Shown here: positions 1 to 33,331 of the stretch, piece after piece
How positions within the stretch are numbered: the first letter of the stretch is position 1
How the letters are laid out: every line of letters begins with the position of its first letter
From: a virus
Lineage: Duplodnaviria > Heunggongvirae > Uroviricota > Caudoviricetes
IMG/VR virus record: IMGVR_UViG_2703718780_000026
Length of the DNA: 33,331 nucleotides
Direction: 5' to 3' (one strand)
Program-made: the position numbers and the translations under genes
The notes under the pieces: generated by a model
What the model saw: only the letters and a program-made list of their open reading frames with translations
Told to the model about the DNA's origin: nothing
Database searches by the model: none

Positions 1-981
1 TTATAACGTCACTCCGCCTTTTAGAGGATTCAGCGCGACGGCATTTTGCAGGTAGTCAGGCGCAAGGTGCGCATAGGCCATCGTCTGCTGAATGCTCGCA
101 TGTCCCAGAATCTGTTGCAGTGCGATTATATTGCCCCCATTCATCATGAAATGGCTTGCGAATGTATGCCGCAGGATGTGGGTTGCCTGATTGGGTGGTA
201 TATCTGGCTTCACTCTGCGTAAAATCCCGCAAAACTTCTCATAATCAACTTTGAATAATTTAGCGCTGGCCTCCTCTTTAACTTTTTTCTCCAGTTCCTC
301 AGAAATCGGCACGGTTCGCTTTTTACCGTTTTTGGTTTTCAGGAAGGTAACCCTGCAATTTGTAATCTGTGCTGGTTTTAGCGTGGCAACTTCCGTCCAT
401 CTTCCTCCAGTGCTCAGACATAAAAGTGCGACAAGTAAGTCATCACCAGCCAAAACATTTAACAGTTTTTCGATTTCTGCTTTTTCCAGGAACGTCATTT
501 CAGGGTTGGCCTCCGCCAGTGGCGGCAGTCCGTGAATTGGGTGTTGCCCGGAAAATTCATCCAATTGAATTAATTTTGTGAACATGCCGGATAATCGGTA
601 CATGTCACGGTTTATCGTTGCGGCACTGATACCATCACGTAGTCGCATGGAACGATAATCCATCAAAGCTCTTTTGCTCATCCGGCTCACTGGTATATCA
701 CCTATGCCGCTGATGGTTTTGAGCAGATGATTAAACTCTTTTGTTCCATGCTCGTGGTTTTGCCCGTGATATTTCCACCAGATGTCCAGCAACTCACTCA
801 AAGTTCGGCGATCTGCTCGCTGACCTGCCCATTCTTTCTGGCTGGCGTAGGCGATTGTGTATCGCTCAAATGCTACAGCCTCAGCTTTTCTTTCAAATTT
901 CCTGCGGATGCGTTTTCCGTCGCGACCGCGAGGTCTAATGTCCACTTCATAGCGTCCATCATCGAGCTTCTTAATTGACAT
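1..981 (-). CDS. int: Tyrosine integrase (P2 Int-like)
   Basis: Minus-strand ORF 1-1011; ATG at 981 gives MSIKKLDDGRYEVD..., which matches the P2 Int N-terminus as I recall it, with a GAGGG RBS-like sequence upstream. C-terminal R...HxxR...Y-type region (ATHILRHTFASHF...AYAHL). Sits at the prophage end next to the C repressor. The tracker's start at 1011 is an alternative. Confidence 0.88.
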   Translation of the reverse strand: MSIKKLDDGRYEVDIRPRGRDGKRIRRKFERKAEAVAFERYTIAYASQKEWAGQRADRRTLSELLDIWWKYHGQNHEHGTKEFNHLLKTISGIGDIPVSRMSKRALMDYRSMRLRDGISAATINRDMYRLSGMFTKLIQLDEFSGQHPIHGLPPLAEANPEMTFLEKAEIEKLLNVLAGDDLLVALLCLSTGGRWTEVATLKPAQITNCRVTFLKTKNGKKRTVPISEELEKKVKEEASAKLFKVDYEKFCGILRRVKPDIPPNQATHILRHTFASHFMMNGGNIIALQQILGHASIQQTMAYAHLAPDYLQNAVALNPLKGGVTL

Positions 982-1050
982 AAGAAAGCCCTCTGACGCT
1001 GTATTCACCATCTTGGTAACAAATGGTGAAAATGTAATGTTTATAGAGTG

Positions 1051-1344
1051 TTAACCAGTCTGTTTTTCGGAGTGGTCTGATTCTGTTGGTTTTTGCCCAA
1101 TGTGTGCGAGAGCCGGCGCGATCTGACCAGCTTGTGGTGACGTATCACCAGTCATTAACCAGAGCGTATATTTTTTAAATAAAGGCGTATTTGTGACTCG
1201 CATAACGATGCTGAGACCAGGGTCTTTATGCCCACTTTCGTAATTTTTGACTGTTCCTAGAGCTATCCCGCTAATTTCGCTGAATTTCGCCTGTGTTAAG
1301 CCTTCTGCTTTCCTAATCGCTTTCAGTTTTTCGAATGTCTGCAT
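1051..1344 (-). CDS. C: Immunity repressor C (P2 C-like, HTH)
   Basis: 97-aa ORF divergent from cox. N-terminal HTH-like segment (LTQAKFSEISGIALGTVKNYESG) and C-terminal GQIAPALAH motif as in P2 C (from memory). Position between int and cox. Confidence 0.8.
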   Translation of the reverse strand: MQTFEKLKAIRKAEGLTQAKFSEISGIALGTVKNYESGHKDPGLSIVMRVTNTPLFKKYTLWLMTGDTSPQAGQIAPALAHIGQKPTESDHSEKQTG

Positions 1345-1373
1345 TTGACAGTAACCTATTGGTGACTTATATT
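1345..1373 (+). promoter_or_regulatory. Candidate early promoter Pe (sigma70-like: TTGACA, 17-nt spacer, TATATT) reading into cox
   Basis: TTGACA at 1345-1350 and TATATT at 1368-1373, read directly. Lies in the C/cox divergent intergenic region where P2 has Pe. Confidence 0.55.
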
Positions 1374-1400
1374 CCCGTCAAAAGGTTGTGTATTGGTGAC
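1357..1400. promoter_or_regulatory. Direct repeats TATTGGTGAC x2 (34 bp apart) flanking the Pe -10; candidate C-repressor operator half-sites
   Basis: Identical 10-mers at 1357-1366 and 1391-1400. In P2 the C operator is a pair of direct repeats flanking the -10 of Pe (established knowledge); assignment here is by analogy. Confidence 0.45.
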
Positions 1401-1422
1401 CTTTTGAGTGTGTTAGCCAGTC

Positions 1423-1454
1423 CCTAGAAAGGACAGGGGCGACCTAGAAGGGAC
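1423..1454. promoter_or_regulatory. Direct repeats CCTAGAA(A/G)GGAC x2 (20 bp apart); candidate Cox/Pc regulatory sites
   Basis: 12-mers at 1423-1434 and 1443-1454 differ at one position. Located between Pe and the cox start codon. Confidence 0.35.
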
Positions 1455-1496
1455 TGGATCTAATAAGGGTAACACGAAAGCAAAAAGGGCTAATCA

Positions 1497-1769
1497 ATGG
1501 AAGTCAATGACTATGTGATTCAGTACCCGATTGATGCGGTACATACGGTTAAGTTTGCAGAGTTACTTGGTAAGCCAGAAACGGCTGTAGTCAAGATGGT
1601 AAAAGAGAATAAATTGCCAGTTATTGAGCTTCGTGATCCAAGTAAGCCGAACGCTCGTGTCGGTGAGAAGTGGGTTTTCATTCCAGAGTTTAATCGCGCT
1701 GTACGAGAGGCGTTTTATAACCGACCAGTTGAACAGCGTGATGCATGGCTTTTGTGGATGGGGTTGTGA
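1497..1769 (+). CDS. cox: Cox-like excisionase / Pc repressor
   Basis: 90-aa ORF, first gene of the rightward early operon, divergent from C. Size and position as for P2 Cox (91 aa). Confidence 0.75.
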   Translation: MEVNDYVIQYPIDAVHTVKFAELLGKPETAVVKMVKENKLPVIELRDPSKPNARVGEKWVFIPEFNRAVREAFYNRPVEQRDAWLLWMGL

Positions 1770-1771
1770 TT

Positions 1772-1942
1772 ATGAGTGAACCGCGTTGTATTGCTCAGTT
1801 ACTGCGTAACGAAAGCCCCAGGGCGATTGACTTCACCATCACCCACGGTAAGGGGCGTAAGGGAATCATTATCCGCACCAAAAAACAGAGTCCGGTAAAA
1901 AAGGCTCTGACCTTTCTGAAAAGCCGGAGGGTCTGGAAATGA
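1772..1942 (+). CDS. Small hypothetical early protein
   Basis: ATG at 1772 (MSEPRC...) just after the cox stop; its stop overlaps the B start (ATGA). No recognisable motif. Confidence 0.45.
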   Translation: MSEPRCIAQLLRNESPRAIDFTITHGKGRKGIIIRTKKQSPVKKALTFLKSRRVWK

Positions 1943-2439
1943 CAGTGATGACGCTCAATCTCGTTGAAAAACAGCCAGCAGCTATGCGCCGGATAATTGG
2001 TAAGCATCTGGCCGTCCCTCGCTGGCAGGAGACATGCGATTATTATAATCAGATGATGGAACGCGAACGGCTAACGGTTTGCTTTCATGCGCAGTTAAAA
2101 CAACGTCACGCAACGATGCGTTTTGAAGAAATGAACGACGTCGAACGTGAACGGCTGGTTTGTGCAATTGATGAATTGCGTGGGGCATTCTCAAAACGCC
2201 GTCAGGTTGGCGCAAGTGAGTATGCATATATTAGTTTTTTAACAGTCAGTCAGCGTCGTACTTTATTTATGCACGCACGACTGACAGAAAAAGAATTCAA
2301 CCAGCCATACTGGCGAATTAATGAAGAATCATGTTACTGGCGTGATGCTTTATTCCGTGCATTACGTGAATTATTCAGCCTGTTTGAGTACGCACCGACA
2401 ATTCTGACGTCGGTAAAACCAGAGCAATATCTGCATTAA
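1939..2439 (+). CDS. B: Replication protein B (P2 gpB-like)
   Basis: 166 aa, the same length as P2 B. Position after cox. Confidence 0.8.
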   Translation: MTVMTLNLVEKQPAAMRRIIGKHLAVPRWQETCDYYNQMMERERLTVCFHAQLKQRHATMRFEEMNDVERERLVCAIDELRGAFSKRRQVGASEYAYISFLTVSQRRTLFMHARLTEKEFNQPYWRINEESCYWRDALFRALRELFSLFEYAPTILTSVKPEQYLH

Positions 2440-2502
2440 GTAATTAACCAGAGTTTTTAACGCACTTAATCGTGCGGGGCTTCTTTTTGCCTGGAGAAAG
2501 TC

Positions 2503-2727
2503 ATGCATACAGTTTCTGAAAATCAGTGCGGTAAATTCGCATTACTGCTGCAACAGGCCAGAACCGAAGCACAGGCCGACGCTGCGACGCGCTTTTCTTC
2601 TCATCTTGACGCCATGATTCGCCACATCACAAAGGCGGAGTTATCCCGCGTGGAGATAGTCGAGCTGCTCAGTCAGGAGTCGGAAAAATTTCACAACATC
2701 GGATTGTCTCGCGGGGAGGTGCTTTGA
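2503..2727 (+). CDS. Hypothetical early protein
   Basis: 74-aa ORF in the B-A interval of the early operon; stop overlaps the next start (TGATG). Confidence 0.55.
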
Positions 2728-3029
2728 TGTCCTGTTCTCATTCAGTTGTATTACTGAACAATGCCTTAAAAATCGCCGTTATGAAAAATGGCGATTTGTC
2801 TCTTATTCAACTTGGTCTTGATAAAGAAAAACGCGAAATAACTGAATCTGTTATCGCGATTTATCAGAGTGAATTAAACCTCCTGTCTGATGTGGTCAAT
2901 TTACTTGTTAAACGCGCTGTATTTCACAAGCAAATTTCCTCCGTGGATGAACTGACGAAATTAACGACAGAAATCGCCAGCTATTGCGCTGATGAATTTA
3001 AAAAACTGAACGACAAAAGGAACTGGTAA
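2724..3029 (+). CDS. Hypothetical early protein
   Basis: 101-aa ORF, translationally coupled to its neighbours. Confidence 0.55.
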
Positions 3030-3253
3030 TGCCGGACAACGTAGATTTTATTCAGGAACAACAGGCTGAATTACTGGAGCGCCAGATTAACGCGGCAAGG
3101 GTAAAACATTGTGGTGCTTCTGCGCTGGTTTGCGAAGAGTGTGACGCGCCAATACCTGCTGCCCGTCGTGCAGCTTATCCGTCAGCCACGCGTTGTGTTT
3201 CCTGCCAGTCAGTCTTTGAAGCAAAAAACAAGCATTACCGGAGAATGGCATGA
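3029..3253 (+). CDS. TraR/DksA-like C4 zinc-finger protein
   Basis: 74 aa with CxxC-N17-CxxC (CEECDAPIPAARRAAYPSATRCVSCQ). P2 has a TraR-like small ORF at this position (from memory). Confidence 0.65.
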   Translation: MPDNVDFIQEQQAELLERQINAARVKHCGASALVCEECDAPIPAARRAAYPSATRCVSCQSVFEAKNKHYRRMA

Positions 3254-3525
3254 GTATTCGTATCGAAATTGGCGAACGTTATGTCGTTACCAGTGACAGC
3301 TTTCAGTTTATTCTCCACGAGAAAAAGAGAGCGGAAAGCGGTAAAAACGCCGGTCAGGAATGGCTGGCGGTGGTTGGTTATTACCCGAAATTAAGCCAGC
3401 TCGTTTCCGGCCTGATGCATCACGATATTCTGACCGGAAGCGCAAAGTCTTTTGCTGATTTAAACGCGCAGGTTGAGCAACTCAGCAAGCGTTGTTCAGA
3501 GGCTTTTGGCTCATATGGCCGTTAA
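3250..3525 (+). CDS. Hypothetical early protein
   Basis: 91-aa ORF immediately upstream of A and overlapping its start. Confidence 0.55.
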   Translation: MSIRIEIGERYVVTSDSFQFILHEKKRAESGKNAGQEWLAVVGYYPKLSQLVSGLMHHDILTGSAKSFADLNAQVEQLSKRCSEAFGSYGR

Positions 3526-5800
3526 AGCCTCCGGGCGTTTTGTCCCTCCGTCAGCATTTGCCGCAGGCACCGGTAAGGCGTTTACCGGTGCTTATGCATG
3601 GAACGCGCCACGCGAGGCTGTCGGGCGCGAAAGACCCCTTACACGTGACGAGATGCGTCAGGTGCAAGGTGTTTTATCCACGATTAACCGCCTGCCTTAC
3701 TTTTTGCGCTCGCTGTTTACTTCACGCTATGACTACATCCGGCGCAATAAAAGCCCGGTGCACGGGTTTTATTTCCTTACATCCACTTTTCAGCGTCGTT
3801 TATGGCCGCGCATTGAGCGTGTGAATCAGCGCCATGAAATGAACACCGACGCGTCGTTGCTGTTTCTGGCAGAGCGTGACCATTATGCGCGCCTGCCTGG
3901 AATGAATGACAAGGAGCTGAAAAAGTTTGCCGCCCGTATCTCATCGCAGCTTTTCATGATGTATGAGGAACTCTGCGATGCATGGGTTGATGCTCATGGC
4001 GAAAAAGAATCGCTGTTTACGGATGAGGCGCAGACTCACCTGTATGGTCATGTTGCTGGCGCTGCACGTGCTTTCAATATTTCCCCGCTCTACTGGAAAA
4101 AATACCGTAAAGGGCAGATGACCACGAGGCAGGCATATTCTGCCATTGCCCGCCTGTTTAACGATGAGTGGTGGACTCATCAGCTTAAAGGCCAGCGTAT
4201 GCGCTGGCATGAGGCGTTACTGATTGCTGTCGGGGAGGTCAATAAAGACCGTTCTCCTTATGCCAGTAAACATGCCATTCGTGATGTGCGTGCGCGCCGC
4301 CAGGCAAATCTGGAATTTCTTAAATCGTGTGACCTTGAAAACAAGGAAACCGGCGAGCGCATCGACCTTATCAGTAAGGTGATGGGCAGTATTTCTAATC
4401 CAGAAATTCGCCGGATGGAGCTGATGAACACCATCGCCGGTATTGAGCGTTACGCCGCCGCAGAGGGTGATGTGGGGATGTTTATCACGCTGACCGCGCC
4501 GTCAAAGTATCACCCGACACGTCAGGTCAGAAAAGGCGAAAGTAAAACCGTCCAGCTAAATCACGGCTGGAACGATGAGGCATTTAATCCAAAGGATGCG
4601 CAGCGTTATCTCTGCCGTATCTGGAGCCTGATGCGCACGGCATTCAAGGATAATGATTTACAGGCCTACGGTTTGCGTGTTGTTGAACCACACCACGACG
4701 GAACGCCGCACTGGCATATGATGCTTTTTTGTAATCCACGCCAGCGTAACCAGATTATTGAAATCATGCGTCGCTATGCGCTCAAAGAGGATGGCGACGA
4801 AAGAGGAGCCGCGCGAAACCGTTTTCAGGCAAAACACCTTAACCGGGGCGGTGCTGCGGGATATATCGCGAAATACATCTCAAAAAACATCGACGGCTAT
4901 GCACTGGATGGTCAGCTCGATAATGATACCGGTAGGCTGCTGAAAGACACTGCAGCGGCTGTTACCGCATGGGCGTCTACGTGGCGCATTCCGCAATTTA
5001 AAACGGTTGGCCTGCCGACAATGGGGGCTTACCGTGAGCTACGCAAATTGCCTCGCGGCGTCAGCATTGCTGATGAGTTTGACGAACGCGTCGAGGCTGC
5101 ACGCGCCGCCGCAGACAGTGGTGATTTTGCGCTGTATATCAGCGCGCAGGGCGGGGCAAATGTCCCGCGCGATTGTCAGACTGTCAGGGTCGCCCGTAGC
5201 CCGTCGGATGACGTTAACGAGTACGAGGAAGAAGTCGAGAGAGTGGTCGGCATTTACGCGCCGCATCTCGGCGCGCGTCATATTCATATCACCAGAACGA
5301 CGGACTGGCGCATTGTGCCGAAAGTTCCGGTCGTTGAGCCTTTGACTTTAAAAAGCGGCATCGCCGCGCCTCGGAGTCCTGTCAATAACTGTGGAAAGCT
5401 CACCGGTAGTGATGCTTCGTTACCGGCTCCCACACCTTCTGAGCACGCTGCAGCAGTGCTAAATCTGGTTGATGACGGTGTTATCGAATGGAATGACCCA
5501 GAGGTCGTGAGGGCGCTCAGGGGAGCATTAAAACACGGTCTGAAAACACCAAATCGTCAGCAAAGAAACGGAAGTCCGTTAAAAACACATGAAATTGAAC
5601 CGTCGGCCAGACTGACCCGGTCGGAACGAATGCAAATCACCCGTATCCGCGTTGACCTTGCTCAGAACGGTATCAGGCCTCAGCGATGGGAGCTTGAGGC
5701 GCTGGCGCGTGGCGCGACCGTAAATTATGACGGGAAAAAATTCACGTATCCGGTCGCTGATGAGTGGCCGGGATTCTCAACAGTAATGGAGTGGACATAA
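3515..5800 (+). CDS. A: Replication initiation endonuclease A (rolling-circle, HUH-type)
   Basis: ATG at 3515 gives 761 aa, the same as P2 gpA. HUH-like motif PHWHMMLF and paired active-site tyrosines YIAKYISK, as in the phiX174 A / P2 A family. Confidence 0.9.
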   Translation: MAVKASGRFVPPSAFAAGTGKAFTGAYAWNAPREAVGRERPLTRDEMRQVQGVLSTINRLPYFLRSLFTSRYDYIRRNKSPVHGFYFLTSTFQRRLWPRIERVNQRHEMNTDASLLFLAERDHYARLPGMNDKELKKFAARISSQLFMMYEELCDAWVDAHGEKESLFTDEAQTHLYGHVAGAARAFNISPLYWKKYRKGQMTTRQAYSAIARLFNDEWWTHQLKGQRMRWHEALLIAVGEVNKDRSPYASKHAIRDVRARRQANLEFLKSCDLENKETGERIDLISKVMGSISNPEIRRMELMNTIAGIERYAAAEGDVGMFITLTAPSKYHPTRQVRKGESKTVQLNHGWNDEAFNPKDAQRYLCRIWSLMRTAFKDNDLQAYGLRVVEPHHDGTPHWHMMLFCNPRQRNQIIEIMRRYALKEDGDERGAARNRFQAKHLNRGGAAGYIAKYISKNIDGYALDGQLDNDTGRLLKDTAAAVTAWASTWRIPQFKTVGLPTMGAYRELRKLPRGVSIADEFDERVEAARAAADSGDFALYISAQGGANVPRDCQTVRVARSPSDDVNEYEEEVERVVGIYAPHLGARHIHITRTTDWRIVPKVPVVEPLTLKSGIAAPRSPVNNCGKLTGSDASLPAPTPSEHAAAVLNLVDDGVIEWNDPEVVRALRGALKHGLKTPNRQQRNGSPLKTHEIEPSARLTRSERMQITRIRVDLAQNGIRPQRWELEALARGATVNYDGKKFTYPVADEWPGFSTVMEWT

Positions 5801-6252
5801 TGGCAAAAATTCACGAGGTAAAGCTGCACGCAAAATATTTCGACCTTGTACTGGAAGGAAAGAAACGCGCAGAGTTTCGGAAAAATGACCGTAATTATGA
5901 GCGCGGGGACACGTTGATTTTGCATGAATGGGTGCAGGGTGTGTTTACGGGGCGCAAGGTTGAAGCCCGGATAACAGATGTTACTGACCTGTCAGACTGG
6001 CTGGAAGATTATGTCTTGCTAAGTATTGAGCTGCTTAATACGGGCGCATATAAGATTGTGAACTGGAAAGAACTTAGTGAACGTGGTTTGGTATTCAGAA
6101 TTAATCATGAAATTATGCATCAGCTTGGCCTTGCTGTTATGTATGAACCAGAGACAGGGATGTCTGGTGGTGCAATGGTTGCCACGGATGGGATATGGAA
6201 TTATTCAGATGAACAGATGGAGCATGCAAAGCAAAACGGGTGGCTTGGATAA
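5800..6252 (+). CDS. ASCH/DUF3850-like protein (tentative)
   Basis: ATG at 5800 overlaps the A stop (TAATG). N-terminus MAKIHEVKLHAKYFDLVLEGKKRAEFRKNDRNYERGDTLILHEW resembles the DUF3850/ASCH consensus as I remember it; needs an HMM check. Confidence 0.5.
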   Translation: MAKIHEVKLHAKYFDLVLEGKKRAEFRKNDRNYERGDTLILHEWVQGVFTGRKVEARITDVTDLSDWLEDYVLLSIELLNTGAYKIVNWKELSERGLVFRINHEIMHQLGLAVMYEPETGMSGGAMVATDGIWNYSDEQMEHAKQNGWLG

Positions 6253-6458
6253 TGCACAGAATACCAGGCGAGATACCGCACCATAAAACTAAAAATATCA
6301 AGCTGATGGCCATTGTTCAGCGTTTACAGCGGATTATGGTCAACGAAAATCTGACGCCCGATGAGCTGGTCGGGTGTGCCGAAATAGTCCGGGATAATTA
6401 CGGGCGGTTTAATCATATCGGTCAATCAAGAGTTACGCCACCACCACGCAGACGATAG
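6252..6458 (+). CDS. Small hypothetical protein
   Basis: ATG at 6252 overlaps the upstream stop (TAATG), suggesting translational coupling. 68 aa, no motif recognised. Confidence 0.4.
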   Translation: MHRIPGEIPHHKTKNIKLMAIVQRLQRIMVNENLTPDELVGCAEIVRDNYGRFNHIGQSRVTPPPRRR

Positions 6459-6763
6459 AGAACGCCGCCAGTCGTGAAACTTGTTTTCAGGGCTGGCGGG
6501 GTTGAACAACGAGCGAAGCGAGGCGTTAGTTATGTAAAGTTAAAGTCATTTAAAACAGTACATTAGTGGAAAGGATGTTGAGAGTATTCGGTTACGAGAG
6601 GGAATGGATGTATTTACAGAAATTGTTGGATTAATTGTAGTAAAGCTAGGCTAGGATAAGGCCTTAGGGCTGGATGTGGGGAGCATTCTTGTTGTTTGCT
6701 AAAACGCTCGAGATTTTTGAAGGATACAGTTATACTCTGTCGGAGGATGAATCGGAGACTAAA

Positions 6764-7801
6764 ATGGCGGTAAAAGTTGTTGATCTTTTTTGTGGTGCTG
6801 GCGGGCTTACTCATGGCTTAAAGCAAGCCGGATTAGATGTAGTCGCTGGTATTGATATAGAGAGTGCATGCCGGGTTGCTTATGAAATTAATAACAGTGC
6901 GCTTTTTATTGAAAAAGATATTTCTCTGGTGACCAAAGACGAGCTTAACGATCTTTTTGAAGGTGCGCAGGTAAGGGTGTTGGCTGGTTGTGCGCCGTGC
7001 CAACCTTTTTCAAGGTATACGCAAGGGCGCGATAAGAAAAATGATAAAAAGTGGCCTCTTCTTTATGAATTTGAACGTTTAATTCGAGGGGTTAATCCAG
7101 AGATCGTTACAATGGAAAATGTACCTGATGTAACGAAGCATTCTGTTTATAGTGACTTCTATAATAGTTTAGAGGCATTGGGTTATCATGTCTGGGCCGG
7201 AAAGGTTGAATGTGTAGATTATGGTGTTCCGCAAAATAGAGTTAGGCATGTATTATTGGCATCTAAATTTGCGCCGCTTTCATTTGTAAAACCAAAAGTA
7301 GAAAAGGCGGTGACGGTAAAAGAATGCATTGGCGGACTTCCTCCATTAAAGGCTGGTCAAACGGATCCTGTTGATCCTTTACATAAAGCAAGTAAATTAA
7401 GTGATATAAATCTAAAACGTATTGCTTGCTCTAAACCAGGAGGGACATGGCGAGACTGGCCAGTAGAGTTGATTGCATCATGCCACATAAAGAAAAGTGG
7501 GCAAGGTTATGCTAGTGTATATGGACGTATGGATTGGGATAAACCAAGTCCTACAATTACTACGCTATGTTATGGTTTTGGAAATGGCAGATTTGGTCAT
7601 CCCGAGCAAAATCGTGCAATTTCTCTGAGAGAGGCTGCATTGTTACAAACGTTTCCAAAGGATTACGTTTTTACTGCACCCAATGAGAAAGTATCTATAA
7701 AGAATGTTGGTAGGATGATTGGTAATGCTGTACCGGTAAAACTAGGTGAGGTTATAGGTGAGTCAATTATAACTCACCTAAAAGAGCACAATATAGTTTA
7801 A
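6764..7801 (+). CDS. DNA (cytosine-5) methyltransferase
   Basis: ATG at 6764 with GGAG RBS 6 nt upstream. C5-MTase motifs read in order: I DLFCGAGG, IV PCQPFS, VI ENV, VIII QNRVR, X GNAV. 345 aa. Confidence 0.9.
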   Translation: MAVKVVDLFCGAGGLTHGLKQAGLDVVAGIDIESACRVAYEINNSALFIEKDISLVTKDELNDLFEGAQVRVLAGCAPCQPFSRYTQGRDKKNDKKWPLLYEFERLIRGVNPEIVTMENVPDVTKHSVYSDFYNSLEALGYHVWAGKVECVDYGVPQNRVRHVLLASKFAPLSFVKPKVEKAVTVKECIGGLPPLKAGQTDPVDPLHKASKLSDINLKRIACSKPGGTWRDWPVELIASCHIKKSGQGYASVYGRMDWDKPSPTITTLCYGFGNGRFGHPEQNRAISLREAALLQTFPKDYVFTAPNEKVSIKNVGRMIGNAVPVKLGEVIGESIITHLKEHNIV

Positions 7802-8529
7802 GCCTGTAGTCTTGATGATCGTATGTATAAGCGATCATCAAGGTATTTTTGTATGTTTTCTAGTATTTCTTCTAGGTAATGGAAAACTTCATTTTTAAGA
7901 AGTTCAAGGTTGTCAATAGACGTTTCTTGACCCTTGTTTAAAAAGGATTCTGAACCATGCGCCAATGCATTTCTTGCTTTTTTTATGTTTACTAAATTTC
8001 CACCATTATGAGTTTTTGAACGATCTGTTTGAGAGGAAAAACCATAGATACTAGCAACATCCCTAATTTTCTGTGCGTCAACATTTCCAGAAAATAGGGG
8101 GTTTTTATCTGCTTGAACTTGTTTTTTGTGTTCCTCTAGCCATTTTTTTAGAACTAGTTTTGCTATATCACCTTGTGAAAAATCCATGTCACTCACCATA
8201 TGATGGTCTAATTTTTTTAAGGCAAGCTTTGTTAAGCTTTCGCAAATTTTATCGACACAAAGATCATCACACGAATTAAGTTCATTATGTATATCTTCAA
8301 TAGCATTAGATATAGTGGCTTCAATTAAGTTATATAATATAATAAACGCATTGGCTTTTAGGATATGCGTCATTTCGATATCAATTTCGCGGTGTTTACA
8401 TTCGCCTGCTATGCGATCTTTGTACGAGAATGTTGGTCTCTCATCAATAATGAATTTAACAAAATCAAAATATTTTTCTATATCTTCTTTTCTTTCAGAA
8501 AATAAAATTTTGCTGTTCATGATGACCAC
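7798..8529 (-). CDS. Hypothetical protein with C-terminal HEPN-like R-N-x3-H motif
   Basis: 243 aa from a GTG at 8529 (RBS GAGGAG 10 nt upstream), or 240 aa from the ATG at 8520. KKARNALAHG matches the HEPN Rx4-6H signature. Its stop codon overlaps the MTase stop (7798-7801 shared, convergent). Confidence 0.6.
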   Translation of the reverse strand: MVIMNSKILFSERKEDIEKYFDFVKFIIDERPTFSYKDRIAGECKHREIDIEMTHILKANAFIILYNLIEATISNAIEDIHNELNSCDDLCVDKICESLTKLALKKLDHHMVSDMDFSQGDIAKLVLKKWLEEHKKQVQADKNPLFSGNVDAQKIRDVASIYGFSSQTDRSKTHNGGNLVNIKKARNALAHGSESFLNKGQETSIDNLELLKNEVFHYLEEILENIQKYLDDRLYIRSSRLQA

Positions 8530-8535
8530 GGATAG

Positions 8536-9660
8536 TTACTCCTCACTATCATCTAGAACAGTATCTTCGGTCTGCACACCTAAAAGTTTGTCTCTTACAT
8601 ATTCAATACGTGCTTTTACTTTAGGTTTTGAATTTGATGCATCAGATCTTGTATGTTTAATAAACTCTTCTGAGTTTAACCATTCCTCTACCGGTGTTGG
8701 TATTATGTTAGAGTCAGTTTTTAAGGCCAAAGTGGAACCGACAGCTAACGCTTCAAAGCGAATTCTTGGTACAGTGTTTGCCGTTGCATTCTTTCTGAAA
8801 CCATAGGGGAAATATGTTTTGACAAATTCACACATATCTTGAAATTGTGCAGTTAGTTTTTCTTCTTGCTCAGGACTAAATGACTCATTGCGTTGGTCAA
8901 GATATTGGGTTAAGAAAGTATCAACACTTTTTTCAAAGTTAAGATAGTTATCACAATAGGCAAAATATCTAAGAACCAATTCTGGATATTCTCCACGACT
9001 GATCCTAGCATCGTTTAGAGGGCATATTTCCCTAAACAATGGAAACTCTGATAGTCTATTAACAACATCAAGAAAAGGCCCATCATTACTGCCCTGTCGT
9101 TGCTCCATTGTCGTGAGTTTTATTCCACCTGTATTCAATCGATCGAAAATCTCCCTTCTTGCTTCTTCATCACATAATTCAGTGAGTTCAATCATTCGAA
9201 TAGTTTTTCTATCGAATCTAAGCTTACGTGCAGGTGTGAAGTCAGAGTATTTGAATCCGTTGGCTGAAGTTAGCTTTTTTAATCCAGTAAGGGTAAATTT
9301 ATCATTTAGGAAATGATAAAGTGTTCTAATCCTCTGGCTACCATCAACGATTTCCAATCGCCCATCGTCATTTCCGATATCGGCGACAAATACATATGGG
9401 ATAGGAATATTTAGCAAAAGAGATTCAATGAATCTTGATTTTTGAACATTGCTCCAAACAAATTCCCTTTGATAATCAGGTATGTATAGTTCTGCTTGGT
9501 CGGTTTCTAATCCTTTCTGAAATTTGTCAACAATGACACTTACAGGAAACTCTCTGATTTGGTGATCCGTTATTTTTTGCATGGATTTGATCTGGTTATC
9601 CAGGTCAACTTTATCTTCTTCTGTGATCACTTGTTCAGGTTGTCTTGGGACTCTTGCCAT
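8536..9660 (-). CDS. DUF262 (ParB/Srx-like) domain protein, standalone (no DUF1524/HNH domain)
   Basis: ATG at 9660 with AGGAG RBS; 374 aa. Motifs IPDYQREFVW and DGSQRIRTL (the DGQQR-type signature) plus C-terminal FDRLNTGGIKLT. First gene of a two-gene operon, 6-nt gap to the downstream gene. Confidence 0.75.
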   Translation of the reverse strand: MARVPRQPEQVITEEDKVDLDNQIKSMQKITDHQIREFPVSVIVDKFQKGLETDQAELYIPDYQREFVWSNVQKSRFIESLLLNIPIPYVFVADIGNDDGRLEIVDGSQRIRTLYHFLNDKFTLTGLKKLTSANGFKYSDFTPARKLRFDRKTIRMIELTELCDEEARREIFDRLNTGGIKLTTMEQRQGSNDGPFLDVVNRLSEFPLFREICPLNDARISRGEYPELVLRYFAYCDNYLNFEKSVDTFLTQYLDQRNESFSPEQEEKLTAQFQDMCEFVKTYFPYGFRKNATANTVPRIRFEALAVGSTLALKTDSNIIPTPVEEWLNSEEFIKHTRSDASNSKPKVKARIEYVRDKLLGVQTEDTVLDDSEE

Positions 9661-9681
9661 TTGTTTTCTCCTTATGCTTAT

Positions 9682-9706
9682 TTGCAATAAGTTGCATTTG
9701 TTTGCA
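9682..9706 (-). promoter_or_regulatory. Three TTGCA motifs at 10-bp phasing in the leader of the DUF262 operon (candidate operator)
   Basis: TTGCA at 9682-9686, 9692-9696 and 9702-9706 on the + strand (TGCAA x3 on the coding strand), between the predicted promoter and the start codon. Confidence 0.3.
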
Positions 9707-9723
9707 TGCGTAGTTTTATACTG

Positions 9724-9752
9724 ATTTAATCCCACAAGTCCTTTACATGCAA
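9724..9752 (-). promoter_or_regulatory. Candidate sigma70 promoter for the DUF262/HEPN-like operon (TTGCAT, 17 nt, TTAAAT on the minus strand)
   Basis: Reverse complement of 9747-9752 is TTGCAT; reverse complement of 9724-9729 is TTAAAT; spacer 17 nt. About 60 nt upstream of the ATG at 9660. Confidence 0.35.
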
Positions 9753-9802
9753 GGGTTAGAGGCTTAAATGCACCTGCATTAAAACCGCCCCACGAAGCGG
9801 GC

Positions 9803-9821
9803 GGGCGAGGCGGGGAAAGCA
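9803..9821. other. cos cohesive-end site (P2/P4-type 19-mer GGCGAGGCGGGGAAAGCAC)
   Basis: The 19-mer matches the P2/P4 cohesive-end sequence as I recall it, and the following sequence (CTGCGCGCTG.CGGTGGTGCTGATT...TTTTTTCAGCGTCT) resembles the P4/P2 left end. Located between the cargo and Q, as expected for an integrated P2. Confidence 0.7.
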
Positions 9822-9964
9822 CTGCGCGCTGGCGGTGGTGCTGATTTTATTTTTTCAGCGTCTGAGCGCGTCGTGATAGCGTTTAGATTGTGCGCCGGGG
9901 CGTTGGTTTGTCTGCGGGCTGTTTTGCGCGGTGGTGAGCGTGTGAGGGCGTGATGACGGGGTGT

Positions 9965-9986
9965 AAAAAAGCCGCCCGCAGGCGGC
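9965..9986 (-). terminator. Rho-independent terminator downstream of Q (minus strand)
   Basis: Minus-strand hairpin GCCGCC-tgcg-GGCGGC followed by TTTTTT, directly after the Q stop. Confidence 0.5.
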
Positions 9987-9991
9987 GATGT

Positions 9992-11026
9992 TCAGCCGTT
10001 GTCAGTGTCCAGTGAGTAGTTTTTAAAGCGGATGACCTCCTGACCGAGCCAGCCGTTTATCTCGCGGATCCTGTCCTGTAACGGGATAAGCTCATTGCGG
10101 ACAAAGACCTTTGCCACTTTCTCAATATCACCCAGCGACCCGACGTTCTCCGGCTTGCCACCCATCAACTGAAAGGGGATGCGGTGTGCGTCCAGCAGGT
10201 CAGCGGCGCTGGCTTTTTTGATATTAAAAAAATCGTCCTTCGTCGCCACTTCACTGAGCGGGATAATTTTAATGCCGTCGGCTTTCCCCTGCGGGGCATA
10301 GAGAAACAGATTTTTAAAGTTATTGCGGCCTTTTGACTTAACCATGTTTTCGCGGAGCATTTCGATATCGTTGCGATCCTGCACGGCATCGGTGACGTAC
10401 ATGATGTATCCGGCATGTGCGCCATTTTCGTAATACTTGCGGCGGAACAGTGTGGCCGACTCATTCAGCCAGGCAGAGTTAAGGGCGCTGAGATATTCCG
10501 GCAGGCCGTACAGCTCCTGATTAATATCCGGCTCCAGCAGGTGAAACACGGAACCGGGCGCGAAGGCTGTCGGCTCGTTGAAGGACGGCACCCACCAGTA
10601 AACATCCTCTTCCACACCACGGCGGGTATATTTTGCCGGTGAGGTTTCCAGTCTGATGACCTTACCGGTGGTGCTGTAACGCTTTTCCAGAAACGCATTA
10701 CCGAACACCAGAAAATCCAGCACAAAGCGGCTGAAATCCTGCTGGGAAAGCCACGGATGCGGGATAAATGTCGAGGCCAGAATATTACGTTTGACGTAAA
10801 TCGGGGAGCTGTGATGCACGGCAGCACGCAGGCTTTTTGCCAGACCGGTAAAGCTGACCGGTGGCTCATACCATCTGCCGTTACTGATGCACTCGACGTA
10901 ATCCAGAATGTCACGGCGGTCGAGTACCGGCACCGGCTCACCAAAGGTGAATGCCTCCATTTTCGGGGCGCTGGCGGTCATTTTTTTTGCCGCAGGTTGC
11001 GGTGTTTTCCCTTTTTTCTTGCTCAT
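9992..11026 (-). CDS. Q: Portal protein (P2 gpQ-like)
   Basis: 344 aa, the same as P2 Q. Adjacent to cos and transcribed toward it; start overlaps the P stop. Confidence 0.88.
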   Translation of the reverse strand: MSKKKGKTPQPAAKKMTASAPKMEAFTFGEPVPVLDRRDILDYVECISNGRWYEPPVSFTGLAKSLRAAVHHSSPIYVKRNILASTFIPHPWLSQQDFSRFVLDFLVFGNAFLEKRYSTTGKVIRLETSPAKYTRRGVEEDVYWWVPSFNEPTAFAPGSVFHLLEPDINQELYGLPEYLSALNSAWLNESATLFRRKYYENGAHAGYIMYVTDAVQDRNDIEMLRENMVKSKGRNNFKNLFLYAPQGKADGIKIIPLSEVATKDDFFNIKKASAADLLDAHRIPFQLMGGKPENVGSLGDIEKVAKVFVRNELIPLQDRIREINGWLGQEVIRFKNYSLDTDNG

Positions 11027-12798
11027 CAGTAAAACTCCAGAATGGTGGATGTCAGCGGGGTGCTGATACCGGCGGTGAGTGGCTCATTTAACAGGGCGTG
11101 CATGGTCGCCCAGGCGAGGTCGGCGTGGCTGGCTTCCTCGCTGCGGCTGGCCTCATAGGTGGCGCTACGTCCGCTGCTGGTCATGGTCTTGCGGATAGCC
11201 ATAAACGAGCTGGTGATGTCGGTGGCGCTGACGTCATATTCCAGACAGCCACGACGGATAACGTCTTTTGCCTTGAGCACCATTGCGGTTTTCATTTCCG
11301 GCGTGTAGCGGATATCGCGCGCGGCGGGATAGAACGAGCGCACGAGCTGGAACACGCCGACACCGAGGCCGGTGGCATCAATACCGATGTATTCGACGTT
11401 GTATTTTTCGGTGAGTTTGCGGATGGATTCAGCCTGAGTGGCAAAGTCCATGCCTTTCCACTGGTGACGCTCAAGTATTCTGAATTTGCCACCGGCCACC
11501 ACCGGCGGTGCCAGCACCACGCATCCGGCGCTGTCGCCACGGTGTGACGGGTCGTAACCAATCCATACCGGGCGGGAGCCGAACGGATTGGCGGCAAACG
11601 GTGCATAGTCTTCCCATTCTTCCAGCGTGTCCACCATGCAGCGTTGCAGCTCCTCGAACGGGAACACCGATGCCTTGTCGTCAACAAATTCACACATGAA
11701 CAGGTTTTTAAAATCGTCGGCGCTGTTTTCGCGTTTGAGCTGCTCAATGTCGAACAGCGTGCAGCCGCCTTTCAGGGCGTCCTCAATGGTGACAATCTGC
11801 CGCCACTGGCCGTCCGCACAGAGAAGCCCACCGGCAAGGGCGTTATGACTGACGTCGATTTCCACGCGTTCGGCGGCGCTGGCGCGTCCCCGGTTAAACA
11901 GTTCACCCGACCAGAACGGGTAGGCGTCGTGCGCCAGCGTGGACGGGGTGGAGAAATAGGTCGAGCGCAGGTGACTCTGTGAGGCCATACCTGATGCCAC
12001 CTTACGCAGTACCTGAAAATTCGGGATCCAGAAAATCTCGTCGACGTACAGGTCGCCGTTATGGCTCTGTGCGGTGTTGGAGTTGGTGCCGAGAAAAATC
12101 AGTTTTGCACCGTTATTGCCCAGGACAATCGGGTCACCGGTCAGGTCAACGTCAACCAGACGGGCAAAGGCGATGATGTATTCGCGGAACACATACGCCT
12201 GCGTTTTACTGGCCGACAGAAAAATCTGGTTATGACCGGTTTTCAGGGCACGCAGCAGCGCCTCGCGGGAAAAATAAAACGTCGCGCCAATCTGGCGGGA
12301 TTTCAGGATATCGCGGATGCGGTGCTCAAGCCCGGCGCGATACCAGTGCAACTGATAGTCGAAAGACTGCTCAAAGAAAATCTGCTCCAGCTTTTCGATA
12401 GCCTCGTCACTGAAAAAATTCTTTTTCGGTTTGCGCCGCCCGCCTTTGTTGCGGTTAGCGACGTTCGGATTAAGGTCTGCCTCGTTGCCGGTCTGGCTGT
12501 AGCGATTTACCCGTGCCAGTCGTTCAATCTGGCGTCCCAGCAGGTCAATTTCCTTGAAGTCACCACCGGTTTTCTGCGGTTTGATGATGAGCTGGGTCAG
12601 CCGCGCTTCCAGGCTCATTTCGACACGGCTGATGGGGGCAACGCTGTCCCAGCCGTCGCGCTGTTTCCAGCTCTGCACCGTCGGGCGTTTCATCTGCAAC
12701 ATGGCGGCAATCTGCGGCACGGAAAATCCCTGCCAGTACAGCAGCGCCGCCTGACGACGCGGGTCGTGTAAAAGAGTGGTGTCTGTGGTGATGGTCAT
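11026..12798 (-). CDS. P: Terminase large (ATPase) subunit (P2 gpP-like)
   Basis: ATG at 12798 (MTITTDTTLL...) with GAGGT RBS; 590 aa, the same as P2 P. The tracker's start at 12828 is a TTG. Confidence 0.88.
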   Translation of the reverse strand: MTITTDTTLLHDPRRQAALLYWQGFSVPQIAAMLQMKRPTVQSWKQRDGWDSVAPISRVEMSLEARLTQLIIKPQKTGGDFKEIDLLGRQIERLARVNRYSQTGNEADLNPNVANRNKGGRRKPKKNFFSDEAIEKLEQIFFEQSFDYQLHWYRAGLEHRIRDILKSRQIGATFYFSREALLRALKTGHNQIFLSASKTQAYVFREYIIAFARLVDVDLTGDPIVLGNNGAKLIFLGTNSNTAQSHNGDLYVDEIFWIPNFQVLRKVASGMASQSHLRSTYFSTPSTLAHDAYPFWSGELFNRGRASAAERVEIDVSHNALAGGLLCADGQWRQIVTIEDALKGGCTLFDIEQLKRENSADDFKNLFMCEFVDDKASVFPFEELQRCMVDTLEEWEDYAPFAANPFGSRPVWIGYDPSHRGDSAGCVVLAPPVVAGGKFRILERHQWKGMDFATQAESIRKLTEKYNVEYIGIDATGLGVGVFQLVRSFYPAARDIRYTPEMKTAMVLKAKDVIRRGCLEYDVSATDITSSFMAIRKTMTSSGRSATYEASRSEEASHADLAWATMHALLNEPLTAGISTPLTSTILEFY

Positions 12799-12971
12799 GA
12801 ATACCTCGCCGTGATGAATACACGGCAAGGCTACTGAGTCGCGCCCCGCGATTCGCTAAGGTGCTGTTGTGTCAGTGATAAGCCATCCGGGACTGATGGC
12901 GGAGGATGCGCATCGTCGGGAAACTGATGCCGACATGTGACTCCTCTAATCACTATTCAGGACTCCTGACA

Positions 12972-13826
12972 ATGGCAAAAAAAGTCTCAAAATTCTTTCG
13001 TATCGGCGTTGAGGGTGACACCTGTGACGGGCGTGTCATCAGTGCGCAGGATATTCAGGAAATGGCCGAAACCTTTGACCCGCGTGTCTATGGTTGCCGC
13101 ATTAACCTGGAACATCTGCGCGGCATCCTGCCTGACGGTATTTTTAAACGTTATGGCGATGTGGCCGAACTGAAGGCCGAAAAGATTGACGATGATTCGG
13201 CGCTGAAAGGCAAATGGGCGCTGTTTGCGAAAATCACCCCGACCGATGACCTTATCGCGATGAACAAGGCCGCGCAGAAGGTCTATACCTCAATGGAAAT
13301 TCAGCCGAACTTTGCCAATACAGGCAAATGTTATCTGGTGGGGCTGGCCGTCACCGATGACCCGGCAAGCCTCGGCACGGAATACCTGGAATTCTGCCGC
13401 ACGGCAAAACACAACCCTCTGAACCGCTTCAAATTAAGCCCTGAAAACCTGATTTCAGTGGCAACGCCCGTTGAGCTGGAATTTGAAGACCTGCTTGAAA
13501 CCGTGTTCACCGCCCTGACCGAAAAGGTGAAATCCATTTTTGGCCGCAAACAGGCCAGCGATGACGCCCGTCTGAATGACGTGCATGAAGCGGTGACCGC
13601 TGTCGCTGAGCATGTGCAGGAAAAACTGAGCGCCACTGAGCAGCGCCTTGCTGAGATGGAAACCGCCTTTTCCGCACTTAAGCAGGATGTGACTGACAGG
13701 GCGGATGAAACCAGTCAGGCATTCACCCGCCTGAAAAACAGTCTCGACCACACCGAAAGTCTGACCCAGCAGCGCCGCAGCAAAGCCACCGGCGGTGGCG
13801 GTGACGCCCTGATGACGAACTGCTGA
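12972..13826 (+). CDS. O: Capsid scaffolding protein (P2 gpO-like)
   Basis: ATG at 12972 (MAKKVSKFF...); 284 aa, the same as P2 O. Divergent from P. Confidence 0.85.
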   Translation: MAKKVSKFFRIGVEGDTCDGRVISAQDIQEMAETFDPRVYGCRINLEHLRGILPDGIFKRYGDVAELKAEKIDDDSALKGKWALFAKITPTDDLIAMNKAAQKVYTSMEIQPNFANTGKCYLVGLAVTDDPASLGTEYLEFCRTAKHNPLNRFKLSPENLISVATPVELEFEDLLETVFTALTEKVKSIFGRKQASDDARLNDVHEAVTAVAEHVQEKLSATEQRLAEMETAFSALKQDVTDRADETSQAFTRLKNSLDHTESLTQQRRSKATGGGGDALMTNC

Positions 13827-13884
13827 CCGGCGTCAGTCAGTCCGGGAAAACCTTCACGATTAACCCTTAATTTCAGGAAAAACT

Positions 13885-14958
13885 ATGCGCCAGGAAACCC
13901 GCTTTAAATTTAATGCCTACCTGTCCCGTGTTGCCGAACTGAACGGCATCGACGCCGGTGATGTGTCGAAAAAATTCACCGTTGAACCGTCGGTCACCCA
14001 GACCCTGATGAACACCATGCAGGAGTCATCTGACTTTCTGACCCGCATCAACATTGTGCCGGTCAGCGAAATGAAAGGGGAAAAAATTGGTATCGGTGTC
14101 ACCGGCCCCATTGCCAGCACCACCGACACCGCCGGTGGCACCGAGCGTCAGCCGAAGGACTTCTCGAAGCTGGCGTCCAACAAGTACGAATGCGACCAGG
14201 TTAACTTCGATTTTTATATCCGCTACAAAACGCTGGACCTGTGGGCGCGTTATCAGGATTTCCAGCTCCGTATCCGTAACGCCATTATCAAACGCCAGTC
14301 CCTTGATTTCATCATGGCCGGTTTTAACGGCGTGAAGCGTGCCGAAACCTCTGACCGCAGCAGTAACCCGATGCTGCAGGATGTGGCGGTCGGCTGGCTG
14401 CAGAAATACCGCAATGAAGCCCCGGCGCGCGTGATGAGCAAGGTCACTGACGAGGAAGGCCGCACCACCTCTGAGGTCATCCGCGTGGGTAAGGGCGGTG
14501 ATTATGTAAGCCTCGATGCACTGGTGATGGATGCGACCAACAACCTGATTGAGCCGTGGTATCAGGAAGACCCTGACCTTGTGGTGATTGTGGGACGTCA
14601 GCTACTGGCGGACAAGTATTTCCCCATCGTCAACAAGGAGCAGGACAACAGCGAAATGCTGGCCGCTGACGTCATCATCAGCCAGAAACGCATCGGTAAC
14701 CTGCCGGCGGTACGCGTCCCGTACTTCCCGGCGGATGCGATGCTCATCACGAAGCTGGAAAACCTGTCCATCTACTACATGGATGACAGCCATCGCCGCG
14801 TGATTGAGGAAAACCCGAAACTCGACCGCGTGGAGAACTACGAGTCAATGAACATTGATTACGTGGTGGAAGACTACGCCGCCGGCTGTCTGGTGGAAAA
14901 AATTAAGGTCGGTGATTTCTCCACACCGGCCAGGGCAACCGCAGAGCCGGGAGCGTAA
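13885..14958 (+). CDS. N: Major capsid protein (P2 gpN-like)
   Basis: 357 aa, the same as P2 N; follows O. Confidence 0.88.
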   Translation: MRQETRFKFNAYLSRVAELNGIDAGDVSKKFTVEPSVTQTLMNTMQESSDFLTRINIVPVSEMKGEKIGIGVTGPIASTTDTAGGTERQPKDFSKLASNKYECDQVNFDFYIRYKTLDLWARYQDFQLRIRNAIIKRQSLDFIMAGFNGVKRAETSDRSSNPMLQDVAVGWLQKYRNEAPARVMSKVTDEEGRTTSEVIRVGKGGDYVSLDALVMDATNNLIEPWYQEDPDLVVIVGRQLLADKYFPIVNKEQDNSEMLAADVIISQKRIGNLPAVRVPYFPADAMLITKLENLSIYYMDDSHRRVIEENPKLDRVENYESMNIDYVVEDYAAGCLVEKIKVGDFSTPARATAEPGA

Positions 14959-14961
14959 CCG

Positions 14962-15705
14962 ATGACGAGTCCCGCACAGCGCCACATGATGCGGGTCTCG
15001 GCAGCGATGACCGCGCAGCGGGAAGCCGCCCCGCTGCGACATGCAACTGTCTATGAGCAGATGCTGGTTAAGCTCGCCGCAGACCAGCGCACACTGAAAG
15101 CGATTTATTCAAAAGAGCTGAAGGCCGCGAAAAAACGCGAACTGCTGCCGTTCTGGTTGCCGTGGGTGAACGGCGTGCTGGAGCAGGGCAAAGGCGCACA
15201 GGATGACATTCTGATGACGGTCATGCTGTGGCGTCTGGATACCGGCGATATTGCCGGTGCGCTGGAGATTGCCCGTTATGCCCTGAAGTACGGTCTGACC
15301 ATGCCGGGTAAACACCGCCGCACCCCGCCGTACATGTTCACCGAGGAGGTCGCGCTTGCGGCCATGCGTGCCCACGCTGCCGGTGAGTCTGTGGATACCC
15401 GCCTGCTGACGGAGACCCTTGAACTGACTGCCGCTGCTGACATGCCTGATGAAGTGCGCGCAAAGCTGCACAAAATCACCGGTCTGTTTCTGCGTGACGG
15501 TGGTGATGCCGCCGGTGCGCTGGCGCACCTGCAACGTGCGACACAGCTCGACTGTCAGGCAGGCGTCAAAAAAGAGATTGAACGACTGGAGCGGGAGCTG
15601 AAACCGAAGCCGGAGCCGCAGCCCAAAGCGGCCACCCGTACCCCGCGTAAGACCCGGAGCGTGACACCGGCAAAACGTGGACGCCCGAAAAAGAAAGCCA
15701 GTTAA
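14962..15705 (+). CDS. M: Terminase small (endonuclease) subunit (P2 gpM-like)
   Basis: 247 aa, the same as P2 M; basic C-terminal tail. Confidence 0.85.
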   Translation: MTSPAQRHMMRVSAAMTAQREAAPLRHATVYEQMLVKLAADQRTLKAIYSKELKAAKKRELLPFWLPWVNGVLEQGKGAQDDILMTVMLWRLDTGDIAGALEIARYALKYGLTMPGKHRRTPPYMFTEEVALAAMRAHAAGESVDTRLLTETLELTAAADMPDEVRAKLHKITGLFLRDGGDAAGALAHLQRATQLDCQAGVKKEIERLERELKPKPEPQPKAATRTPRKTRSVTPAKRGRPKKKAS

Positions 15706-15804
15706 CAACCGAATGCGCCCCGCGCCAGGGCGGCACGCCGGTCAGTGAGGGTGAATCACCTGACGCTGTACCGGCGTCCACCGCCCGACTTTTCAGAGGT
15801 AGTC

Positions 15805-16314
15805 ATGATGACGCTGATTATTCCGCGAAAGGAGGCTCCCGTGTCCGGTGAGGGTACGGTGGTCATCCCGCAACCGGCAGGCGACGAGCCGGTGATTAAA
15901 AACACGTTCTTTTTTCCCGATATCGACCCGAAGCGCGTCCGGGAACGTATGCGCCTTGAGCAGACCGTCGCCCCCGCCCGTCTGCGTGAGGCCATCAAGT
16001 CAGGCATGGCGGAGACGAATGCGGAGCTGTACGAGTACCGCGAACAGAAAATTGCCGCCGGTTTTACGCGTCTGGCGGACGTTCCGGCGGACGACATCGA
16101 CGGTGAAAGCATCAAAGTTTTTTACTACGAGCGCGCCGTGTGTGCGATGGCGACCGCGTCGCTTTATGAGCGTTACCGCGGCGTGGATGCCAGTGCGAAA
16201 GGCGACAAGAAGGCTGACAGCATTGACAGCACCATTGATGAGCTGTGGCGGGATATGCGCTGGGCGGTGGCGCGTATCCAGGACAAGCCGCGCTGCATCG
16301 TGAGTCAAATCTGA
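15805..16314 (+). CDS. L: Head completion/stabilisation protein (P2 gpL-like)
   Basis: ATG at 15805 gives 169 aa, the same as P2 L; stop overlaps the X start (TGATG). Confidence 0.8.
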   Translation: MMTLIIPRKEAPVSGEGTVVIPQPAGDEPVIKNTFFFPDIDPKRVRERMRLEQTVAPARLREAIKSGMAETNAELYEYREQKIAAGFTRLADVPADDIDGESIKVFYYERAVCAMATASLYERYRGVDASAKGDKKADSIDSTIDELWRDMRWAVARIQDKPRCIVSQI

Positions 16315-16517
16315 TGAAGACCTTTGCGCTACAGGGCGACACGCTCGACGCCATTTGTGTCCGGTATTACGGGCGCACTGAGGGCGTGGTCGAGGCCGTG
16401 CTCGCCGCAAATCCGGGACTGGCTGAACTGGGTGCGGTGCTGCCACACGGCACCGCCGTCGAACTGCCCGACGTTCAGACCGCGCCCGTGGCTGAAACTG
16501 TCAATCTGTGGGAGTAA
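16314..16517 (+). CDS. X: Tail protein X (LysM-like)
   Basis: 67 aa starting MKTFALQGDTLDAICVRYYGRTEG, which matches P2 gpX as I recall it. Confidence 0.8.
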   Translation: MKTFALQGDTLDAICVRYYGRTEGVVEAVLAANPGLAELGAVLPHGTAVELPDVQTAPVAETVNLWE

Positions 16518-16520
16518 CGC

Positions 16521-16802
16521 ATGACAGCAGAAGAAAAAAGCGTCCTGTCGCTTTTCATGATTGGGGTGCTGATTGTTGTCGGCAAGGTGCTTGCCGGTGG
16601 TGAACCCATCACCCCGCGTCTGTTTATCGGGCGCATGTTGCTCGGTGGTTTTGTCTCGATGGTTGCCGGTGTTGTTCTGGTGCAGTTTCCTGACCTGTCA
16701 CTGCCTGCGGTGTGCGGCATCGGCTCCATGCTGGGTATCGCCGGTTATCAGGTGATTGAGATTGCCATTCAGCGCCGCTTTAAGGGCAGGGGGAAACCGT
16801 AA
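16521..16802 (+). CDS. Y: Holin (P2 gpY-like)
   Basis: 93 aa with hydrophobic TM segments; first lysis gene, GGAG RBS. Confidence 0.8.
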   Translation: MTAEEKSVLSLFMIGVLIVVGKVLAGGEPITPRLFIGRMLLGGFVSMVAGVVLVQFPDLSLPAVCGIGSMLGIAGYQVIEIAIQRRFKGRGKP

Positions 16803-17299
16803 TGCCGGTAATTAACACGCATCAGAATATCGCCGCCTTTCTCGACATGCTGGCAGTGTCCGAAGGGACGGCGAATCATCCGCTGACGAAAAACCGTGGC
16901 TATGACGTGATAGTCACCGGACTGGACGGGAAGCCGGAAATTTTCACCGACTACAGTGACCACCCGTTCGCGCATGGCCGACCGGCGAAGGTGTTTAACC
17001 GTCGCGGTGAAAAATCCACGGCCTCCGGTCGCTATCAGCAGCTTTACCTGTTCTGGCCGCATTACCGCAAACAGCTTGCCCTGCCGGATTTCAGTCCGTT
17101 GTCACAGGACAGACTCGCCATTCAGTTGATCCGCGAACGCGGTGCGCTGGATGACATCCGGGCGGGACGCATTGAGCGCGCCATTTCACGCTGTCGCAAT
17201 ATCTGGGCGTCCCTGCCGGGAGCCGGTTACGGTCAGCGTGAGCATTCACTGGAAAAACTGGTCACCGTCTGGCGTACCGCTGGCGGCGTACCGGCTTAA
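16802..17299 (+). CDS. K: Endolysin (P2 gpK-like lysozyme/transglycosylase)
   Basis: 165 aa, the same as P2 K; LAVSEGT catalytic-type motif. Confidence 0.85.
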   Translation: MPVINTHQNIAAFLDMLAVSEGTANHPLTKNRGYDVIVTGLDGKPEIFTDYSDHPFAHGRPAKVFNRRGEKSTASGRYQQLYLFWPHYRKQLALPDFSPLSQDRLAIQLIRERGALDDIRAGRIERAISRCRNIWASLPGAGYGQREHSLEKLVTVWRTAGGVPA

Positions 17300-17313
17300 A
17301 CGGAGTAAACACC

Positions 17314-17739
17314 ATGAAGAAATTATCCCTTTCACTGATGCTGAACGTGTCGCTGGCGCTGATGCTGGCACTGTCCCTGATTTACCCGCAGAGCGTGGCC
17401 GTCAATTTTGTCGCCGCCTGGGCGATTCTGGCGACGGTTATCTGTGTGGTTGCCGGTGGTGTCGGCGTGTATGCCACTGAGTATGTACTGGAACGCTACG
17501 GGCGGGAGCTGCCGCCGGAATCGCTGGCCGTGAAGATTGTCACGGCGCTGTTTTTGCAGCCGGTGCCGTGGCGCAGGCGGTCAGTGGCTCTGGTAGTGAT
17601 GGTGGCGACGTTTATCTCGCTGGTCGCTGCCGGGTGGATTTTTACCGCGCTGATTTATCTCGTGGCGGCGCTGTTTTTCCGGCTGATACGTACGGCCTGC
17701 CGTCAGCGTCTTGAGGGGCGGGAACCATGTCAAAGCTGA
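17314..17739 (+). CDS. lysA: Lysis timing protein LysA (multi-TM)
   Basis: 141 aa with several hydrophobic segments; same position and length as P2 LysA. Confidence 0.75.
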   Translation: MKKLSLSLMLNVSLALMLALSLIYPQSVAVNFVAAWAILATVICVVAGGVGVYATEYVLERYGRELPPESLAVKIVTALFLQPVPWRRRSVALVVMVATFISLVAAGWIFTALIYLVAALFFRLIRTACRQRLEGREPCQS

Positions 17740-18152
17740 TGATTGTGCTGGTTGTGTTGTTATCACTGGCGGTGGTCGGTCTGTTTCTGGCGAAGCATGA
17801 AAACGCCAGCCTGCGCACCTCACTGGACAGGGCGAACAACGTCGCCAGCGGGCAGCAGACGACCATCACCATGCTGAAAAATCAGCTTCATGTTGCCCTC
17901 ACCAGGGCAGACAAAAACGAGCTGGCGCAGGTGGTACTGCGTCAGGAACTGGAGAACGCCGCGAAGCGTGAAGCACTGCGCGAGAAAACCATCACGAGGT
18001 TACTTAATGAAAACGAGGATTTTCGCCGCTGGTACGGTGCTGTCTTGCCTGATGCTGTGCGCCGGTTGCACCAGCGCCCCGCCTGCACCGACGCCAGTGA
18101 TTGTCCACAACGCCTGCCCGAAAGTGAGCCTTTGCCCGATGCCGGGCAGTGA
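17727..18152 (+). CDS. lysB: Inner-membrane spanin subunit (Rz-like, LysB)
   Basis: 141 aa, N-terminal TM followed by a charged/coiled region; same length as P2 LysB. Confidence 0.75.
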   Translation: MSKLMIVLVVLLSLAVVGLFLAKHENASLRTSLDRANNVASGQQTTITMLKNQLHVALTRADKNELAQVVLRQELENAAKREALREKTITRLLNENEDFRRWYGAVLPDAVRRLHQRPACTDASDCPQRLPESEPLPDAGQ

Positions 18153-18297
18153 CCCGCAGACGAACGGCGATTTAAGTGCTGATATCCGGCAGCTTGAGAA
18201 CGCGCTGGCACGCTGTGCCAGCCAGGTAAAAATGATTAAACACTGTCAGGACGAAAACGATGCTCAAACCCGACAGCCTGCGCAGGGCGCTGACTGA
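18007..18297 (+). CDS. lysC: Outer-membrane lipoprotein spanin subunit (Rz1-like, LysC), nested in and extending past lysB
   Basis: ATG at 18007 with GAGG RBS; MKTRIFAAGTVLSCLMLCAGC has a lipobox; 96 aa, Pro-rich; +1 frame relative to lysB. Confidence 0.7.
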   Translation: MKTRIFAAGTVLSCLMLCAGCTSAPPAPTPVIVHNACPKVSLCPMPGSDPQTNGDLSADIRQLENALARCASQVKMIKHCQDENDAQTRQPAQGAD

Positions 18298-18727
18298 TGC
18301 CGTCACGGTGCTGAAAACAAGCCCCGAGATGCTGCGGATATTCGTGGATAACGGGAGTATTGCCTCCACACTGGCGACGTCGCTGTCATTTGAAAAGCGT
18401 TACACGCTCAATGTCATTGTGACCGACTTTACCGGTGATTTTGACCTGCTCATCGTGCCGGTGCTGGCGTGGCTGCGGGAAAATCAGCCCGACATCATGA
18501 CCACCGACGAAGGCCAGAAAAAGGGCTTCACGTTTTATGCGGACATCAACAATGACAGCAGCTTTGATATCAGCATCAGCCTGATGCTGACCGAGCGCAC
18601 GCTGGTCAGTGAGGTGGACGGCGCACTGCATGTGAAGAATATCCCGGAACCTCCGCCGCCGGAGCCGGTCACCCGCCCGGTGGAGCTTTATATCAATGGC
18701 GAACTGGTGAGCAAGTGGGATGAATGA
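18260..18727 (+). CDS. R: Tail completion protein R
   Basis: 155 aa, the same as P2 R; synteny. Confidence 0.8.
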   Translation: MLKPDSLRRALTDAVTVLKTSPEMLRIFVDNGSIASTLATSLSFEKRYTLNVIVTDFTGDFDLLIVPVLAWLRENQPDIMTTDEGQKKGFTFYADINNDSSFDISISLMLTERTLVSEVDGALHVKNIPEPPPPEPVTRPVELYINGELVSKWDE

Positions 18728-19172
18728 GTTTAAGCGTTTTGAAGACCGGCTGGCCGGACTTATTGAATCGCTGTCACCGTCAGGGCGTCGGCGACTGAGC
18801 GCCGAACTGGCGAAACGTCTGCGGCAGAGTCAGCAGCGCCGGGTGATGGCACAGAAAGCCCCGGACGGCACACCCTACGCACCACGCCAGCAGCAGAGCG
18901 CCAGAAAAAAGACCGGTCGCGTTAAGCGAAAAATGTTTGCGAAACTTATCACCAGTCGTTTTTTGCATATCCGCGCCAGCCCGGAACAGGCATCAATGGA
19001 GTTTTACGGCGGAAAGTCACCGAAAATCGCCAGCGTGCATCAGTTCGGTCTGTCGGAAGAAACCCGGAAAGACGGTAAGAAAATTGATTATCCGGCGCGT
19101 CCTCTGCTCGGCTTTACCGGTGAGGATGTGCAGATGATTGAAGAGATTATCCTGGCTCACCTCGACCGTTAG
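18720..19172 (+). CDS. S: Tail completion protein S
   Basis: 150 aa, the same as P2 S; overlaps the R stop. Confidence 0.8.
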   Translation: MNEFKRFEDRLAGLIESLSPSGRRRLSAELAKRLRQSQQRRVMAQKAPDGTPYAPRQQQSARKKTGRVKRKMFAKLITSRFLHIRASPEQASMEFYGGKSPKIASVHQFGLSEETRKDGKKIDYPARPLLGFTGEDVQMIEEIILAHLDR

Positions 19173-19238
19173 TTGTGCCATTCCCGACACCTCATCGTCA
19201 CATTGCCGCCGGTATGACCCGGCGGCATCCTTCCCGTT

Positions 19239-19874
19239 ATGAACACTCTCGCAAATATTCAGGAACTCGCGCGCGCACTGCGCAACATGATACGCACCGG
19301 CATTGTCGTCGAAACCGACCTTAACGTCGGTCGCTGCCGTGTGCAGACCGGCGGCATGTGCACCGACTGGCTTCAGTGGCTGACCCATCGCGCCGGTCGT
19401 TCGCGCACATGGTGGGCACCTTCCGTGGGGGAACAGGTGCTGATTCTGGCCGTGGGCGGTGAACTCGACACGGCGTTCGTTCTGCCGGGGATTTATTCCG
19501 GCGATAACCCCGCGCCGTCTGCGTCGGCGGATGCCCTGCATATCCGTTTCCCTGACGGAGCGGTGATTGAGTATGAACCTGAAACCAGTGCACTCACGGT
19601 AAGCGGAATTAAAACGGCCAGCGTGACGGCTTCTGATTCTGTTACCGCCACGGTGCCGGTGGTCATGGTGAAAGCATCAACCCGCGTCACCCTGGACACA
19701 CCGGAGGTGGTCTGCACCAACAGGCTGATTACCGGCACGCTGGAAGTACAGAAGGGCGGGACGATGCGCGGCAACATTGAACACACCGGCGGTGAACTCT
19801 CATCAAACGGTAAGGTACTGCATACCCATAAACACCCCGGCGACAGTGGCGGCACAACAGGGGGACCTCTATGA
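19239..19874 (+). CDS. V: Baseplate spike protein V
   Basis: 211 aa, the same as P2 V; synteny. Confidence 0.85.
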   Translation: MNTLANIQELARALRNMIRTGIVVETDLNVGRCRVQTGGMCTDWLQWLTHRAGRSRTWWAPSVGEQVLILAVGGELDTAFVLPGIYSGDNPAPSASADALHIRFPDGAVIEYEPETSALTVSGIKTASVTASDSVTATVPVVMVKASTRVTLDTPEVVCTNRLITGTLEVQKGGTMRGNIEHTGGELSSNGKVLHTHKHPGDSGGTTGGPL

Positions 19875-20218
19875 CTGCGCGTTATCTCGGAATGAATCGC
19901 AGTGATGGCCTGACGGTCACTGACCTTGAGCATATCAGCCAGAGTATCGGCGATATCCTGCGCACACCGGTCGGCTCACGGGTGATGCGTCGTGATTACG
20001 GCTCGTTGCTGGCATCAATGATTGACCAGCCGCAGACCCCGGCGCTTGAGTTGCAGATTAAGGTCGCCTGTTACATGGCGGTGCTGAAATGGGAACCCCG
20101 CGTCACCCTGTCATCCGTCACCACTGAGCGCAGTTTTGACGGGCGAATGACGGTCACGTTAACCGGCCAGCACAACGACACCGGCCAGCCACTTTCGTTA
20201 ACCATCCCTGTGAGTTGA
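19871..20218 (+). CDS. W: Baseplate wedge protein W (gp25-like)
   Basis: 115 aa, the same as P2 W; overlaps the V stop. Confidence 0.85.
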   Translation: MTARYLGMNRSDGLTVTDLEHISQSIGDILRTPVGSRVMRRDYGSLLASMIDQPQTPALELQIKVACYMAVLKWEPRVTLSSVTTERSFDGRMTVTLTGQHNDTGQPLSLTIPVS

Positions 20219-20222
20219 AACC

Positions 20223-21131
20223 ATGCCGATTATCGACCTGAACCAGCTACCCGCACCGGATGTGGTTGAGGAGCTGGACTTTGAAACCATTCTTGCCGAA
20301 CGCAAGGCGACACTGATTTCCCTTTACCCGGAAGACCAGCAGGAGGCGGTCGCCCGTACCCTGACGCTGGAATCTGAGCCTCTCGTCAAACTGCTGGAGG
20401 AAAATGCTTATCGTGAGCTTATCTGGCGTCAGCGTGTGAATGAGGCCGCACGGGCGGTGATGCTGGCCTGTGCTGCCGGTAATGACCTTGATGTGATTGG
20501 TGCCAATTACAACACCACGCGCCTGATTATCACCCCGGCAGATGATTCGACTATCCCGCCGACACCGGCCGTGATGGAATCTGACACCGATTATCGTCTG
20601 CGTATTCAGCAGGCGTTTGAAGGTTTAAGCGTCGCCGGGTCGGTGGGGGCCTATCAGTATCATGGTCGAAGTGCCGACGGGCGTGTCGCAGATATCTCTG
20701 TCACCAGTCCTTCTCCGGCCTGCGTCACCATCTCTGTGCTGTCACGTGAAAATAACGGTGTCGCATCCGAAGACCTGCTGGCGGTGGTGCGTAACGCCCT
20801 TAATGGCGAGGACGTCAGGCCGGTGGCCGACCGCGTGACCGTGCAGTCTGCCGCCATCGTTGAATACCAGATAAACGCCACGCTTTACCTTTACCCTGGT
20901 CCCGAAAGCGAACCCATCCGCGCCGCCGCCGTGAAAAAGCTGGAAGCGTACATCACGGCACAGCACCGGCTGGGGCGCGACATCCGTCTGTCTGCCATTT
21001 ATGCCGCTTTGCATGTGGAAGGCGTGCAGCGTGTCGAACTGGCTGCACCACTGGCTGACATCGTGCTCAACAGTACGCAGGCGTCTTTCTGTACCGAATA
21101 CCGCGTCGTGACCGGAGGCTCGGATGAGTGA
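20223..21131 (+). CDS. J: Baseplate protein J
   Basis: 302 aa, the same as P2 J. Confidence 0.85.
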   Translation: MPIIDLNQLPAPDVVEELDFETILAERKATLISLYPEDQQEAVARTLTLESEPLVKLLEENAYRELIWRQRVNEAARAVMLACAAGNDLDVIGANYNTTRLIITPADDSTIPPTPAVMESDTDYRLRIQQAFEGLSVAGSVGAYQYHGRSADGRVADISVTSPSPACVTISVLSRENNGVASEDLLAVVRNALNGEDVRPVADRVTVQSAAIVEYQINATLYLYPGPESEPIRAAAVKKLEAYITAQHRLGRDIRLSAIYAALHVEGVQRVELAAPLADIVLNSTQASFCTEYRVVTGGSDE

Positions 21132-21654
21132 TTCGCGACTGCTGCCGACCGGCTCATCACCGCTTGAAGTTGCTGCTGCAAAAGCCTGTGCGGAAATTGA
21201 AAAAACGCCGGTCAGTATTCGTGAGCTGTGGAACCCGGACACCTGCCCGGCAAATCTGCTGCCGTGGCTGGCGTGGGCGTTTTCGGTCGACAGGTGGGAT
21301 GAAAAGTGGCCGGAAGCGACAAAACGCGCCGTTATCCGCGATGCGTATTTCATTCATTGTCATAAAGGCACTATAGGTGCAATCCGGCGTGTGGTGGAGC
21401 CGCTCGGCTATCTCATCAACGTGACGGAGTGGTGGGAAACCAGTGACCCGCCAGGCACCTTCCGGCTTGATATTGGTGTACTGGAAAGCGGCATCACAGA
21501 GGCAATGTATCAGGAAATGGAACGGCTTATTGCTGATGCCAAACCTGCAAGCCGTCATCTTATTGGCCTGAACATTACCCGGGACATTCCCGGCTACCTG
21601 TTCGCCGGTGGTGTGGCTTACGACGGCGATGTAATTACGGTTTACCCCGGATAA
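21124..21654 (+). CDS. I: Baseplate / tail-fibre attachment protein I
   Basis: 176 aa, the same as P2 I; overlaps the J stop. Confidence 0.85.
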   Translation: MSDSRLLPTGSSPLEVAAAKACAEIEKTPVSIRELWNPDTCPANLLPWLAWAFSVDRWDEKWPEATKRAVIRDAYFIHCHKGTIGAIRRVVEPLGYLINVTEWWETSDPPGTFRLDIGVLESGITEAMYQEMERLIADAKPASRHLIGLNITRDIPGYLFAGGVAYDGDVITVYPG

Positions 21655-21664
21655 GTGAGGAATA

Positions 21665-23914
21665 ATGAGCACAAAATTCAGAACCGTTATCACCACTGCC
21701 GGTGCAGCAAAGCTGGCAGCGGCAACCGCACCGGGAGGGCGGAAGGTCAACATTACCACGATGGCCGTCGGGGATGGCGGTGGTAAATTGCCTGTCCCGG
21801 ATGCCGGACAGACCGGGCTTATCCACGAAGTCTGGCGACATGCGCTGAACAAAATCAGCCAGGACAAACGAAACAGTAATTATATTATCGCAGAGCTGGT
21901 TATTCCGCCGGAGGTGGGCGGTTTCTGGATGCGTGAACTTGGCCTGTACGATGATGCGGGAACGCTAATTGCCGTGGCGAACATGGCCGAAAGTTATAAG
22001 CCAGCCCTTGCCGAAGGCTCAGGGCGTTCGCAGACCTGCCGCATGGTCATCATCGTCAGCAGTGTGGCCTCAGTGGATCTGACCATTGACACCACAACGG
22101 TGATGGCGACGCAGGATTACGTTGATGACAAAATTGCAGAGCATGAACAGTCACGACGTCACCCGGACGCTTCTTTGACCGCAAAAGGTTTTACTCAGTT
22201 AAGCAGTGCGACCAACAGCACGTCTGAAACACTCGCCGCAACACCAAAAGCGGTAAAAGCAGCATATGACCTTGCTAACGGGAAATACACTGCACAGGAC
22301 GCCACCACAGCGCGAAAAGGCCTTGTCCAGCTCAGTAGTGCCACCAACAGCACGTCTGAAACGCTCGCCGCAACACCAAAAGCGGTAAAAGCAGCATATG
22401 ACCTTGCTAACGGGAAATACACTGCACAGGATGCCACCACCGCGCGAAAAGGCCTTGTCCAGCTCAGTAGCGCCACCAACAGCGATTCTGAAACGCTTGC
22501 GGCAACGCCAAAGGCGGTAAAGGCAGCGTATGACCTTGCTAACGGGAAATACACTGCACAGGATGCCACCACGGCGCGGAAAGGCCTTGTCCAGCTCAGT
22601 AGCGCCACCAACAGTGATTCTGAAACGCTGGCCGCAACACCAAAAGCGGTGAAGTCTGCCTATGACAATGCTGAAAAACGTCTTCAGAAAGATCAGAACG
22701 GTGCGGATATTCCTGATAAAGGACGCTTCCTGAGTAACATTAATGTTTACAGCAAAGGTGAAGTGGATAAGAAAAAGGGAATGCGAAAGTATTCGTTTGC
22801 AGCCCCTGCAAATGTCGTTGCCGGGAAGTGGTATCCCGTTATCTTTCGCCGTGCTGCCAGCCTTTCAGGAGAAATGGCATCCCGCGTCGTTATTTCCACT
22901 GGTTGTTATAACAGCGATTATGTAATGAATAACTGTGAGTTTAATGGCATGGTTATGCCCGGAGGCTGGACTGATCGTGGTTCTTATGCGGCAGGTTATT
23001 TCTGGACGTATCAGACTAATGAGCGTTCAATCCATTCCATTGTTACAAGCCTGAAAGATGATGATGTATGTAGTGTTTTTTATGTTGAAGCCAGAGCTTT
23101 TCCCGTACAAATTCTTGCAGAGGAAGGGCTAACGGTTATTGTTCCGACAGAGGATTATGTCGTCGGTCAAACGACATATAAGTGGGGGGCAACTAATCCC
23201 GCTACAGAAAGCACGAACGCACAGGCTATTCTGGATTTTAAAAATGGACGTGGTTATTACTGTTCACATCCATTTATTTCCAGCCTTTCAGGAAATGCTG
23301 CAACAGCAACGAAGTTAGCGAACGCAAGAAATATTAATGGTGTCAGATTTGATGGCTCTGCCGATATAAATATTAATACACTGGTATCCAGAAACCGTGT
23401 TACTGCATTAGGTGGGAGCGTAAAGGGGACACCAGGTATTCAGATGTATGAGGCATACAACAATGGCTACCCAACAGCCTATGGTAATGTGCTTCATCTC
23501 ACTGGTGTAACCGCAGTAGGAGAGGGTGAGTTACTTATTGGCTGGAGTGGAACCAGCGGTGCTCATGCTCCGGCATATATTCGCTCCCGACGAGATACCA
23601 CAGATGCTAACTGGTCTGGATGGGCGCAACTATATACAACTGCTCATAAACCCTCAGCGGGAGATGTTGGTGCATACACCAAAGCTGAGTCAGATTCACG
23701 TTATGTGAGAGACATGCGGCTGGGCGGTGCATCTACATATAAACCAGCAAATAATGGTACTACATGGACGCATCAGGCTCCGTCAGGTTGCGTATATACC
23801 GGCATTATTGTTCAGGATACCGGCTCAAACTCTGCCGATAACATTGGTGGCGTATATTACAGACCGGTGCAGAAATACATTAACGGGACATGGTATAACG
23901 TGGCGCAGGTATAA
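21665..23914 (+). CDS. H: Tail fibre protein H, with expanded internal repeats and a divergent C-terminal domain
   Basis: 749 aa (P2 H is 669 aa, from memory). N-terminal region is baseplate-proximal and conserved-looking; central 44-aa repeats; the distal part is AT-richer by eye. Confidence 0.85.
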   Translation: MSTKFRTVITTAGAAKLAAATAPGGRKVNITTMAVGDGGGKLPVPDAGQTGLIHEVWRHALNKISQDKRNSNYIIAELVIPPEVGGFWMRELGLYDDAGTLIAVANMAESYKPALAEGSGRSQTCRMVIIVSSVASVDLTIDTTTVMATQDYVDDKIAEHEQSRRHPDASLTAKGFTQLSSATNSTSETLAATPKAVKAAYDLANGKYTAQDATTARKGLVQLSSATNSTSETLAATPKAVKAAYDLANGKYTAQDATTARKGLVQLSSATNSDSETLAATPKAVKAAYDLANGKYTAQDATTARKGLVQLSSATNSDSETLAATPKAVKSAYDNAEKRLQKDQNGADIPDKGRFLSNINVYSKGEVDKKKGMRKYSFAAPANVVAGKWYPVIFRRAASLSGEMASRVVISTGCYNSDYVMNNCEFNGMVMPGGWTDRGSYAAGYFWTYQTNERSIHSIVTSLKDDDVCSVFYVEARAFPVQILAEEGLTVIVPTEDYVVGQTTYKWGATNPATESTNAQAILDFKNGRGYYCSHPFISSLSGNAATATKLANARNINGVRFDGSADININTLVSRNRVTALGGSVKGTPGIQMYEAYNNGYPTAYGNVLHLTGVTAVGEGELLIGWSGTSGAHAPAYIRSRRDTTDANWSGWAQLYTTAHKPSAGDVGAYTKAESDSRYVRDMRLGGASTYKPANNGTTWTHQAPSGCVYTGIIVQDTGSNSADNIGGVYYRPVQKYINGTWYNVAQV
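22196..22665 (+). repeat. In-frame 132-bp tandem repeat (about 3.5 copies) within H, encoding a 44-aa phage tail-fibre repeat
   Basis: ACCAACAG anchor recurs at 22211, 22343, 22475 and 22607 (period 132). Protein unit SSATNS(T/D)SETLAATPKAVKAAYDLANGKYTAQDATTARKGLVQL. Copies 1-2 carry ACGTCT and copies 3-4 GATTCT (an AABB pattern). Confidence 0.85.
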
Positions 23915-23917
23915 TTT

Positions 23918-24445
23918 ATGCAGCATTTGATAAATATAACGGCAGGTAATCCAAAAACGGTTGAACAATATCAATTGACAAAGGACTTTGATGTTGTCTG
24001 GTTTTTTTCAGAAGATGGTAAGAACTGGTACGAAGAACAAAAGTATTTTGCTGATGACACGATAAAAATAGCGTACGACAAAGATAATATTATCCGCTAT
24101 GTGGAAAAGGATGTGACAGCTATCAGACCAGATGGATTAAGTGTTGTTGAAGTGCCGGATATTACTGCTAATCGACGGGCGGACATTTCAGGGAACTGGA
24201 TGTTTAAGGATGGTACAGTGATTAAACGAATTTATACGGCAGAGGAATTGCAGCAGCAGGCAGAAAATCGGAAAGCCAGACTTCTTGCAGATGCTGAATC
24301 CGTGATTTTGCCGCTGGAGCGCGCGGTCAGACTGAACATGGCAACAGATGAGGAGCGTAGCCGACTGGAAGCATGGGAACGCTACAGCGTTCTGGTCAGT
24401 CGTGTGGATCCTGCAAATCCTGAATGGCCGGAAATGCCGCAATAA
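23918..24445 (+). CDS. G: Tail fibre assembly chaperone G
   Basis: 175 aa, the same as P2 G; immediately follows H. Confidence 0.8.
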
Positions 24446-24666
24446 GTTGTATGATCTCTGGAGTGAGCAAACGTATCTATGGCACAGAGTAAAGCCTAAT
24501 CTGACAGGCCGCTCTGTGTCTGGAGTAGATTTTAGTAAAGCATTATTTTATTAGTGCAAATTCTAATCAATACATTTTATGTATATGATATCCTGCAGAC
24601 TTTAATGACTTGGTTTAGGCTAACCAGATAACACTGAAGGAATATTTTTGATAATTAAGGTACGGT

Positions 24667-25260
24667 ATGTTTACTAAGCGACGATTAAAAAATATTAACT
24701 GGGAGGCAAGTTCAGTGATTCTTGCTATGGTTCTCTTTGTTGGAAATATATTTTATACAAATCATCGTGATGATATAAGCATGGAGGCTGAGAGGGACAG
24801 TATCAGAACAATGTTTGCATATGAAATCGCTAATAACCATCGCGCTCTCACTTTTCTTGATAAAACGAGACATATTGGCTTTGACGAAAATTCGGAGCAT
24901 TTTGTTGGCGAGCCTTTTGCCATTAATGTCAAATCATTAGGGGGGCCTCGCTTACAGATTGCATTAAACCAGACTGATAAAGTGTTTAAATCCTACTTCA
25001 GCGAATTAAGTAAGCTTGATAAAGAGGATGTTACTCTTCTTATGGACTATTACCATGAGCAAAGCATCCTGCTGGAGCGTGTAAAATCTACGTTACAGAA
25101 GATGAAAAGTGGTAATGATATTAAAGTTGATATTGATGGTTACTTATTAGAAGAACACTTCATGAATGAGCTTAATCTTTCTAATATTTTGCTTAAACGC
25201 TATAGCCATTTGTTGTCACAATACGCTAAAGAACATAAAACAAAAGATTTACATAATTGA
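24667..25260 (+). CDS. Hypothetical membrane-anchored protein (cargo at the Z/fun position)
   Basis: 197 aa; ATG with AAGG RBS; N-terminal hydrophobic helix SSVILAMVLFVGNIFY; strongly AT-rich codon usage unlike the flanking phage genes; sits alone between G and FI. Confidence 0.6.
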   Translation: MFTKRRLKNINWEASSVILAMVLFVGNIFYTNHRDDISMEAERDSIRTMFAYEIANNHRALTFLDKTRHIGFDENSEHFVGEPFAINVKSLGGPRLQIALNQTDKVFKSYFSELSKLDKEDVTLLMDYYHEQSILLERVKSTLQKMKSGNDIKVDIDGYLLEEHFMNELNLSNILLKRYSHLLSQYAKEHKTKDLHN

Positions 25261-25590
25261 TAATCTGCTAATGGTTATTCATGGGGTAACTATGTTTTAT
25301 ATGTAATCCAACTCAGATGAATTATTGATTCTGGATAATAACCGCAGAGCGGCATATACCCTGACAGGCAAATGTCCGCTTCTTGTTCAAAGCAGACTGT
25401 CAGATTTGATAACTTTTGGGCTATGTAAATTGTCAGTCGGAAAATGAGTGAGTTCAAATCAGGACTGGCGGGCGAATTGCCCGCATTTTCTTTATCTGTT
25501 GTTTCATCCACTGACCAGACAGGTCAAATAGCGTCTCATGCTCTGCACAACAGAAAATACCACTCACCCATTAACCACGGAGTTAGACGG

Positions 25591-26781
25591 ATGAGTGACT
25601 ATCATCACGGCGTGCAGGTGCTGGAGATTAACGACGGCACCCGCGTCATTTCCACTGTATCCACTGCCATTGTCGGCATGGTCTGCACGGCCAGCGATGC
25701 GGATGCGGAAACCTTCCCCCTCAATAAACCGGTGCTGATTACCAATGTGCAGAGCGCAATTGCAAAGGCCGGTAAAAAAGGCACGCTGGCGGCATCGTTG
25801 CAGGCCATCGCTGACCAGTCAAAACCGGTCACCGTTGTCGTGCGTGTTGAAGACGGCACCGGCGACGACGAAGAAACGAAACTCGCGCAGACCGTTTCCA
25901 ATATCATCGGCACCACTGACGAAAACGGTCAGTACACCGGACTGAAAGCCCTGATGGGGGCTGAGTCGGTTACCGGCGTTAAACCGCGCATTCTCGGCGT
26001 ACCGGGACTGGACACCAAAGAGGTCGCCGTCGCACTGGCATCGGTATGCCAGGAACTGAATGCCTTCGGGTATATCAGCGCATGGGGTTGTAAAACCATT
26101 TCCGAGGTGAAAGCCTACCGCCAGAATTTCAGCCAGCGTGAGCTGATGGTTATCTGGCCGGATTTCCTCGCATGGGATACGGTTACCAGTACCACCGCCA
26201 CCGCGTATGCCACCGCCCGTGCGCTGGGTCTGCGCGCTAAAATCGACCAGGAGCAGGGCTGGCATAAAACGCTGTCCAACGTCGGGGTGAACGGTGTTAC
26301 CGGCATCAGTGCATCCGTCTTCTGGGATTTGCAGAAGCCAGGCACTGATGCTGACCTGCTGAACGAGGCAGGCGTCACAACGCTGGTTCGCCGCGACGGT
26401 TTCCGTTTCTGGGGTAACCGTACCTGCTCTGATGACCCGCTGTTCCTCTTTGAAAGCTACACACGCACCGCGCAGGTACTGGCCGACACGATGGCTGAGG
26501 CGCACATGTGGGCTATTGATAAGCCCATCACCGCAACGCTGATTCGCGACATCATTGACGGCATCAATGCCAAATTCCGTGAACTGAAAAACAACGGTTA
26601 TATCGTGGATGGCACATGCTGGTTCAGCGAAGAATCCAACGATGCGGAAACCCTCAAGGCCGGAAAACTGTATATCGACTACGACTATACCCCGGTGCCT
26701 CCTCTCGAAAACCTGACCCTGCGCCAGCGTATTACTTCCAGATACTTGGCAAGTCTGGTCACTTCGGTTAACAGCAATTAA
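25591..26781 (+). CDS. FI: Tail sheath protein FI
   Basis: ATG at 25591 with GGAG RBS gives 396 aa, the same as P2 FI. The tracker's N-terminal extension from 25444 is rejected. Confidence 0.88.
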   Translation: MSDYHHGVQVLEINDGTRVISTVSTAIVGMVCTASDADAETFPLNKPVLITNVQSAIAKAGKKGTLAASLQAIADQSKPVTVVVRVEDGTGDDEETKLAQTVSNIIGTTDENGQYTGLKALMGAESVTGVKPRILGVPGLDTKEVAVALASVCQELNAFGYISAWGCKTISEVKAYRQNFSQRELMVIWPDFLAWDTVTSTTATAYATARALGLRAKIDQEQGWHKTLSNVGVNGVTGISASVFWDLQKPGTDADLLNEAGVTTLVRRDGFRFWGNRTCSDDPLFLFESYTRTAQVLADTMAEAHMWAIDKPITATLIRDIIDGINAKFRELKNNGYIVDGTCWFSEESNDAETLKAGKLYIDYDYTPVPPLENLTLRQRITSRYLASLVTSVNSN

Positions 26782-26793
26782 GGAGCCTGACCG

Positions 26794-27312
26794 ATGGCAA
26801 TGCCGCGCAAACTCAAGTTAATGAACGTCTTTCTGAACGGCTACAGCTATCAGGGCGTTGCAAAGTCCGTCACGCTACCAAAACTGACCCGTAAGCTCGA
26901 AAACTATCGCGGTGCGGGGATGAACGGCAGCGCACCGGTAGACCTCGGCCTTGATGACGATGCGCTGTCAATGGAGTGGTCGCTCGGTGGCTTCCCGGAT
27001 TCGGTTATCTGGGAGCTTTACGCCGCAACCGGTGTGGATGCCGTACCGATTCGTTTTGCTGGCTCTTACCAGCGCGACGATACCGGCGAAACGGTGGCCG
27101 TCGAGGTGGTCATGCGTGGACGTCAGAAAGAAATCGACACCGGCGAGGGGAAACAGGGAGAAGACACTGAGTCGAAAATCTCCGTGGTCTGCACCTATTT
27201 CCGGCTGACGATGGACGGTAAGGAGCTGGTCGAAATCGACACCATTAACATGATTGAGAAGGTGAACGGCGTCGACCGGCTGGAGCAACACCGCCGAAAT
27301 ATCGGCCTGTGA
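26794..27312 (+). CDS. FII: Tail tube protein FII
   Basis: 172 aa, the same as P2 FII; AGGAG RBS. Confidence 0.88.
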   Translation: MAMPRKLKLMNVFLNGYSYQGVAKSVTLPKLTRKLENYRGAGMNGSAPVDLGLDDDALSMEWSLGGFPDSVIWELYAATGVDAVPIRFAGSYQRDDTGETVAVEVVMRGRQKEIDTGEGKQGEDTESKISVVCTYFRLTMDGKELVEIDTINMIEKVNGVDRLEQHRRNIGL

Positions 27313-27368
27313 TTTTCATCCGGTCAGCCAGGCTGACCGGTTAACCCTGATTCAGAAGTGAGAAAACC

Positions 27369-27644
27369 ATGAATAAAGAAAATGTCATTACCCTGGAAAA
27401 TCCGGTCAAGCGTGGTGAGCAGGTCATCGAACAGGTCACGCTGATGAAACCCAGTGCCGGGACGCTGCGCGGTGTCAGTCTGGCAGCGGTCGCGAACTCC
27501 GAAGTCGATGCACTGATTAAGGTGCTGCCGCGCATGACGGCACCGATGCTGACCGAGCAGGAGGTCGCCGCACTGGAACTGCCTGACCTTGTGGCGCTGG
27601 CCGGTAAGGTGGTCGGTTTTTTGTCGCCGAACTCGGTGCAGTGA
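27369..27644 (+). CDS. E: Tail assembly chaperone E
   Basis: 91 aa, the same as P2 E; immediately upstream of the tape measure gene. Confidence 0.8.
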   Translation: MNKENVITLENPVKRGEQVIEQVTLMKPSAGTLRGVSLAAVANSEVDALIKVLPRMTAPMLTEQEVAALELPDLVALAGKVVGFLSPNSVQ

Positions 27645-27796
27645 CGTTTCCGAAAAATCTCTCGGTCGATGACCTGATGGCGGATGTGGCAGTGGTATTT
27701 CACTGGCCGCCATCAGAACTGTATCCCATGAGCCTGACCGAACTCATCACATGGCGCGAAAAGGCGCTCAGGCGAAGCGGAAACACGAATGAGTAA
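27369..27796 (+). CDS. E': Tail assembly chaperone E+E' (-1 programmed frameshift product)
   Basis: A T-run slippery site (27617-27622, then G) lies near the E 3' end. The -1 frame is open from the slip site to a TAA at 27794-27796 and overlaps the T start; verified codon by codon. Confidence 0.6.
27617..27623 (+). other. Slippery heptamer T TTT TTG for the E/E' -1 frameshift
   Basis: GGTTTTTTG read at 27615-27623; the P2 E/E' and lambda G/GT arrangement is established knowledge. Confidence 0.6.
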
Positions 27797-30236
27797 CAAT
27801 GTAAAATTACAGGTATTGCTCAGGGCTGTTGACCAGGCATCCCGCCCGTTTAAATCCATCCGCACAGCGAGCAAGTCGCTGTCGGGGGATATCCGGGAAA
27901 CACAAAAATCACTGCGCGAGCTGAACGGTCATGCATCCCGTATTGAGGGATTCCGCAAGACCAGTGCACAGCTCGCCGTGACTGGTCATGCACTTGAAAA
28001 GGCACGGCAGGAGGCCGAAGCCCTTGCCACACAGTTTAAAAACACCGAGCGTCCGACCCGTGCTCAGGCGAAAGTGCTGGAATCCGCAAAGCGAGCAGCG
28101 GAGGACTTACAGGCGAAATATAACCGCCTGACGGATTCCGTTAAACGCCAGCAGCGGGAACTGGCTGCTGTGGGAATTAATACCCGCAATCTTGCACATG
28201 ATGAGCAGGGGCTGAAAAACCGTATCAGTGAAACCACCGCACAGCTTAACCGGCAGCGTGACGCGCTGGCGCGTGTCAGTGCGCAACAGGCAAAACTTAA
28301 CGCAGTCAAACAGCGTTATCAGGCCGGAAAGGAACTGGCCGGAAAAATGGCTTCAGTCGGCGCTGCCGGTGTGGGGATTGCGGCGGCGGGAACGATGGCC
28401 GGAGTTAAGTTGCTGATGCCCGGTTATGAGTTTGCGCAGAAAAACTCAGAATTGCAGGCTGTGCTCGGTGTGGCAAAAGACTCCGCCGAAATGGCCGCGC
28501 TACGCAAGCAGGCGCGCCAGCTCGGCGACAATACCGCAGCCTCGGCAGATGATGCAGCCGGTGCGCAGATTATTATTGCGAAAGCGGGTGGAGATGCTGC
28601 GGCTATTCAGGCGGCAACGCCGGTCACGCTGAATATGGCACTGGCGAATCAGCGGTCGATGGAAGAAAACGCGCAACTGTTGCTGGGGACTAAGGCATCC
28701 TTTCAACTGTCAAATGATGATGTCAGCCATGTGGGCGACGTATTGTCGGCAACGATGAATAAGTCGGCGGCTGATTTTCAGGGACTCAGTGATGCACTGA
28801 CTTACCTCGGGCCGGTTGCGAGGACGGCAGGTGTAAGTCTTGAGCAGGCAGCGGCCATGACAGGTGTGCTGCATGACAATAACATCAGGGGGTCAATGGC
28901 GGGTACGGGTAGCAGTGCCGTTGTCACCCGATTACAGGCACCGACTGGAAAAGCATGGGATGCACTCAAAGAGCTTGGCGTTAAAACCTCGGACAAAAAG
29001 GGAAATATGCGTCCGTTGTTCACCATTCTGAAAGAGATTCAGGCCAGCTTTGATAAACACAAGCTGGGAACGTCTCAGAAGGGGGAATACCTTAAAACCA
29101 TTTTTGGTGAGGAAGCCCTGAAATCAGCGAACGTTTTACTGGCAGCGGCTGCAAGCGGAAAGCTGGATAAGCTGACCGCCACGCTGAAAGCCTCGGACGG
29201 TAAAACGGAAGAGCTGGTTAAAATCATGCAGGATAACCTCGGCGGTGACTTTAAGGCGTTTCAGTCCGCTTATGAGGCGGTGGGGACAGACCTGTTTGAC
29301 CAGCAGGAAGGCGCACTGCGTAAGCTCACGCAGACGGCCACAAAGTATGTGTTAAAACTCGACGGCTGGATACAGAAAAACAAATCACTGGCGTCAACCA
29401 TTGGCCTCATTGCCGGTGGCGCGCTGGCGCTGACTGGCATCATCGGTGCAATTGGTCTTGTAGCCTGGCCGGTTATCACCGGCATCAATGCCATCATCGC
29501 GGCAGCAGGCGCAATGGGGGCAATTTTCACGACGGTTGGCAGTGCTGTTATGACGGCCATCGGGGCGATTAGCTGGCCGGTTGTGGCCGTGGTGGCCGCC
29601 ATTGTCGCCGGGGCGTTACTTATCCGTAAATACTGGGAGCCTGTCAGCGCATTCTTTGGCGGTGTGGTTGAAGGGCTGAAAGCGGCATTTGCGCCGGTGG
29701 GAGAACTGTTCACGCCACTTAAGCCGGTGTTTGACTGGCTGGGTGAAAAGTTACAGGCCGCGTGGCAGTGGTTTAAAAACCTGATTGCCCCGGTCAAAGC
29801 CACCCAGGACTCTCTAAACCGTTGCCGTGACACGGGCGTCATTTTCGGGCAGGCACTGGCTGACGCGCTGATGCTGCCGCTTAATGCGTTCAACAAACTG
29901 CGCAGCGGCATTGACTGGGTACTGGAAAAGCTCGGGGTCATCAACAAAGAGTCAGACACACTTGACCAGACCGCCGCCAGAACTCATACCGCCACATATG
30001 GCACCGGTGGTTATATTCCGGCGACCAGCTCTTATGCAGGCTATCAGGCTTATCAGCCGGTTACGGCACCGGCTGGCCGCTCTTATGTAGACCAGAGTAA
30101 AAACGAATATCACATTAACCTGACGGGTGGTTCTGCGCCGGGAACACAGCTTGACCGCCAGTTACAGGATGCGCTCGAAAAATACGAGCGGGATAAACGT
30201 GCGCGCGCCCGTGCCAGCATGATGCATGACGGTTAA
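27789..30236 (+). CDS. T: Tail tape measure protein T
   Basis: 815 aa, the same as P2 T; Ala/Gly-rich hydrophobic central region. Confidence 0.88.
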   Translation: MSNNVKLQVLLRAVDQASRPFKSIRTASKSLSGDIRETQKSLRELNGHASRIEGFRKTSAQLAVTGHALEKARQEAEALATQFKNTERPTRAQAKVLESAKRAAEDLQAKYNRLTDSVKRQQRELAAVGINTRNLAHDEQGLKNRISETTAQLNRQRDALARVSAQQAKLNAVKQRYQAGKELAGKMASVGAAGVGIAAAGTMAGVKLLMPGYEFAQKNSELQAVLGVAKDSAEMAALRKQARQLGDNTAASADDAAGAQIIIAKAGGDAAAIQAATPVTLNMALANQRSMEENAQLLLGTKASFQLSNDDVSHVGDVLSATMNKSAADFQGLSDALTYLGPVARTAGVSLEQAAAMTGVLHDNNIRGSMAGTGSSAVVTRLQAPTGKAWDALKELGVKTSDKKGNMRPLFTILKEIQASFDKHKLGTSQKGEYLKTIFGEEALKSANVLLAAAASGKLDKLTATLKASDGKTEELVKIMQDNLGGDFKAFQSAYEAVGTDLFDQQEGALRKLTQTATKYVLKLDGWIQKNKSLASTIGLIAGGALALTGIIGAIGLVAWPVITGINAIIAAAGAMGAIFTTVGSAVMTAIGAISWPVVAVVAAIVAGALLIRKYWEPVSAFFGGVVEGLKAAFAPVGELFTPLKPVFDWLGEKLQAAWQWFKNLIAPVKATQDSLNRCRDTGVIFGQALADALMLPLNAFNKLRSGIDWVLEKLGVINKESDTLDQTAARTHTATYGTGGYIPATSSYAGYQAYQPVTAPAGRSYVDQSKNEYHINLTGGSAPGTQLDRQLQDALEKYERDKRARARASMMHDG

Positions 30237-30250
30237 GGAGGTGACGAAAA

Positions 30251-30730
30251 ATGATGCTCGCGTTAGGTATGTTTGTTTTTATGCGCCAGACGCTGCCACA
30301 CCAGACCATGCAGCGTGAATCAGATTATCGCTGGCCGTCAAATTCCCGTATCGGTAAACGGGATGCCTACCAGTTTCTCGGTGTTGGCGAGGAAAACATG
30401 ACGCTTGCCGGTGTGCTTTATCCCGAACTGACCGGCGGCAAGCTGACGATGACCACGCTCAGGATGATGGCTGAGGAAGGCCGGGCGTGGCCGTTGCTGG
30501 ATGGCACCGGCATGATTTACGGCATGTATGTCATCAGCAGGGTGAGTGAAACAGGGAGTATTTTCTTTGCAGACGGCACACCCCGGAAAATTGATTTTAC
30601 GCTGTCGCTCACCCGCGTTGATGAATCACTGGCCGCGCTTTATGGCGATATCGGTAAACAGGCGGAGTCGCTCATCGGTAAGGCTGGCAGTATGGCGACC
30701 AGATTCACGGGTATGACGGGGGCAGGATAA
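30251..30730 (+). CDS. U: Tail protein U
   Basis: 159 aa, the same as P2 U. Confidence 0.85.
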   Translation: MMLALGMFVFMRQTLPHQTMQRESDYRWPSNSRIGKRDAYQFLGVGEENMTLAGVLYPELTGGKLTMTTLRMMAEEGRAWPLLDGTGMIYGMYVISRVSETGSIFFADGTPRKIDFTLSLTRVDESLAALYGDIGKQAESLIGKAGSMATRFTGMTGAG

Positions 30731-31893
30731 TGCTGGATGCGCTGACATTTGATGCAGGCAGTACGCTGACGCCGGATTACATGCTGATGCTCGACAGCAG
30801 GGATATTACCGGCAATATCAGCGACCGTCTGATGAGCATGACCCTGACGGATAACCGGGGCTTTGAGGCTGACCAGCTTGATATTGAACTGAACGATGCC
30901 GACGGGCAGGTCGGGCTGCCGGTTCGTGGCGCTGTCCTGACGGTGTATATCGGCTGGAAAGGTTTTGCCCTGGTATGCAAAGGGAAATTTACCGTTGATG
31001 AGGTTGAACACCGGGGCGCACCGGATGTGGTCACCATCCGCGCCCGGAGTGCAGATTTTCGCGGGACGCTCAATTCCCGCCGTGAAGGCTCCTGGCATGA
31101 CACCACGCTCGGTGCGATTGTTGAGGCGATAGCCTCCCGTAACAGGCTGGAAGCCAGTGTCGCTCCGTCACTGGCCGGAATTAAAATCCCGCACATCGAC
31201 CAGTCGCAGGAGTCTGATGCAAAATTCCTGACCCGCCTTGCTGAACGCAACGGCGGTGAGGTGTCGGTAAAAATGGGAAAACTGTTGTTTCTCAAAGCGG
31301 GGCAGGGGGTGACGGCCAGCGGTAAAAAAGTCCCGCAGGTCACCATAACCCGCAGCGACGGCGACCGCCATCATTTTGCGATTGCTGACCGTGGAGCCTA
31401 TACCGGCGTAACGGCAAAGTGGTTACACACCAAAGACCCGAAGCCGCAAAAGCAGAAGGTAAAACTGAAACGCAAAAAGAAAGAGAAACACCTGCGCGCA
31501 CTGGAGCACCCGAAAGCGAAACCAGTCACGCAGAAGAAAGCGCCAAAAGTACCGGAAGCGCGCGAAGGTGAATACATGGCCGGTGAGGCTGACAACGTTT
31601 TTGCACTGACCACGGTATATGCCACGAAAGCACAGGCCATGCGCGCCGCTCAGGCGAAGTGGGATAAACTGCAACGGGGTGTGGCGGAGTTCTCCATCAG
31701 CCTGGCTACCGGTCGGGCAGATATTTACACGGAAACACCGGTTAAAGTGTCAGGCTTTAAGCGCGTCATAGACGAGCAGGACTGGACAATCACTAAGGTG
31801 ACACATTTTCTGAATAATAGCGGCTTCACGACGTCCTTAGAGCTTGAGGTCAGGCTTTCTGATGTGGAGTACGAAACCGAAGATGATGAGTGA
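30730..31893 (+). CDS. D: Tail protein D (late control D)
   Basis: 387 aa, the same as P2 D; overlaps the U stop. Confidence 0.85.
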   Translation: MLDALTFDAGSTLTPDYMLMLDSRDITGNISDRLMSMTLTDNRGFEADQLDIELNDADGQVGLPVRGAVLTVYIGWKGFALVCKGKFTVDEVEHRGAPDVVTIRARSADFRGTLNSRREGSWHDTTLGAIVEAIASRNRLEASVAPSLAGIKIPHIDQSQESDAKFLTRLAERNGGEVSVKMGKLLFLKAGQGVTASGKKVPQVTITRSDGDRHHFAIADRGAYTGVTAKWLHTKDPKPQKQKVKLKRKKKEKHLRALEHPKAKPVTQKKAPKVPEAREGEYMAGEADNVFALTTVYATKAQAMRAAQAKWDKLQRGVAEFSISLATGRADIYTETPVKVSGFKRVIDEQDWTITKVTHFLNNSGFTTSLELEVRLSDVEYETEDDE

Positions 31894-31974
31894 TGTTTTT
31901 ATTTTATCTATTTGTTTTATAAGGATAAATTAACTAAAATGGCACTATCAACAAAACCGGAAGAGGTGCTCGCG

Positions 31975-32193
31975 ATGTTTCATTGTCCTTTATGCCAGCA
32001 TGCCGCACATGCGCGTACAAGCCGCTATATCACTGACACGACAAAAGAGCGTTATCACCAGTGTCAGAACGTGAATTGCAGCGCCACGTTCATCACTTAT
32101 GAGTCGGTACAGCGATACATCGTGAAGCCGGGAGAAGTCCACGCCGTAAGGCCGCACCCGTTACCATCAGGACAGCAAATTATGTGGATGTGA
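31975..32193 (+). CDS. ogr: Late-gene transcription activator Ogr (C4 zinc finger)
   Basis: ATG at 31975 gives 72 aa (MFHCPLCQHAAHARTSRYITDTTKERYHQCQNVNC...), which matches P2 Ogr as I recall it, with CxxC...CxxxxC. Last phage gene before the host junction. Confidence 0.85.
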   Translation: MFHCPLCQHAAHARTSRYITDTTKERYHQCQNVNCSATFITYESVQRYIVKPGEVHAVRPHPLPSGQQIMWM

Positions 32194-32203
32194 TCACAAA
32201 AAT

Positions 32204-32230
32204 AGCCCCTCAGTTGAGGGGCTTATTTAT
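32204..32230 (+). terminator. Rho-independent terminator after ogr
   Basis: Hairpin AGCCCCTC-agtt-GAGGGGCT followed by a T-rich tract (TATTTAT). Confidence 0.55.
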
Positions 32231-32235
32231 GGTCG

Positions 32236-32254
32236 ATGTGGACGCTATGTGGAC
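32236..32254. promoter_or_regulatory. Tandem direct repeats ATGTGGAC x2 (11-bp phasing); candidate integrase arm-type sites in attR
   Basis: ATGTGGAC at 32236-32243 and 32247-32254, between the ogr terminator and the host gene. P2-type integrases bind direct-repeat arm sites (established knowledge); the assignment here is inference. Confidence 0.3.
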
Positions 32255-32320
32255 AGTGCTTGATATAAATCCTTTTATATCATCAGGTTAGGTGCTTTTT
32301 TGTGACACCATCCCTGTCTT

Positions 32321-32347
32321 CCCCCACATGATGTGGGGGTTTTTTTT
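32321..32347 (+). terminator. Strong hairpin terminator (9-bp perfect stem CCCCCACAT-g-ATGTGGGGG plus T8), probably host-derived or att-core associated
   Basis: Read directly. It is redundant with the ogr terminator, so it probably belongs to the 3' end of the upstream host transcript duplicated or retained at the attachment site. Confidence 0.55.
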
Positions 32348-32428
32348 ATCCTCAATTTGCCTGCTGCTTAATGCATTGCAGATGATTTGCTTCCGTTATA
32401 CTAGCGTCAGTTGATAGCGGGAGTATTT

Positions 32429-33331
32429 ATGAATCAATCTTATGGACGGCTGGTCAGTCGGGCGGCGATTGCTGCGACGGCGATGGCTTCGTTGCTATTG
32501 CTGATTAAAATTTTTGCATGGTGGTATACCGGGTCGGTGAGTATTCTCGCCGCGCTGGTGGATTCGCTGGTGGATATCGGCGCGTCGTTGACGAATTTAC
32601 TGGTGGTGCGATATTCCCTGCAACCTGCCGACGATAATCACTCGTTTGGTCACGGTAAAGCAGAGTCCCTCGCGGCGCTGGCGCAAAGTATGTTTATCTC
32701 CGGTTCGGCACTATTCCTGTTTTTGACGGGTATTCAACATCTGATATCTCCAACACCGATGACAGATCCAGGCGTCGGGGTTATCGTGACAATTGTGGCG
32801 CTAATTTGTACGATTATCCTTGTCTCGTTTCAGCGTTGGGTGGTGCGCCGGACGCAAAGCCAGGCGGTGCGGGCTGATATGCTACATTACCAGTCTGATG
32901 TTATGATGAACGGCGCAATTCTGCTGGCGCTGGGGTTGTCCTGGTACGGCTGGCATCGCGCCGATGCTCTGTTTGCATTGGGAATCGGCATCTATATTTT
33001 ATATAGCGCGTTACGCATGGGATATGAGGCGGTACAGTCATTACTGGATCGCGCATTGCCTGATGAGGAACGGCAAGAAATTATTGATATCGTGACTTCC
33101 TGGCCGGGTGTTAGCGGCGCTCACGATCTTCGCACGCGGCAGTCAGGGCCGACCCGCTTTATTCAGATTCATTTGGAAATGGAAGACTCTCTGCCTTTGG
33201 TTCAGGCACATATGGTGGCGGATCAGGTAGAGCAGGCTATTTTACGGCGTTTTCCGGGATCGGATGTAATTATCCATCAGGACCCCTGTTCCGTCGTACC
33301 CAGGGAGGGTAAACGGTCTATGCTTTCATAA
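32429..33331 (+). CDS. fieF: Cation diffusion facilitator family ferrous-iron/zinc efflux transporter FieF (YiiP)
   Basis: 300 aa starting [51 protein letters not shown], which matches enterobacterial FieF as I recall it; CDF motifs and multiple TM segments. The tracker's start at 32411 is a TTG extension. Confidence 0.9.

Follow-up and report, generated by a model that had tools for sequence, protein, structure and literature searches.

What does a mostly helical protein of 243 residues do when it is encoded in a P2-like prophage between a DNA methylase gene and a DUF262 gene? The original prediction, based on an R-N-x3-H signature in the C-terminal part, was that of a HEPN RNase working with a DUF262 partner.

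A three-gene cassette at a P2 hotspot

The window, that is the whole stretch of 33,331 nucleotides that was analysed, is a P2-like prophage. Replication gene A occupies positions 3473-5800 and portal gene Q positions 9992-11026 on the minus strand, with the terminase and capsid genes beyond. A low-GC cassette is located between the replication-gene side and gene Q. Its features are the following.

6532-9760: low-GC cargo cassette at P2 hotspot #1, about 3.2 kb, holding just three genes plus flanks; approximate at its right end
6764-7801, plus strand: C5 cytosine DNA methyltransferase, 345 aa (Pfam DNA_methylase, 3e-54)
7798-8529, minus strand: HEPN protein gene, MAE_28990 family; 243 aa from GTG 8529, 240 aa from ATG 8520
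7809-7844, plus strand: putative terminator-like hairpin after the methylase stop codon, with a 14-bp stem then a T-run (consensus scan only)
8536-9660, minus strand: DUF262 / ParB-like NTPase with a helical C-terminal domain, 374 aa, directly upstream of the HEPN gene
8539-8544, minus strand: GAGGAG Shine-Dalgarno sequence of the HEPN gene, read from the sequence, within the last DUF262 codons

Homology to P2 stops at position 6531; in other P2-like prophages, matches to the query are confined to its flanks. The GC content is 32% in the HEPN gene, 37% in the DUF262 gene and 40% in the methylase gene, as compared to 53-57% in the backbone. The A-Q interval is a defence hotspot of P2 and the site of old and tin; its characterised occupants are defence systems (PMC9519451, PMC9122126). 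The three-gene cassette is horizontally acquired cargo of defence type in a P2-like prophage. Domain searches found no PD-(D/E)XK, HNH, GIY-YIG or PLD domain in the cassette, and neither a nucleotidyltransferase (MNT) nor any other known antitoxin was found in the neighbouring ORFs.

The cassette is rare in E. coli. The variant of the window occurs in 4 of 5,426 complete genomes. A second variant, with about 76-78% identity at the DNA level and about 61% for the HEPN protein, occurs in 3 of the same 5,426. All E. coli carriers, whichever the variant, have the cassette at the same P2 hotspot, and in all of them the RefSeq labels are DUF262, MAE_28990-family HEPN-like nuclease and DNA cytosine methyltransferase. 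The second variant is also carried by an isolated phage, Peduovirus P24B2, possibly without an intact adjacent methylase gene, as this gene shows an apparent frameshift.

The original prediction placed the 243-residue protein at 7798-8529 and left the strand unstated. The ORF is indeed present, and it lies on the minus strand; the plus strand of the same interval contains many stop codons and no open frame. The identical RefSeq protein, WP_062865361.1, has 240 residues and starts at ATG 8520, as does the RefSeq annotation of the gene in near-identical E. coli prophages. The GAGGAG sequence is 9 nt before GTG 8529 and 18 nt before ATG 8520. The spacing to the GTG makes the 243-residue form plausible. 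The location of this Shine-Dalgarno sequence inside the 3’ end of the DUF262 gene suggests translational coupling. Residues of the HEPN protein are numbered hereafter from the ATG at 8520.

The methylase contains all its catalytic motifs (FCGAGG, PCQ, ENV and QNRVR), the PCQ cysteine being C79. It is similar to a DrmMII-type PADLOC model, and its matches in the PDB are generic C5 methylases. The methylase and HEPN genes are convergent, with stop codons that share 4 bp (7798-7801). The hairpin at 7809-7844 lies within the HEPN coding sequence, in its 3’ end, which is poorly conserved.

As anticipated, a DUF262 partner gene adjoins the HEPN gene upstream, on the same strand (8536-9660). The three motifs of the DUF262 NTPase domain are present in its product, whose DGSQR motif contains Q109 and R110. 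The model of the protein shows two domains, and its nearest structural neighbours are BrxU and SspE. Among PADLOC profiles, NsnA is matched at 2.7e-55 (positions 26-377 of 385) and, with a weaker score, PD-T4-2_A at 6.6e-34 (positions 56-356 of 363). With the DUF262 protein as query, PDB sequences yielded no meaningful profile match. In the characterised DUF262 proteins GmrSD, BrxU and SspE, DUF262 is the NTPase and sensor and a DUF1524 HNH domain cuts; more generally, the literature describes DUF262 as sensing DNA modification in an NTP-dependent manner and activating the nuclease attached to it. BrxU acts on m5C DNA in vitro. The DUF1524 HNH nuclease (EHxxP) is absent from the DUF262 protein and from the cassette.

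The HEPN protein and its active-site signature

The C-terminal segment quoted in support of the prediction, NLVNIKKARNALAHGSESF, is found in the translation with its R-N-A-L-A-H motif, at residues 183-188 (186-191 when counted from GTG 8529). The generic R-x4-6-H pattern carries no information here: stop-free stretches of the window contain 1.7 copies per 240 aa, and 69% of shuffles of the protein have it. R-N-x3-H occurs in 2.3% of shuffles of the HEPN protein and only once in the window. The motif by itself is insufficient for a HEPN claim. The claim holds because of a profile match, the conservation of the motif and a structure model, taken together.

The search with HEPN-family models from Pfam matched PF18737 (HEPN_MAE_28990) with a score of 71.8 bits, above the gathering cut-off of 26.8 (E=1.2e-19). 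Residues 10-235 are aligned with profile positions 9-211 of 211, which corresponds to a full-length match. Neither PADLOC nor NCBIfam has a model that matches the protein, and the only PHROGs match is phrog_3846, annotated as ‘unknown function’. Three conserved patches stand out in the sequence.

7957-7974, minus strand: codons of R183-N-A-L-A-H188, the Rx4H catalytic signature, in which R is followed by a polar residue (translation checked)
8077-8088, minus strand: codons of G145-N-V-D148, another near-invariant patch (SGNVDA), which falls in the insert that separates helix 2 from helix 3
8320-8334, minus strand: codons of Y63-N-L-I-E67 in helix 2, with Y63, N64 and E67 invariant

HEPN active sites are defined by an Rx4-6H motif, with a polar N, D or H residue after the arginine, and by an acidic residue in helix 2, typically within Ex3[KR] (PMC3710099). 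Among the family representatives, the arginine and the histidine are kept in 151/151 and the asparagine in 148/151. E67 in helix 2 is also found in 151/151. The residues that follow it are A-T-I-S, without the K/R of the typical Ex3[KR]. E67 is a candidate for the conserved helix-2 acidic residue. In the SGNVDA patch, G145 is present in 151/151 and N146 and D148 in 143/151 each. This conservation indicates that the active-site signature is under strong purifying selection. The protein is a genuine HEPN-family nuclease-like protein with an intact signature.

The AlphaFold2 model of the protein (pLDDT 90.4) agrees with the expected mostly helical content and adds a small beta-hairpin at residues 30-45. 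Helix 1 spans residues 2-27, helix 2 residues 48-83 and helix 3 residues 167-188; after a loop, helix 4, which is kinked, spans residues 193-228. The predicted core is thus the four-helix, up-and-down arrangement expected of HEPN, with an insert (residues 84-166) that separates helix 2 from helix 3. The motif ends helix 3, R183 to H188 being at its C-terminal end and running into the loop to helix 4. The best structural matches to this core are the HepT-type SO_3166 (5yep), 8xdj and 7ae2, with only 7-12% identity in the alignments. A Foldseek search with the model returned no HEPN match, and the HEPN family alignment, searched as a profile against PDB sequences, gave nothing meaningful. Overall, PF18737, the R and H conservation and the AlphaFold2 topology support the initial identification of the protein as HEPN.

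Conservation of the module and its known relatives

The family and its operon have been described before. Anantharaman, Makarova, Burroughs, Koonin and Aravind (2013) defined the MAE_28990 family and listed it in an operon with ParB-like and DNA methylase genes (their Table 1), and RefSeq names the identical protein MAE_28990 family HEPN-like nuclease. The protein of the window is a full-length, above-threshold member of that family (PF18737), with the same conserved Rx4H and N after R. The published operon context is exactly its DUF262 and methylase setting, and there is no difference in family definition. The description of the family to date is computational only. We found in the literature no published activity assay for MAE_28990 proteins (about 1,800 clusters) and no experimental study of the DUF262-HEPN-C5-methylase trio. 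The present analysis adds little to the known family, annotation and operon architecture, and its value as a discovery is small. It does show that PADLOC v2 has no model for the MAE_28990 HEPN protein, which makes such cassettes invisible to that tool.

The gene neighbourhood was examined at 79 loci fetched on contigs from one genome per species, with a search profile built on a 16-sequence subset of the 27-sequence family alignment. These loci belong to Enterobacterales, Cyanobacteria, Bacteroidota, Planctomycetota, Campylobacterota, Nitrospirota and other groups. In 79/79 loci, the gene immediately upstream of HEPN encodes a DUF262 protein. The two genes overlap or are separated by 30 nt at most in 77 of the 79, with a median of -1 nt. 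The DUF262 protein is the obligate partner of HEPN and its presumed DNA sensor. A C5 methylase orthologue is adjacent in 57 of the 73 assessable loci, mostly with 50-81% identity to the methylase of the window. It is upstream and co-directional in 42 of the 57, and convergent downstream, as in the window, in 15. The methylase is absent despite sufficient room in 16 loci; six contigs were too short to judge. Metagenomic contigs show the same order, methylase-DUF262-HEPN. In the ten methylase-less loci examined, the DUF262-HEPN pair lies among ordinary genes, for instance those of aconitase, RF3, LepA and QueG.

Across the 52 complete trios, median identity to the proteins of the window is 53% for the methylase, 46% for the DUF262 protein and 33% for the HEPN protein, and the target-recognition region of the methylase is as conserved as its catalytic core. 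This order of conservation, together with the conserved target-recognition region, suggests a single fixed methylation motif with a co-inherited reader and a faster-evolving effector.

The cassette has a validated defence relative in E. coli, PD-T4-2 from strain ECOR65 (QOYX01000002:338334-339873), composed of a DUF262 protein and a small HEPN protein (Vassallo et al. 2022). PD-T4-2 is an accessory-genome system. It protects against T4, both natively and in K-12, and generally against other T-even phages too. It shares with the cassette the two-gene core and its order, DUF262 then HEPN. PD-T4-2 has two CDS in about 1.5 kb and no methylase, whereas the window has a C5 methylase in the cassette. 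Its HEPN subunit is also apparently shorter, as HHpred aligned it to about residue 163, versus 240 aa here. The authors’ HHpred analysis of PD-T4-2B gave PF18735 at 97.8% and PF18737 at 96.9%. Our comparison rests on the PADLOC profiles and on that HHpred table. No PADLOC model, PD-T4-2_B included, matches the HEPN protein of the window at E<=1, and PD-T4-2_B matches marginally only 2 of the 27 family members (best E 0.0069). PD-T4-2A is not among the 120 DUF262 homologues listed. We did not assign the cassette to PD-T4-2: its DUF262 protein matches the A model, its HEPN protein does not match the B model, and a methylase is present.

PD-lambda-5, a prophage-borne system with broad protection that required an mrr/mcr-deficient host, combines ParB/HEPN and a methylase and was described as a compacted RM+Abi (Vassallo et al. 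2022). The same three functions are found in the window: a ParB-superfamily domain, a HEPN-like domain and a DNA methylase. The PD-lambda-5 version differs by its ParBc domain, which is not DUF262, by a part with only weak similarity to HEPN on the same fused chain, and by a methylase of the Dam-type D12 N6-adenine class instead of C5. None of the PADLOC PD-Lambda-5 models matches the HEPN or DUF262 protein. With different domain families, and separate genes here, membership was rejected, and PD-lambda-5 is an analogue, not a homologue.

GmrSD, BrxU and SspE are single chains with DUF262 and DUF1524, and have only the DUF262 domain in common with the window, where the effector is a separate HEPN protein. 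A GmrSD-type Type IV enzyme was rejected since the DUF1524 HNH domain is absent. SspE does offer an example of a DUF262 sensor that cooperates with a module modifying self DNA; its modification is phosphorothioate whereas that of the window is 5mC. The DUF262 protein is also NsnA-like along its full length, with a ParB-DUF262 domain and a helical, ParBDB-type C-terminal domain, as in Menshen (NsnABC). Menshen itself was rejected. The HEPN gene follows the NsnA-like gene, there is no NsnC inPIN-effector, and no gene for an NsnB-type ABC-ATPase was found within the cargo of about 3.2 kb.

HepT of the HepT/MNT pairs shows the same Rx4H catalytic logic as the protein of the window and the HEPN fold predicted for it. 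The protein of the window has about 100 residues more, accounted for by its N-terminal hairpin and by the insert that separates helix 2 from helix 3. No MNT antitoxin gene adjoins it, and a HEPN-MNT toxin-antitoxin system was rejected. A classical Type II R-M system was also rejected: the methylase has all its motifs but no restriction endonuclease fold is found in the cassette.

Possible modes of action

With moderate confidence, we propose that the MAE_28990 HEPN protein is the effector of a DUF262-HEPN two-gene core, usually accompanied by a C5 methylase, and that licensed RNA cleavage stops the phage. The C5 methylase would mark resident DNA at a fixed motif, being most plausibly the source of the self mark, a part played for SspE by the Ssp modification genes. 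The DUF262 protein, through its helical DNA-binding domain and NTP binding and hydrolysis, would read the status of the DNA, as GmrSD, BrxU and SspE do, and would then license the HEPN subunit for RNA cleavage. HEPN domains that carry the motif are metal-independent RNases and typically dimeric, according to the HEPN literature. The subunit would probably be a dimer with a composite R/H site. Cleavage of RNA would lead to a stop of phage (or cell) gene expression or to abortive infection.

These steps have different origins. We infer an anti-phage function of the cassette from its architectural homology to PD-T4-2 and from its location at the hotspot. RNA as the HEPN substrate would follow from the HEPN literature, by analogy. 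Methylation sensing by the DUF262 protein, its direction included, is also presumed by analogy. Since 16 loci, and possibly phage P24B2, keep DUF262-HEPN without an intact adjacent methylase, sensing may go in either direction. Methylases encoded near ParB-DUF262 systems may mean that DUF262 targets non-modified genomes (Li et al. 2025, PMC12065111).

More tentatively, the cassette could be an R-M-like system in which the ‘restriction’ arm is an RNase. The DUF262 protein would read the C5 methylation written by the methylase, and the wrong methylation state would license HEPN. A mark-and-reader pair with a fast-evolving effector fits the order of conservation among the three proteins and the conserved target-recognition region of the methylase.

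The reading published in 2013, a compact R-M plus Abi, is unlikely. According to it, the ParB-like DUF262 protein would be a DNase acting on unmethylated DNA, the methylase would protect self and the HEPN RNase would provide a second-line suicide or anti-transcript arm. The linkage of the methylase in 57 of 73 loci agrees with such an arrangement, as does the term compacted RM+Abi that Vassallo et al. use for the analogous PD-lambda-5. Against it, the known DUF262 proteins sense, and cleavage is performed by a DUF1524 HNH domain that is absent here. Moreover, a self-restricting DNase would poorly tolerate the situation of the 16 loci, and possibly of one phage, without an intact adjacent methylase.

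The same 16 loci, with the pair amid housekeeping genes, would be readily explained if DUF262-HEPN detected modified phage DNA (hmC or glc-hmC) in a Type IV-like manner, the methylase being a separate passenger, for instance a phage anti-restriction gene. PD-T4-2 protects against T4 and generally T-even phages without a methylase, and DUF262 domains are known to sense modified DNA, BrxU acting in vitro on m5C DNA. We nevertheless hold this explanation to be quite unlikely. An orthologous methylase is found in 57 of 73 loci, in distant phyla and in two orientations, with a conserved target-recognition region, which makes a passenger role improbable. A sensor of 5-substituted cytosine placed beside a 5mC writer would also risk self-activation, unless the modifications are discriminated.

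A very improbable alternative is an addiction or TA-like module stabilising the prophage. Loss of the cassette would dilute the methylation or the partner and free the HEPN toxin, defence being secondary or absent. In the cassette, neither MNT nor another known antitoxin accompanies HEPN, the pair also occurs in chromosomal, non-mobile contexts between housekeeping genes, and the characterised occupants of the hotspot are defence systems. Finally, a chance Rx4H in an unrelated helical protein, to which the frequency of the generic motif in shuffles (69%) and the lack of a HEPN match in Foldseek could point, is effectively refuted by the PF18737 match, the low-identity structural matches and the 151/151 conservation of R and H.

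The proposal of a HEPN effector licensed by a DUF262 reader raises a mechanistic question specific to the trio: how a DNA mark, read by a ParB-like NTPase, controls a protein whose fold is known only from RNases. If the methylation-reading version were true, abortive infection at the RNA level would be controlled by the methylation status of DNA. A compact and convenient model for that question is the E. coli cassette carried by P2, of about 3.2 kb.

Conserved patch and start of the DUF262 protein

The C-terminal helical domain of the DUF262 protein has no annotation of its own and contains a nearly invariant patch.

8617-8655, minus strand: H-T-R-S-D-A-S-N-S-x-P-K-V, DUF262 protein residues 336-348

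Within this patch, T337, S339, D340, S342, N343, S344 and P346 are invariant in the 26 sequences compared. Residues 336-348 could form a surface reading DNA or its modification. Mechanical ORF calling places the start of the DUF262 gene at a GTG at 9822 (428 aa). RefSeq and the homologues use an ATG at 9660, giving a protein of 374 aa. The extra stretch (9661-9822, minus strand) contains a hairpin.

9804-9785: terminator-like hairpin, within the upstream extension of the DUF262 ORF

The 428-aa long form is probably an over-extension.

Convergent 3' ends of the methylase and HEPN genes

The C5 methylase and HEPN genes converge, and their stop codons overlap by 4 bp (region 7798-7844). The terminator-like hairpin of the methylase lies inside the 3' end of the HEPN gene, in codons that are poorly conserved.

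7809-7844: terminator-like hairpin of the methylase, 14-bp stem, within the final 15 HEPN codons

Given this overlap and the position of the hairpin, the methylase and HEPN arms might interfere with each other's transcription or be coupled in antisense.

Cargo positions and neighbouring genes

Two genes common to many P2-like phages are located between gene A and the cargo.

5764-6252, plus strand: ASCH/DUF3850 and DUF7415 protein, phrog_1812
6240-6458, plus strand: 72-aa ORF, phrog_11386

Both are absent from the variant-2 prophages, which carry the second E. coli form of the cassette and in which the methylase directly follows gene A. In the Peduovirus P2 record NC_070904.1, the same hotspot is occupied by a distinct cassette (5502-8540) whose layout matches that of the window's cassette. 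There, a C5 methylase annotated as BspRI-like is convergent with two minus-strand genes encoding 341 and 357 aa, neither of which has a Pfam match. It may represent a further two-gene system linked to a methylase.

The Z/fun site, which is the window's second position for P2 cargo, is a low-GC island (about 41-45% GC) with a lone ORF.

23918-24445: tail-fibre assembly gene, on one side of the Z/fun site
24667-25260, plus strand: lone ORF of the island, 197 aa
25444-26781: sheath gene, on the other side

The 197-aa ORF has no match in Pfam or PADLOC; its sole match, full-length, is PHROG 3829 (annotated "unknown function"). This uncharacterised gene is a candidate for a defence or cargo role.

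Methylase frameshift in phage P24B2

The isolated phage Peduovirus P24B2 (NC_049387.1) carries a variant-2 cassette whose C5 methylase gene (2568-3612) shows one frameshift near residue 226. Apart from this frameshift, the methylase is 100% identical to the copy in the variant-2 prophage of strain 2023CK-01509, and the adjacent DUF262 and HEPN genes are intact. The frameshift may equally be a sequencing error. If it is real, the DUF262-HEPN pair tolerates loss of the methylase.

Follow-up and report, generated by a model that had tools for sequence, protein, structure and literature searches.

A C5-cytosine methyltransferase gene in a P2-like prophage hotspot belongs to a widespread cassette with ParB/DUF262 and HEPN genes

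The window analysed here, i.e. the whole 33,331-nucleotide stretch of IMG/VR record IMGVR_UViG_2703718780_000026 (Caudoviricetes), contains a plus-strand gene for a C5-cytosine DNA methyltransferase, which meets tail to tail two minus-strand genes. The nearer one encodes a HEPN protein of the MAE_28990 family, a presumed RNase effector, the farther one an NsnA-like ParB/DUF262 protein, a presumed sensor and NTPase. The coordinates of the genes and of the features discussed below are collected in Table 1.

Table 1. Features of the methyltransferase locus and its flanks
Feature	Position (nt)	Strand	Basis or remark
gpA replication endonuclease, left hotspot border	3473-5800	+	flank
DUF3850/ASCH gene, left flank beside gpA	5764-6252		
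Variable hotspot insert, entire three-gene cassette	6532-9766		blastn and GC content
Candidate sigma-70-like promoter for the methyltransferase, weak (TCGAGA-17-TATACT)	6708-6736	+	consensus scan, 9/12 matches
C5-cytosine DNA methyltransferase, 345 aa	6764-7801	+	PF00145, TIGR00675; motifs I, IV, VI, VIII, IX and X located
Motif I, FCGAGG (aa 9-14)	6788-6805	+	
Motif IV, GCAPCQPFS (aa 75-83; PCQ 78-80)	6986-7012	+	catalytic cysteine; columns (almost) invariant among 75 orthologues
Motif VI, ENV (aa 118-120)			
Motif VIII, QNRVR (aa 157-161)			
Motif IX, REAALLQTFP (aa 289-298)			
Motif X, GNAVP (aa 320-324)			
Second hairpin, within the 3' end of the methyltransferase gene	7757-7783		T-run absent on either strand
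TTAA common to both convergent stop codons	7798-7801		
MAE_28990-family HEPN protein, 240 aa, presumed RNase effector	7798-8520	-	PF18737, E 1.2e-19
HEPN Rx4H motif, RNALAH (aa 183-188)	7957-7974		R183, N184 and H188 invariant in 23 homologues
14-pair hairpin followed by ATTTTTGT, terminator-like, within the HEPN 3' coding end	7809-7844	+	terminator scan; for the methyltransferase transcript
ParB/DUF262 protein, 374 aa, NsnA-like, presumed sensor/NTPase	8536-9660	-	PF03235, E 1.1e-28
cos sequence GGCGAGGCGGGGAAAGCAC	9804-9822	+	read from sequence
Portal protein (gpQ), right hotspot border	9992-11026	-	flank

The three genes fill a variable insert in a P2-like backbone. The blastn alignment with the P2-like prophage L136, which carries other cargo, ends at 6531 and resumes at 9767, and the GC content between these points is 32-43%, as opposed to 50-58% in the backbone outside. 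The insert lies between gpA/orf91 and cos/portal, and unrelated genes take its place in other P2 prophages, as is typical of P2 hotspot cargo. We take GGCGAGGCGGGGAAAGCAC to be the P2 cos, so that in the virion the cassette would lie at the genome's right end. Among 5,426 E. coli genomes 2,161 matched the flanks only, and seven carried the triad. A search of Rfam across 6200-10100 returned no family at threshold. The proposal of the initial annotation that the genes were acquired as a single cassette is supported by the exchangeability of the insert among P2 prophages, by its low GC content and by the conservation of the triad across phyla (see below). Judged from these comparisons, the methyltransferase is not an orphan enzyme but belongs, as the third gene, to a widespread putative defence cassette residing in hotspot #1 of P2-like prophages.

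The methyltransferase reading frame starts with an ATG preceded by GGAG at 6753-6756, its homologues are alignable from residue 1, and the PGAP call is the same 345-aa protein (WP_000279422.1). PF00145 matches it end to end (aa 4-336, E 2.3e-54, 185.5 bits with a cut-off of 22), and the dcm model TIGR00675 scores 127.4 bits, above its cut-off of 100.65. The full set of canonical C5-methyltransferase motifs, recognised already in the initial annotation, could be located, and all catalytic motifs are kept across 75 orthologues. These data identify the product as an intact, full-length C5-cytosine methyltransferase, and because the motif set is complete and conserved, the enzyme is, as originally supposed, very likely active. 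The best solved relative, 3g7u (E 9e-21), is matched in the catalytic core only, as are M.HaeIII, DNMT1 and M.HhaI, and the top PADLOC models are generic (DrmMII, MTase_II), thus the specificity is not inferable from either the PDB or the PADLOC matches. The promoter-like sequence upstream of the gene must be regarded as a candidate only, because such sites were no commoner in our scan than in shuffled sequence.

The overlap of 4 nt described earlier between the 3' ends of the methyltransferase and HEPN genes was confirmed: the methyltransferase stop codon occupies 7799-7801, and the HEPN stop codon, on the minus strand, 7798-7800. In the 90 related loci in which both genes are present the arrangement is convergent in 87, the genes overlap in 54, and the overlap is exactly 4 nt in 35 (TTAA in 25, CTAA in four, CTAG in four and TTAG in two). 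Since the loci share ancestry, the 35 exact overlaps represent a conserved geometry, not 35 independent events, and the comparison establishes the tail-to-tail geometry as ancestral to the cassette. Overlaps of the 4-nt YTAR type are the commonest class of convergent overlaps in compact prokaryotic genomes. The distance between the two genes ranges from -89 to +39 nt, and in five loci (L079, L118, L120, L121 and L122) the genes are co-directional with the methyltransferase upstream, therefore convergence is not obligatory.

According to the initial annotation, the overlap leaves no room for terminators, and transcription of the two units has to collide or be coordinated. The sequence around the stop codons argues otherwise. 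The terminator-like hairpin at 7809-7844, immediately 3' of the methyltransferase stop codon, has a folding energy of -18.3 kcal/mol (z -3.9; none of 200 shuffles folded as well) and is kept in six sequences (four enterobacterial alleles) with two compensatory pairs. It is strand-specific, because its G-U pairs would become A-C mismatches on the opposite strand. In relatives with a gap of 27-30 nt a canonical bidirectional terminator is found in the gap. On the minus strand the terminator scan found no site near the HEPN stop codon, the closest one, a weak site, being at 6939-6923, so the DUF262-HEPN mRNA may extend, as antisense, into the methyltransferase gene. The other hairpin, at 7757-7783, was considered as a terminator of the HEPN transcript and rejected: it has no T-run, and its pairs are broken in some of the relatives' alleles.

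These data bear on the idea that colliding transcription or complementary 3' ends, i.e. antisense effects, are what chiefly couples methylation to the toxic pair. The frequency of overlaps, including the 4-nt stop codon overlaps, and the possibility of antisense read-through past the HEPN stop codon are compatible with it, but the conserved strand-specific hairpin with its T-run, the bidirectional terminator in the short-gap relatives and the commonness of YTAR overlaps all point the other way, and the range of gaps together with the five co-directional loci indicates that function survives without overlap. We consider antisense coupling very improbable. The methyltransferase and the DUF262-HEPN pair are better described as separate transcription units, in which methyltransferase transcripts probably end at the 7809-7844 hairpin, and the DUF262-HEPN transcript would start approximately 100 nt from cos and possibly continues, as antisense, into the 3' end of the methyltransferase gene. 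The stop codon overlap would then be an outcome of compaction rather than a required regulatory device.

The initial annotation noted that no cognate restriction endonuclease was evident. A restriction endonuclease of recognised fold was indeed not found beside the methyltransferase, Pfam, NCBIfam and PADLOC returning only the DUF262 and HEPN proteins, and the lone match to a REase_II model (3.3e-08) falls on the DUF262 domain. The gene nevertheless has conserved partners, namely these two adjacent genes, which make up with it an operon type described previously (PMC3710099). The ParB/DUF262 protein consists of a ParB-DUF262 domain and a C-terminal DNA-binding domain, contains the motifs QREFVW (aa 64-69) and DGSQR (aa 106-110), and is matched by the PADLOC model of NsnA across its full length (2.7e-55). 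The PD-T4-2_A model matches it less well (6.6e-34), and the SspE and HEC-05/06 models match only short N-terminal segments. No DUF1524/HNH (His-Me) nuclease was detected by Pfam or PADLOC in the DUF262 protein or its neighbours. The HEPN protein had zero PADLOC matches up to E 10, and searches for solved structures with the DUF262 protein or the HEPN family profile returned nothing up to E 1. The catalytic motifs are conserved in both partners.

[quoted passage not shown] 2013, Table 1, PMC3710099), and the family was named after cyanobacterial genes. The present locus agrees with that description in having, as do its counterparts across taxa, a PF18737 HEPN gene with the conserved Rx4-6H motif (here Rx4H) adjacent to ParB-fold (here ParB/DUF262) and DNA methylase genes. 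It differs in its location in a P2-like coliphage hotspot, and the tail-to-tail geometry and the embedded hairpin do not appear in the 2013 description. The same domain triad, again at this hotspot in P2-like prophages of E. coli, is listed in a 2022 supplementary table of P2-encoded loci (PMC9122126), under other accessions (WP_000351260, WP_001697730 and WP_000373633). The supplementary file of that paper on the tested systems has zero occurrences of 'DUF262', and the triad is absent from that file. The operon type is thus already known, noted in 2013 and among the P2 hotspot loci in 2022, and the copy described here is a further member.

It is instructive to compare the triad with characterised systems. 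PD-T4-2, whose defence against T4 was validated in the native strain ECOR65 (Vassallo et al. 2022, PMC9519451), also combines DUF262 and HEPN proteins, but it has two genes without a methyltransferase, its HEPN protein is of the RiboL-PSP type, and its locus is 1.5 kb long as opposed to 2.9 kb here. With a HEPN protein that escapes PADLOC and a third gene, the present locus cannot be assigned to PD-T4-2. Neither can it be assigned to Menshen (NsnABC): the full-length NsnA match reflects a shared architecture of ParB-DUF262 and ParBDB domains, but the NsnB ATPase and the NsnC effector are absent, the HEPN protein and the methyltransferase standing in their place. In PD-lambda-5 a DNA methyltransferase occurs together with a ParB domain and a HEPN-like region. 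Described by its authors as an RM+Abi system compacted in prophage form, it gave broad protection, and its testing required a host without mrr (Vassallo et al. 2022, PMC9519451). It has, however, a ParBc-HEPN fusion of approximately 500 aa and a Dam-like methyltransferase (PF02086) instead of a C5 enzyme; the resemblance is functional, with no sequence relationship. Like the classical convergent Type II restriction-modification systems, the locus is a mobile unit in a defence hotspot, with a dedicated C5-methyltransferase tail to tail with conserved partners. It is unlike them in that a recognised endonuclease fold is absent, the presumed effector is an RNase, and in many lineages the pair persists after the adjacent methyltransferase has been lost.

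GmrSD, BrxU and SspE likewise have a DUF262 NTPase domain, marked by the motifs QRxxxW and DGxQR. A GmrSD-type Type IV restriction system was rejected for lack of the DUF1524 His-Me nuclease domain. In SspE the DUF262 domain is coupled to a DNA-modification module whose mark is phosphorothioate, whereas the mark predicted here is 5-methylcytosine. In SspABCD-SspE the domain senses self phosphorothioate, which stimulates the NTPase (PMC10952713, PMC12065111), and modified bases are read by known DUF262 proteins (PMC10952713). By analogy, the DUF262 protein of the triad could bind the 5-methylcytosine with which the methyltransferase of the cassette marks self DNA, and the mark would be an activating or anchoring cofactor for NTPase and HEPN, with no hunt for unmethylated sites. 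That the methyltransferase, its variable region included, shows the highest conservation among the three proteins would fit such a role, but pairs without methyltransferase persist intact, and the SspE-type DUF1524 nickase is absent here; we regard this arrangement as improbable.

How tightly the methyltransferase is bound to the pair can be judged from the distribution of the triad. An orthologous methyltransferase (50-81% identity) directly follows the HEPN gene, with all three genes present, at 42 of the 79 genome loci; the triad occurs in 46 of 53 viral loci, four of the remaining seven being cut by a contig end. Most of the genome loci found are cyanobacterial. Those with the triad include Buttiauxella, Kluyvera, Thalassotalea, one Cytophagales, Candidatus Parabeggiatoa and many cyanobacteria, and the triad is also present in prophages of Moraxella catarrhalis and in P2-like prophages of Klebsiella aerogenes and Citrobacter amalonaticus. 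All deep branches of the HEPN tree have the methyltransferase. Pairwise identities of the methyltransferase correlate with those of either partner with a Pearson r of 0.82 (0.95 between DUF262 and HEPN), the Spearman coefficient between methyltransferase and partners being only approximately 0.42. The loci L120 and L121 have a non-orthologous C5-methyltransferase (30% identity) in the operon, which represents a second, independent link of C5 methylation to the DUF262-HEPN pair. As far as can be judged from these genomes, the methyltransferase, the ParB/DUF262 protein and the MAE_28990 HEPN protein travel together as a unit in several phyla.

The initial annotation had stated that homologous cassettes routinely lacking the methyltransferase would speak for independence of the two units. 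This was borne out in part: the methyltransferase is missing from 37 of the 79 genome loci, all cyanobacterial and in at least five to eight separate places in the HEPN tree, but the other 42 and nearly all viral loci keep it. In approximately 20 of the cyanobacterial species without the gene at the locus, the DUF262 and HEPN genes are intact, retain their catalytic motifs and are flanked by housekeeping genes, therefore the pair is not strictly lethal without an adjacent methyltransferase. The repeated loss, with the partner pair intact, weakens the case for strict dependence. Displacement by another methyltransferase does not account for the lacking loci: the neighbouring N4/N6 methyltransferase of L044 belongs to a complete BamHI-type system, and further such loci are flanked by housekeeping genes (ABC1 kinase, acetyl-CoA synthetase, phosphopantetheinyl transferase). 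Phage P24B2 was rejected as proof of a dispensable methyltransferase, its split gene resulting from one extra G in a G7 run, which is indistinguishable from a sequencing error.

It is conceivable, although rather unlikely in our estimate, that the modules are independent and merely travel together, the DUF262-HEPN pair being an autonomous abortive or Type IV-like defence and the methyltransferase either an anti-restriction enzyme of the phage, shielding P2 and host DNA against the restriction systems of other hosts, or an orphan epigenetic enzyme. The intact cyanobacterial pairs, the low Spearman coefficient, the position of the methyltransferase in a separate, opposite-strand transcription unit with its own terminator-like hairpin, and the ability of PD-T4-2 to work alone in K-12 can all be read in this way, and so can phage PhiR44_1, in which a methyltransferase with 58% identity has a paraMORC protein as its partner, showing that the methyltransferase is modular. 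Independence is more difficult to reconcile with adjacency in different phyla and at chromosomal sites outside phages, where there would be no point in anti-restriction on behalf of a phage, with the presence of the methyltransferase in essentially all assessable viral loci, with the recruitment of a non-orthologous C5-methyltransferase to the same pair, and with the Microcoleus clade, which has lost the methyltransferase and whose DUF262 gene is truncated too.

We favour the interpretation in which a conserved, mobile triad has the methyltransferase as its modification module and constitutes a restriction-modification-like system with an RNase effector encoded in separate transcription units; on the sequence evidence we would put the chance that this is correct at one half. 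In a lysogen the methyltransferase would place 5-methylcytosine on one sequence motif of host and prophage DNA as a self mark. The DUF262 protein, with its NTP-binding ParB fold, DNA-binding C-terminus and no DUF1524/HNH domain, would read the methylation state of DNA, and upon encountering unmarked incoming DNA it would license the HEPN RNase, whose cleavage of RNA would stop the infection, possibly alongside ParB-type DNA nicking. Restriction-modification logic would thus be coupled to an abortive-infection effector. There are precedents for parts of this scheme: DUF262 is a modification sensor in SspE and GmrSD, and NsnA has been interpreted as a sensor (PMC12065111), while PD-lambda-5, with its ParB/HEPN protein and methylase, has been validated and described as a 'compacted prophage RM+Abi' system (PMC9519451). 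Against it stand PD-T4-2, which protects E. coli K-12 with a DUF262 and HEPN pair and no methyltransferase (PMC9519451), and the fact that characterised DUF262 proteins mostly recognise modified, not unmodified, DNA (PMC10952713). A more specific and more tentative version, which we think possible but doubtful, is methylation-gated RNA-targeting immunity with a 5-methylcytosine self mark, a nuclease-less ParB/DUF262 reader and a HEPN RNase read-out, from which PD-T4-2-like pairs would have arisen by repeated loss of the methyltransferase.

If the modules are independent, the locus is merely another combination of cargo in a well-known hotspot. If the methylase is a self-marker for the DUF262-HEPN pair, the cassette would be a compact, tractable E. 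coli model both for the reading of DNA modification by ParB/DUF262 proteins and for the wiring of DNA-level self/non-self discrimination to an RNase, and it would explain why DUF262-HEPN pairs, e.g. PD-T4-2, exist with and without a methylase. Should methylation-gated reading prove true, it would define a widespread restriction-modification system in which 'restriction' is abortive cleavage of RNA. A methylase carried by a temperate phage would alter every lysogen, and the phage progeny as well, at the epigenetic level, and would therefore shape which DNA enters and leaves the strain. The cassette ranges from P2-like prophages of several enterobacteria and Moraxella prophages to many cyanobacteria.

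The window consists of a P2-like Escherichia coli prophage (Peduovirus), and alignment to a P2-like prophage with other cargo ends at 6531 and restarts at 9767. The GC content is 50-58% outside and 32-43% in the cassette of methyltransferase, HEPN and DUF262 genes, the drop coinciding exactly with the alignment gap. The 19-nt sequence GGCGAGGCGGGGAAAGCAC was read at 9804-9822; we take it to be the P2 cohesive end (cos), which would make the three genes the rightmost ones of the virion genome. Only 144 nt separate this end from the DUF262 start codon, thus transcription of the defence operon would run inward from the right end. The interval is a published defence hotspot of P2-like phages, occupied in P2 itself by tin and old (PMC9122126, PMC9519451).

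Cassette genes and neighbouring genes in the window
Feature	Coordinates	Strand
gpA replication endonuclease	3473-5800	+
DUF3850/ASCH protein	5764-6252	+
Small ORF	6240-6458	+
C5-methyltransferase	6764-7801	+
HEPN protein	7798-8520	-
DUF262 protein	8536-9660	-
Portal	9992-11026	-
Terminase	11026-12828	-

Directly after the small ORF there is a GC-rich inverted repeat (6461-6503; 19-nt arms, 84% complementary) without a T-run, which may mark where the P2 early operon ends and shield the methyltransferase from read-through. The cargo of this hotspot differs in other P2-like phages: in Escherichia phage PhiR44_1 (L138, 4004-7052) a 58%-identical methyltransferase gene is convergent with the gene of a paraMORC3 protein, and in Yersinia phage P37 (L139, 3001-6046) a 40%-identical C5-methyltransferase precedes a hypothetical protein of 670 aa. 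Methyltransferases with varying partners recur at this place.

The initial annotation had considered acquisition as a single cassette. This was right: the methyltransferase lies within the same insert boundaries as HEPN and DUF262, and we have little doubt that it belongs with them to one cassette. Hotspot flanks were matched in 2,161 of 5,426 complete E. coli genomes; four of the 5,426 carry the window's cassette at 96% identity or above, and three a ~78%-identical copy with the same three genes. A profile search with the HEPN protein in other genomes, one per species, yielded 79 loci, 42 of which have an orthologous full-length methyltransferase (51-81% identity) directly beyond HEPN and DUF262 directly upstream. 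The hosts include Buttiauxella, Kluyvera, Thalassotalea, a Cytophagales genome, Candidatus Parabeggiatoa and many cyanobacteria. Because unrelated C5-methyltransferases (the lower-ranked matches) are ~30% identical, the 50-81% of the triad loci marks one orthologous lineage staying with the pair. The triad is also present in Moraxella catarrhalis prophages Mcat24-32 and, at the same hotspot, in P2-like prophages of Klebsiella aerogenes and Citrobacter amalonaticus. Pairwise identities co-vary, with a Pearson r of 0.82 for the methyltransferase and each partner and 0.95 for DUF262 and HEPN.

Among viral contigs the orthologue was found in 46 of 53 loci; four of the remaining seven stop right after HEPN at the contig end, in two the operon has another C5-methyltransferase (30% identity) upstream of the pair, and one has no methyltransferase. 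In the IMG/VR loci L120 (363-3165) and L121 (575-3323) the non-orthologous enzyme (PF00145, 9e-52) is co-directional with DUF262-HEPN, and judging from the sequences, C5 methylation has become linked to the pair independently in these loci.

The overlap of the stop codons, from which collision or coordination of transcription had been supposed, is real: the methyltransferase TAA (7799-7801) and the HEPN stop, the reverse complement of 7798-7800, share TTAA. Both genes are present in 90 loci: their arrangement is convergent in 87, they overlap in 54, and in 35 the overlap is exactly 4 nt. This 4-nt overlap is shared by E. coli, Klebsiella, Citrobacter, Moraxella and many cyanobacterial genera and is an old, recurrent state of the cassette. 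It is not obligatory, since gaps range from -89 to +39 nt (convergent gaps are at most 39 nt in all but four loci), and in five loci (L079, L118, L120, L121, L122) the methyltransferase is first and co-directional.

The claim that no room is left for terminators could not be upheld. Loci with a 27-30 nt gap have a textbook bidirectional terminator inside it (AAAAAAAGCCTGC...GCAGGCTTTTT), and the window itself has a hairpin of 14 pairs, with ATTTTTGT after it, that starts 8 nt past the methyltransferase stop, within the last HEPN codons (-18.3 kcal/mol; z -3.9 vs shuffles). Six sequences, from four alleles whose HEPN identity goes down to 66%, retain the stem; two pairs are altered on both sides, and several have become G-U, equal to A-C mismatches in HEPN-sense RNA. 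These changes point to action in the methyltransferase-sense transcript, and the simplest reading, supported but not proven, is a terminator or 3' stabiliser of that transcript; the T-run is weaker in other alleles, and the comparison comprises only four lineages. For the DUF262-HEPN transcript, the terminator scan of the window detected no terminator-like site near the HEPN stop, and antisense read-through into the methyltransferase gene is possible to some extent. We consider it very improbable that transcription collision or antisense coupling is the main link between methylation and the DUF262-HEPN pair.

The methyltransferase ORF was confirmed with its start and stop. It matches PF00145 (aa 4-336, E 2.3e-54), scores above the cut-off of the NCBIfam dcm superfamily model and, as claimed initially, contains the canonical motifs: all six diagnostic ones were located, and they are invariant or nearly so among 75 aligned orthologues. 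The enzyme is probably active. Of the three proteins it shows the highest conservation (mean pairwise identity 61%, compared with 56% for DUF262 and 43% for HEPN), and its variable region is conserved to the same degree as the catalytic core, which suggests one target sequence for the whole family. A divergent allele has a G7 run (L001:2433-3479, L002:3068-4115); phage P24B2 has G8 there, the sole difference in 1,048 nt, and its methyltransferase gene is annotated as split. Either a sequencing error or on/off switching by strand slippage could account for this.

The initial view that no cognate restriction endonuclease is evident was not supported: DUF262 and HEPN are conserved partners in the 42 genome and 46 viral loci. 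The 374-aa DUF262 protein matches GmrSD_N (PF03235) and, in PADLOC, NsnA of Menshen over its full length (2.7e-55) and PD-T4-2_A (6.6e-34); the motifs QRxxxW and DGxQR are present, and a DUF1524 nuclease domain is absent. NsnA-type proteins, consisting of a ParB-DUF262 NTPase and a DNA-binding domain, are read as sensors (PMC12065111). The 240-aa partner is a MAE_28990-family HEPN protein (PF18737, 1.2e-19) with an invariant RNxLAH motif. Sequence search detected no solved structural relatives of either protein.

Anantharaman et al. 2013 proposed that HEPN RNases linked to restriction-modification systems provide a second line of defence in the manner of PrrC (PMC3710099), and Rousset et al. 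2022 catalogued the cassette type among P2 hotspot loci (PMC9122126); their supplementary description of tested systems does not contain the triad (PMC9122126), and our literature search found no experimental work on it. The type is known by comparative genomics since 2013 and catalogued in the same hotspot since 2022, and the window's cassette is therefore a further member, not a new type. Two relatives in kind were validated experimentally by Vassallo et al. 2022 (PMC9519451): PD-T4-2 (DUF262 and a RiboL-PSP HEPN, without methylase) and PD-lambda-5 (a ParBc/HEPN fusion with a Dam-like methylase), the latter termed a compacted prophage RM+Abi system by its authors, who needed an mrr-lacking host for testing (PMC9519451).

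The best-supported reading, to which we give an even chance, is a restriction-modification-like mechanism, in which the methyltransferase would mark self DNA, the DUF262 protein would read the methylation state and the HEPN RNase would be the effector. That the methyltransferase and the DUF262-HEPN pair are independent modules without functional link is unlikely, though two findings support it: PD-T4-2 functions alone, and the methyltransferase of PhiR44_1 has a paraMORC partner. An SspE-like reading of the self mark seems less likely still.

The main difficulty for the restriction-modification-like reading is loss of the methyltransferase with intact partners. Separate losses map to five to eight or more positions of the HEPN tree, and ~20 species have intact, motif-bearing DUF262 and HEPN without an adjacent methyltransferase, beside housekeeping genes. 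In a Microcoleus clade without it (L035, L045, L046, L051, L065, L071, L072, L077, L078 and others) DUF262 is cut to ~177 codons and mostly lacks DGxQR, and HEPN is intact with RNxLAH. Such truncation would be selected for once a protective methylase had been lost; it is absent from the other methyltransferase-less lineages. In two loci (L010:6688-6996, L041:6779-6982) the intact HEPN is closely followed downstream by a second, partial copy of its C-terminal half, in the position otherwise occupied by the methyltransferase. In L044 (6758-8345) a complete BamHI-type restriction-modification system (N4/N6 methyltransferase and BamHI-family endonuclease) abuts a DUF262-HEPN pair that has no methyltransferase of its own, and the two make up a small defence island.

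Follow-up and report, generated by a model that had tools for sequence, protein, structure and literature searches.

We consider the DUF262 gene of this P2-like phage DNA to be, with modest confidence, the sensor subunit of an R-M-like, three-gene anti-phage cassette that is carried as cargo in the hotspot of P2-like prophages. In the window (the whole stretch of DNA analysed, 33,331 nucleotides), this gene is followed directly by a gene for a HEPN-domain protein, which converges with a gene for a C5-cytosine DNA methyltransferase. We propose that the DUF262 protein acts as a DNA sensor and NTP switch, the HEPN protein as an RNase effector, and the methyltransferase as the self-marking component. 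Catalytic motifs were intact in all three proteins, and no PD-(D/E)xK, HNH, GIY-YIG, or PLD domain was detected in the cassette by Pfam, PADLOC, or structure search. The features of the cassette and its surroundings are the following:

3473–5800, replication gene A
6764–7801, plus strand, C5-cytosine DNA methyltransferase, 345 aa
7809–7844, plus strand, 14-bp hairpin followed by a T-rich run (from a scan for terminator-like elements)
7798–8529, minus strand, HEPN-domain protein of the MAE_28990/RiboL-PSP clade, 240–243 aa
8536–9660, minus strand, DUF262 protein, 374 aa
9661–9803, minus strand, upstream region of the DUF262–HEPN operon, from cos to the start codon (read directly from the sequence)
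9804–9822, exact P2-type cos sequence, GGCGAGGCGGGGAAAGCAC
9992–11026, minus strand, portal gene
11026–12828, minus strand, terminase gene, followed by scaffold and capsid genes

The DNA of the window is that of a P2-like prophage or phage. Its left end holds an integrase-like ORF that runs off the edge, followed by cox-like genes, and the 19-mer at cos, which we take to be the P2 cohesive end, is present once. The cassette occupies a low-GC stretch between gene A and cos (34–44% GC versus 53–61% in the flanks), the slot that is filled by old and tin in P2. This slot of P2, between gene A and cos or portal, is a published defence hotspot (PMC9519451, PMC9122126). Among 5426 complete E. coli genomes, 2159 matched its flanks, but only four had the cargo itself. 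In at least three further E. coli genomes, the slot is taken by a variant of the three genes that is 78% identical, and Shigella sonnei 53G, with related records, has a third variant at this place. Another copy is in Peduovirus P24B2, where the protein shares about 70% identity with that of the window. The distribution extends to an Acinetobacter lambdoid prophage, where the cassette lies beside cI/cro, and to plain chromosomal loci of many phyla. Because the cassette is missing from most P2-like prophages, it has no core phage role.

The DUF262 gene starts at an ATG (9660–9658) with the Shine–Dalgarno sequence AAGGAG 7 nt 5' of it (9668–9673); a longer, GTG-initiated ORF (to 9822) is not credible because it extends into the cos site. 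Upstream of the gene we detected an inverted repeat, CTTATT-GCA-AATAAG, at 9677–9691, and a promoter scan of 9661–9803 found no strong sigma-70 consensus (zero sites scoring at least 9/12). An earlier note, made from the sequence alone, had recognised DUF262 hallmarks in the protein, and the three motifs that it quoted (IPDYQREFVW, DGSQRIRTL, and FDRLNTGGIKLT) are all present in the translation. Pfam places a GmrSD_N/DUF262 domain at aa 55–188 (E 7.4e-29; 101.7 bits against a cut-off of 33.2 bits), and a 99.5%-identical E. coli copy of the same length is labelled 'DUF262 domain-containing protein' in RefSeq. The observation that these 374 aa hold no HNH/His-Me finger motif was borne out as well: aa 189–374 gave zero matches to Pfam or NCBIfam even at E≤0.1, and Pfam, NCBIfam, the AlphaFold model, and structure search detected no DUF1524/HNH domain in the C-terminal half. 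The best PADLOC match was NsnA, over its full length (5.4e-56; profile positions 34–377 of 385). The PD-T4-2_A profile (PDLC04027) matched aa 61–354 (E 4.3e-34; profile positions 56–356 of 363), and the Type II REase model (REase_II) matched the DUF262 domain weakly (2.5e-08). The DUF262 protein falls into phrog_2598 (1.9e-130) and the HEPN protein into phrog_3846 (1.3e-79), both of them PHROGs families of unknown function.

The DUF262 protein is laid out in two parts:

aa ~30–180, ParB/Srx-like NTP-binding domain
aa ~184–360, helical C-terminal domain

An AlphaFold2 model built with 96 sequences (pLDDT 83.4) has an alpha/beta N-terminal domain, with strands at 33–39, 90–94, 102–106, and 153–159, and helices throughout aa 184–360. 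Structure searches with this model returned ParB, BrxU, Noc, KorB, and sulfiredoxin, and no nuclease fold; the nearest folds were the CTP-switch proteins ParB, Noc, and KorB, and Foldseek matches included ParB-CTPgS (7bm8) and BrxU (7p9k), with BrxU among the best. A layout of ParB-DUF262 followed by 'ParBDB', a helical domain that binds DNA and is homologous to the middle domain of SspE, was defined in the Menshen study (PMC12065111), and the C-terminal domain of the window protein is predicted to be the ParBDB domain of such NsnA-like proteins. Residues invariant in 96 homologues fall in both halves: P61/Y63/Q64/R65, D106/G107/Q109/R110, and F172/R174/L175/N176 in the N-terminal half, with R299/R301/E303 and T337/S339/D340/S342/N343/S344 among those of the C-terminal half. 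Variable helices of the C-terminal domain lie at aa 196–222 and 255–296. The central motif reads DGSQR, not DGQQR, in 79 of 82 sequences.

Homologues of the DUF262 protein are numerous (4546 proteins at E≤1e-5) and very uniform: the 120 best range from 339 to 454 aa, with PF03235 as their only domain. In a representative library at 50% identity, about 205 clusters matched at E≤1e-30; the best 150 of these matches are at most 439 aa long, the full-length ones measure about 335–440 aa and align end to end, and none has an extra C-terminal domain. A standalone DUF262 protein without DUF1524, which the earlier note had presented as unusual, is thus a member of an established class, as are PD-T4-2, Menshen NsnA, and Dazbog (PMC10952713, PMC12065111). 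Two more familiar identities were ruled out. An ordinary GmrSD Type IV enzyme would have a DUF1524 His-Me finger, and there is none, either fused or as a GmrD subunit. A housekeeping or partition ParB does not fit a protein without HTH or ParBc Pfam matches, with no ParA gene or parS-type repeats found, and encoded as prophage cargo in four (plus three with the variant) of 5426 E. coli genomes. The gene is therefore neither of the alternatives that the earlier note had set against its reading, a DUF262 protein with a hidden DUF1524/HNH domain or a housekeeping ParB-like protein.

The HEPN gene, which begins at a GTG at 8529 or an ATG at 8520, has its Shine–Dalgarno sequence (GAGGAG) within the last codons of the DUF262 gene, suggesting that translation of the two genes is coupled. 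The product had been called HEPN-like from its letters, and Pfam agrees, with matches to HEPN_MAE_28990 (PF18737; 1.2e-19) and HEPN_RiboL-PSP (9.8e-07). Its Rx4H motif reads R183-N-A-L-A-H188-G; across phyla the N, L, A, H, and G are invariant and the R nearly so. No PADLOC model, PD-T4-2_B included, matched the HEPN protein even at E≤10, and a sequence search of the PDB returned no match.

The methyltransferase ORF is open from 6674, and homologue lengths favour a start at 6764. It converges with the HEPN gene, and the 3' ends of the two genes overlap by 4 bp at their stops. Past the methyltransferase stop, and within the 3' end of the HEPN gene, lies the hairpin at 7809–7844, likely the terminator of the methyltransferase transcript. 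The protein matched Pfam DNA_methylase (PF00145; 3.1e-54) and TIGR00675 dcm (1.3e-36), as well as DrmMII (1.4e-93) and MTase_II (1.6e-89) in PADLOC. Its translation shows FCGAGG (motif I), PCQ (IV), ENV (VI), QNRVR (VIII), and GNAVP (X); with all canonical C5-methyltransferase motifs present, it is predicted to be an active enzyme. In 64 complete triplets, the target-recognition region was conserved like the catalytic core (majority-residue frequency of 0.57–0.87 per 15-aa block), which suggests that one specificity may be conserved across loci, unusual for R-M systems. A search for the target motif through PDB homologues and the source names of 120 homologues returned only generic names, and the PDB matches covered the catalytic core.

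A pattern scan with one genome per species yielded 523 confirmed relatives, of which we analysed the best 80 loci (DUF262 proteins 45–71% identical across phyla), detecting partners by single-pass phmmer with the window proteins. These loci come from Proteobacteria, Bacteroidota, Acidobacteriota, Planctomycetota, Verrucomicrobiota, Cyanobacteria, and CPR bacteria. A HEPN homologue lies directly downstream of the DUF262 gene in 79 of the 80, the exception being a 1.2-kb contig. A 4-nt overlap is the commonest spacing between the two genes (26 loci), and most others lie within about 10 nt. This gene neighbourhood fits the suggestion, also made from the sequence alone, that the DUF262 protein is a sensor or regulator coupled to a different effector. 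An orthologous C5-methyltransferase (E 1e-100 to 1e-197) adjoins the pair in 68 of the 80 loci, in three arrangements:

41 loci, methylase convergent downstream, as in the window
25 loci, methylase upstream in the same orientation, overlapping the DUF262 start by a median of 4 nt
2 loci, methylase downstream on the same strand

One further locus (L046) has a C5-methyltransferase that is more distant. The earlier note had named the HEPN gene as the only partner in the operon; this is literally correct but incomplete, as the convergent methyltransferase is a conserved third partner. Because the methylase linkage survives rearrangement of gene order, it indicates functional dependence.

Several of these loci depart from the common plan. 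In four of them (L028, L029, L033, and L078), a gene for a protein of about 1330 aa comes right after HEPN, and the L033 copy of this protein scores as DrmA. On the upstream side, L078 encodes a 1340-aa protein that scores as DrmMI, the class 1 methylase of DISARM; the ORF at this place in L033 is 1376 aa long. Judged by these profile scores, the DUF262–HEPN pair in the four loci appears to be embedded in DISARM, between DrmMI and DrmA, and so again lies by a methylase. Three loci with full flanks (L044, L050, and L063) consist of the two genes only, without an adjacent methylase; the HEPN Arg is replaced by Ile in L050 only. The motifs are intact in L044 and L063, and these two methylase-less loci count against an R-M-like reading. 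In a Phocoenobacter locus (L090), a 60%-identical methylase of the same family is convergent with a gene for a 660-aa GHKL-ATPase protein instead of the DUF262–HEPN pair. This protein has a faint match to the Shedu nuclease C-terminal family, and its place beside a related methylase suggests that the DUF262–HEPN pair fills the slot of a restriction partner.

From the observed domains and motifs, operon layout, linkage to HEPN and methylase genes, and location as prophage cargo, we infer how the cassette might work. The C5-methyltransferase would methylate one fixed DNA motif in the DNA of the lysogen. The DUF262 protein, which has no nuclease domain, would bind NTP as a ParB-like switch and contact DNA through its helical C-terminal domain; given the shared operon, it is probably coupled to the HEPN protein in a complex. 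Incoming or replicating DNA without the methyl mark, when met by the DUF262 protein, would be the trigger, and an NTP-dependent conformational change may then license the HEPN Rx4H RNase. This enzyme would cut RNA (tRNA, rRNA, or mRNA), halting phage production and probably costing the infected cell. The switch and RNase steps are drawn by analogy from the DUF262 switches of GmrSD, SspE, and BrxU and from HEPN effectors. Overall, the cassette would follow an R-M-like plan in which a ParB-like sensor and an RNase together make up the restriction arm. The strict methylase linkage favours this R-M-like logic, with methylation protecting self, and it argues against GmrSD-style sensing of modified DNA, to which the earlier note had pointed. 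We offer only tentatively the fuller form of this reading, in which an R-M system has no DNA nuclease, the ParB-like switch reads the methylation of one motif across phyla, and RNA cleavage by HEPN leads to abortive infection. It would be equally tentative to add, jointly with it, that this one cassette has moved among prophages (P2-like and lambdoid), DISARM operons, and the chromosomes of at least seven phyla.

The strict linkage also bears on whether the system resembles Type IV restriction instead, with a DUF262 protein that activates HEPN upon recognising phage DNA that is hypermodified (hmC, glc-hmC, or other). Modified DNA is sensed by the DUF262 domains of GmrSD, BrxU, and SspE (PMC10952713). 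The methylase would in that case serve the prophage independently, for instance in anti-restriction or in epigenetic self-protection, and two-gene loci without a methylase do exist. T4, on which the related system PD-T4-2 was selected, has glucosyl-hmC DNA; because PD-T4-2 blocks T4 without a methylase, a core DUF262–HEPN pair would intrinsically need no unmethylated-site signal. Some DISARM operons also enclose the pair, just as BREX encloses BrxU; such embedding would be equally expected of a modification-dependent, BrxU-like complement and thus counts against an R-M-like reading. The activity against T4 and this embedding both speak for Type IV-like sensing. On the other side, an orthologous methylase that adjoins 68 of 80 loci, across phyla, in two gene orders, and often with overlapping stop and start, is unexpected for an unrelated gene. 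A sensor that tolerates m5C would have no reason for methylase linkage, and one that recognises m5C would be suicidal. We therefore regard both modification-dependent sensing and an independent role for the methylase as unlikely.

The R-M-like logic could also be served by a DUF262 protein that cleaves DNA itself, as a ParB-like nickase or nuclease restricting unmethylated DNA; HEPN would then be a second effector that backs it up at the RNA level or acts as a suicide module. Such a role for HEPN genes in R-M operons was proposed by Anantharaman et al. 2013, who named the partner 'ParB nuclease', and both the weak PADLOC Type II REase match to the DUF262 domain (2.5e-08) and the conservation of all three genes are consistent with it. 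However, the DUF262 domains that have been studied act as NTPase or sensor while DUF1524 cleaves (PMC10952713), and our model shows no nuclease fold and comes closest to the CTP-switch proteins ParB, Noc, and KorB, making direct cleavage by this protein improbable. A non-defence function, either as a prophage addiction or toxin-antitoxin-like module (a HEPN toxin kept in check by DUF262 and/or the methylase) or in P2 DNA handling near cos, is quite improbable: R-M-like modules can act as addiction systems, TA pairs include HEPN toxins (Anantharaman et al. 2013), and the cassette adjoins cos, but it also occurs outside P2 (in the Acinetobacter lambdoid prophage, in DISARM, and in chromosomes of many phyla), most P2-like prophages are without it, and no ParA, parS-type repeats, or HTH domain was found.

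The preferred reading, an R-M-like cassette with a DUF262 sensor, can be set against several known systems. PD-T4-2 of E. coli ECOR65 (Vassallo et al. 2022) is a DUF262 plus HEPN system with demonstrated phage defence, validated against T4 in K-12 and by deletion in ECOR65 (PMC9519451). Both are accessory defence loci of E. coli, and both are two-gene operons in which a nuclease-less DUF262 protein (about 360 aa in PD-T4-2) precedes HEPN. By HHpred, PD-T4-2B falls into the same Pfam HEPN clades as the window protein (RiboL-PSP 97.8%, MAE_28990 96.9%), but it is much shorter, at about 165 aa (its HHpred match stops at residue 163, and both ORFs together span 1540 nt) versus 240 aa. In PADLOC, the window HEPN did not match the PD-T4-2_B type, so the likeness is one of Pfam clade only. 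In addition, the cloned PD-T4-2 fragment has no methylase, whereas in the window family a methylase adjoins the pair at 68 of 80 loci. By these sequence comparisons, the window cassette is related to PD-T4-2, and its HEPN is no orthologue of PD-T4-2_B.

A one-line computational note by Anantharaman et al. 2013 (Biol Direct 8:15, Table 1) already lists operons of this three-gene type, with a MAE_28990 HEPN. The window shares with those operons the PF18737 HEPN with its Rx4-6H motif, the ParB-like gene, and the DNA methylase; the prophage hotspot, the two gene orders, the conserved target-recognition region, the DISARM embedding, and the mechanism are absent from that account. Menshen shares with the window protein the NsnA-type layout of ParB-DUF262 and helical ParBDB. 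The effector there is the inPIN protein NsnC, whereas here the partner is HEPN. Neither the NsnB ABC-ATPase gene nor the NsnC inPIN gene lies beside the window DUF262 gene, whose neighbours are HEPN, the C5-methyltransferase, and portal, and the same pattern, without NsnB or NsnC, was seen in 79 of 80 related loci. The absence of both genes rules out Menshen itself, despite the best PADLOC score. The authors of the Menshen study noted that methylases beside ParB-DUF262 systems might mean that the domain targets non-modified genomes (PMC12065111).

GmrSD, BrxU, and SspE share with the window protein an N-terminal DUF262 domain with QR, DGxQR, and FxxxN motifs (here YQR, DGSQR, and FDRLN). They have a DUF1524 His-Me nuclease, whereas the window protein has none and is coupled instead to a methylase and an RNase-type effector. 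Type II R-M systems and DISARM resemble the cassette in having a C5-methyltransferase that is convergent or co-transcribed with partner genes. The cassette differs from Type II R-M in having no recognisable DNA endonuclease, and no DrmA, DrmB, or DrmC was detected in the window, though the methylase scores as DrmMII. The papers on WonAB and DARNA (PD-T7-3) concern other systems. We found no experimental paper on the form with DUF262, HEPN, and methylase in the searchable literature, and DUF262 is not mentioned by Rousset et al. 2022.

The cassette type was thus already predicted on paper in 2013, and its two-gene relative PD-T4-2 was validated in 2022. To this we add evidence, drawn from gene linkage and conservation, for a methylase partner that appears to be obligatory and to have a conserved specificity, which makes an R-M-like mechanism with an RNase output a concrete, testable hypothesis. 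The cassette bears on the question of what signal is read, and how it is passed on, by nuclease-less DUF262 proteins such as those of PD-T4-2, Menshen, and Dazbog. It offers a compact, three-gene case native to E. coli: the genes beside that of the sensor encode both its likely signal (the methyl mark of a dedicated methylase) and its likely output (a HEPN RNase). If the R-M-like logic is false, the cassette would be another PD-T4-2-like hotspot system. If it is true, methylation-based reading of self and non-self would be wired to an abortive effector at the RNA level, and the P2 defence hotspot would gain one more defined type of cargo, the copy in Shigella sonnei 53G included.

We detected a third sequence variant of the three-gene cassette (DUF262, HEPN and C5-cytosine methyltransferase genes) in five comparison loci, L083-L087, including that of Shigella sonnei 53G (HE616528.1). 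In S. sonnei and its relatives this variant fills the same P2 slot between gene A and the portal gene, and the index places its methylase in 1115 blocks of the collection. In Acinetobacter baumannii (L088-L089), a lambdoid prophage carries the cassette next to its cI/cro genes. Features of the window in and beyond this slot are as follows:

Features around the cassette and in the second low-GC island (window positions)
5764-6252, + strand: 162-aa protein with DUF3850/ASCH (1.3e-17) and DUF7415 (2.3e-14) matches; phrog_1812
6240-6458, + strand: small 72-aa ORF, placed after the ASCH-like gene and before the methylase gene
9677-9691, - strand: perfect inverted repeat CTTATT-GCA-AATAAG, directly upstream of the DUF262 gene Shine-Dalgarno site
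9804-9822: P2-type cos 19-mer, 144 bp upstream of the DUF262 start codon
24667-25260, + strand: 197-aa ORF; phrog_3829

The start of the 162-aa gene overlaps the 3' end of gene A, and ASCH domains, of the kind found in its product, bind RNA. Because it is found in the window-type hotspot and is missing from the variant hotspot of L002, this gene is an accessory gene separate from the cassette. The 72-aa ORF had no Pfam match; at the equivalent position the near-identical E. coli prophage (L001) has a shorter ORF (5953-6156), annotated as "hypothetical protein". On the other side of the cassette, the inverted repeat could be an operator. The 19-mer is the P2 cohesive end, and its position relative to the DUF262 start codon makes the cassette the cargo that directly precedes the packaging site. 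The 197-aa ORF, which had neither a Pfam nor a PADLOC match, belongs to the second low-GC island, where GC content is 41-45%, with the tail-fibre assembly gene (23918-24445) on one side and the tail sheath gene (25444-26781) on the other. P2 has its "hotspot 2" (fun/Z) at this position, and for that reason the ORF may be another defence cargo gene.

The components of the cassette also occur in other combinations. A cyanobacterial Microseira locus (L050) has two genes without an adjacent methylase, and the catalytic Arg of its HEPN protein (7083-7778) is replaced by Ile (INDLAHG), so this copy may be inactivated. We found the DUF262-HEPN pair inside the known defence system DISARM in L033 (1688-11824) and L078 (155-10071), as well as in L028 and L029, which is an embedded-defence arrangement. 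A 1340-aa protein scoring as the methylase DrmMI lies upstream of the pair in L078, and a 1328-aa protein scoring as the helicase DrmA lies downstream in L033; each of these loci has size-matched ORFs at the other's equivalent position, as do L028 and L029 after HEPN. In Phocoenobacter skyensis (L090, 3501-6527), a methylase of the same family (60% identical) is convergent with a 660-aa HATPase_c_3 (GHKL) protein, with a faint SduA_C match, in place of DUF262-HEPN; this is an alternative "restriction" partner for the same methylase. Across phyla, the target-recognition region (~aa 180-290) of the window methylase (6764-7801) and 64 orthologues equals the catalytic motifs in its degree of conservation, implying that the whole methylase family would share one target motif.

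Follow-up and report, generated by a model that had tools for sequence, protein, structure and literature searches.

In bacteriophage lambda, the cosB element is composed of the sites R3-I1-R2-R1, which are bound by the small terminase gpNu1 together with IHF. Among the proteins of a helper phage, terminase is the one with a known action at cos, and in P2 the right end of the genome is the last DNA that enters the head. For P2 and its satellite P4, cos is commonly quoted as a "55-bp core" (Ziermann & Calendar 1990, cited in PMC5694545, PMC9594776 and PMC9122126), and P4 is packaged by the P2 terminase (PMC9122126). In addition, a cos-proximal hotspot of defence genes has been described for P2-like phages (Rousset et al. 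2022, PMC9122126).

We analysed one stretch of viral DNA of 33,331 nt, which is called the window below and to which all coordinates refer. The window is a P2-like (Peduovirus) prophage that encodes an integrase (1-1011), an HTH repressor (1051-1344), Cox (1497-1769), the replication protein gpA (3473-5800), and the portal protein gpQ (9992-11026, minus strand). Table 1 lists the features around cos. The 19 nt of the cohesive-end core are annotated as cosR in the P2 record (NC_001895), and distances are given as offsets that are counted from position 9822, i.e. offset = 9822 - coordinate. The 55-bp core, as far as it is described in the papers that cite the 1990 work, is intact in the window at offsets 0-54, where it covers the cohesive-end core, the hairpin, and the proximal ATGCA box.

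The stretch 9661-9780 separates cos from the start codon of a DUF262 gene, which forms an operon with a HEPN gene. This DUF262-HEPN cassette occupies the known defence hotspot next to cos in P2-like phages. Among the PADLOC models, NsnA (5e-56) and PD-T4-2_A (4e-34) match the DUF262 protein, whose MAR start is kept in relatives; none was found to match the HEPN partner. The exact leader of the window is present in only four of 5,426 complete E. coli genomes. E. coli VG12A2 (NZ_CP128592) shows 100% identity to the window at 9600-9830. Further along the hotspot, a C5 cytosine methyltransferase gene (6674-7801, plus strand) is convergent with the DUF262-HEPN pair, and a hairpin with a 14-bp stem lies between them at 7809-7844. 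At the inner edge of the hotspot, directly 3′ of gpA, a protein of 162 aa with DUF3850/ASCH and DUF7415 domains is encoded (5764-6252, plus strand), which did not match any defence model.

Table 1. Features of the P2-type cos region, of the adjacent cargo operon, and of the terminase genes in the window
Feature	Position	Strand	Offset	Remarks
cos cohesive-end core, 19 nt, GGCGAGGCGGGGAAAGCAC	9804..9822			Linear P2-like phage records start exactly at window position 9804
G+C hairpin followed by T-run, conserved	9785..9804	minus	18-37	Terminator-like; inside the conserved cos block
Proximal box pair, palindrome AATGCAggTGCATT	9767..9780		43 (start of ATGCA)	
Spacer between proximal and distal boxes, 60 bp	9708..9766	minus		Fixed length, free sequence; 0.3 bits/position
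Putative -35, TTGCAT	9747..9752	minus		3/6 versus TTGACA; CTTGC invariant in five diverged DUF262 cassettes
Putative -10, TTAAAT	9724..9729	minus		4/6 versus TATAAT; predicted start near 9717
Distal cos box 1, ATGCAA	9702..9707	minus	115	
Distal cos box 2, ATGCAA	9692..9697	minus	125	
Distal cos box 3, TTGCAA	9682..9687	minus	135	One base off ATGCA
Shine-Dalgarno motif, AAGGAG	9668..9673	minus	149-154	
DUF262/GmrSD_N gene	8536..9660	minus		First gene of cargo operon; Pfam GmrSD_N 7e-29
HEPN (MAE_28990-like) gene	7798..8529	minus		Second gene of cargo operon; Pfam HEPN_MAE_28990 1e-19
gpM-type small terminase gene	14962..15705	plus		Candidate reader of the boxes, binding presumed; Pfam Phage_term_smal 6e-48
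gpP-type large terminase gene	11026..12828	minus		Alternative candidate reader; Pfam Terminase_5 / HTH_23 (residues 22-79), Terminase_6N, 6C

Upstream of the DUF262 gene, the initial annotation had described three TGCAA motifs at a spacing of exactly 10 bp, followed by a ribosome binding site. Both observations were confirmed on the minus strand, with the motifs at 9706-9702, 9696-9692, and 9686-9682, and with AAGGAG 7 nt ahead of the ATG at 9660. The triplet far exceeds chance. Its expectation is 0.01 per window, and it was matched in one of 100 shuffles of the whole window. It was absent from all 20,000 dinucleotide shuffles of 9661-9780, and any 5-mer that occurs three times at 10-bp spacing was found in 10 of the 20,000. 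The three motifs lie 60 bp outside the 55-bp core. The accessible P2/P4 cos literature, i.e. that other than the original 1990 deletion analysis, speaks only of the 55-bp core and does not mention them.

BLAST similarity to other P2-like phages begins at about 9768, within the proximal palindrome. BLAST is blind to the distal boxes, because their flanks are unrelated and only 5-6 bp are conserved, and it was the alignment by distance from cos alone that revealed them. For this alignment, loci with the exact cos core were drawn from a viral contig collection, which yielded 106 distinct right arms, the window included, from both P2-like phages and P4-like satellites. An ATGCA box begins at offset 43 in 101 of the 106 right arms (95%), and ATGCA is found at offset 115±1 in 87% and at offset 125±1 in 79% of them, compared with a background rate of 0.0019 per position. 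A third box, either ATGCA or TGCAT, is present at offsets 129-142 in 67% of the arms, and 134-138 is a common position. The exact pair ATGCA-N5-ATGCA occurs in 77 of the 106 arms, and its first box is located at offset 114-116 in 74 of these 77. For 75 arms with downstream sequences that are less than 60% identical to one another, the fractions are 85% for box 1 and 76% for box 2. An exact ATGCA at box 1 is missing in 14 of 75 portal-adjacent arms, many of which, as judged by eye, have one-base variants (ATGCG, ATTCA). The three motifs of the window are found at offsets 115, 125, and 135, and therefore belong to a cos-linked element.

The information content of the 106 arms follows the same division. 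It is 1.7 bits/position at offsets 0-54, i.e. in the cos block that includes the hairpin, and 0.3 bits/position at offsets 55-112. At each distal box it is about 1.0 bits/position, a value that is blurred by the ±1 shifts, and beyond offset 146 it is 0.15. The spacers of the 106 arms represent 55 families at <60% identity, and the spacer of the window is at most 43% identical to that of any other arm. Many right arms of both the phage and the satellite type in IMG/VR contain a G+C-rich inverted repeat in the spacer at offsets of about 66-92, e.g. GCGCCAGctCTGGCG, or CCGCGCCgggaatGGCGCGG in P4. The spacer of the window is devoid of such a repeat and has a promoter-like sequence in its place.

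The boxes are independent of the cargo genes. We compared the cos-proximal 280 bp of P2 (old/tin), fiAA91-ss (cdt), R18C (Fic), L-413C, and P24A7b. A cATGCAA-N4-ATGCA pair is found at a constant distance from cos in all of these phages, embedded in unrelated sequence. The orientation of the adjacent gene is equally free. The adjacent gene is directed toward cos in the reference P4, where it is psu, and in phage 186, where it is orf97 with its terminator t95b; both genomes keep the boxes at offsets 43, 115, 125, and 135-138. The P2 record places the starts of the old-tin transcript at offsets 167 and 169, with all of the boxes upstream, and the -35 element of the old-tin promoter (TTGAAT-17-TAAAAA) overlaps box 3. 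The orientation in P4 and 186 and the start positions in P2 show that the boxes are not a leader or promoter element in general. The old-tin promoter resembles the arrangement proposed for the window in that an outward-facing, cos-adjacent cargo promoter serves a lysogenic-conversion/defence operon (NC_001895). It differs in its position, because the putative promoter of the window lies upstream of the distal boxes, in the spacer. As an additional observation, boxes 2 and 3 often form an inverted pair at offsets 122-150 in P4, 186, and several IMG/VR arms. In P4-type arms the inverted boxes are followed by a T-run (CCATGCAccttatcgATGCATGGcttttttc), which results in an outward-facing, terminator-like hairpin that is made of the boxes.

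Loci that do not have a portal gene within 1.6 kb of cos were regarded as satellite-like (n = 24). Box 1 is present in all 24 of them and the pair in 22. In many loci, including some that look like satellites, the left arm becomes variable 7 nt past the core, after TGCGCGC, in agreement with the placement of the P4 hotspot beside cos by Rousset et al. (PMC9122126). Because the left arm of the satellites varies from this point, the recognition determinants shared by P2 and P4 must be located in the core and the right arm, the latter being the arm with the boxes. The hotspot of the loci with a variable left arm thus abuts cos on the side opposite to the P2 hotspot.

The distances from cos are also conserved over a considerable phylogenetic depth. 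The same box offsets were found in Eganvirus (186, PSP3, EtG, BIS20), a Klebsiella phage, Erwinia ENT90, a Ralstonia Aresaunavirus, and Burkholderia KS5 (Kisquinquevirus), and they persist despite differing cohesive-end sequences. Altogether, the fixed offsets hold in seven Peduoviridae genera and in P4. The sequence of the boxes is lineage-specific. P88, Shae_phiSM, and phiT5282H (Xuanwuvirus/Novemvirus) contain GTGCA at offsets 43, 115, 125, and 135, and GTGCA boxes are also visible in the raw sequence of phage 503458. In phiCTX, Dobby, and D14A, CTGCA or CTGCG is found at offsets 44, 115, and 125. The spacers have diverged within the GTGCA group as well as within the CTGCR group. In the ATGCA, GTGCA, and CTGCR classes, each of which is represented by at least three genomes, the proximal and the distal boxes change together. 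This concerted change argues for a single sequence-specific reader that recognises both kinds of boxes and evolves together with the phage lineage. The record of Pseudomonas phage phiCTX (AB008550) shows a further similarity, i.e. the depositor-marked repeats R3-R6 span the cos region; the record gives no function for them, and they are not equated here with the CTGCR boxes. After the portal genes of Fels-2 and vB_EcoM-813R9, neither a cos core nor boxes were found, and their cos must be located elsewhere or be strongly different; in both phages a convergent gene begins within about 90 bp of the portal gene. In Vibrio PV94, no recognisable element was seen.

With a probability of about two in three, we interpret the triplet as the distal portion of a bipartite module for cos recognition in the P2 family, which is probably read by terminase. 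According to the sequence comparisons, the module would consist of the 19-nt core and the hairpin, a proximal ATGCA box at +43, which is usually an inverted pair, a length-fixed spacer of 60 bp, and two to three tandem ATGCA boxes at +115, +125, and about +135. The distance between offsets 43 and 115 is 72 bp, i.e. about seven helical turns. Terminase would recognise both sets of boxes jointly, from one face of the helix, and the spacer would probably be bent or looped. The candidate reader is the small subunit gpM, the large subunit gpP by way of its N-terminal HTH, or both. The complex of terminase and boxes would position the enzyme for cos cleavage and packaging, comparable to the R sites of lambda cosB. 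As a consequence of such a module, the variable genes of the hotspot could only start past about +140. An indirect hint of a role in packaging is that lengthening the flanks of the "55-bp" P2/P4 cos in a cosmid raised its transduction >1000-fold (PMC9594776).

The proposed module shares several properties with lambda cosB, i.e. short boxes that are repeated to one side of the nicking site, a range of about 50-170 bp, the anchoring of terminase, which we infer for the P2-type boxes, and a bendable bipartite layout. There are also differences. The R sites of lambda are 16 bp long, whereas the P2-type boxes have a TGCA core of 5-6 bp. The P2-type boxes are also located on the right arm of the P2 map, and their spacer is not known to contain an IHF site. 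With the right end of P2 packaged last, the analogy to cosB, which is on the first-packaged side, would be imperfect. A role of the boxes in cutting or termination is equally possible as one in initiation.

The initial annotation had also proposed a near-consensus sigma70 promoter for the DUF262 operon. Its location is plausible, and the hexamers are conserved in DUF262 relatives, but the strength that had been ascribed to it was not borne out. The hexamers TTGCAT and TTAAAT are separated by 17 nt (9746-9730), which is within 17±1 bp, but they score only 7/12, TTAAAT is devoid of the A at position 2 (T at -11), and a consensus promoter scan did not call the pair. A score of 7/12 equals the median of the best scores in the equivalent 60-bp spacer of the 106 right arms. 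The window's own match to a promoter is weak, and on its sequence alone it is indistinguishable from background. A rival pairing in the window, AGGACT-16-TATAAA, has a higher score of 8/12. TATAAA at 9720-9715 was considered as the -10 element, with 5/6 matching positions, but was rejected, as it has no usable -35 element (best pairing 8/12) and is not conserved in relatives.

The relatives of the cassette provide additional information about the spacer. DUF262 proteins with 69-79% identity are encoded in Peduovirus P24B2, Kluyvera, Buttiauxella, and IMG/VR contigs, in all cases beside a P2-type cos. In five diverged DUF262 lineages the upstream regions are collinear with the window, with invariant islands between diverged flanks. 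The islands are the palindrome AATGCAnnTGCATT, CTTGC (offsets 69-73), TAnAT (94-98), two ATGCA boxes at 10-bp spacing, and the GC of the third box. None of them was found upstream of DUF262 relatives outside of P2 phages (Burkholderiales, Chitinophagales). The hexamers homologous to those of the window are TTGCCA-16-TATAAA with a score of 10/12 (Kluyvera, locus L002) and TTGCCA-16-TATAGA with a score of 9/12 (P24B2 type). The ATG of the DUF262 gene is located at offset 162, and because the gene begins only 22 bp after the last box, its promoter must be upstream of the boxes. A cargo promoter at the spacer location is thus plausible from the conserved sequence, and the odds that exactly TTGCAT and TTAAAT form an active promoter appear to be roughly even. 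Because the DUF262-HEPN operon abuts the boxes, its promoter would be accommodated inside the free spacer, with the -35 element at +70, the -10 element at +93, and the start near +105. The leader of the DUF262 mRNA would simply read through the distal boxes. A leaderless start at an AUG within a box is at odds with the relatives and was rejected.

The DUF262 relatives at first suggested a cassette-specific operator, which was rejected in view of the presence of the same boxes at unrelated cargos. In a wider form, the initial annotation had suggested that the triplet could be the binding site of a host or phage regulator that controls the defence module. The boxes indeed lie between the predicted start (~9717) and the Shine-Dalgarno motif, a classic roadblock position, and they are kept in diverged DUF262 cassettes. 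However, identical boxes at the same distance from cos stand beside unrelated cargos, beside genes that point to cos, e.g. in 186, in P4 satellites, in phages of several bacterial orders, and, in P2, upstream of the promoter; their position is constant with respect to cos but not with respect to promoters or genes. An operator as the primary function is thus largely refuted, and we regard it as very unlikely. The boxes are very probably binding sites for a phage protein, as the comparative data suggest, but as part of cos, and any effect on the expression of the operon would be secondary. Control by one specific host regulator, CytR, would place the operon under nucleoside/cAMP control. CytR motifs are TGCAA-N2-3-TTGCA, TTGCAA, and the octamer GTTGCATT (reverse complement AATGCAAC), and they include direct repeats with same-face spacing (PMC3454398). 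The window has three half-sites of the TGCAA type on one helix face, 10 bp apart, and its box 2 matches the octamer in 8/8 positions, much like the TGCAA / AATGCAAC half-sites of E. coli CytR operators. But CytR depends on a CRP site that is at most about 5 nt away (PMC3454398), and no CRP-like site (TGTGA-N6-TCACA, up to three mismatches) was found in 9638-9871. The published natural direct repeats have 1-bp spacers between the octamers, compared with 2 bp in the window. In addition, the boxes are tied to cos and are kept in phages of hosts without CytR, including Ralstonia and Burkholderia phages, whereas CytR has been described only in some gamma-proteobacteria (PMC3454398), making a CytR operator highly improbable. 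Still less probable is a role at the RNA level, i.e. a structured or protein-bound 5′ leader or small upstream ORFs that tune the translation of DUF262. With the proposed promoter the boxes would be transcribed, and the AUGs in boxes 1 and 2 (AUGCAA) open frames of 9 and 20 codons. However, the leader folds no better than shuffled sequences (z = -1.3), it has no Rfam match at threshold, the upstream AUGs are not preceded by a Shine-Dalgarno motif, and the boxes are conserved in P4 and 186, where they are not transcribed in the leader direction.

Readings that place the function of the boxes in the DNA itself have to be weighed against the same comparisons. In P2-type phages the boxes mark the boundary between conserved and variable DNA, as would be expected of a crossover or recombination site for the exchange of hotspot cassettes. 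Such a site is highly improbable, however, because P4-like satellites vary across cos, 7 nt from the core, and have the boxes on the conserved psu side, and because variation also extends to the 60-bp spacer between the boxes. The boxes could also belong to a cos-linked element that has a reader other than terminase or that acts at a step other than cos recognition, e.g. the protection or anchoring of the first-injected end, the joining of the ends after injection, or the bending of cos by a nucleoid protein. The comparative data reveal the linkage to cos and a specific reader that co-evolves with the lineage, which is compatible with more than one reader or step, and the phiCTX record annotates an IHF site as well as repeats near cos. 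The lineage-specific changes of the boxes (ATGCA, GTGCA, CTGCR), in contrast, disfavour a universal host protein, and the retention of the helper's boxes by P4 satellites, which do not have packaging genes of their own, fits a helper-encoded reader. We therefore consider this reading unlikely, albeit one to be taken seriously, and prefer the recognition of the boxes by terminase. If terminase is the reader, the boxes may do double duty. In the lineage of the window they would be situated inside the leader of the defence operon, and terminase that assembles on cos late in the lytic cycle of the phage would block or cut off the transcription of DUF262-HEPN; in the other direction, the complex at cos could be cleared or remodelled by transcription that starts in the spacer. 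On a broader view, a spacer with a fixed length and a free sequence may serve cargo promoters in general as a landing pad. We regard these possibilities as quite unlikely.

Phased repeats in front of a defence operon resemble an operator, and in the present case they would be part of the architecture of a packaging site. The functional cos of P2 and P4 would have to be redrawn as a bipartite module of about 140 bp with lineage-specific boxes, in contrast to the 55-bp core that is usually cited. A site of this size would account for the point at which the cos-proximal defence hotspot starts, and cargo promoters may have to live inside cos. The three classes of boxes, i.e. ATGCA, GTGCA, and CTGCR, would represent a testable recognition code for the packaging specificity of helpers and satellites, and the extended site could be of practical use for the efficient design of P2/P4 cosmids and transducing particles. 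If the double function were true, it would provide a built-in switch that silences the defence cargo exactly when the prophage packages itself.

The scan for CRP patterns also revealed a 16-mer, TATGACCTTGCTAACG, which is present three times at exact intervals of 132 bp in the window (22265-22544). The sequence suggests that these copies belong to a tandem repeat of 44 codons in a late gene, probably a tail-fibre gene.

Follow-up and report, generated by a model that had tools for sequence, protein, structure and literature searches.

The tandem repeat in the tail fibre gene of the window (by which we mean the whole 33,331-nt stretch of DNA that was analysed) is very probably an array of PF03406 units in the proximal part of gpH of a P2-like prophage, which would be old, would consist of four positional units and would undergo recombination only occasionally. 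With the same high confidence, and as part of this one explanation, we take the array to contain four PF03406 units, three of them full and one whose 3′ part has turned into a linker. The repeat family PF03406, gene H of P2 and the mosaic make-up of P2-like fibres are all already established, and the finding is an ordinary one.

The array lies in frame within an open reading frame of 749 aa (21665..23914, + strand), the gene H homologue by Pfam, by PHROG and by identity to P2 H. Its N-terminal baseplate-attachment domain (PF12571; aa 1-151, 21665..22117, + strand) is matched over positions 1-150 of the 150 in the profile with an E of 2.9e-58, tail-fibre PHROG families match the 749-aa protein with an E of 1e-250, and RefSeq loci that are 99.4% identical carry the annotation 'tail fiber protein'. 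ORFs of 211, 115, 302, 176, 749 and 175 aa follow one another in V-W-J-I-H-G order, and all of them except H have the P2 lengths. The last one (175 aa, 23918..24445, + strand) is a gpG-like tail-fibre assembly chaperone, to judge by its match to phrog_136 (E 8e-80) and by its length and position, which equal those of P2 G. P2 gpH (AF063097, 669 aa) and Wphi gpH resemble the window in having the same V W J I H G operon, identical neighbour lengths and the same N-domain, and at the nucleotide level P2 H and the window's H are 95.8% identical over nt 1-719, the remainder being mosaic. Full coverage of the PF12571 profile, the place in the V-W-J-I-H-G order and nucleotide homology to P2 H are what assigns a protein to P2 gpH, and all three are found here. 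Given P2-type lengths and order of the neighbours and the 95.8% identity over 719 nt, homology indicates that the gene is the H of an E. coli prophage belonging to the P2-like group (Peduovirus). The neighbouring cargo ORF had no match in a PADLOC scan.

By far the strongest repeat that Tandem Repeats Finder returned for the window is that at 22211-22650, with a period of 132, 3.3 copies, 93% matches, a score of 740 and not a single indel. A first-pass annotation, made from the letters alone, had described a 44-aa unit repeated head to tail in gene H with anchors at 22211, 22343, 22475 and 22607. The 132-bp phasing of these anchors proved exact and goes far beyond what chance would give, and Tandem Repeats Finder, Pfam and the identity to P2 all bear out such a unit in a P2 gene H homologue. 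The Pfam family PF03406 ("Phage tail fibre repeat") matches the 749-aa protein in four stretches (E 1.3e-80), with a score of 265.1 bits where the cut-off is 22. This score above the gathering threshold, together with the exact tandem phasing of 44 aa (132 nt) in a tail fibre protein, places the array in the family.

In codon register and on the + strand, unit 1 covers 22193..22324 (aa 177-220), unit 2 covers 22325..22456 (aa 221-264) and unit 3 covers 22457..22588 (aa 265-308). Unit 4 would extend over 22589-22720, and is repeat-like over its first ~75 nt only; its conserved 5′ part (22589..22660, + strand, aa 309-332) is the fourth of the PF03406 stretches, and it is followed by the linker YDNAEKRLQKDQNGADIPDK (22661..22720, + strand). 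Units 1 and 2 are of the Thr type (ACG TCT, Thr-Ser) and units 3 and 4 of the Asp type (GAT TCT, Asp-Ser), just as had been read at first pass. A TPR_20 match in Pfam (20 bits, below the cut-off) and an antisense ORF at 22195-22611 were both put down as by-products of the repeat.

The Thr and Asp types had led the first-pass annotation to an AABB pattern of divergence, with the copies arising by successive duplications. Indeed, copies 1 and 2 are alike, with no more than 4 differences over nt 16-132, and copies 3 and 4 have the Asp codon GAT and one Ser codon (AGC) in common; P2 itself has just two units. These observations would be in keeping with a recent expansion, in which single units were duplicated one after the other (the A pair, then the B pair) and a shorter P2-type fibre was thereby lengthened. 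However, the second half of the pattern does not stand, since unit 4 is about as far from unit 3 as unit 3 is from unit 2. Over the common first 75 nt, units 1 and 2 differ at 8 sites, 2 and 3 at 10, 3 and 4 at 9, 2 and 4 at 11, 1 and 3 at 18 and 1 and 4 at 19.

The same units can be compared across phages, for which we used a set of 46 four-unit arrays from IMG/VR. Between phages, units that occupy the same position show 3.5-5.0 differences per 60 nt. The corresponding values between units within an array are 7.3 for units 1-2, 9.7 for 2-3 and 9.6 for 3-4, and they reach 12.2 for 1-3, 12.1 for 2-4 and 13.1 for 1-4, so that divergence is a gradient along the array and does not fall into two pairs. 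For 171 of the 184 units, all nearest relatives occupy that same position in the arrays of other phages. Because units are closer to their positional counterparts than to their neighbours in the array, the array is old, and its four units are positional orthologues that had formed before these phages diverged. Among the window's units dS ranges from 0.25 to 1.7 (0.25-0.73 for the full units, which have 10-21 differences per 132 nt and ~85-92% DNA identity), such that the first-pass view that the array does not stem from one recent slippage is upheld. At the same time dN/dS is 0.03-0.13, and the peptide is under strong purifying selection.

The likeness of units 1 and 2 in the window has a different background. 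The divergence between first and second units is typically 9-17 sites where the window has 4. Consensus units 1 and 2 are separated by 13 sites, at which the window's unit 1 is of the first type over nt 1-39 and of the second type over nt 42-99. Copies 1 and 2 of the window are hence alike because copy 1 is chimeric, its 3′ part being of the copy-2 type, and this chimera was produced by either gene conversion or unequal crossover. Arrays that classify as 2-2-3-4 make up 4 of the 46 from IMG/VR, and the window's array is among this minority.

In the light of these comparisons we consider a recent expansion highly improbable. The four unit types are positional orthologues in 46 other arrays and occur with at least two classes of distal module, dS between units is 0.25-1.7, and the 4 differences between units 1 and 2 reflect a tract of conversion bounded between nt 39 and nt 42. 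Furthermore, P2 ends its array with a truncated unit of the second type, so it looks like a derived junction rather than an ancestor, and the synonymous diversity argues against the other arrays descending recently from this prophage. The idea of two pairwise duplications is thus not borne out by the positional orthology of 171/184 units, the gradient of divergence and the chimeric unit 1. We therefore favour an old set of four distinct units over a recent expansion.

If the array is old, its size in relatives becomes of interest. Our IMG/VR sample consists of the best 80 of 422 relatives, all of which have an N-domain at least 98% identical to that of the window, and the H gene is complete in 73 of them; units were counted with a similarity-based walker. 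There are two units in 15 of these 73 genes, three in 2, four in 44 and five in 12, though protein matches were ranked by score and frequencies from a best 80 of 422 are not those of an unbiased census. Each of the best 120 protein homologues has between 3 and 6 units, always at a spacing of 44 aa, and the gpH of P2 and that of Wphi (669 aa) carry 2. Ten more 749-aa four-unit H genes were among the fetched loci, nine of them on IMG/VR contigs and one in E. coli EC-JS426. We conclude that four units are the modal and ancestral state, and with 44 of the 73 complete genes in that state, the first-pass notion that an expansion of the repeat is what makes this H long does not hold.

E. coli genomes with a match number 1,814, and the fibre type of the window is found in 54 complete genomes of this species, among which 52 alleles have the four-unit length and two have three units. 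In 41 of the 54 the 2250-nt H copy is colinear with that of the window at 97.2-99.4% identity, and 11 further alleles are of four-unit length and have a divergent segment elsewhere in the gene. This bears on the possibility that short reads had collapsed or expanded the 132-bp repeat during assembly, a suspicion that is nourished by the many database homologues that are 'partial' and end near the repeat, which implies that short-read assemblies often break there. With the colinear gene present in 41 complete assemblies of unrelated isolates, and on several IMG/VR contigs too, and with 10-21 differences per 132 nt that allow units to be placed unambiguously, such an artefact is very unlikely indeed, to the point of being negligible.

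E. coli PapRG-06-3 and SWHEFF_58 carry the two three-unit alleles, which both lack unit 2 and are shorter by exactly 132 nt. One of them has a unit 1 identical to that of the window, the other a hybrid unit 1 of the first and second type. An intact unit 1 in one allele and a hybrid in the other therefore point to two independent recombination events between copies 1 and 2. As for the order of units, it is 1-2-3-3-4 or 1-2-2-3-4 in five-unit arrays, 1-2-4 or (1/2)-3-4 in three-unit arrays, and 1-3-3-4 or 2-2-3-4 in a few of the four-unit arrays. The interior of the array gains, loses and converts units and its two ends stay in place, as one would expect if misaligned units recombine from time to time; for some of the events, the direction (gain or loss) was judged by what the majority of arrays shows rather than on a rooted phylogeny.

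The first-pass annotation had expected a site of recombination or length variation between lysogens, and in this it was right, considering the 2-6 units in homologues, the three-unit state of 2 of the 54 alleles and the junctions located at the array. The copy count among related H genes is variable, as opposed to the same four copies in all relatives, but it changes infrequently. It is this infrequency that speaks against a hypervariable locus of the contingency type, in which copy number would change at high frequency and each lysogen population would hedge its bets with a mixture of fibre lengths. The range of 2-6 units among relatives and at least two independent deletions within one fibre type would be compatible with such a locus. 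However, 52 of 54 alleles of the same type have the four-unit length despite a gene divergence of up to ~4%, one copy number dominates within each class of distal module, and units that are ~85-92% identical in DNA are a poor substrate for frequent slippage. Neither high-frequency copy change in close relatives nor units of near-identical DNA, the hallmarks of a hypervariable locus, were found, and we regard this scenario as very improbable.

At ~22650 the GC content steps down from ~0.55 to 0.44, and the linker YDNAEKRLQKDQNGADIPDK, which the phage Mu fibre protein S has in common with the window, is the usual mosaic junction before the distal module. This distal exchangeable part of the fibre (aa 353-749, 22721..23914, + strand) is presumed to be receptor-binding, and its tip (aa 638-748) resembles Mu S/S′ and a 'short tail fiber' chain. 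Homology between P2-type fibres and the window's H stops right after the AATPKAVK of a unit of the second type, and homology to three other distal classes (GRFLSNINVY..., DTFTKNIGACRAY... and RLFLRNIGATNS...) stops right after ...YDNAEKRLQKDQNGADIP(D/G)K, that is, after NGADIP(D/G)K. Against named phages, megablast alignments break at query nt 719, 858/870 and 1059, within the array or at its end. The array is a site of recombination with mosaic junctions inside or directly after it. Shared fibre motifs of this kind are said to have been described by Haggård-Ljungquist et al. in 1992, and reportedly also by Sandmeier in 1994.

The location of the junctions at the array end agrees with the published mosaic view of P2-like fibres. 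For GpH of L-413C, the account of Garcia et al. (2008) that is cited in PMC7460101 has only the N-terminal 207 aa and the C-terminal 137 aa in common with P2 H, and according to the same account the middle is a mosaic related to fibre proteins of other enterobacterial phages. P2 and Wphi gpH likewise start like the window, with unit 1 followed by the beginning of a unit of the second type, and unlike the window they have two units and continue after the AATPKAVK of unit 2 with a different shaft (TVMDETNKKAPLNSPALTG...) and distal region. A closer match is the 748-aa tail fibre of Peduovirus P2_2H4 (LR595869) and Escherichia phage 9W, which has the same four unit types and the same distal class and is 97.2% identical over nt 1-1643, whereas its C-terminal tip differs after nt 1643. 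The 'tail fiber protein' of prophages in E. coli EC-JS426, TK3889 and others has four units and the same distal class, and at 99.4% identity over the full length it shows point differences only.

Considering these junctions, one may ask whether the units serve recombination first and foremost, i.e., whether they have been selected mainly as homology for the exchange of distal modules between unrelated phages, with fibre length being incidental. That the fibre is joined to four distal classes within the array or immediately behind it would fit such a role, as would the step in GC content at the junction and the occurrence of the unit with its NGADIP linker in Mu S and in other proteins, unlike in the rest of their sequence, that make up 2421 representative clusters. 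We nonetheless think this unlikely: the amino acids are far more conserved than the DNA (dN/dS 0.03-0.13), which implies selection on the protein, and synonymous divergence erodes the very nucleotide homology that the exchange would require.

A further question is whether the number of units goes with the type of distal module. In the IMG/VR sample the two go together almost perfectly: fibres of the P2 type have 2 units, those of the GRFLSNINVY type (that of the window) and of the DTFTKNIGACRAY type have 4, and those of the RLFLRNIGATNS type have 5 in 11 of 12 cases; the 5′ units of the arrays are of sequence types that are common across distal classes. It is conceivable, if rather doubtful, that unit number is functionally matched to the distal module, with the length of the fibre tuned to the receptor or surface layer that is targeted. 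The pattern of copy number and class would follow just as well from physical linkage between the 3′ units and the distal module.

We prefer to see the array as an inherited part of the fibre that recombines now and then. In this scheme, it would join the conserved N-terminal domain that docks to the baseplate to an exchangeable distal receptor-binding module, the folding of which is presumably helped by the adjoining gpG chaperone. Each unit is most likely one structural module of the fibre shaft, as its position suggests, and more units would make for a longer fibre, a plausible effect that the first-pass annotation had proposed, the shaft being presumably trimeric. With its peptide under strong purifying selection, the array is passed on as a set of four units that are distinct by position, and homologous units that have paired out of register recombine by unequal crossover or gene conversion, leading to an occasional change in the number or identity of units. 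Such recombination generates alleles with 2-6 units as well as chimeric units like unit 1 of the window, and the conserved unit sequence probably doubles as homology for joining different distal modules. An AlphaFold2 prediction for aa 141-400 as a single-sequence monomer had a mean pLDDT of 42.8 and gave an all-helical output of low confidence that was judged unusable, a monomer being in any case no model of a trimeric fibre.

With respect to other proteins of the family, the window's units are no different in kind from PF03406 (Phage_fiber_2), the Pf2 of Ghosh et al. (2012; PMC3368898). The repeat region matches 2421 representative protein clusters at E <= 1e-3 with a spacing of 44 or 56 aa, and other proteins of the PF03406 type have 1-12 units, often with alternating forms of 44 and 56 aa. 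Pf2 repeats are on record in lambda Stf and in fibres of EHEC prophages (PMC3368898). Rotary-shadowing electron microscopy of an EHEC prophage fibre tentatively assigned the Pf2 region, with a 'presumably' of the authors' own, to an internal globular feature rather than to a stalk (PMC3368898). In 2021 PF03406 still figured on a list of repeat families that lack a known structure (PMC8078820), and our literature search found no structural or functional study of the PF03406 unit or of the repeats in P2 gpH. When the PDB was searched with the sequence of the repeat region, Mu gpS was the only match. In Mu S and S′ (PDB 5YVQ, 8JU3, 9KI1), one unit and its linker (KGLVQLTSATDSPSETLAATAKAVKIAMDNANARLAKDRNGADIPNK) align with unit 4 of the window and the linker that follows it, and the C-terminal tip of Mu S is related to that of the window fibre. 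Unlike the window's protein, Mu S has just one unit, its N-terminal anchor is of another kind, and the cryo-EM model of Mu covers only the N-terminus of the fibre (PMC11915804).

Dozens of E. coli genomes already contain an annotated, near-identical allele of this gene, and its value for discovery is accordingly small. What may be taken from the array is that it represents an old set of four distinct units, not a recent expansion, in which units are lost or gained at low frequency via recombination between neighbouring units. The tendency of short-read assemblies to break at the repeat is a known hazard for prophage typing. For the design of chimeric fibres of P2 or of tailocins, the junctions after AATPKAVK and after NGADIP(D/G)K would be sensible splice points.

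When the H genes of the IMG/VR loci (L001-L080, the best 80 of 422 relatives) are set against the array of the window (22193-22720), the number of PF03406 repeat units in the tail fibre protein matches the class of the exchangeable distal module almost perfectly: the P2-type distal class carries two units, two other classes carry four units each, and the RLFLRNIGATNS class carries five. Despite this class-specific unit number, the sequence types of the 5′ units are common to different distal classes. The match could reflect either linkage or a matching of lengths.

Longer arrays were found in the representative library, where the fibre protein P0121 (778 aa) harbors 10 PF03406 units and a second one, P0122 (846 aa), harbors 12. 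In both proteins, the 44-aa form of the unit alternates strictly with a 56-aa form, which is distinguished by an inserted ...AGKAPSSHTHPWNQITGVPTASLTAKG... segment. The stretch 5′ of unit 1 in the window (RRHPDASLTAKGF) resembles the end of this insert, and the array of P0122 is followed by P2-type shaft sequence. On the opposite strand of the array in the window lies an ORF of 138 aa (22195-22611, minus strand), which does not extend beyond the repeat and has a repetitive sequence of its own; it is a by-product of the periodicity and does not speak for a gene.

With respect to the distal module, the GC content falls from approximately 0.55 in the N-domain (PF12571) and the repeats to approximately 0.43-0.46 right past the array (22650-23400). 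This drop coincides with the mosaic junction at the NGADIPDK linker and points to acquisition of the distal fibre module from a source of lower GC content. The C-terminal tip of H (aa 638-748; 23576-23911, plus strand), which ends in the shared motif ...NGTWYNVA, is similar to the Mu S/S′ tips (8ju3, 5yvq) as well as to that of a chain labelled "short tail fiber" (9cuy, 9mjn). By analogy with Mu, it may be a chaperone-dependent receptor-binding tip.

The genes G (chaperone) and FI (sheath) are separated in the window by a cargo ORF of 197 aa (24667-25260, plus strand), which lies in a region of low GC content (0.32-0.38 over 24450-25440). A PADLOC scan of this ORF gave no match, and its sole match is phrog_3829, a family of unknown function. 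The contents of the slot differ among relatives: in P2 the same position is occupied by fun(Z), in Wphi by orf44, in E. coli EC-JS426 by a hypothetical protein together with a NERD-domain protein, and in further relatives by other hypotheticals. The G-FI interval probably serves as a variable slot for morons or defence genes.

Follow-up and report, generated by a model that had tools for sequence, protein, structure and literature searches.

Lactococcal Sie2009-type proteins, HK97 gp15 and T4 Imm and Sp are small membrane-anchored blockers of DNA entry encoded by phages or prophages. Sie2009-type proteins are ~160-190 aa long and have an N-in/C-out anchor. All of these, and likewise P22 SieA, are short proteins with N-terminal membrane helices that are encoded by single non-essential cargo genes and act at the inner membrane or in the periplasm. 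In phage P2, the T5-exclusion and FUdR-sensitivity gene fun(Z) (product NP_046777) is annotated between the tail genes G and FI. This G-FI slot of P2-like prophages has been described as a defence hotspot (PMC9519451), and three validated PD systems occupy it (PMC9519451; Vassallo et al. 2022). Non-defence cargo is also found in the slot, including tail-fibre modules and invertases (10.1101/2024.10.15.618418).

The window analysed here, a stretch of 33,331 nucleotides of caudoviral DNA (IMG/VR record IMGVR_UViG_2703718780_000026), carries in the same slot a gene for a small envelope-located protein, ORF197 (197 aa, a single membrane helix), which represents dispensable phage cargo. ORF197 resembles P2 Fun(Z) in being non-essential, and the two units share the 24-bp palindrome and the pF backbone that bound them on the right. 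However, Fun(Z) is a protein of 528 aa encoded on the opposite strand, whereas ORF197 is a membrane-anchored helical protein of 197 aa, and BLASTP detected no similarity between them (best E = 3.3 against NP_046777). With the Sie2009 type, gp15, Imm, Sp and SieA, ORF197 shares short length, an N-terminal membrane location of its helix and a cargo gene, but no sequence relationship. The PD systems are likewise compact cargo of this hotspot and were often annotated as hypothetical (PMC9519451); in contrast to ORF197, which is known from sequence and matches no PADLOC v2 model meaningfully, they have a demonstrated phenotype.

ORF197 (24667..25260, plus strand) starts with ATG, is preceded by an AAGG ribosome-binding site 6 nt upstream (24658-24661) and is a real gene. 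It is bordered on the left by gene G for the tail-fibre assembly protein (23918..24445, plus strand; Pfam Caudo_TAP, E 1.2e-34), whose product is 75% identical to P2 G, and on the right by the tail sheath gene FI (25591..26781, plus strand; Pfam Phage_sheath_1, Phage_sheath_1C and Gp18_domIII_N). A lone open reading frame between these conserved borders, together with fun(Z) at the same place in the P2 annotation, supports the proposal of an earlier sequence-only reading that the Z/fun slot holds single-gene cargo. In the records of phages AC1 and SIDE7, the protein is annotated from an internal Met and is 181 aa long. The 197-aa start is favoured over this one because residues 10-21 are conserved family-wide, and the conservation of residues 10-31 throughout the family agrees with the open reading frame and its ribosome-binding site. 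The gene has 35% GC (GC3 0.33) in a window of 51% GC, and the GC3 values of FI and FII are 0.66 and 0.69. The same reading had described a sharp codon contrast with the tail genes on either side; this is true for FI but not for G, because G itself has 44% GC (GC3 0.41). As in a moron insertion, the slot is differently filled in relatives and the base composition of the gene is deviant.

The gene is flanked by 221 bp on the left and 330 bp on the right. These lengths agree with the ~220 and ~330 bp of non-coding AT-rich DNA described earlier, but part of both flanks proved to be conserved P2 backbone. Alignment to P2 and P2-EC46 shows backbone up to ~24518 and again from ~25374 on; backbone rather than cargo makes up ~75 bp on the left and ~215 bp on the right. 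The left backbone segment 3' of G (24446..24507) is near-identical to the left flank of P2-EC46 and ends in AATCTGACAG, the outer part of an inverted repeat of the slot (24498-24516 / 25388-25406). The matching element in the P2-EC46 Z-region (AJ512680) is annotated as 'left inverted repeat', and that record marks a right inverted repeat as well. The right backbone segment 5' of FI (25398..25590, plus strand), defined by alignment to P2 and P2-EC46, includes a terminator-like hairpin with a T run (25468-25484, from a terminator scan and folding), a putative pF activator-binding site (~25497-25522) and a putative pF transcription start (~25565-25567), both positions being transferred from the NC_001895 annotation via alignment. 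Rfam gave no non-coding RNA in either flank.

Inside this backbone, the ORF197 unit is a self-contained accessory cassette of ~0.86-0.89 kb with 24-bp palindromic inverted repeats at its ends. The left (L-type) palindrome, GGCCGCTCTGTGTCTGGAGTAGAT (24508..24531), is eroded and aligns with intact L elements in P2-EC46, a Pantoea island (L010) and a plasmid (L011), for which the consensus is GTCCGCTnTGTGCCAAGAGCGGAC; folding of the eroded copy gave no hairpin. The right (R-type) palindrome, GTCCGCTTCTTGTTCAAAGCAGAC (25374..25397), is intact and matches the pattern with 1 mismatch. This element also marks the right-hand end in P2, P2-EC46, L010, L011 and two further loci (L052 and L053). Between the palindromes and the gene lie an AT-rich upstream region (24532..24666, plus strand), of which the block ~24561-24600 is common to the ORF197 cassette and Pantoea-type cassettes, and a downstream non-coding region (25261..25373, plus strand), which is absent from P2 and P2-EC46 and partly in common with Pantoea and Enterobacter cassettes.

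The cargo is delimited by two inverted copies of a GTCCGCT-N10-AGCGGAC-type element, beyond which the DNA is unrelated. Homologous 948-bp cassettes with both elements at identical positions were found in the unrelated contexts L010, L052 and L053, and plasmid L011 carries the same cassette with an internal deletion in which both elements are kept (4784/5606); in all, the palindromes flank homologous cassettes in four unrelated contexts. They also delimit other cargos, at G-FI and at other hotspots, including arrays. Literature searches on the phage names and on the palindrome sequence found nothing relevant. A 202-aa tyrosine recombinase encoded in a cassette array (L018) was considered as a general cassette recombinase and was rejected, being confined to one repeated element.

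We infer that in the lysogen ORF197 would be made from the AT-rich upstream region of the cassette by a putative promoter. A sigma-70-like site is located at 24628-24655, but it is weak, and the consensus scan gave 2 sites, no excess over the 4.0 +/- 2.1 that would arise at random. The terminator scan detected no terminator-like site between G and ORF197, and the nearest terminator-like hairpin (25468-25484) lies in the conserved backbone rather than in the cassette. During lytic growth, ORF197 may also be produced through read-through from the V-G late operon, and this transcript would stop at the conserved hairpin 5' of pF.

The protein has one hydrophobic segment at residues ~12-31 (nt 24700-24759; Kyte-Doolittle 1.5-1.8). 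An AlphaFold run with close homologues only gave a model with pLDDT 61, which was discarded, and a more diverse alignment produced a model with pLDDT 83 and pTM 0.72. In this model a helix covers residues 12-66, the membrane helix being continuous with the first helix of a four-helix bundle that spans residues ~32-185. Hydropathy and structure prediction agree on the single N-terminal membrane anchor proposed earlier for the 197-aa frame, making ORF197 a predicted bitopic membrane protein. A short basic N-terminus precedes the membrane helix; all full-length members of the family have a net positive N-flank (with as many as 7-8 K/R in distant ones), and most members have a neutral or acidic C-flank. 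By the positive-inside rule alone, the N-terminus is predicted to be cytoplasmic and the bundle to face the periplasm, the charge bias being small in the closest relatives. Three distant members have CxxxxC pairs in their C-terminal tails, and in a fourth the pair, C82/C87, falls in the bundle region; these pairs are compatible with periplasmic disulfides. The model has a generic likeness to the four-helix-bundle domains of Tar/Tsr, PcaY and PilJ. However, chemoreceptor-type sensor domains of this kind come with an attached signalling module and have two flanking membrane helices, of which ORF197 has only one, and neither ORF197 nor its relatives matched Pfam TarH or 4HB_MCP_1.

ORF197 belongs to PHROG 3829, a family of unknown function, which it matches with E 7e-137 over residues 1-197 of the 197-position profile. 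All 25 members of our family alignment match this PHROG, down to 19% identity, and the family, which is confined to Enterobacterales, is conserved with many invariant residues, among them R47, E53 and N57. Comparison with copies in other genera demonstrates strong purifying selection at the codon level (estimated dN/dS ~0.06-0.15, with synonymous sites saturated and dN ~0.2). In a test for diversifying selection, alleles within E. coli gave pN/pS of 0.36-0.73, values that rest on 2-5 synonymous changes only. The NCBI family name, 'lysogenic conversion protein', is a name and not a tested function. Pfam and NCBIfam scans of ORF197 and 25 relatives yielded nothing meaningful, and PDB sequence profiles contained no relative of ORF197. 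These searches and the PADLOC comparison agree with the earlier description of a soluble domain without recognisable motifs, and the profile searches of the family also revealed no homology to morphogenetic or housekeeping proteins. For the exclusion families Imm, Sp, SieA/SieB, gp15, Cor/Llp and Sie2009, PHROGs gave no match to ORF197 (E <= 10) or to 25 relatives (E <= 0.1), and Pfam and NCBIfam gave none for either.

In PADLOC-DB v2.0.0, ORF197 had no family match at E <= 10, and the 25 relatives produced only four isolated single-member matches (E 0.004-0.013). PADLOC v2 presumably includes the systems recovered by a fosmid selection of defence genes from 71 strains; because the ORF197 family has no PADLOC v2 model, it would not be among those systems, leaving aside whether the 71 strains carry it. 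That selection was performed against T4, lambda-vir and T7 (PMC9519451).

Among 5,426 complete E. coli genomes, 203 carry the gene, and in 201 of these it is intact. P2 and most P2-like phages are without it, and ~12% of detectable E. coli P2 G-FI slots carry it. A degenerate-pattern scan of GTDB genomes returned two loci only. Outside this slot, homologues in P4-like satellites are located directly after the primase, a site known as a minor defence hotspot (PMC13586616). In Salmonella, a homologue immediately precedes a complete pair of type II restriction-modification genes; a Proteus homologue lies beside putAbiC and HD proteins, and another adjoins an LmuA-like giant protein. Further homologues are found in accessory regions of plasmids or islands, one is separated by a few kb from an Rhs/WHH toxin-immunity array, and one adjoins a Tar-like chemoreceptor gene. 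Homologues are always single, and a conserved partner gene was never seen at the satellite, plasmid, island or restriction-modification-side loci. The occurrence of the gene on plasmids, satellites and islands without any tail genes speaks against a morphogenetic role of ORF197. The H tail fibres encoded next to near-identical copies of the gene share only 28-59% identity in their C-termini. ORF197 is thus not linked to the receptor used by the phage itself, and self-receptor masking of the Cor/Llp type, coupled to the own tail fibre, was rejected.

Of four P2-like phages that Rousset et al. 2022 isolated, AC1 and SIDE7 carry copies of the gene with 95% and 98.5% identity to ORF197, respectively. 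Their E. coli C lysogens were challenged with lambda, T4, P1, 186cIts, CLB_P2, LF82_P8, AL505_P2 and T7 (Rousset et al. 2022), a panel of eight that left out T5. Only the AC1 lysogen was reported to be protective, against lambda and LF82_P8, and a cloned TIR system, originating from the other hotspot, reproduced this effect (Rousset et al. 2022). The two lysogens displayed no protection attributable to the ORF197 gene against the eight phages. The targets of ORF197 are probably not lambda, T4, T7, P1, 186 or the other three phages of this panel.

The best reading of ORF197 is a candidate anti-phage role at the cell envelope, to which we assign a probability of about 0.35. As a single-component superinfection-exclusion factor, ORF197 would act at the envelope and hinder the genome entry of certain heterologous phages at a periplasmic or inner-membrane step. 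The partner that it binds might be an ejection or tape-measure protein of these phages, or an inner-membrane component that they need. A more specific and rather doubtful version is that the family represents a new single-component, periplasm-facing type of exclusion in Gram-negative bacteria, that its targets fall outside the phages usually tested (T5-like phages or other P2/P4-type elements, for instance), and that it spreads as a separate cassette of ~0.9 kb with palindromic ends serving as recombination substrates. Under that version, a recombination system would shuffle defence cargo among P2 hotspots, lambdoid prophages, plasmids and islands.

The hotspot and the defence neighbourhoods would also suit an abortive-infection effector. 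Such a protein would oligomerise via its membrane helix and, on a phage cue, depolarise or permeabilise the inner membrane, killing the cell before progeny release. Membrane proteins are common as suicide effectors in defence systems (PMC9122126), and the membrane helix of ORF197 contains conserved polar residues, Ser16 and Asn27. However, known membrane effectors usually have a separate cytoplasmic sensor, whereas ORF197 never has a partner; most of its chain would lie in the periplasm, at a distance from cues of phage replication; and the AC1 and SIDE7 lysogen results are negative for this role as well. We consider abortive infection unlikely.

That these lysogens showed no anti-phage phenotype is in line with a different, similarly improbable role in non-antiviral lysogenic conversion at the envelope. 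ORF197 could be an orphan immunity protein against a periplasm-acting bacteriocin or type VI effector, or a membrane-tethered modulator that binds a host chemoreceptor or sensor kinase and consists of the four-helix sensor domain only. The membrane-anchored domain that is predicted to face the periplasm, the NCBI name (as a name only) and the homologues near the Rhs/WHH array and beside the Tar-like gene are consistent with this. Nevertheless, the fold matches are generic and come without a Pfam TarH or 4HB_MCP match, a cognate toxin is not consistently near the homologues, and the location in phage and satellite hotspots next to restriction-modification and Abi genes points more to conflict between viruses. 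A morphogenesis or lysis accessory for the P2-like phage itself, tail-fibre-related or affecting lysis timing, is highly improbable: the gene does follow H and G on the strand of the late tail genes, with likely V-G co-transcription and no terminator-like site after G, and single relatives matched holin families weakly (E 0.01-0.06), but these matches are insignificant, P2, most P2-like phages and all but ~12% of detectable E. coli slots do without the gene, its homologues occur on plasmids, satellites and islands without tail or lysis genes, and it is not linked to tail-fibre type.

The ORF197 gene is common in E. coli and has never been studied. Should ORF197 prove to exclude phages, the envelope-level defences of Enterobacterales would gain a new single-gene family, and host-range prediction for therapeutic phages would be affected. 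Recent surveys document the turnover of hotspot cargo and give no mechanism for it; the occurrence of the same palindromes in unrelated contexts provides a concrete, testable handle on the fast swapping of cargo at phage and satellite hotspots.

The window spans an entire P2-like prophage and, after it, host DNA. The prophage includes an integrase gene (1-1011, minus strand), the replication gene A (about 3473-5800), Q and P for portal and terminase (9992-12828, minus strand), the late genes H (21665-23914) and G (23918-24445), the sheath gene FI (25591-26781) followed by FII, E, T, U and D, and a gene for an Ogr-type zinc finger (31912-32193). From 32411 onward lies fieF, a cation-efflux gene of the host. 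Within the tail-fibre gene H, at 22150-22650, a unit of about 132 bp (44 aa) is repeated in tandem in nearly identical copies; Pfam matches Phage_fiber_2 in four stretches, and spurious 40-aa ORFs return in another frame every 132 nt. The A-Q hotspot (5764-9822) holds four genes encoding an ASCH/DUF3850-DUF7415 protein (5764-6252), a Dcm-type C5 cytosine methylase (6674-7801), a HEPN protein (7798-8529, minus strand) and a GmrSD_N/DUF262 protein (8536-9822, minus strand; PADLOC NsnA, E 3e-55, and PD-T4-2_A, E 7e-34). Judged by these assignments, they look like a PD-T4-2-like two-gene system accompanied by a methylase.

The G-FI slot is the second defence hotspot of P2, where three systems from a functional selection and fun have been found (PMC9519451), and it is also occupied by tail-fibre modules and invertases (10.1101/2024.10.15.618418). 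As the sequence-only reading had proposed, the window has a 197-aa ORF (ORF197; 24667-25260, plus strand) at the Z/fun position. It starts at an ATG six bases after an AAGG motif and lies between G (a Caudo_TAP protein) and FI (the sheath protein), at non-coding distances of 221 and 330 bp. In the P2 reference genome this slot is filled by fun(Z), whose cloned gene blocks T5 according to the P2 annotation; Fun(Z) has 528 aa and is encoded on the opposite strand, and sequence comparison found no similarity between it and ORF197.

ORF197 is a real gene. Relative to copies found in Salmonella, Pantoea, Kosakonia and other sources, it has a dN of ~0.2 against saturated synonymous sites, and dN/dS is 0.06-0.15 where computable. 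The alignment of 21 close members has 45 invariant columns, and a wider set of 25, reaching down to 19% identity, keeps R47, N57 and L117 throughout and S16, A51, E53, I54 and Y129 nearly throughout. The 197-aa start is favoured because the N-terminal INWEASSVILAM segment is conserved; the records of phages P2 SIDE7 and P2_AC1 (both 2549-3094 in the compared loci L016 and L017) give a 181-aa product from an internal Met that lacks half of the membrane helix. The protein cluster also holds 99-aa fragments. The family is very small (38 clusters at 90% identity; 28 representatives at 50% identity among 1.84 billion proteins), and its named members are all from Enterobacterales. The gene is AT-rich (35% GC, GC3 0.33, against 51% GC for the window), as are its homologues, with all copies at 30-42% GC. 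The proposed sharp step in codon composition holds toward FI and FII (GC3 0.66-0.69) but not toward G, which has only 44% GC.

The flanking DNA had been described as non-coding and AT-rich. Alignment with P2 and with the P2-like Z-region P2-EC46 (AJ512680) shows that the variable segment reaches from about 24518 to about 25374; the outer parts of the flanks belong to the conserved backbone and are not cargo. The segment is flanked by 24-bp palindromes, GTCCGCTTCTTGTTCAAAGCAGAC on the right (25374-25397) and an eroded copy on the left (24508-24531). The left element has the consensus GTCCGCTnTGTGCCAAGAGCGGAC and the right element, GTCCGCTCCTCGCTCAAAGCAGAC, is approximately its reverse complement; both have arms GTCCGCT/AGCGGAC and a 10-nt spacer, and the left and right types are inverted. 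The gene clade at 69% identity occupies a 948-bp cassette, and the two elements keep the same positions in it across three contexts that are unrelated to each other: a Pantoea island (L010, 4785/5709), a contig adjoining a chemoreceptor gene (L052, 4785/5709) and a plasmid- or ICE-type leading region (L053, ~4785/5709). An Enterobacter IncFII plasmid (L011) has an internally deleted version of this cassette that retains both elements (4784/5606), and sequence beyond the elements is unrelated across all four contexts.

Two annotated ORFs of P2-EC46 are set apart by three such elements, and the palindromes of the compared locus L001 lie at 92, 1611 and ~3170. A scan of IMG/VR recovered the exact left element in 34 contigs, which show arrays of the form [L...R][L...R] with back-to-back elements ~18 nt apart. 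These arrays occupy the G-FI slot, the A-Q hotspot of divergent P2-like phages, the vicinity of D in 186-like phages, and contigs that lack P2 genes; one of these last has lambdoid-type early genes. The same cargo was seen to follow the same element in P2 and non-P2 contexts. In the lambdoid-type contig L018 (array at 6164-11574), a 202-aa tyrosine recombinase that comprises just the catalytic domain (Phage_integrase, E 2e-17; 9378-9983) sits directly after a right-type palindrome inside the cassette array, and it also occurs in the compared loci L034, L038 and L041. As a general partner of the palindromes it was rejected, since it occurs only in one repeated element. No recombinase could be linked to the palindromes. 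Record AJ512680 already labels "left/right inverted repeats", and the title of Nilsson et al. 2004 speaks of site-specific recombination; in outline, then, these repeats were already known.

The cassette is present in 201-203 of 5,426 complete E. coli genomes, corresponding to about 17% of those genomes in which the slot is recognisable (1,197) and about 12% of slots (1,715). All 203 E. coli copies are in the G-FI slot; they are at least 96.6% identical, and the 13 phage records with ORF197 are all Peduovirus. In 201 of the 203 genomes one place covers at least 80% of the ORF; the slot match of NZ_CP090319.1 is split in two by an IS1 transposase and the best match of NZ_CP141736.1, which has two places in the record, spans only 66%. 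The left element is eroded identically in all ORF197-carrying P2-like phages examined, which together with the near-identity and common location of the E. coli copies fits one capture, followed by spread among P2-like phages through homologous recombination.

Outside E. coli, homologues are always solitary and lie in accessory regions of many element types. They were found directly after the primase of P4-like satellites (Pantoea, Kosakonia), beside putAbiC and HD-domain proteins (Proteus), beside a 1,524-aa protein with an LmuA-like N-terminus, on an IncFII plasmid close to a VapC toxin-antitoxin pair, in the leading region of a plasmid or ICE together with ArdA, and after the CbeA/CbtA end of a CP4-type island. 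Of the defence systems of P4, 7% are located in the primase-att region (PMC13586616). In Salmonella, a homologue lies between the tail end of a lambdoid prophage and fieF, with a complete type II methylase-endonuclease pair immediately downstream of it. At this locus (L005, 9502-10404) homologue and restriction-modification pair stand directly upstream of fieF-pfkA, and the window prophage likewise adjoins fieF (32411-33331); the same chromosomal neighbourhood thus gathers different mobile DNA with the same gene family.

A terminator scan found no terminator-like site from G to ORF197, and read-through from the late V-G operon may therefore occur. For expression in a lysogen, the AT-rich 135-bp leader of the cassette would have to supply a promoter; a promoter scan gave one weak site there, no better than chance, and part of this leader is conserved with Pantoea-type cassettes. 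On the right, the backbone has a terminator-like hairpin with a T run (GCGGGC-GAATT-GCCCGC, 25468-25484), as well as an Ogr-activator site and the F operon transcription start transferred from the P2 annotation.

Hydropathy gives the single N-terminal membrane segment expected from the sequence-only reading (about residues 12-31), and the soluble domain is indeed without recognisable motifs: searches with ORF197 and 24 relatives found no Pfam, NCBIfam, PADLOC or PDB sequence relative, and 25 of 25 members match PHROG 3829 (function unknown). An AlphaFold model from close homologues alone was poor (pLDDT 61), and adding twelve distant members gave pLDDT 83 and pTM 0.72. In this model a continuous helix (12-66) exits the membrane and becomes helix one of a four-helix bundle, with further helices at 92-100, 105-116, 119-148 and 151-178. 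Foldseek found no match below E = 0.07 in PDB and BFVD, and the fold therefore says little on function. The N-terminal flank is net positive in all full-length members, with 7-8 Lys/Arg in distant ones, and the 15 residues past the membrane helix are neutral or acidic in most; these charges make a periplasmic bundle a moderately strong prediction. CxxxxC pairs in the C-terminal tails of three distant members, and in the bundle region of a fourth (C82/C87), are compatible with periplasmic disulfides.

The most likely of the readings considered, at a probability of roughly 0.35, is envelope-level, single-component exclusion. This reading is reasonable because the gene is autonomous, the protein is membrane-anchored with a conserved predicted periplasmic domain, homologues recur as solitary genes in hotspots of phages, satellites and islands, next to restriction and Abi genes, and the architecture appears to parallel known small exclusion proteins. 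Such a domain could meet incoming tail or ejection proteins, or the inner-membrane components they use, and would be out of reach of cytoplasmic replication cues. A membrane-damaging abortive-infection effector would share the anchor and the Abi neighbours and is unlikely, given this predicted topology; the same low odds attach to an envelope function without antiviral effect, for instance orphan immunity or host-sensor modulation. ORF197 accompanies tail-fibre C-termini only 28-59% identical and two G types, so the gene does not follow the receptor specificity of the phage that carries it. A part in assembly or lysis of the phage itself, as the position of ORF197 among late genes might suggest, is highly improbable. 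The rest of the probability is reserved for functions beyond these four.

Lysogen data slightly weaken the exclusion reading. Rousset et al. 2022 isolated four P2-like phages, of which AC1 and SIDE7 carry ORF197, and challenged E. coli C lysogens of these two with lambda, T4, P1, 186cIts, CLB_P2, LF82_P8, AL505_P2 and T7. Protection is reported there only for AC1, against lambda and LF82_P8, and was reproduced by a TIR system cloned from its A-Q hotspot. These results, as reported, argue indirectly against a broad or strong effect of ORF197 on those eight phages.

The name "lysogenic conversion protein" (NCBI) appears to have been propagated from untested P2-EC Z-region records. In kind, ORF197 is an ordinary hotspot cargo gene of an uncharacterised family, common in E. 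coli, and the sharply defined palindrome-bounded cassette is a more unusual aspect than the gene it carries.

What the first reader, a model, noticed from the sequence alone, without database searches (positions are those of the whole stretch)
27369..27796. E/E' -1 programmed frameshift site is conserved and intact
A T-run slippery sequence (27617-27622, followed by G) lies 7 codons before the E stop. The -1 frame is open from this site to a TAA at 27794-27796, overlapping the first codons of tape measure gene T. This is the arrangement used by P2 and lambda (G/GT) to make a low-abundance extended tail chaperone. Its conservation argues the prophage tail module is functional.
Basis: partly seen in the sequence, partly recalled or inferred. 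Interest (0 to 1): 0.4.

Follow-up and report, generated by a model that had tools for sequence, protein, structure and literature searches.

The report
Phage P2 E/E' tail-chaperone frameshift site
This is the well-known programmed -1 ribosomal frameshift site in the tail-chaperone gene pair E/E' of a P2-type prophage of E. coli, intact and nearly identical to that of phage P2 itself, so it is real but ordinary.

Summary
Gene E is 27369-27644 (91 aa). It carries an in-phase T_TTT_TTG heptamer at 27617-27623, seven codons before its stop. The -1 frame is open from 27608 to a TAA at 27794-27796, which overlaps the ATG of tape-measure gene T (27789).

The 551-bp region is 97.5% identical to phage P2 (AF063097). 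That record annotates E, the joined E+E' CDS and a "site of -1 translational frameshift" at the homologous base, and the slip region is identical. The 0-frame product matches Pfam Phage_TAC_7. The -1 tail matches Phage_P2_GpE (E = 5.8e-22).

In 16 diverse relatives, 14 keep an in-phase T_TTT_TTN. The other two carry different slippery heptamers. All 16 keep the -1 extension with a conserved motif. Variable sites downstream of the E stop fall on third positions of the -1 frame. No downstream RNA structure is detectable, as published for P2.

All P2 morphogenesis genes are full-length in the window. The same segment is present in 1583 of 5426 complete E. coli genomes.

Verdict: already known, low interest. 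One small open point is an SD-like sequence 4 nt upstream of the heptamer, whose role is untested.

The parts
27369..27644 (+). Gene E, the 0-frame product gpE (91 aa), a tail assembly chaperone
   Evidence: ORF. Pfam PF10109 Phage_TAC_7, E = 2.1e-12. PHROG 103 'tail protein', E = 1.7e-44. 98.9% aa identity to P2 gpE.
27617..27623 (+). Slippery heptamer T_TTT_TTG, in phase with E (P-site TTT 27618-20, A-site TTG 27621-23)
   Evidence: Read directly; phase confirmed. Identical in P2, where the frameshift site is annotated at the homologous position 19684/19685. Invariant in 65 distinct close sequences. In-phase T_TTT_TTN in 14 of 16 distant relatives.
27623..27796 (+). E' segment: -1 frame read after the slip (G27623 read twice), 57 codons plus TAA; it forms the C-terminal part of gpE+E' (142 aa in all)
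   Evidence: Translation. Pfam PF06528 Phage_P2_GpE, E = 5.8e-22. PHROG 1756, E = 4.7e-26. 12 of 18 variable sites downstream of the E stop fall on codon position 3 of this frame.
27605..27607 (+). TAA in the -1 frame that closes it upstream; the -1 frame reaches back only 37 nt into E
   Evidence: Matches the published description of P2 (PMC3931495).
27605..27613 (+). Shine-Dalgarno-like UAAGGUGGU, 4 nt 5' of the heptamer; candidate modulator, role untested
   Evidence: Predicted duplex with the 16S 3' end is -12.3 kcal/mol, in the top 1.4% of in-frame 21-nt windows of the late genes. 5% of synonymous resamples are as strong. 11 of 15 relatives have -10 kcal/mol or stronger.
26794..27312 (+). 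Gene FII (tail tube), upstream neighbour
   Evidence: Pfam PF04985, E = 2.3e-60. 100% aa identity to P2 gpFII.
27789..30236 (+). Gene T (tape measure), downstream neighbour; its first 8 nt overlap the end of E'
   Evidence: Pfam PF10145, E = 2.1e-44. 92% aa identity to P2 gpT over all 815 aa.

Best explanation
The window holds a complete P2-type (Peduovirus) prophage. Positions 27369-27796 are its E/E' tail-chaperone gene pair, within the FI-FII-E-E'-T-U-D late operon.

Most ribosomes translate E to its TGA and make gpE (91 aa). At T_TTT_TTG (27617-27623) a minority slip back one base. The tRNAs on UUU and UUG re-pair on UUU and UUU. Those ribosomes continue in the -1 frame to TAA 27794-27796 and make gpE+E' (142 aa, junction ...VVGFL-VAELG...).

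By analogy with lambda gpG/gpGT, the shared E part binds the tape measure protein gpT. The rare E' tail recruits tail-tube subunits (gpFII). The fixed ratio set by the slip then supports assembly of a tail of correct length, and neither protein stays in the virion.

Shown here: the anatomy, near-identity to the experimentally characterised P2 site, family membership of both halves, deep conservation of heptamer, phase and -1 ORF, and purifying selection on the -1 frame.

Inferred from the literature: that the fused protein is made, its frequency, and the chaperone mechanism.
For: Anatomy and identity to P2:
- The region is 97.5% identical to P2, and nothing differs from window 27573 to 27694. 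P2's record annotates E, the joined E+E' CDS ('-1 frameshift; essential tail protein') and the frameshift site at the homologous base.
- Pfam gives TAC_7 on the 0 frame and P2_GpE on the -1 frame. The pair sits between the tube and tape-measure genes.

Conservation:
- tblastn of the fused protein finds 424 phage records. In 401 of them at least 80% of the query is covered, and the listed matches at that coverage are all split into two pieces, as expected for two reading frames.
- Sixteen diverse loci were examined, from Klebsiella, Salmonella, Yersinia, Burkholderia, Stenotrophomonas, Ralstonia, Zymomonas, Vibrio, Aeromonas, Mannheimia and others. Fourteen have in-phase T_TTT_TTG/T/C. Mannheimia has G_GGA_AAG and E. 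coli phage 503458 has A_AAT_TTT. All have a -1 extension of 32-56 codons carrying the motif D..ADIA.IFHW.P...EL..WRE.A..RSG.
- In 65 distinct close sequences, 40 of 47 variable sites in the E-only zone lie at position 3 of the E frame. Downstream of the E stop, 12 of 18 lie at position 3 of the -1 frame. The heptamer itself never varies.

Chance control: this is the only 1 of 28 in-phase heptamers whose -1 frame extends past its gene's own stop.

Literature: P2's T6G site yields a 91-aa E and a 142-aa E+E' (PMC3091744; PMC3931495). The lambda G/GT mechanism and the 2-3 fold higher P2 efficiency are in PMC5009743.
Against: - Nothing in the sequence contradicts this reading.
- No expression data exist for this prophage.
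- In E. coli, ZZN codons of mixed purine/pyrimidine content such as UUG shift less well than UUU or UUC (PMC4066793). No downstream stimulatory structure is detectable (z = +0.58; z between -1.1 and +1.5 in the window and 16 relatives). How the reported efficiency is reached is therefore not explained.
- The primary P2 paper (Christie et al. 2002) could not be read here. Its results are cited second-hand.
Confidence: 0.92

Rival explanations
1. E' is a separate small gene, translated on its own from GTG 27641 as a 51-aa 'GpE family phage tail protein', with no frameshift. This is how RefSeq/PGAP annotates it in E. coli genomes.
For: PGAP annotates a separate CDS at the homologous GTG in E. coli strain 5735, and the listed E. 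coli chromosome hits carry the same product name. An ORF with a GTG start exists at 27641-27796.
Against: - No Shine-Dalgarno sequence precedes GTG 27641; the bases upstream are CGAACTCGGTGCA.
- The literature states that P2 E' lacks an RBS (PMC3931495).
- Conservation in the -1 frame (FF[VA].E.G) begins right at the heptamer, upstream of the GTG. The position of a possible start codon is not conserved among relatives.
- P2's own record annotates the join and calls E+E' essential.
Confidence: 0.03
2. The frame change is made by RNA polymerase slippage on the T6 run (one extra U in a fraction of transcripts), not by the ribosome.
For: A homopolymeric T6 or T7 run is present in 14 of 16 relatives. 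An inserted U would give the same frame, with a GFF-VAE junction.
Against: - The run is only 6 nt. From my own knowledge, efficient bacterial transcriptional slippage generally needs longer runs.
- The run sits in the X_XXY_YYZ phase in all 14 relatives that have it. That phase matters for tandem tRNA slippage but not for polymerase slippage, although amino-acid conservation could also fix it.
- Two relatives use non-homopolymeric heptamers (G_GGA_AAG, A_AAT_TTT), which cannot support polymerase slippage.
Confidence: 0.03
3. The T-run with the hairpin just upstream (27596-27617) is an intrinsic terminator or attenuator inside E, and the open -1 frame is incidental.
For: The pattern scan lists a terminator-like site at 27596-27617 followed by TTTTTG. 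The 36 nt upstream fold to -14.3 kcal/mol with a hairpin abutting the T-run.
Against: - The stem is weak: 8 pairs, of which 4 are G-C.
- An abutting hairpin is not conserved in relatives.
- Termination here would cut off T, U and D, which are essential genes of the same operon (annotation).
- This reading does not explain the Pfam match of the -1 frame or its codon-position pattern.
Confidence: 0.02
4. The site is an inert relic in a defective prophage. The sequence is kept only by recent descent and no longer does anything.
For: None specific. attL lies outside the window, and no expression data exist.
Against: - All P2 genes for head, lysis, tail, replication and ogr are full-length at 92-100% aa identity, apart from tail-fibre genes H (diverged C-terminal part, still one 749-aa ORF) and G (75%). 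The cos region and late-promoter regions are present.
- Variation among 65 distinct close sequences shows purifying selection in both frames.
Confidence: 0.02

Closest known systems
Bacteriophage P2 genes E and E+E' (GenBank AF063097; Christie et al. 2002, J Bacteriol 184:6522)
   Same: Same gene order (FI-FII-E-E'-T-U-D) and the same lengths: E 276 nt, E+E' span 428 nt. The T_TTT_TTG heptamer and its surroundings are identical, as are the 37-nt overlap and the 8-nt overlap with T.
   Different: 14 substitutions in 551 nt. One amino-acid change in E and one in the E' tail (V for I). The prophage differs from P2 in int, C and cox (43-52% aa identity) and in cargo genes, not in this module.
Phage lambda gpG/gpGT tail assembly chaperones (Levin et al. 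1993; Xu et al. 2004, 2013, 2014)
   Same: Two overlapping ORFs lie between the major tail gene and the tape-measure gene. They are joined by a -1 slip near the end of the first ORF. The short product is abundant and the long one rare, and neither is in the virion (PMC5009743).
   Different: - Lambda's heptamer is G_GGA_AAG (from my own knowledge).
- There is no sequence similarity to lambda G/T (PMC3931495). Only the P2-type Pfam families are hit.
- Lambda's ratio is about 30:1, and P2-type efficiency is 2-3 fold higher.
- The P2 tail is contractile.
E. coli dnaX -1 frameshift
   Same: A -1 tandem slip on a homopolymer-like heptamer, decoded by E. coli ribosomes.
   Different: From my own knowledge, dnaX uses an SD-like element about 10 nt upstream and a downstream hairpin, and its product is shortened. 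Here the SD-like element is 4 nt upstream and no downstream structure is found. The product is lengthened by 51 residues.
P2-like phages of other hosts (KS5/KS14/KL3, Smp131, RE-2010, phiE12-2, VHML)
   Same: Conserved T6G, T7G or T6C site and a -1 E' extension (PMC3091744, PMC3931495).
   Different: Only 37-76% amino-acid identity. The E tail after the slip site varies in length.

Membership tests
P2 gpE / gpE+E' tail assembly chaperone pair | Upstream ORF belongs to the E-type tail assembly chaperone family | tested here: met
   PF10109 Phage_TAC_7, 47.3 bits against a cut-off of 25. 98.9% identical to P2 gpE.
P2 gpE / gpE+E' tail assembly chaperone pair | The -1 ORF belongs to the GpE (E') family | tested here: met
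   PF06528 Phage_P2_GpE, 77.3 bits against a cut-off of 23, covering profile positions 1-36 of 37.
P2 gpE / gpE+E' tail assembly chaperone pair | Located between the tail tube gene and the tape-measure gene, with E' overlapping the start of T | tested here: met
   FII 26794-27312, E 27369-27644, T 27789-30236.
P2 gpE / gpE+E' tail assembly chaperone pair | In-phase T6G slippery heptamer near the 3' end of E; the -1 frame is open from there and lacks its own RBS | tested here: met
   T_TTT_TTG at 27617-27623. The -1 frame is open 27608-27796. No SD precedes GTG 27641.
P2 gpE / gpE+E' tail assembly chaperone pair | The fused 142-aa product is actually made at a set frequency, and both products are essential for tail assembly | not testable with these tools
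   Known for P2 only through its GenBank notes and secondary citations. No data exist for this prophage.
Lambda G/GT-type conserved tail chaperone frameshift (Xu et al. 2004) | Two ORFs between the major tail gene and the tape-measure gene, the second reached by a -1 shift near the end of the first | tested here: met
   This shows a functional analogue; there is no detectable sequence homology to lambda G/T (one search shows only P2-type families; PMC3931495).
dnaX/IS-type stimulated -1 frameshift signal | Downstream stimulatory hairpin or pseudoknot 5-9 nt after the heptamer | tested here: not met
   For 27624-27700, z = +0.58 against shuffles. The window and 16 relatives give z from -1.1 to +1.5 with no common fold. 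There are no Rfam hits above noise.
dnaX/IS-type stimulated -1 frameshift signal | Upstream SD-like element at about 10-14 nt spacing | tested here: not met
   An SD-like UAAGGUGGU exists but ends 4 nt before the heptamer. The optimal spacing is quoted from my own knowledge (Larsen et al. 1994).
Transcriptional slippage site | Long homopolymer run whose reading phase is irrelevant | tested here: not met
   The run is only 6 nt. Its phase is fixed in 14 of 14 relatives that have a T-run, and two relatives use non-homopolymeric heptamers.

The most novel reading that the evidence does not exclude
The Shine-Dalgarno-like UAAGGUGGU at 27605-27613, only 4 nt upstream of the heptamer, could be a conserved stimulator or pausing element. 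[AG]AGGUG occurs at the same place in 9 of 14 T-run relatives read. Such an element might explain how a mediocre heptamer (U_UUU_UUG) with no downstream structure reaches the comparatively high efficiency reported for P2-type phages. It would do so at a spacing different from that of the dnaX paradigm.
Probability: 0.12. Interest if true: 0.3.

Novelty: already known. Interest (0 to 1): 0.06.

Why it matters
It matters little beyond correct annotation. The site is the textbook P2 E/E' recoding signal, and this segment is present in about 29% of complete E. coli genomes.

Two practical points follow.
- RefSeq/PGAP annotates E' as a free-standing 51-aa gene rather than as a frameshift fusion. 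Automated proteomes therefore lack the real 142-aa product.
- An intact site, together with full-length morphogenesis genes, fits an inducible prophage.

The mechanistic question of what stimulates slippage here remains open, but it is not specific to this window.

Tried and rejected
- **Primary P2 paper.** PMC135442 is not held, so I relied on P2's GenBank annotation and three open papers that cite it.
- **Empty searches.** NCBIfam gave no hit for E, E' or the fusion. The PDB sequence search found no relative. Rfam gave only sub-threshold noise. The antisense ORFs 27324-27713, 27341-27703 and 27713-27874 have no Pfam hit and were dismissed.
- **IMG/VR loci.** The 80 loci are 98-100% identical to the query. 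They were useful only for codon-position statistics, not for deep conservation.
- **Scripting errors, corrected.**
  - My first script picked the wrong frame for E in five loci (L005-L008, L013). I redid these with the annotated starts.
  - One locus (L022) looked like a truncated E'. It contains an ambiguous base, so I excluded it.
- **Downstream stimulatory structure.** None was found. A 10-bp inverted repeat at 27673-82 / 27707-16 starts about 50 nt after the heptamer. I judge that too far to act on a ribosome at the slip site, and I did not test it for covariation.
- **Terminator-like hit on the T-run.** Rejected as a functional terminator, because the hairpin is not conserved.
- **Upstream SD-like element.** It is stronger than most synonymous recodings, but single-locus fractions are 0.02-0.9. 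The loci are related, and I applied E. coli codon usage to non-enteric phages. The result is suggestive only.
- **U_UUU_UUG efficiency.** The paper's text gives no figure for this heptamer.

Full report
**1. Observation**

- An ORF runs from ATG 27369 to TGA 27642-27644 and encodes 91 aa.
- A run of six T lies at 27617-27622, followed by G at 27623.
- In the frame of that ORF the codons read GGT TTT TTG. The run is therefore in the phase T_TTT_TTG required for tandem -1 slippage. TTG is codon 85 and the stop is codon 92.
- The -1 frame is closed by TAA at 27605-27607. It is then open from 27608 to TAA 27794-27796, 50 codons beyond the E stop.
- The 815-aa ORF that follows starts at ATG 27789, so the -1 ORF overlaps it by 8 nt.

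I tested whether this could arise by chance.
- Across 31 plausible genes of the window there are 28 in-phase X_XXY_YYZ heptamers.
- In 27 of them the -1 frame ends inside the gene. Only this one runs past the gene's own stop.
- Only 2.9% of 9209 codon positions have 57 or more open -1 codons downstream.

**2. What it is**

The 551 bases at 27300-27850 match 74 phage records at 95-99% identity. Phage P2 itself (AF063097) is among them at 97.5%. That record annotates the following:
- gene E at 19430-19705;
- a joined CDS "E+E'" at 19430-19857, noted as [quoted passage not shown];
- a misc_feature "site of -1 translational frameshift" at 19685.

With the offset of 7939 between the two sequences, that position falls at window 27623/27624, the end of the heptamer. 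The pairwise alignment has 14 substitutions and no gaps, and nothing differs between window 27573 and 27694.

The family matches agree with this placement.
- The 0-frame product matches Pfam PF10109 (Phage_TAC_7, "tail assembly chaperone proteins E, or 41 or 14"), E = 2.1e-12.
- The -1 tail matches PF06528 (Phage_P2_GpE), E = 5.8e-22, over almost the whole profile.
- The neighbours are a tail sheath gene, a tail tube gene (PF04985) and a tape measure gene (PF10145).
- PHROGs gives "tail protein" families for both halves.

**3. Context**

I translated every P2 CDS and searched it against the window.
- Q, P, O, N, M, L, X, Y, K, lysA/B/C, R, S, V, W, J, I, FI, FII, E, T, U, D, ogr, B and A are all full-length at 92-100% aa identity.
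- Tail fibre H has a diverged C-terminal part, and G is 75% identical.
- int, C and cox are only 43-52% identical.
- orf30, fun(Z), tin and old are absent and replaced by other genes.
- The cos region and the late promoter regions are present.

The window is therefore a complete P2-type prophage. Its ogr end abuts the host gene fieF. The E/E' segment occurs in 1583 of 5426 complete E. coli genomes.

**4. Conservation**

tblastn with the fused 142-aa product finds 424 phage records. In 401 of them at least 80% of the query is covered, and the listed matches at that coverage are all split into two pieces, as expected for two reading frames.

I fetched 16 diverse loci with 34-76% aa identity. Their hosts are Klebsiella, Salmonella, Yersinia, Burkholderia, Stenotrophomonas, Ralstonia, Zymomonas, Vibrio, Aeromonas, Mannheimia, E. 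coli and a phage recorded as from Bacillus. I analysed frames and heptamers in each.
- Fourteen carry T_TTT_TTG, T_TTT_TTT or T_TTT_TTC in phase near the 3' end of E.
- The Mannheimia phage carries G_GGA_AAG, and its record notes a slippery sequence at that position.
- E. coli phage 503458 carries A_AAT_TTT.
- In all 16 the -1 frame is open for 32-56 codons past the E stop. It encodes the motif D..ADIA.IFHW.P...EL..WRE.A..RSG.
- In most of them, conservation in the -1 frame (FF[VA].E.G) starts at the heptamer.

Among 65 distinct close sequences (80 IMG/VR loci plus P2 and the window), the variable sites follow codon position.
- In the E-only zone, 40 of 47 fall on codon position 3 of the E frame.
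- Downstream of the E stop, 12 of 18 fall on position 3 of the -1 frame and only 3 on position 3 of the 0 frame.
- The heptamer itself never varies.

The -1 frame is therefore the translated and selected frame.

**5. Mechanism**

The best-supported account is -1 programmed ribosomal frameshifting. With tRNA-Phe on UUU in the P site and tRNA-Leu on UUG in the A site, both slip back one base onto UUU UUU. Reading resumes at GUC (27623-27625). The product is a 142-aa protein with junction ...VVGFL-VAELG..., which is how P2's record joins the CDS.

The functional model comes from lambda gpG/gpGT as summarised in PMC5009743.
- The common N-terminal part binds the tape measure protein.
- The rare -1 domain binds the major tail-tube subunit and starts its polymerisation.
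- The ratio of the two products matters for assembly.
- Neither product stays in the virion.

That review states that lambda's ratio is 30:1 and that P2-type efficiency is 2-3 fold higher. From memory, Christie et al. 2002 reported about 10%; I could not read that paper here.

No downstream stimulatory structure is detectable.
- 27624-27700 folds no better than shuffles (z = +0.58).
- The window and the 16 relatives give z from -1.1 to +1.5 with no shared fold.
- Rfam finds nothing.

This agrees with published statements for P2 and for the Burkholderia phages (PMC3091744).

Systematic measurements in E. coli show that ZZN codons of mixed purine/pyrimidine content, such as UUG, are poorer shifters than UUU or UUC. 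Heptamers without stimulators give low values (PMC4066793). What raises efficiency here remains unexplained.

One candidate is the SD-like UAAGGUGGU at 27605-27613.
- Its predicted duplex with the 16S 3' end is -12.3 kcal/mol, in the top 1.4% of in-frame windows of the late genes.
- 5% of synonymous recodings are as strong.
- 11 of 15 relatives have -10 kcal/mol or stronger.
- Against it: it ends only 4 nt before the heptamer, far from the roughly 10-14 nt optimum known for dnaX (own knowledge). The same bases also encode conserved K/E-V residues, and the loci are not independent.

I treat this as an untested lead.

**6. Rivals**

- **Independent initiation of E' at GTG 27641.** PGAP annotates it this way. 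The reading is disfavoured: there is no SD, conservation begins upstream of that GTG, and P2's record annotates the join and calls E+E' essential.
- **Transcriptional slippage on T6.** The run is short, its phase is fixed, and two relatives use non-homopolymeric heptamers.
- **Intrinsic terminator.** A terminator-like pattern covers the T-run. Its stem is weak and not conserved, and termination there would cut off essential downstream genes.
- **Relic in a dead prophage.** This does not fit the full-length gene set or the selection pattern.

**7. Comparison and novelty**

This is a member of the P2 E/E+E' family. Every sequence-level defining feature was tested and met. Only expression and essentiality could not be tested. 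It works like lambda G/GT but is not detectably homologous to it. It does not fit the dnaX type of stimulated signal.

Nothing here is new. The site is annotated in GenBank and has been described repeatedly. Its last inference, that the tail module is functional, rests more on the intact gene set I checked than on this site alone.

Interest is low. The residual value is an annotation point (the fused product is missing from RefSeq annotation of this segment, as seen in strain 5735) and the minor open question of the stimulator.

Noticed in passing
window 6674-9822: The P2 tin/old locus is replaced by three cargo genes. These are a C5 cytosine DNA methylase (6674-7801 +, PF00145, E = 3e-54), a HEPN MAE_28990-like protein (7798-8529 -, PF18737, E = 1e-19) and a GmrSD_N/DUF262 protein (8536-9822 -). 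The last hits PADLOC NsnA (E = 2.7e-55) and PD-T4-2_A (E = 6.6e-34). This looks like an anti-phage defence cassette in a known P2 variable region.
   Followed up: partly
window 24667-25260 (+): The P2 fun(Z) locus between G and FI is replaced by a 197-aa ORF with no Pfam or PADLOC hit. Its function is unknown, and its position suggests another cargo or defence gene.
   Followed up: partly
window 27320-27340: A perfect inverted repeat, CCGGTCAGCC-A-GGCTGACCGG, lies in the FII-E intergenic space. P2 differs there at two positions: the loop base, and one arm base that changes an A-U pair to G-U. A second small terminator-like hairpin sits at 27293-27306, at the end of FII. Together they may act as an attenuator lowering E-T-U-D expression relative to the sheath and tube genes. 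A Mannheimia relative has an annotated terminator at the same place.
   Followed up: no
window 27673-27682 / 27707-27716: A 10-bp perfect inverted repeat (CTGATGGCGG ... CCGCCATCAG) lies inside E'. It drives a z-score of -2.48 for the 131-nt fold. It starts about 50 nt after the slip site, which I judge too far for a classical stimulator. I did not test it for covariation.
   Followed up: no
window 1-1769 and 32190-33331: Integrase, repressor C and Cox are only 43-52% identical to P2, which implies a different immunity and attachment site. The prophage's ogr end abuts the host gene fieF. The same ogr-fieF junction is covered at 80% or more in 692 complete E. coli genomes.
   Followed up: partly
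window 21665-24445: Tail fibre gene H encodes 749 aa against 669 in P2. Its first 251 residues are conserved, residues 168-251 of P2 H match a second time (22430-22681), and the C-terminal part is diverged. The fibre assembly gene G is 75% identical. This implies a host-range module different from P2's.
   Followed up: no
window 5764-6252 (+): Downstream of gene A, the P2 orf91 region diverges after 75 residues. A 162-aa ORF there carries ASCH/DUF3850 and DUF7415 domains.
   Followed up: no
L099 (E. coli strain 5735, NZ_CP154887) 642-797: RefSeq/PGAP annotates E' as a stand-alone 51-aa CDS, 'GpE family phage tail protein', starting at the GTG. It is not joined to E by a frameshift, so the true 142-aa product is missing from this annotation. 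The 12 listed E. coli hits carry the same two product names.
   Followed up: yes
L013 (OR820920, 'Bacillus phage vB_BpuM-ZY1'): A Peduoviridae genome recorded with Bacillus pumilus as host carries a typical P2-type E/E' site (T_TTT_TTG), 45% identical to the window's product. The host assignment looks doubtful for a P2-like phage.
   Followed up: no

Follow-up and report, generated by a model that had tools for sequence, protein, structure and literature searches.

Among the described systems closest to the locus analyzed here is the P2-like phage Wphi (Peduovirus Wphi), whose attB is reportedly described in a primary paper in Virology. The integration site of this phage had already been identified earlier (PMC3448106), and the genome paper for Escherichia coli W lists a prophage called 'Wphi1 (P2)' at cpxP-fieF (PMC3032704). 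In P2-type phages, the arm repeats conform to the consensus tgTGGaCa and are present as direct repeats on both sides of the core (Nilsson et al., PMC3448106). Our comparisons with P2 itself made use of features in its reference record, which include the ogr/F-operon terminator, the Int-binding P arm, the IHF site, a 27-bp core, the Cox region, and the Int-binding P′ arm.

Other phages likewise occupy the 3′ ends of RNA genes. These include 186 (tRNA-Ile), Fels-2 and SopEPhi (ssrA), and P2-like prophages at cyaR/ryeE and rybB. Such temperate phages bring along the 3′ part that they displace: their long core reproduces the 3′ end of a conserved, structured RNA gene together with the terminator hairpin, and insertion restores the gene at attL (PMC3448106, PMC3603311, PMC3032704). 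The site described below is in keeping with the known tendency of P2-like phages to integrate at the 3′ ends of sRNAs (cyaR, rybB), although its target is an sRNA processed from an mRNA 3′ UTR, whereas the phages listed above use stand-alone RNA genes. This sRNA, CpxQ, is Hfq dependent and belongs to the envelope-stress response. RNase E releases it from the cpxP mRNA, it has no promoter of its own, and the region is exceptionally conserved in enterobacteria (PMC9438474).

We analyzed a 33,331-nucleotide stretch of viral DNA (IMG/VR record IMGVR_UViG_2703718780_000026), which is called the window throughout. Compared with Wphi, the window carries a 100% identical integrase (Int), an identical 47-bp core, and a P arm that is approximately 97% identical. 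It shares the chromosomal position (cpxP-fieF) of Wphi1 from E. coli W, but its right end is not identical, and elsewhere the prophage is another mosaic, with a different cargo in the interval from gene A to the portal gene. The closest 25-kb match to the window in complete E. coli genomes reaches 97.2%, and no genome identical to the whole window was found in the collections searched. From these and the following comparisons, positions 32194-32428 are very probably the right-hand junction (attR) of a prophage that is P2-like (Peduovirus) and shares the integration type of Wphi, located in the cpxP/CpxQ end upstream of fieF. The features that are relevant to this assignment, together with the cargo genes, are as follows.

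1..981, minus strand: int, tyrosine integrase of 326 aa; window position 1 belongs to its stop codon
5764-6252: ASCH/DUF3850 protein
6674-7801: C-5 cytosine DNA methylase
7798-8529, minus strand: HEPN_MAE_28990 protein
8536-9822, minus strand: GmrSD_N/DUF262 protein (PADLOC NsnA, 3e-55; PD-T4-2_A, 7e-34)
31975..32193, plus strand: ogr, late-gene activator and last phage gene (72-aa ORF with its stop codon at 32191-32193; annotated as ogrK/ogr in matching records)
32204..32223, scoring on both strands in the scan: rho-independent terminator of ogr and the F operon, a G+C-rich hairpin with a T-rich tail (-18 kcal/mol)
32233..32260, plus strand: predicted Int arm-type binding region of the P arm, TCGATGTGGACGCTATGTGGACAGTGCT, from column-for-column alignment with the P2 feature 'Int, P arm'
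32264..32297, plus strand: predicted IHF-site homologue, aligned in register with the P2 protein_bind feature 'IHF' (24324-24357)
32284..32303, plus strand: P-arm spacer specific to the Wphi type, homologous to neither host nor P2 in alignments
32304..32350, plus strand: att core common to attP, attB, attL, and attR, GACACCATCCCTGTCTTCCCCCACATGATGTGGGGGTTTTTTTTATC, equal to CpxQ nt 15-58 plus ATC, from a four-way alignment
32304..32330, no strand assigned: strand-exchange interval, from the SNP at 32331 (phage allele at attL, host allele at attR)
32321..32347, plus strand: CpxQ/cpxP rho-independent terminator (8-bp stem, 3-nt loop, T8), with host DNA from 32331 rightwards
32351..32429, plus strand: unaltered host cpxP-fieF intergenic DNA upstream of fieF, identical to empty-site genomes
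32430..33331, plus strand: fieF, host CDF metal exporter, with its ATG at 32430 and its stop codon at the end of the window

Right prophage boundary and the shared att core

A 331-bp query across the junction region was compared with complete E. coli genomes. The fieF side of this query was matched in 5426 of 5426 genomes, and the match of empty-site genomes to the window begins only at position 32304. Wphi-type genomes in the GenBank phage collection match the window from ogr to position 32350 and no further. Among them are Wphi, L-413C and related Yersinia phages, and fiAA91-ss; besides Wphi and L-413C, approximately 40 other Peduovirus genomes extend to this point.

Four sequences were then placed in one alignment: attB of K-12, attP of Wphi, attL of E. 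coli W, and attR of the window. These share a single common block of 47 bp, GACACCATCCCTGTCTTCCCCCACATG[A/C]TGTGGGGGTTTTTTTTATC, which is present in all four and corresponds to 32304-32350. In the window, the sequence to the left of this block is that of the phage and the sequence to the right is that of the host. Therefore, the prophage ends inside the core and does not extend beyond fieF. This outcome agrees with the original prediction, which had placed the right prophage-host junction upstream of fieF and had proposed that alignment to an empty-site chromosome would define a duplicated segment; K-12 and the other empty-site genomes do so. Read from left to right, the region passes from the ogr terminator through the phage P arm, which holds the two predicted Int arm-type sites and the IHF-site homologue, and through the core into untouched host DNA.

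The gene arrangement of the prophage is P2-like, with int next to the P′ arm and ogr next to the P arm at the opposite end, on the minus and plus strands, respectively. All 326 Int residues (326/326) are identical to those of Wphi Int, and a cox gene is present in related records. The left attachment site lies outside the window, and its sequence was taken from other genomes with identical or near-identical int genes. Positions 1-1198 of the window, which include int, are identical to E. coli W, where the gene is annotated as a phage integrase. In this strain, a second core copy follows cpxP (at 2342-2388 of L003, the E. coli W sequence examined), and it is followed by a 115-bp P′ arm containing GTGTGGACACTATGTGGACAC and then by the int stop codon that corresponds to window position 1. 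The expectation that attL would be found just outside the window, with a duplicated core beside int, is thus borne out in a genome whose int is identical, where the core lies 115 bp to the left of window position 1.

Several additional observations concern the two ends of these prophages. A scan of the E. coli W attL (L003 2342-2510) revealed no minus-strand terminator-like site between the int stop codon and cpxP, and we speculate that transcripts of the lysogenic C-int operon could therefore enter CpxQ/cpxP in the antisense direction. A separate 32,330-bp record from E. coli 2020N21-246-1 (NZ_JBQJRQ010000002.1) matches only in the 45-bp core; it could represent a P2-like genome, excised or episomal, whose P arm is of another kind. 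In E. coli 4/2-1 (NZ_CP023834.1), an extra 642-bp ORF annotated as "hypothetical protein" lies between ogr and the attR core (L009 38132-38773), so the ogr-att interval is able to accept a moron. An exact scan of the viral_contigs collection for the attP junction (P arm, core, and P′ arm) gave 0 matches. Finally, a variable cargo region lies at 5764-9822, with replication gene A (3473-5800) on one side and the portal gene (9992-11026) on the other. Its contents look like a DUF262 and HEPN defence pair adjoining a methylase.

The core as the 3′ part of CpxQ

The ncRNA cpxQ is annotated in K-12 as a 58-nt RNA between cpxP and fieF. It begins with TTTTCCTTGCCATA; its remaining 44 nt are those with which the core starts, and the core is thus CpxQ nt 15-58 plus 3 nt. 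The 44-nt sequence occurs exactly in at least 108 enterobacterial species representatives (one genome per species), of which 105 have the host-type 14 nt upstream. Taxa with an exact copy include Klebsiella, Citrobacter, Enterobacter, Raoultella, Kluyvera, Salmonella arizonae and diarizonae, Erwinia, Mixta, Pantoea, and Edwardsiella hoshinae. Such exact conservation across species accounts for wide use of the attachment site. Occupied sites were found in 788 to 804 of the 5426 complete E. coli genomes (approximately 14.5%), and lysogens at the CpxQ site were also found in Yokenella, Citrobacter, Kluyvera, and Erwinia.

The copy in attR is identical to CpxQ over nt 15-58, including the terminator, but it lacks nt 1-14, which are replaced by phage DNA, and it is not located downstream of cpxP. 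It keeps the rho-independent terminator hairpin and U tail, which make up the Hfq-binding 3′ end. Judged from its sequence, this copy is a 5′-truncated duplicate and not the gene. Because the phage supplies CpxQ nt 15-58, integration rebuilds the full cpxP-CpxQ unit with its terminator at attL. The truncated copy stays at attR, where the host's original terminator follows that of ogr, and the region upstream of fieF is unchanged. Both cpxP/CpxQ and fieF thus remain intact in lysogens.

A different possibility is that the attR or attP copy is expressed as a 5′-truncated CpxQ-like sRNA that is cut from ogr or late-operon read-through and acts on Hfq or on CpxQ targets. Such read-through would suffice, since CpxQ itself arises through RNase E cleavage and has no dedicated promoter (PMC9438474), but a strong ogr terminator is present 80 bp upstream of the CpxQ copy. 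A promoter for the attR copy was considered and rejected, since our scan found no promoter-like site for it on the plus strand. The copy keeps the C-rich single-stranded stretch of CpxQ as well as the hairpin and U tail, and, as in the host processing region, the phage sequence immediately before it (GGUGC/UUUUUUGU) is rich in U. However, the first 14 nt of CpxQ have been replaced, and the published pairing with the nhaB coding region includes U7 in this 5′ part (PMC10250213). Furthermore, the need to rebuild CpxQ at attL fully explains the 47-bp identity. We therefore regard expression of the copy as a functional sRNA as improbable.

We consider quite improbable a related proposal in which the attP or attR fragment (44 of 58 nt) is transcribed, either when transcription continues beyond the ogr terminator in the lytic cycle or from attR in lysogens, and is then trimmed at the U-rich phage sequence to yield a phage-encoded CpxQ mimic or Hfq competitor. 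If true, such an RNA would alter the Cpx inner-membrane stress response. In hosts with a C in the terminator loop (see below), a single nucleotide distinguishes the two CpxQ copies. Our preferred reading remains that the attR copy is a truncated duplicate left by integration.

The identity of the hairpin was established through the K-12 annotation, as a search of 31000-33331 with Rfam models yielded no plus-strand match at threshold. A sub-threshold match to Hrs1 (RF02628) was observed on the minus strand at 32281-32347 (31.8 bits versus a gathering score of 56.4). Hrs1 is the Erwinia 'Hfq-regulated sRNA 1', and the reverse complement of its model consensus resembles CpxQ. Hrs1 may therefore be a CpxQ orthologue that was modelled on the wrong strand.

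Terminators, loop polymorphism, and strand exchange

A consensus scan of positions 31850-32500 identified three terminator-like sites versus 0.4 expected, with the ogr hairpin scoring on both strands. The ogr hairpin (32204-32223) aligns with the P2 feature described as 'rho-independent terminator for ogr transcript and F operon'. The second hairpin, CCCCCACAT-g-ATGTGGGGG, occupies 32321-32339 and is followed by T8 at 32340-32347. Folding of the 58-nt RNA that ends in T8 gave -19.7 kcal/mol and a G+C-rich stem of 8 bp, and the terminator matches the end of K-12 cpxQ save for the loop nucleotide.

The original prediction had called this second hairpin a very strong terminator and had suggested that it derives from the cpxP 3′ UTR or from a CpxQ-type RNA. 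The sequence, the terminator scan, and the RNA fold all agree on the first point, and the annotated K-12 cpxQ, which ends in the hairpin sequence directly upstream of fieF, confirms the second. The hairpin was also said to have been retained or duplicated at the att core. It does lie within the duplicated core, but the two words apply to different ends: the attR copy is retained host DNA from 32331 rightwards, and the phage duplicate is at attL. We infer that the host terminator at attR would help that of ogr to insulate fieF from late transcription of the phage.

The loop nucleotide at position 32331 is informative because it differs between sources: it is A in the window and in the phage, and C in K-12. 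All 108 species representatives (108/108) have A, which indicates that A is ancestral and that C is a derived E. coli allele. The C allele is present at the cpxP-side copy in 899 of 5422 genomes, and in 0 of 43 Wphi-type phage records. Among lysogens, a probe composed of the P arm and core found C at attR in 156 of 788. At attL, C was found in 0 of 154 lysogens with a probe composed of the core and the W-type P′ arm, which covers only lysogens with a W-like P′-arm start. We also read three lysogens directly (O157:H16 98-3133, Y5, and 4/2-1; L007, L008, and L009), and all three (3/3) have A at attL and C at attR. In this reciprocal pattern, attL bears the allele of the phage and attR that of the host, which places strand exchange within 32304-32330. 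Found in natural lysogens, the pattern is also indirect evidence for Int-mediated recombination at this sequence. A natural SNP thus confines the exchange to the first 27 bp of the core.

The same polymorphism bears on whether the hairpin at 32321-32347 could be a phage-owned terminator (for late or ogr read-through, or for convergent int transcription) whose likeness to the host is incidental, with the true junction further to the right. In phage genomes the hairpin sits between the convergent ogr and int genes, where it could stop read-through, and 0 of 43 phage records are without it. However, the annotated cpxQ of prophage-free K-12 ends in the identical 44 nt (the loop nucleotide aside), the exact 44 nt are present in 108 enterobacterial species representatives (105 with the host-type CpxQ 5′ part), and the hairpin has no T tract on the minus strand. 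Moreover, the loop nucleotide at attR tracks the host allele, which means that the loop and everything to its right are host DNA. The K-12 annotation and the host loop alleles at attR thus rule out phage ownership as an exclusive explanation, and we judge this account to be highly improbable. A terminator role for the hairpin inside the free phage genome is nevertheless compatible with the attR/CpxQ explanation that we favor.

Within the strand-exchange interval, the inverted repeat GACA-CCATCCC-TGTC (32304-32318) is a plausible core-type site pair around a 7-bp overlap, a candidate that we selected from the sequence and from the arm-to-core spacing compared with P2.

Two other ideas about the loop base were examined and set aside. 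One is that the C allele of K-12 blocks integration, as might occur if the loop were in the overlap region. The C allele is equally frequent among hosts that are lysogens (156/788, 19.8%) and non-lysogens (899/4634, 19.4%), and the loop base is therefore without effect on integration. The other is that an A in empty sites is a scar of past phage excision. This idea was rejected because A is ancestral (108/108) and because exchange to the left of the loop restores the host allele.

We also observed that, in C-allele hosts, lysogeny moves the C to the truncated attR copy, and the working CpxQ at attL gains the phage A. This situation is found in 156 of 5426 complete genomes. The terminator of the working CpxQ in these C-allele lysogens is phage derived.

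Predicted arm-type sites and the proposed recombination

The sequence ATGTGGAC occurs twice in the P arm, at 32236-32243 and 32247-32254, with GCT between the copies. The original prediction had described these as tandem 8-bp repeats and as possible Int arm-type sites. Two copies are indeed present, but they are direct repeats with an 11-bp period and are not head to tail. The suggested function fares better, as the pair aligns with the P2 protein_bind feature 'Int, P arm' (P2 24293-24320) and fits the tgTGGaCa consensus. Alignment also reveals that the ogr terminator, the two arm-type repeats, and the predicted IHF site follow one another as in P2 attP, with the same spacing. This homology to P2 stops where the cores begin, and the P2 core, AAAAAATAAGCCCGTGTAAGGGAGATT, is unrelated to the CpxQ-derived 47-mer of the window.

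Both arms have at least two direct repeats that fit tgTGGaCa: two copies of ATGTGGAC in the P arm and two copies of TGTGGACAC in the P′ arm of E. coli W. The P′ arms of seven lysogens were compared (E. coli W, E. coli Y5, Escherichia sp. MOD1-EC7003, Yokenella regensburgei, Citrobacter meridianamericanus, Kluyvera sp., and Erwinia aeris). Six of the seven, all but Erwinia, carry a TGTGGAC doublet with an 11-bp period at +83 and +94 from the core end. The P′ arm of Erwinia aeris (L092) has three TGTGGAC copies, at +84, +95, and +115. The DNA between the core end and this doublet is strongly diverged among the lysogens compared. A TGTGGAC doublet is also present in the P′ arm of P2, as in the Wphi-type lysogens. 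The distance between the arm sites of the two arms is 22 bp longer in the window type than in P2, which would amount to approximately two helical turns. The Erwinia aeris prophage uses the same CpxQ core, yet its host belongs to a different family (Erwiniaceae).

The domains of Int exhibit a corresponding pattern. Int is 49.6% identical to P2 Int over its whole length. The N-terminal part, which binds the arms, reaches 67% and the catalytic part 51.5%, whereas the core-binding part is at 34%. The difference between the N-terminal and core-binding values fits common arm sites combined with different cores.

Motif counts are less informative. TGTGGAC is not over-represented in the window (3 occurrences versus 3.8 expected), and exact 8-mer direct repeats at offsets of 8-13 are found at 9 separate places, of which the ATGTGGAC pair is the only one with an offset of 11. 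The pair is therefore no better than chance on counts, and its identification comes from homology. These counts would suit a repeat that arose by chance or a site bound by some other protein (Ogr, Cox, or the C repressor), but we deem this extremely unlikely because the pair falls exactly on the P2 Int P-arm feature (the P2 Cox feature is on the opposite arm), the motif matches the published consensus (PMC3448106), the P′-arm doublet keeps its distance from the core and its 11-bp spacing across five genera while the surrounding sequence has diverged, and the N-terminal domain of Int is far closer to that of P2 than is the core-binding part. The assignment of the ATGTGGAC pair as predicted Int arm-type sites, one helical turn apart, is thus supported, with Int binding transferred from P2 by alignment.

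To the right of the arm sites, a consensus-like IHF element, TATCATCAGGTTA, is present at 32278-32290 in the same register as TTTCAATTTATTG of P2. This element has one mismatch to the IHF consensus. The window contains 23 consensus matches versus 26 expected, which is no better than chance, and the predicted IHF site is therefore assigned from the P2 alignment. A perfect A+T-rich palindrome, TGATATAAA-TCCT-TTTATATCA (32261-32282), lies between the arm sites and the IHF consensus and overlaps the IHF-site homologue. P2 (NC_001895, approximately 24320-24341) has GAAATAAA-TCCT-TTTATTTC at the corresponding place. In this comparison of two sequences, the single difference in the left arm is offset by a complementary change in the right arm. 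The palindrome may simply be an A/T-rich part of the IHF site.

By analogy with the P2/lambda-type mechanism, the N-terminal domain of Int would bind the arm sites, and its core-binding and catalytic domains would act at the core, so that this heterobivalent enzyme would bridge the two (PMC3448106, PMC3936717). On the same model, IHF would bend the P arm, and Cox bound to the P′ arm (attL) would set directionality and direct excision.

Collectively, these results represent biology that is already known, namely the Wphi attachment site in a new mosaic prophage, and current understanding is unchanged. No link between the Wphi site and CpxQ was found in the open-access literature searched, and this connection follows directly from existing annotation. 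The value for annotation is that the right prophage boundary is fixed at the 47-bp core (32304-32350) and that both terminators upstream of fieF are explained. The long-known attachment site of Wphi is the CpxQ sRNA.
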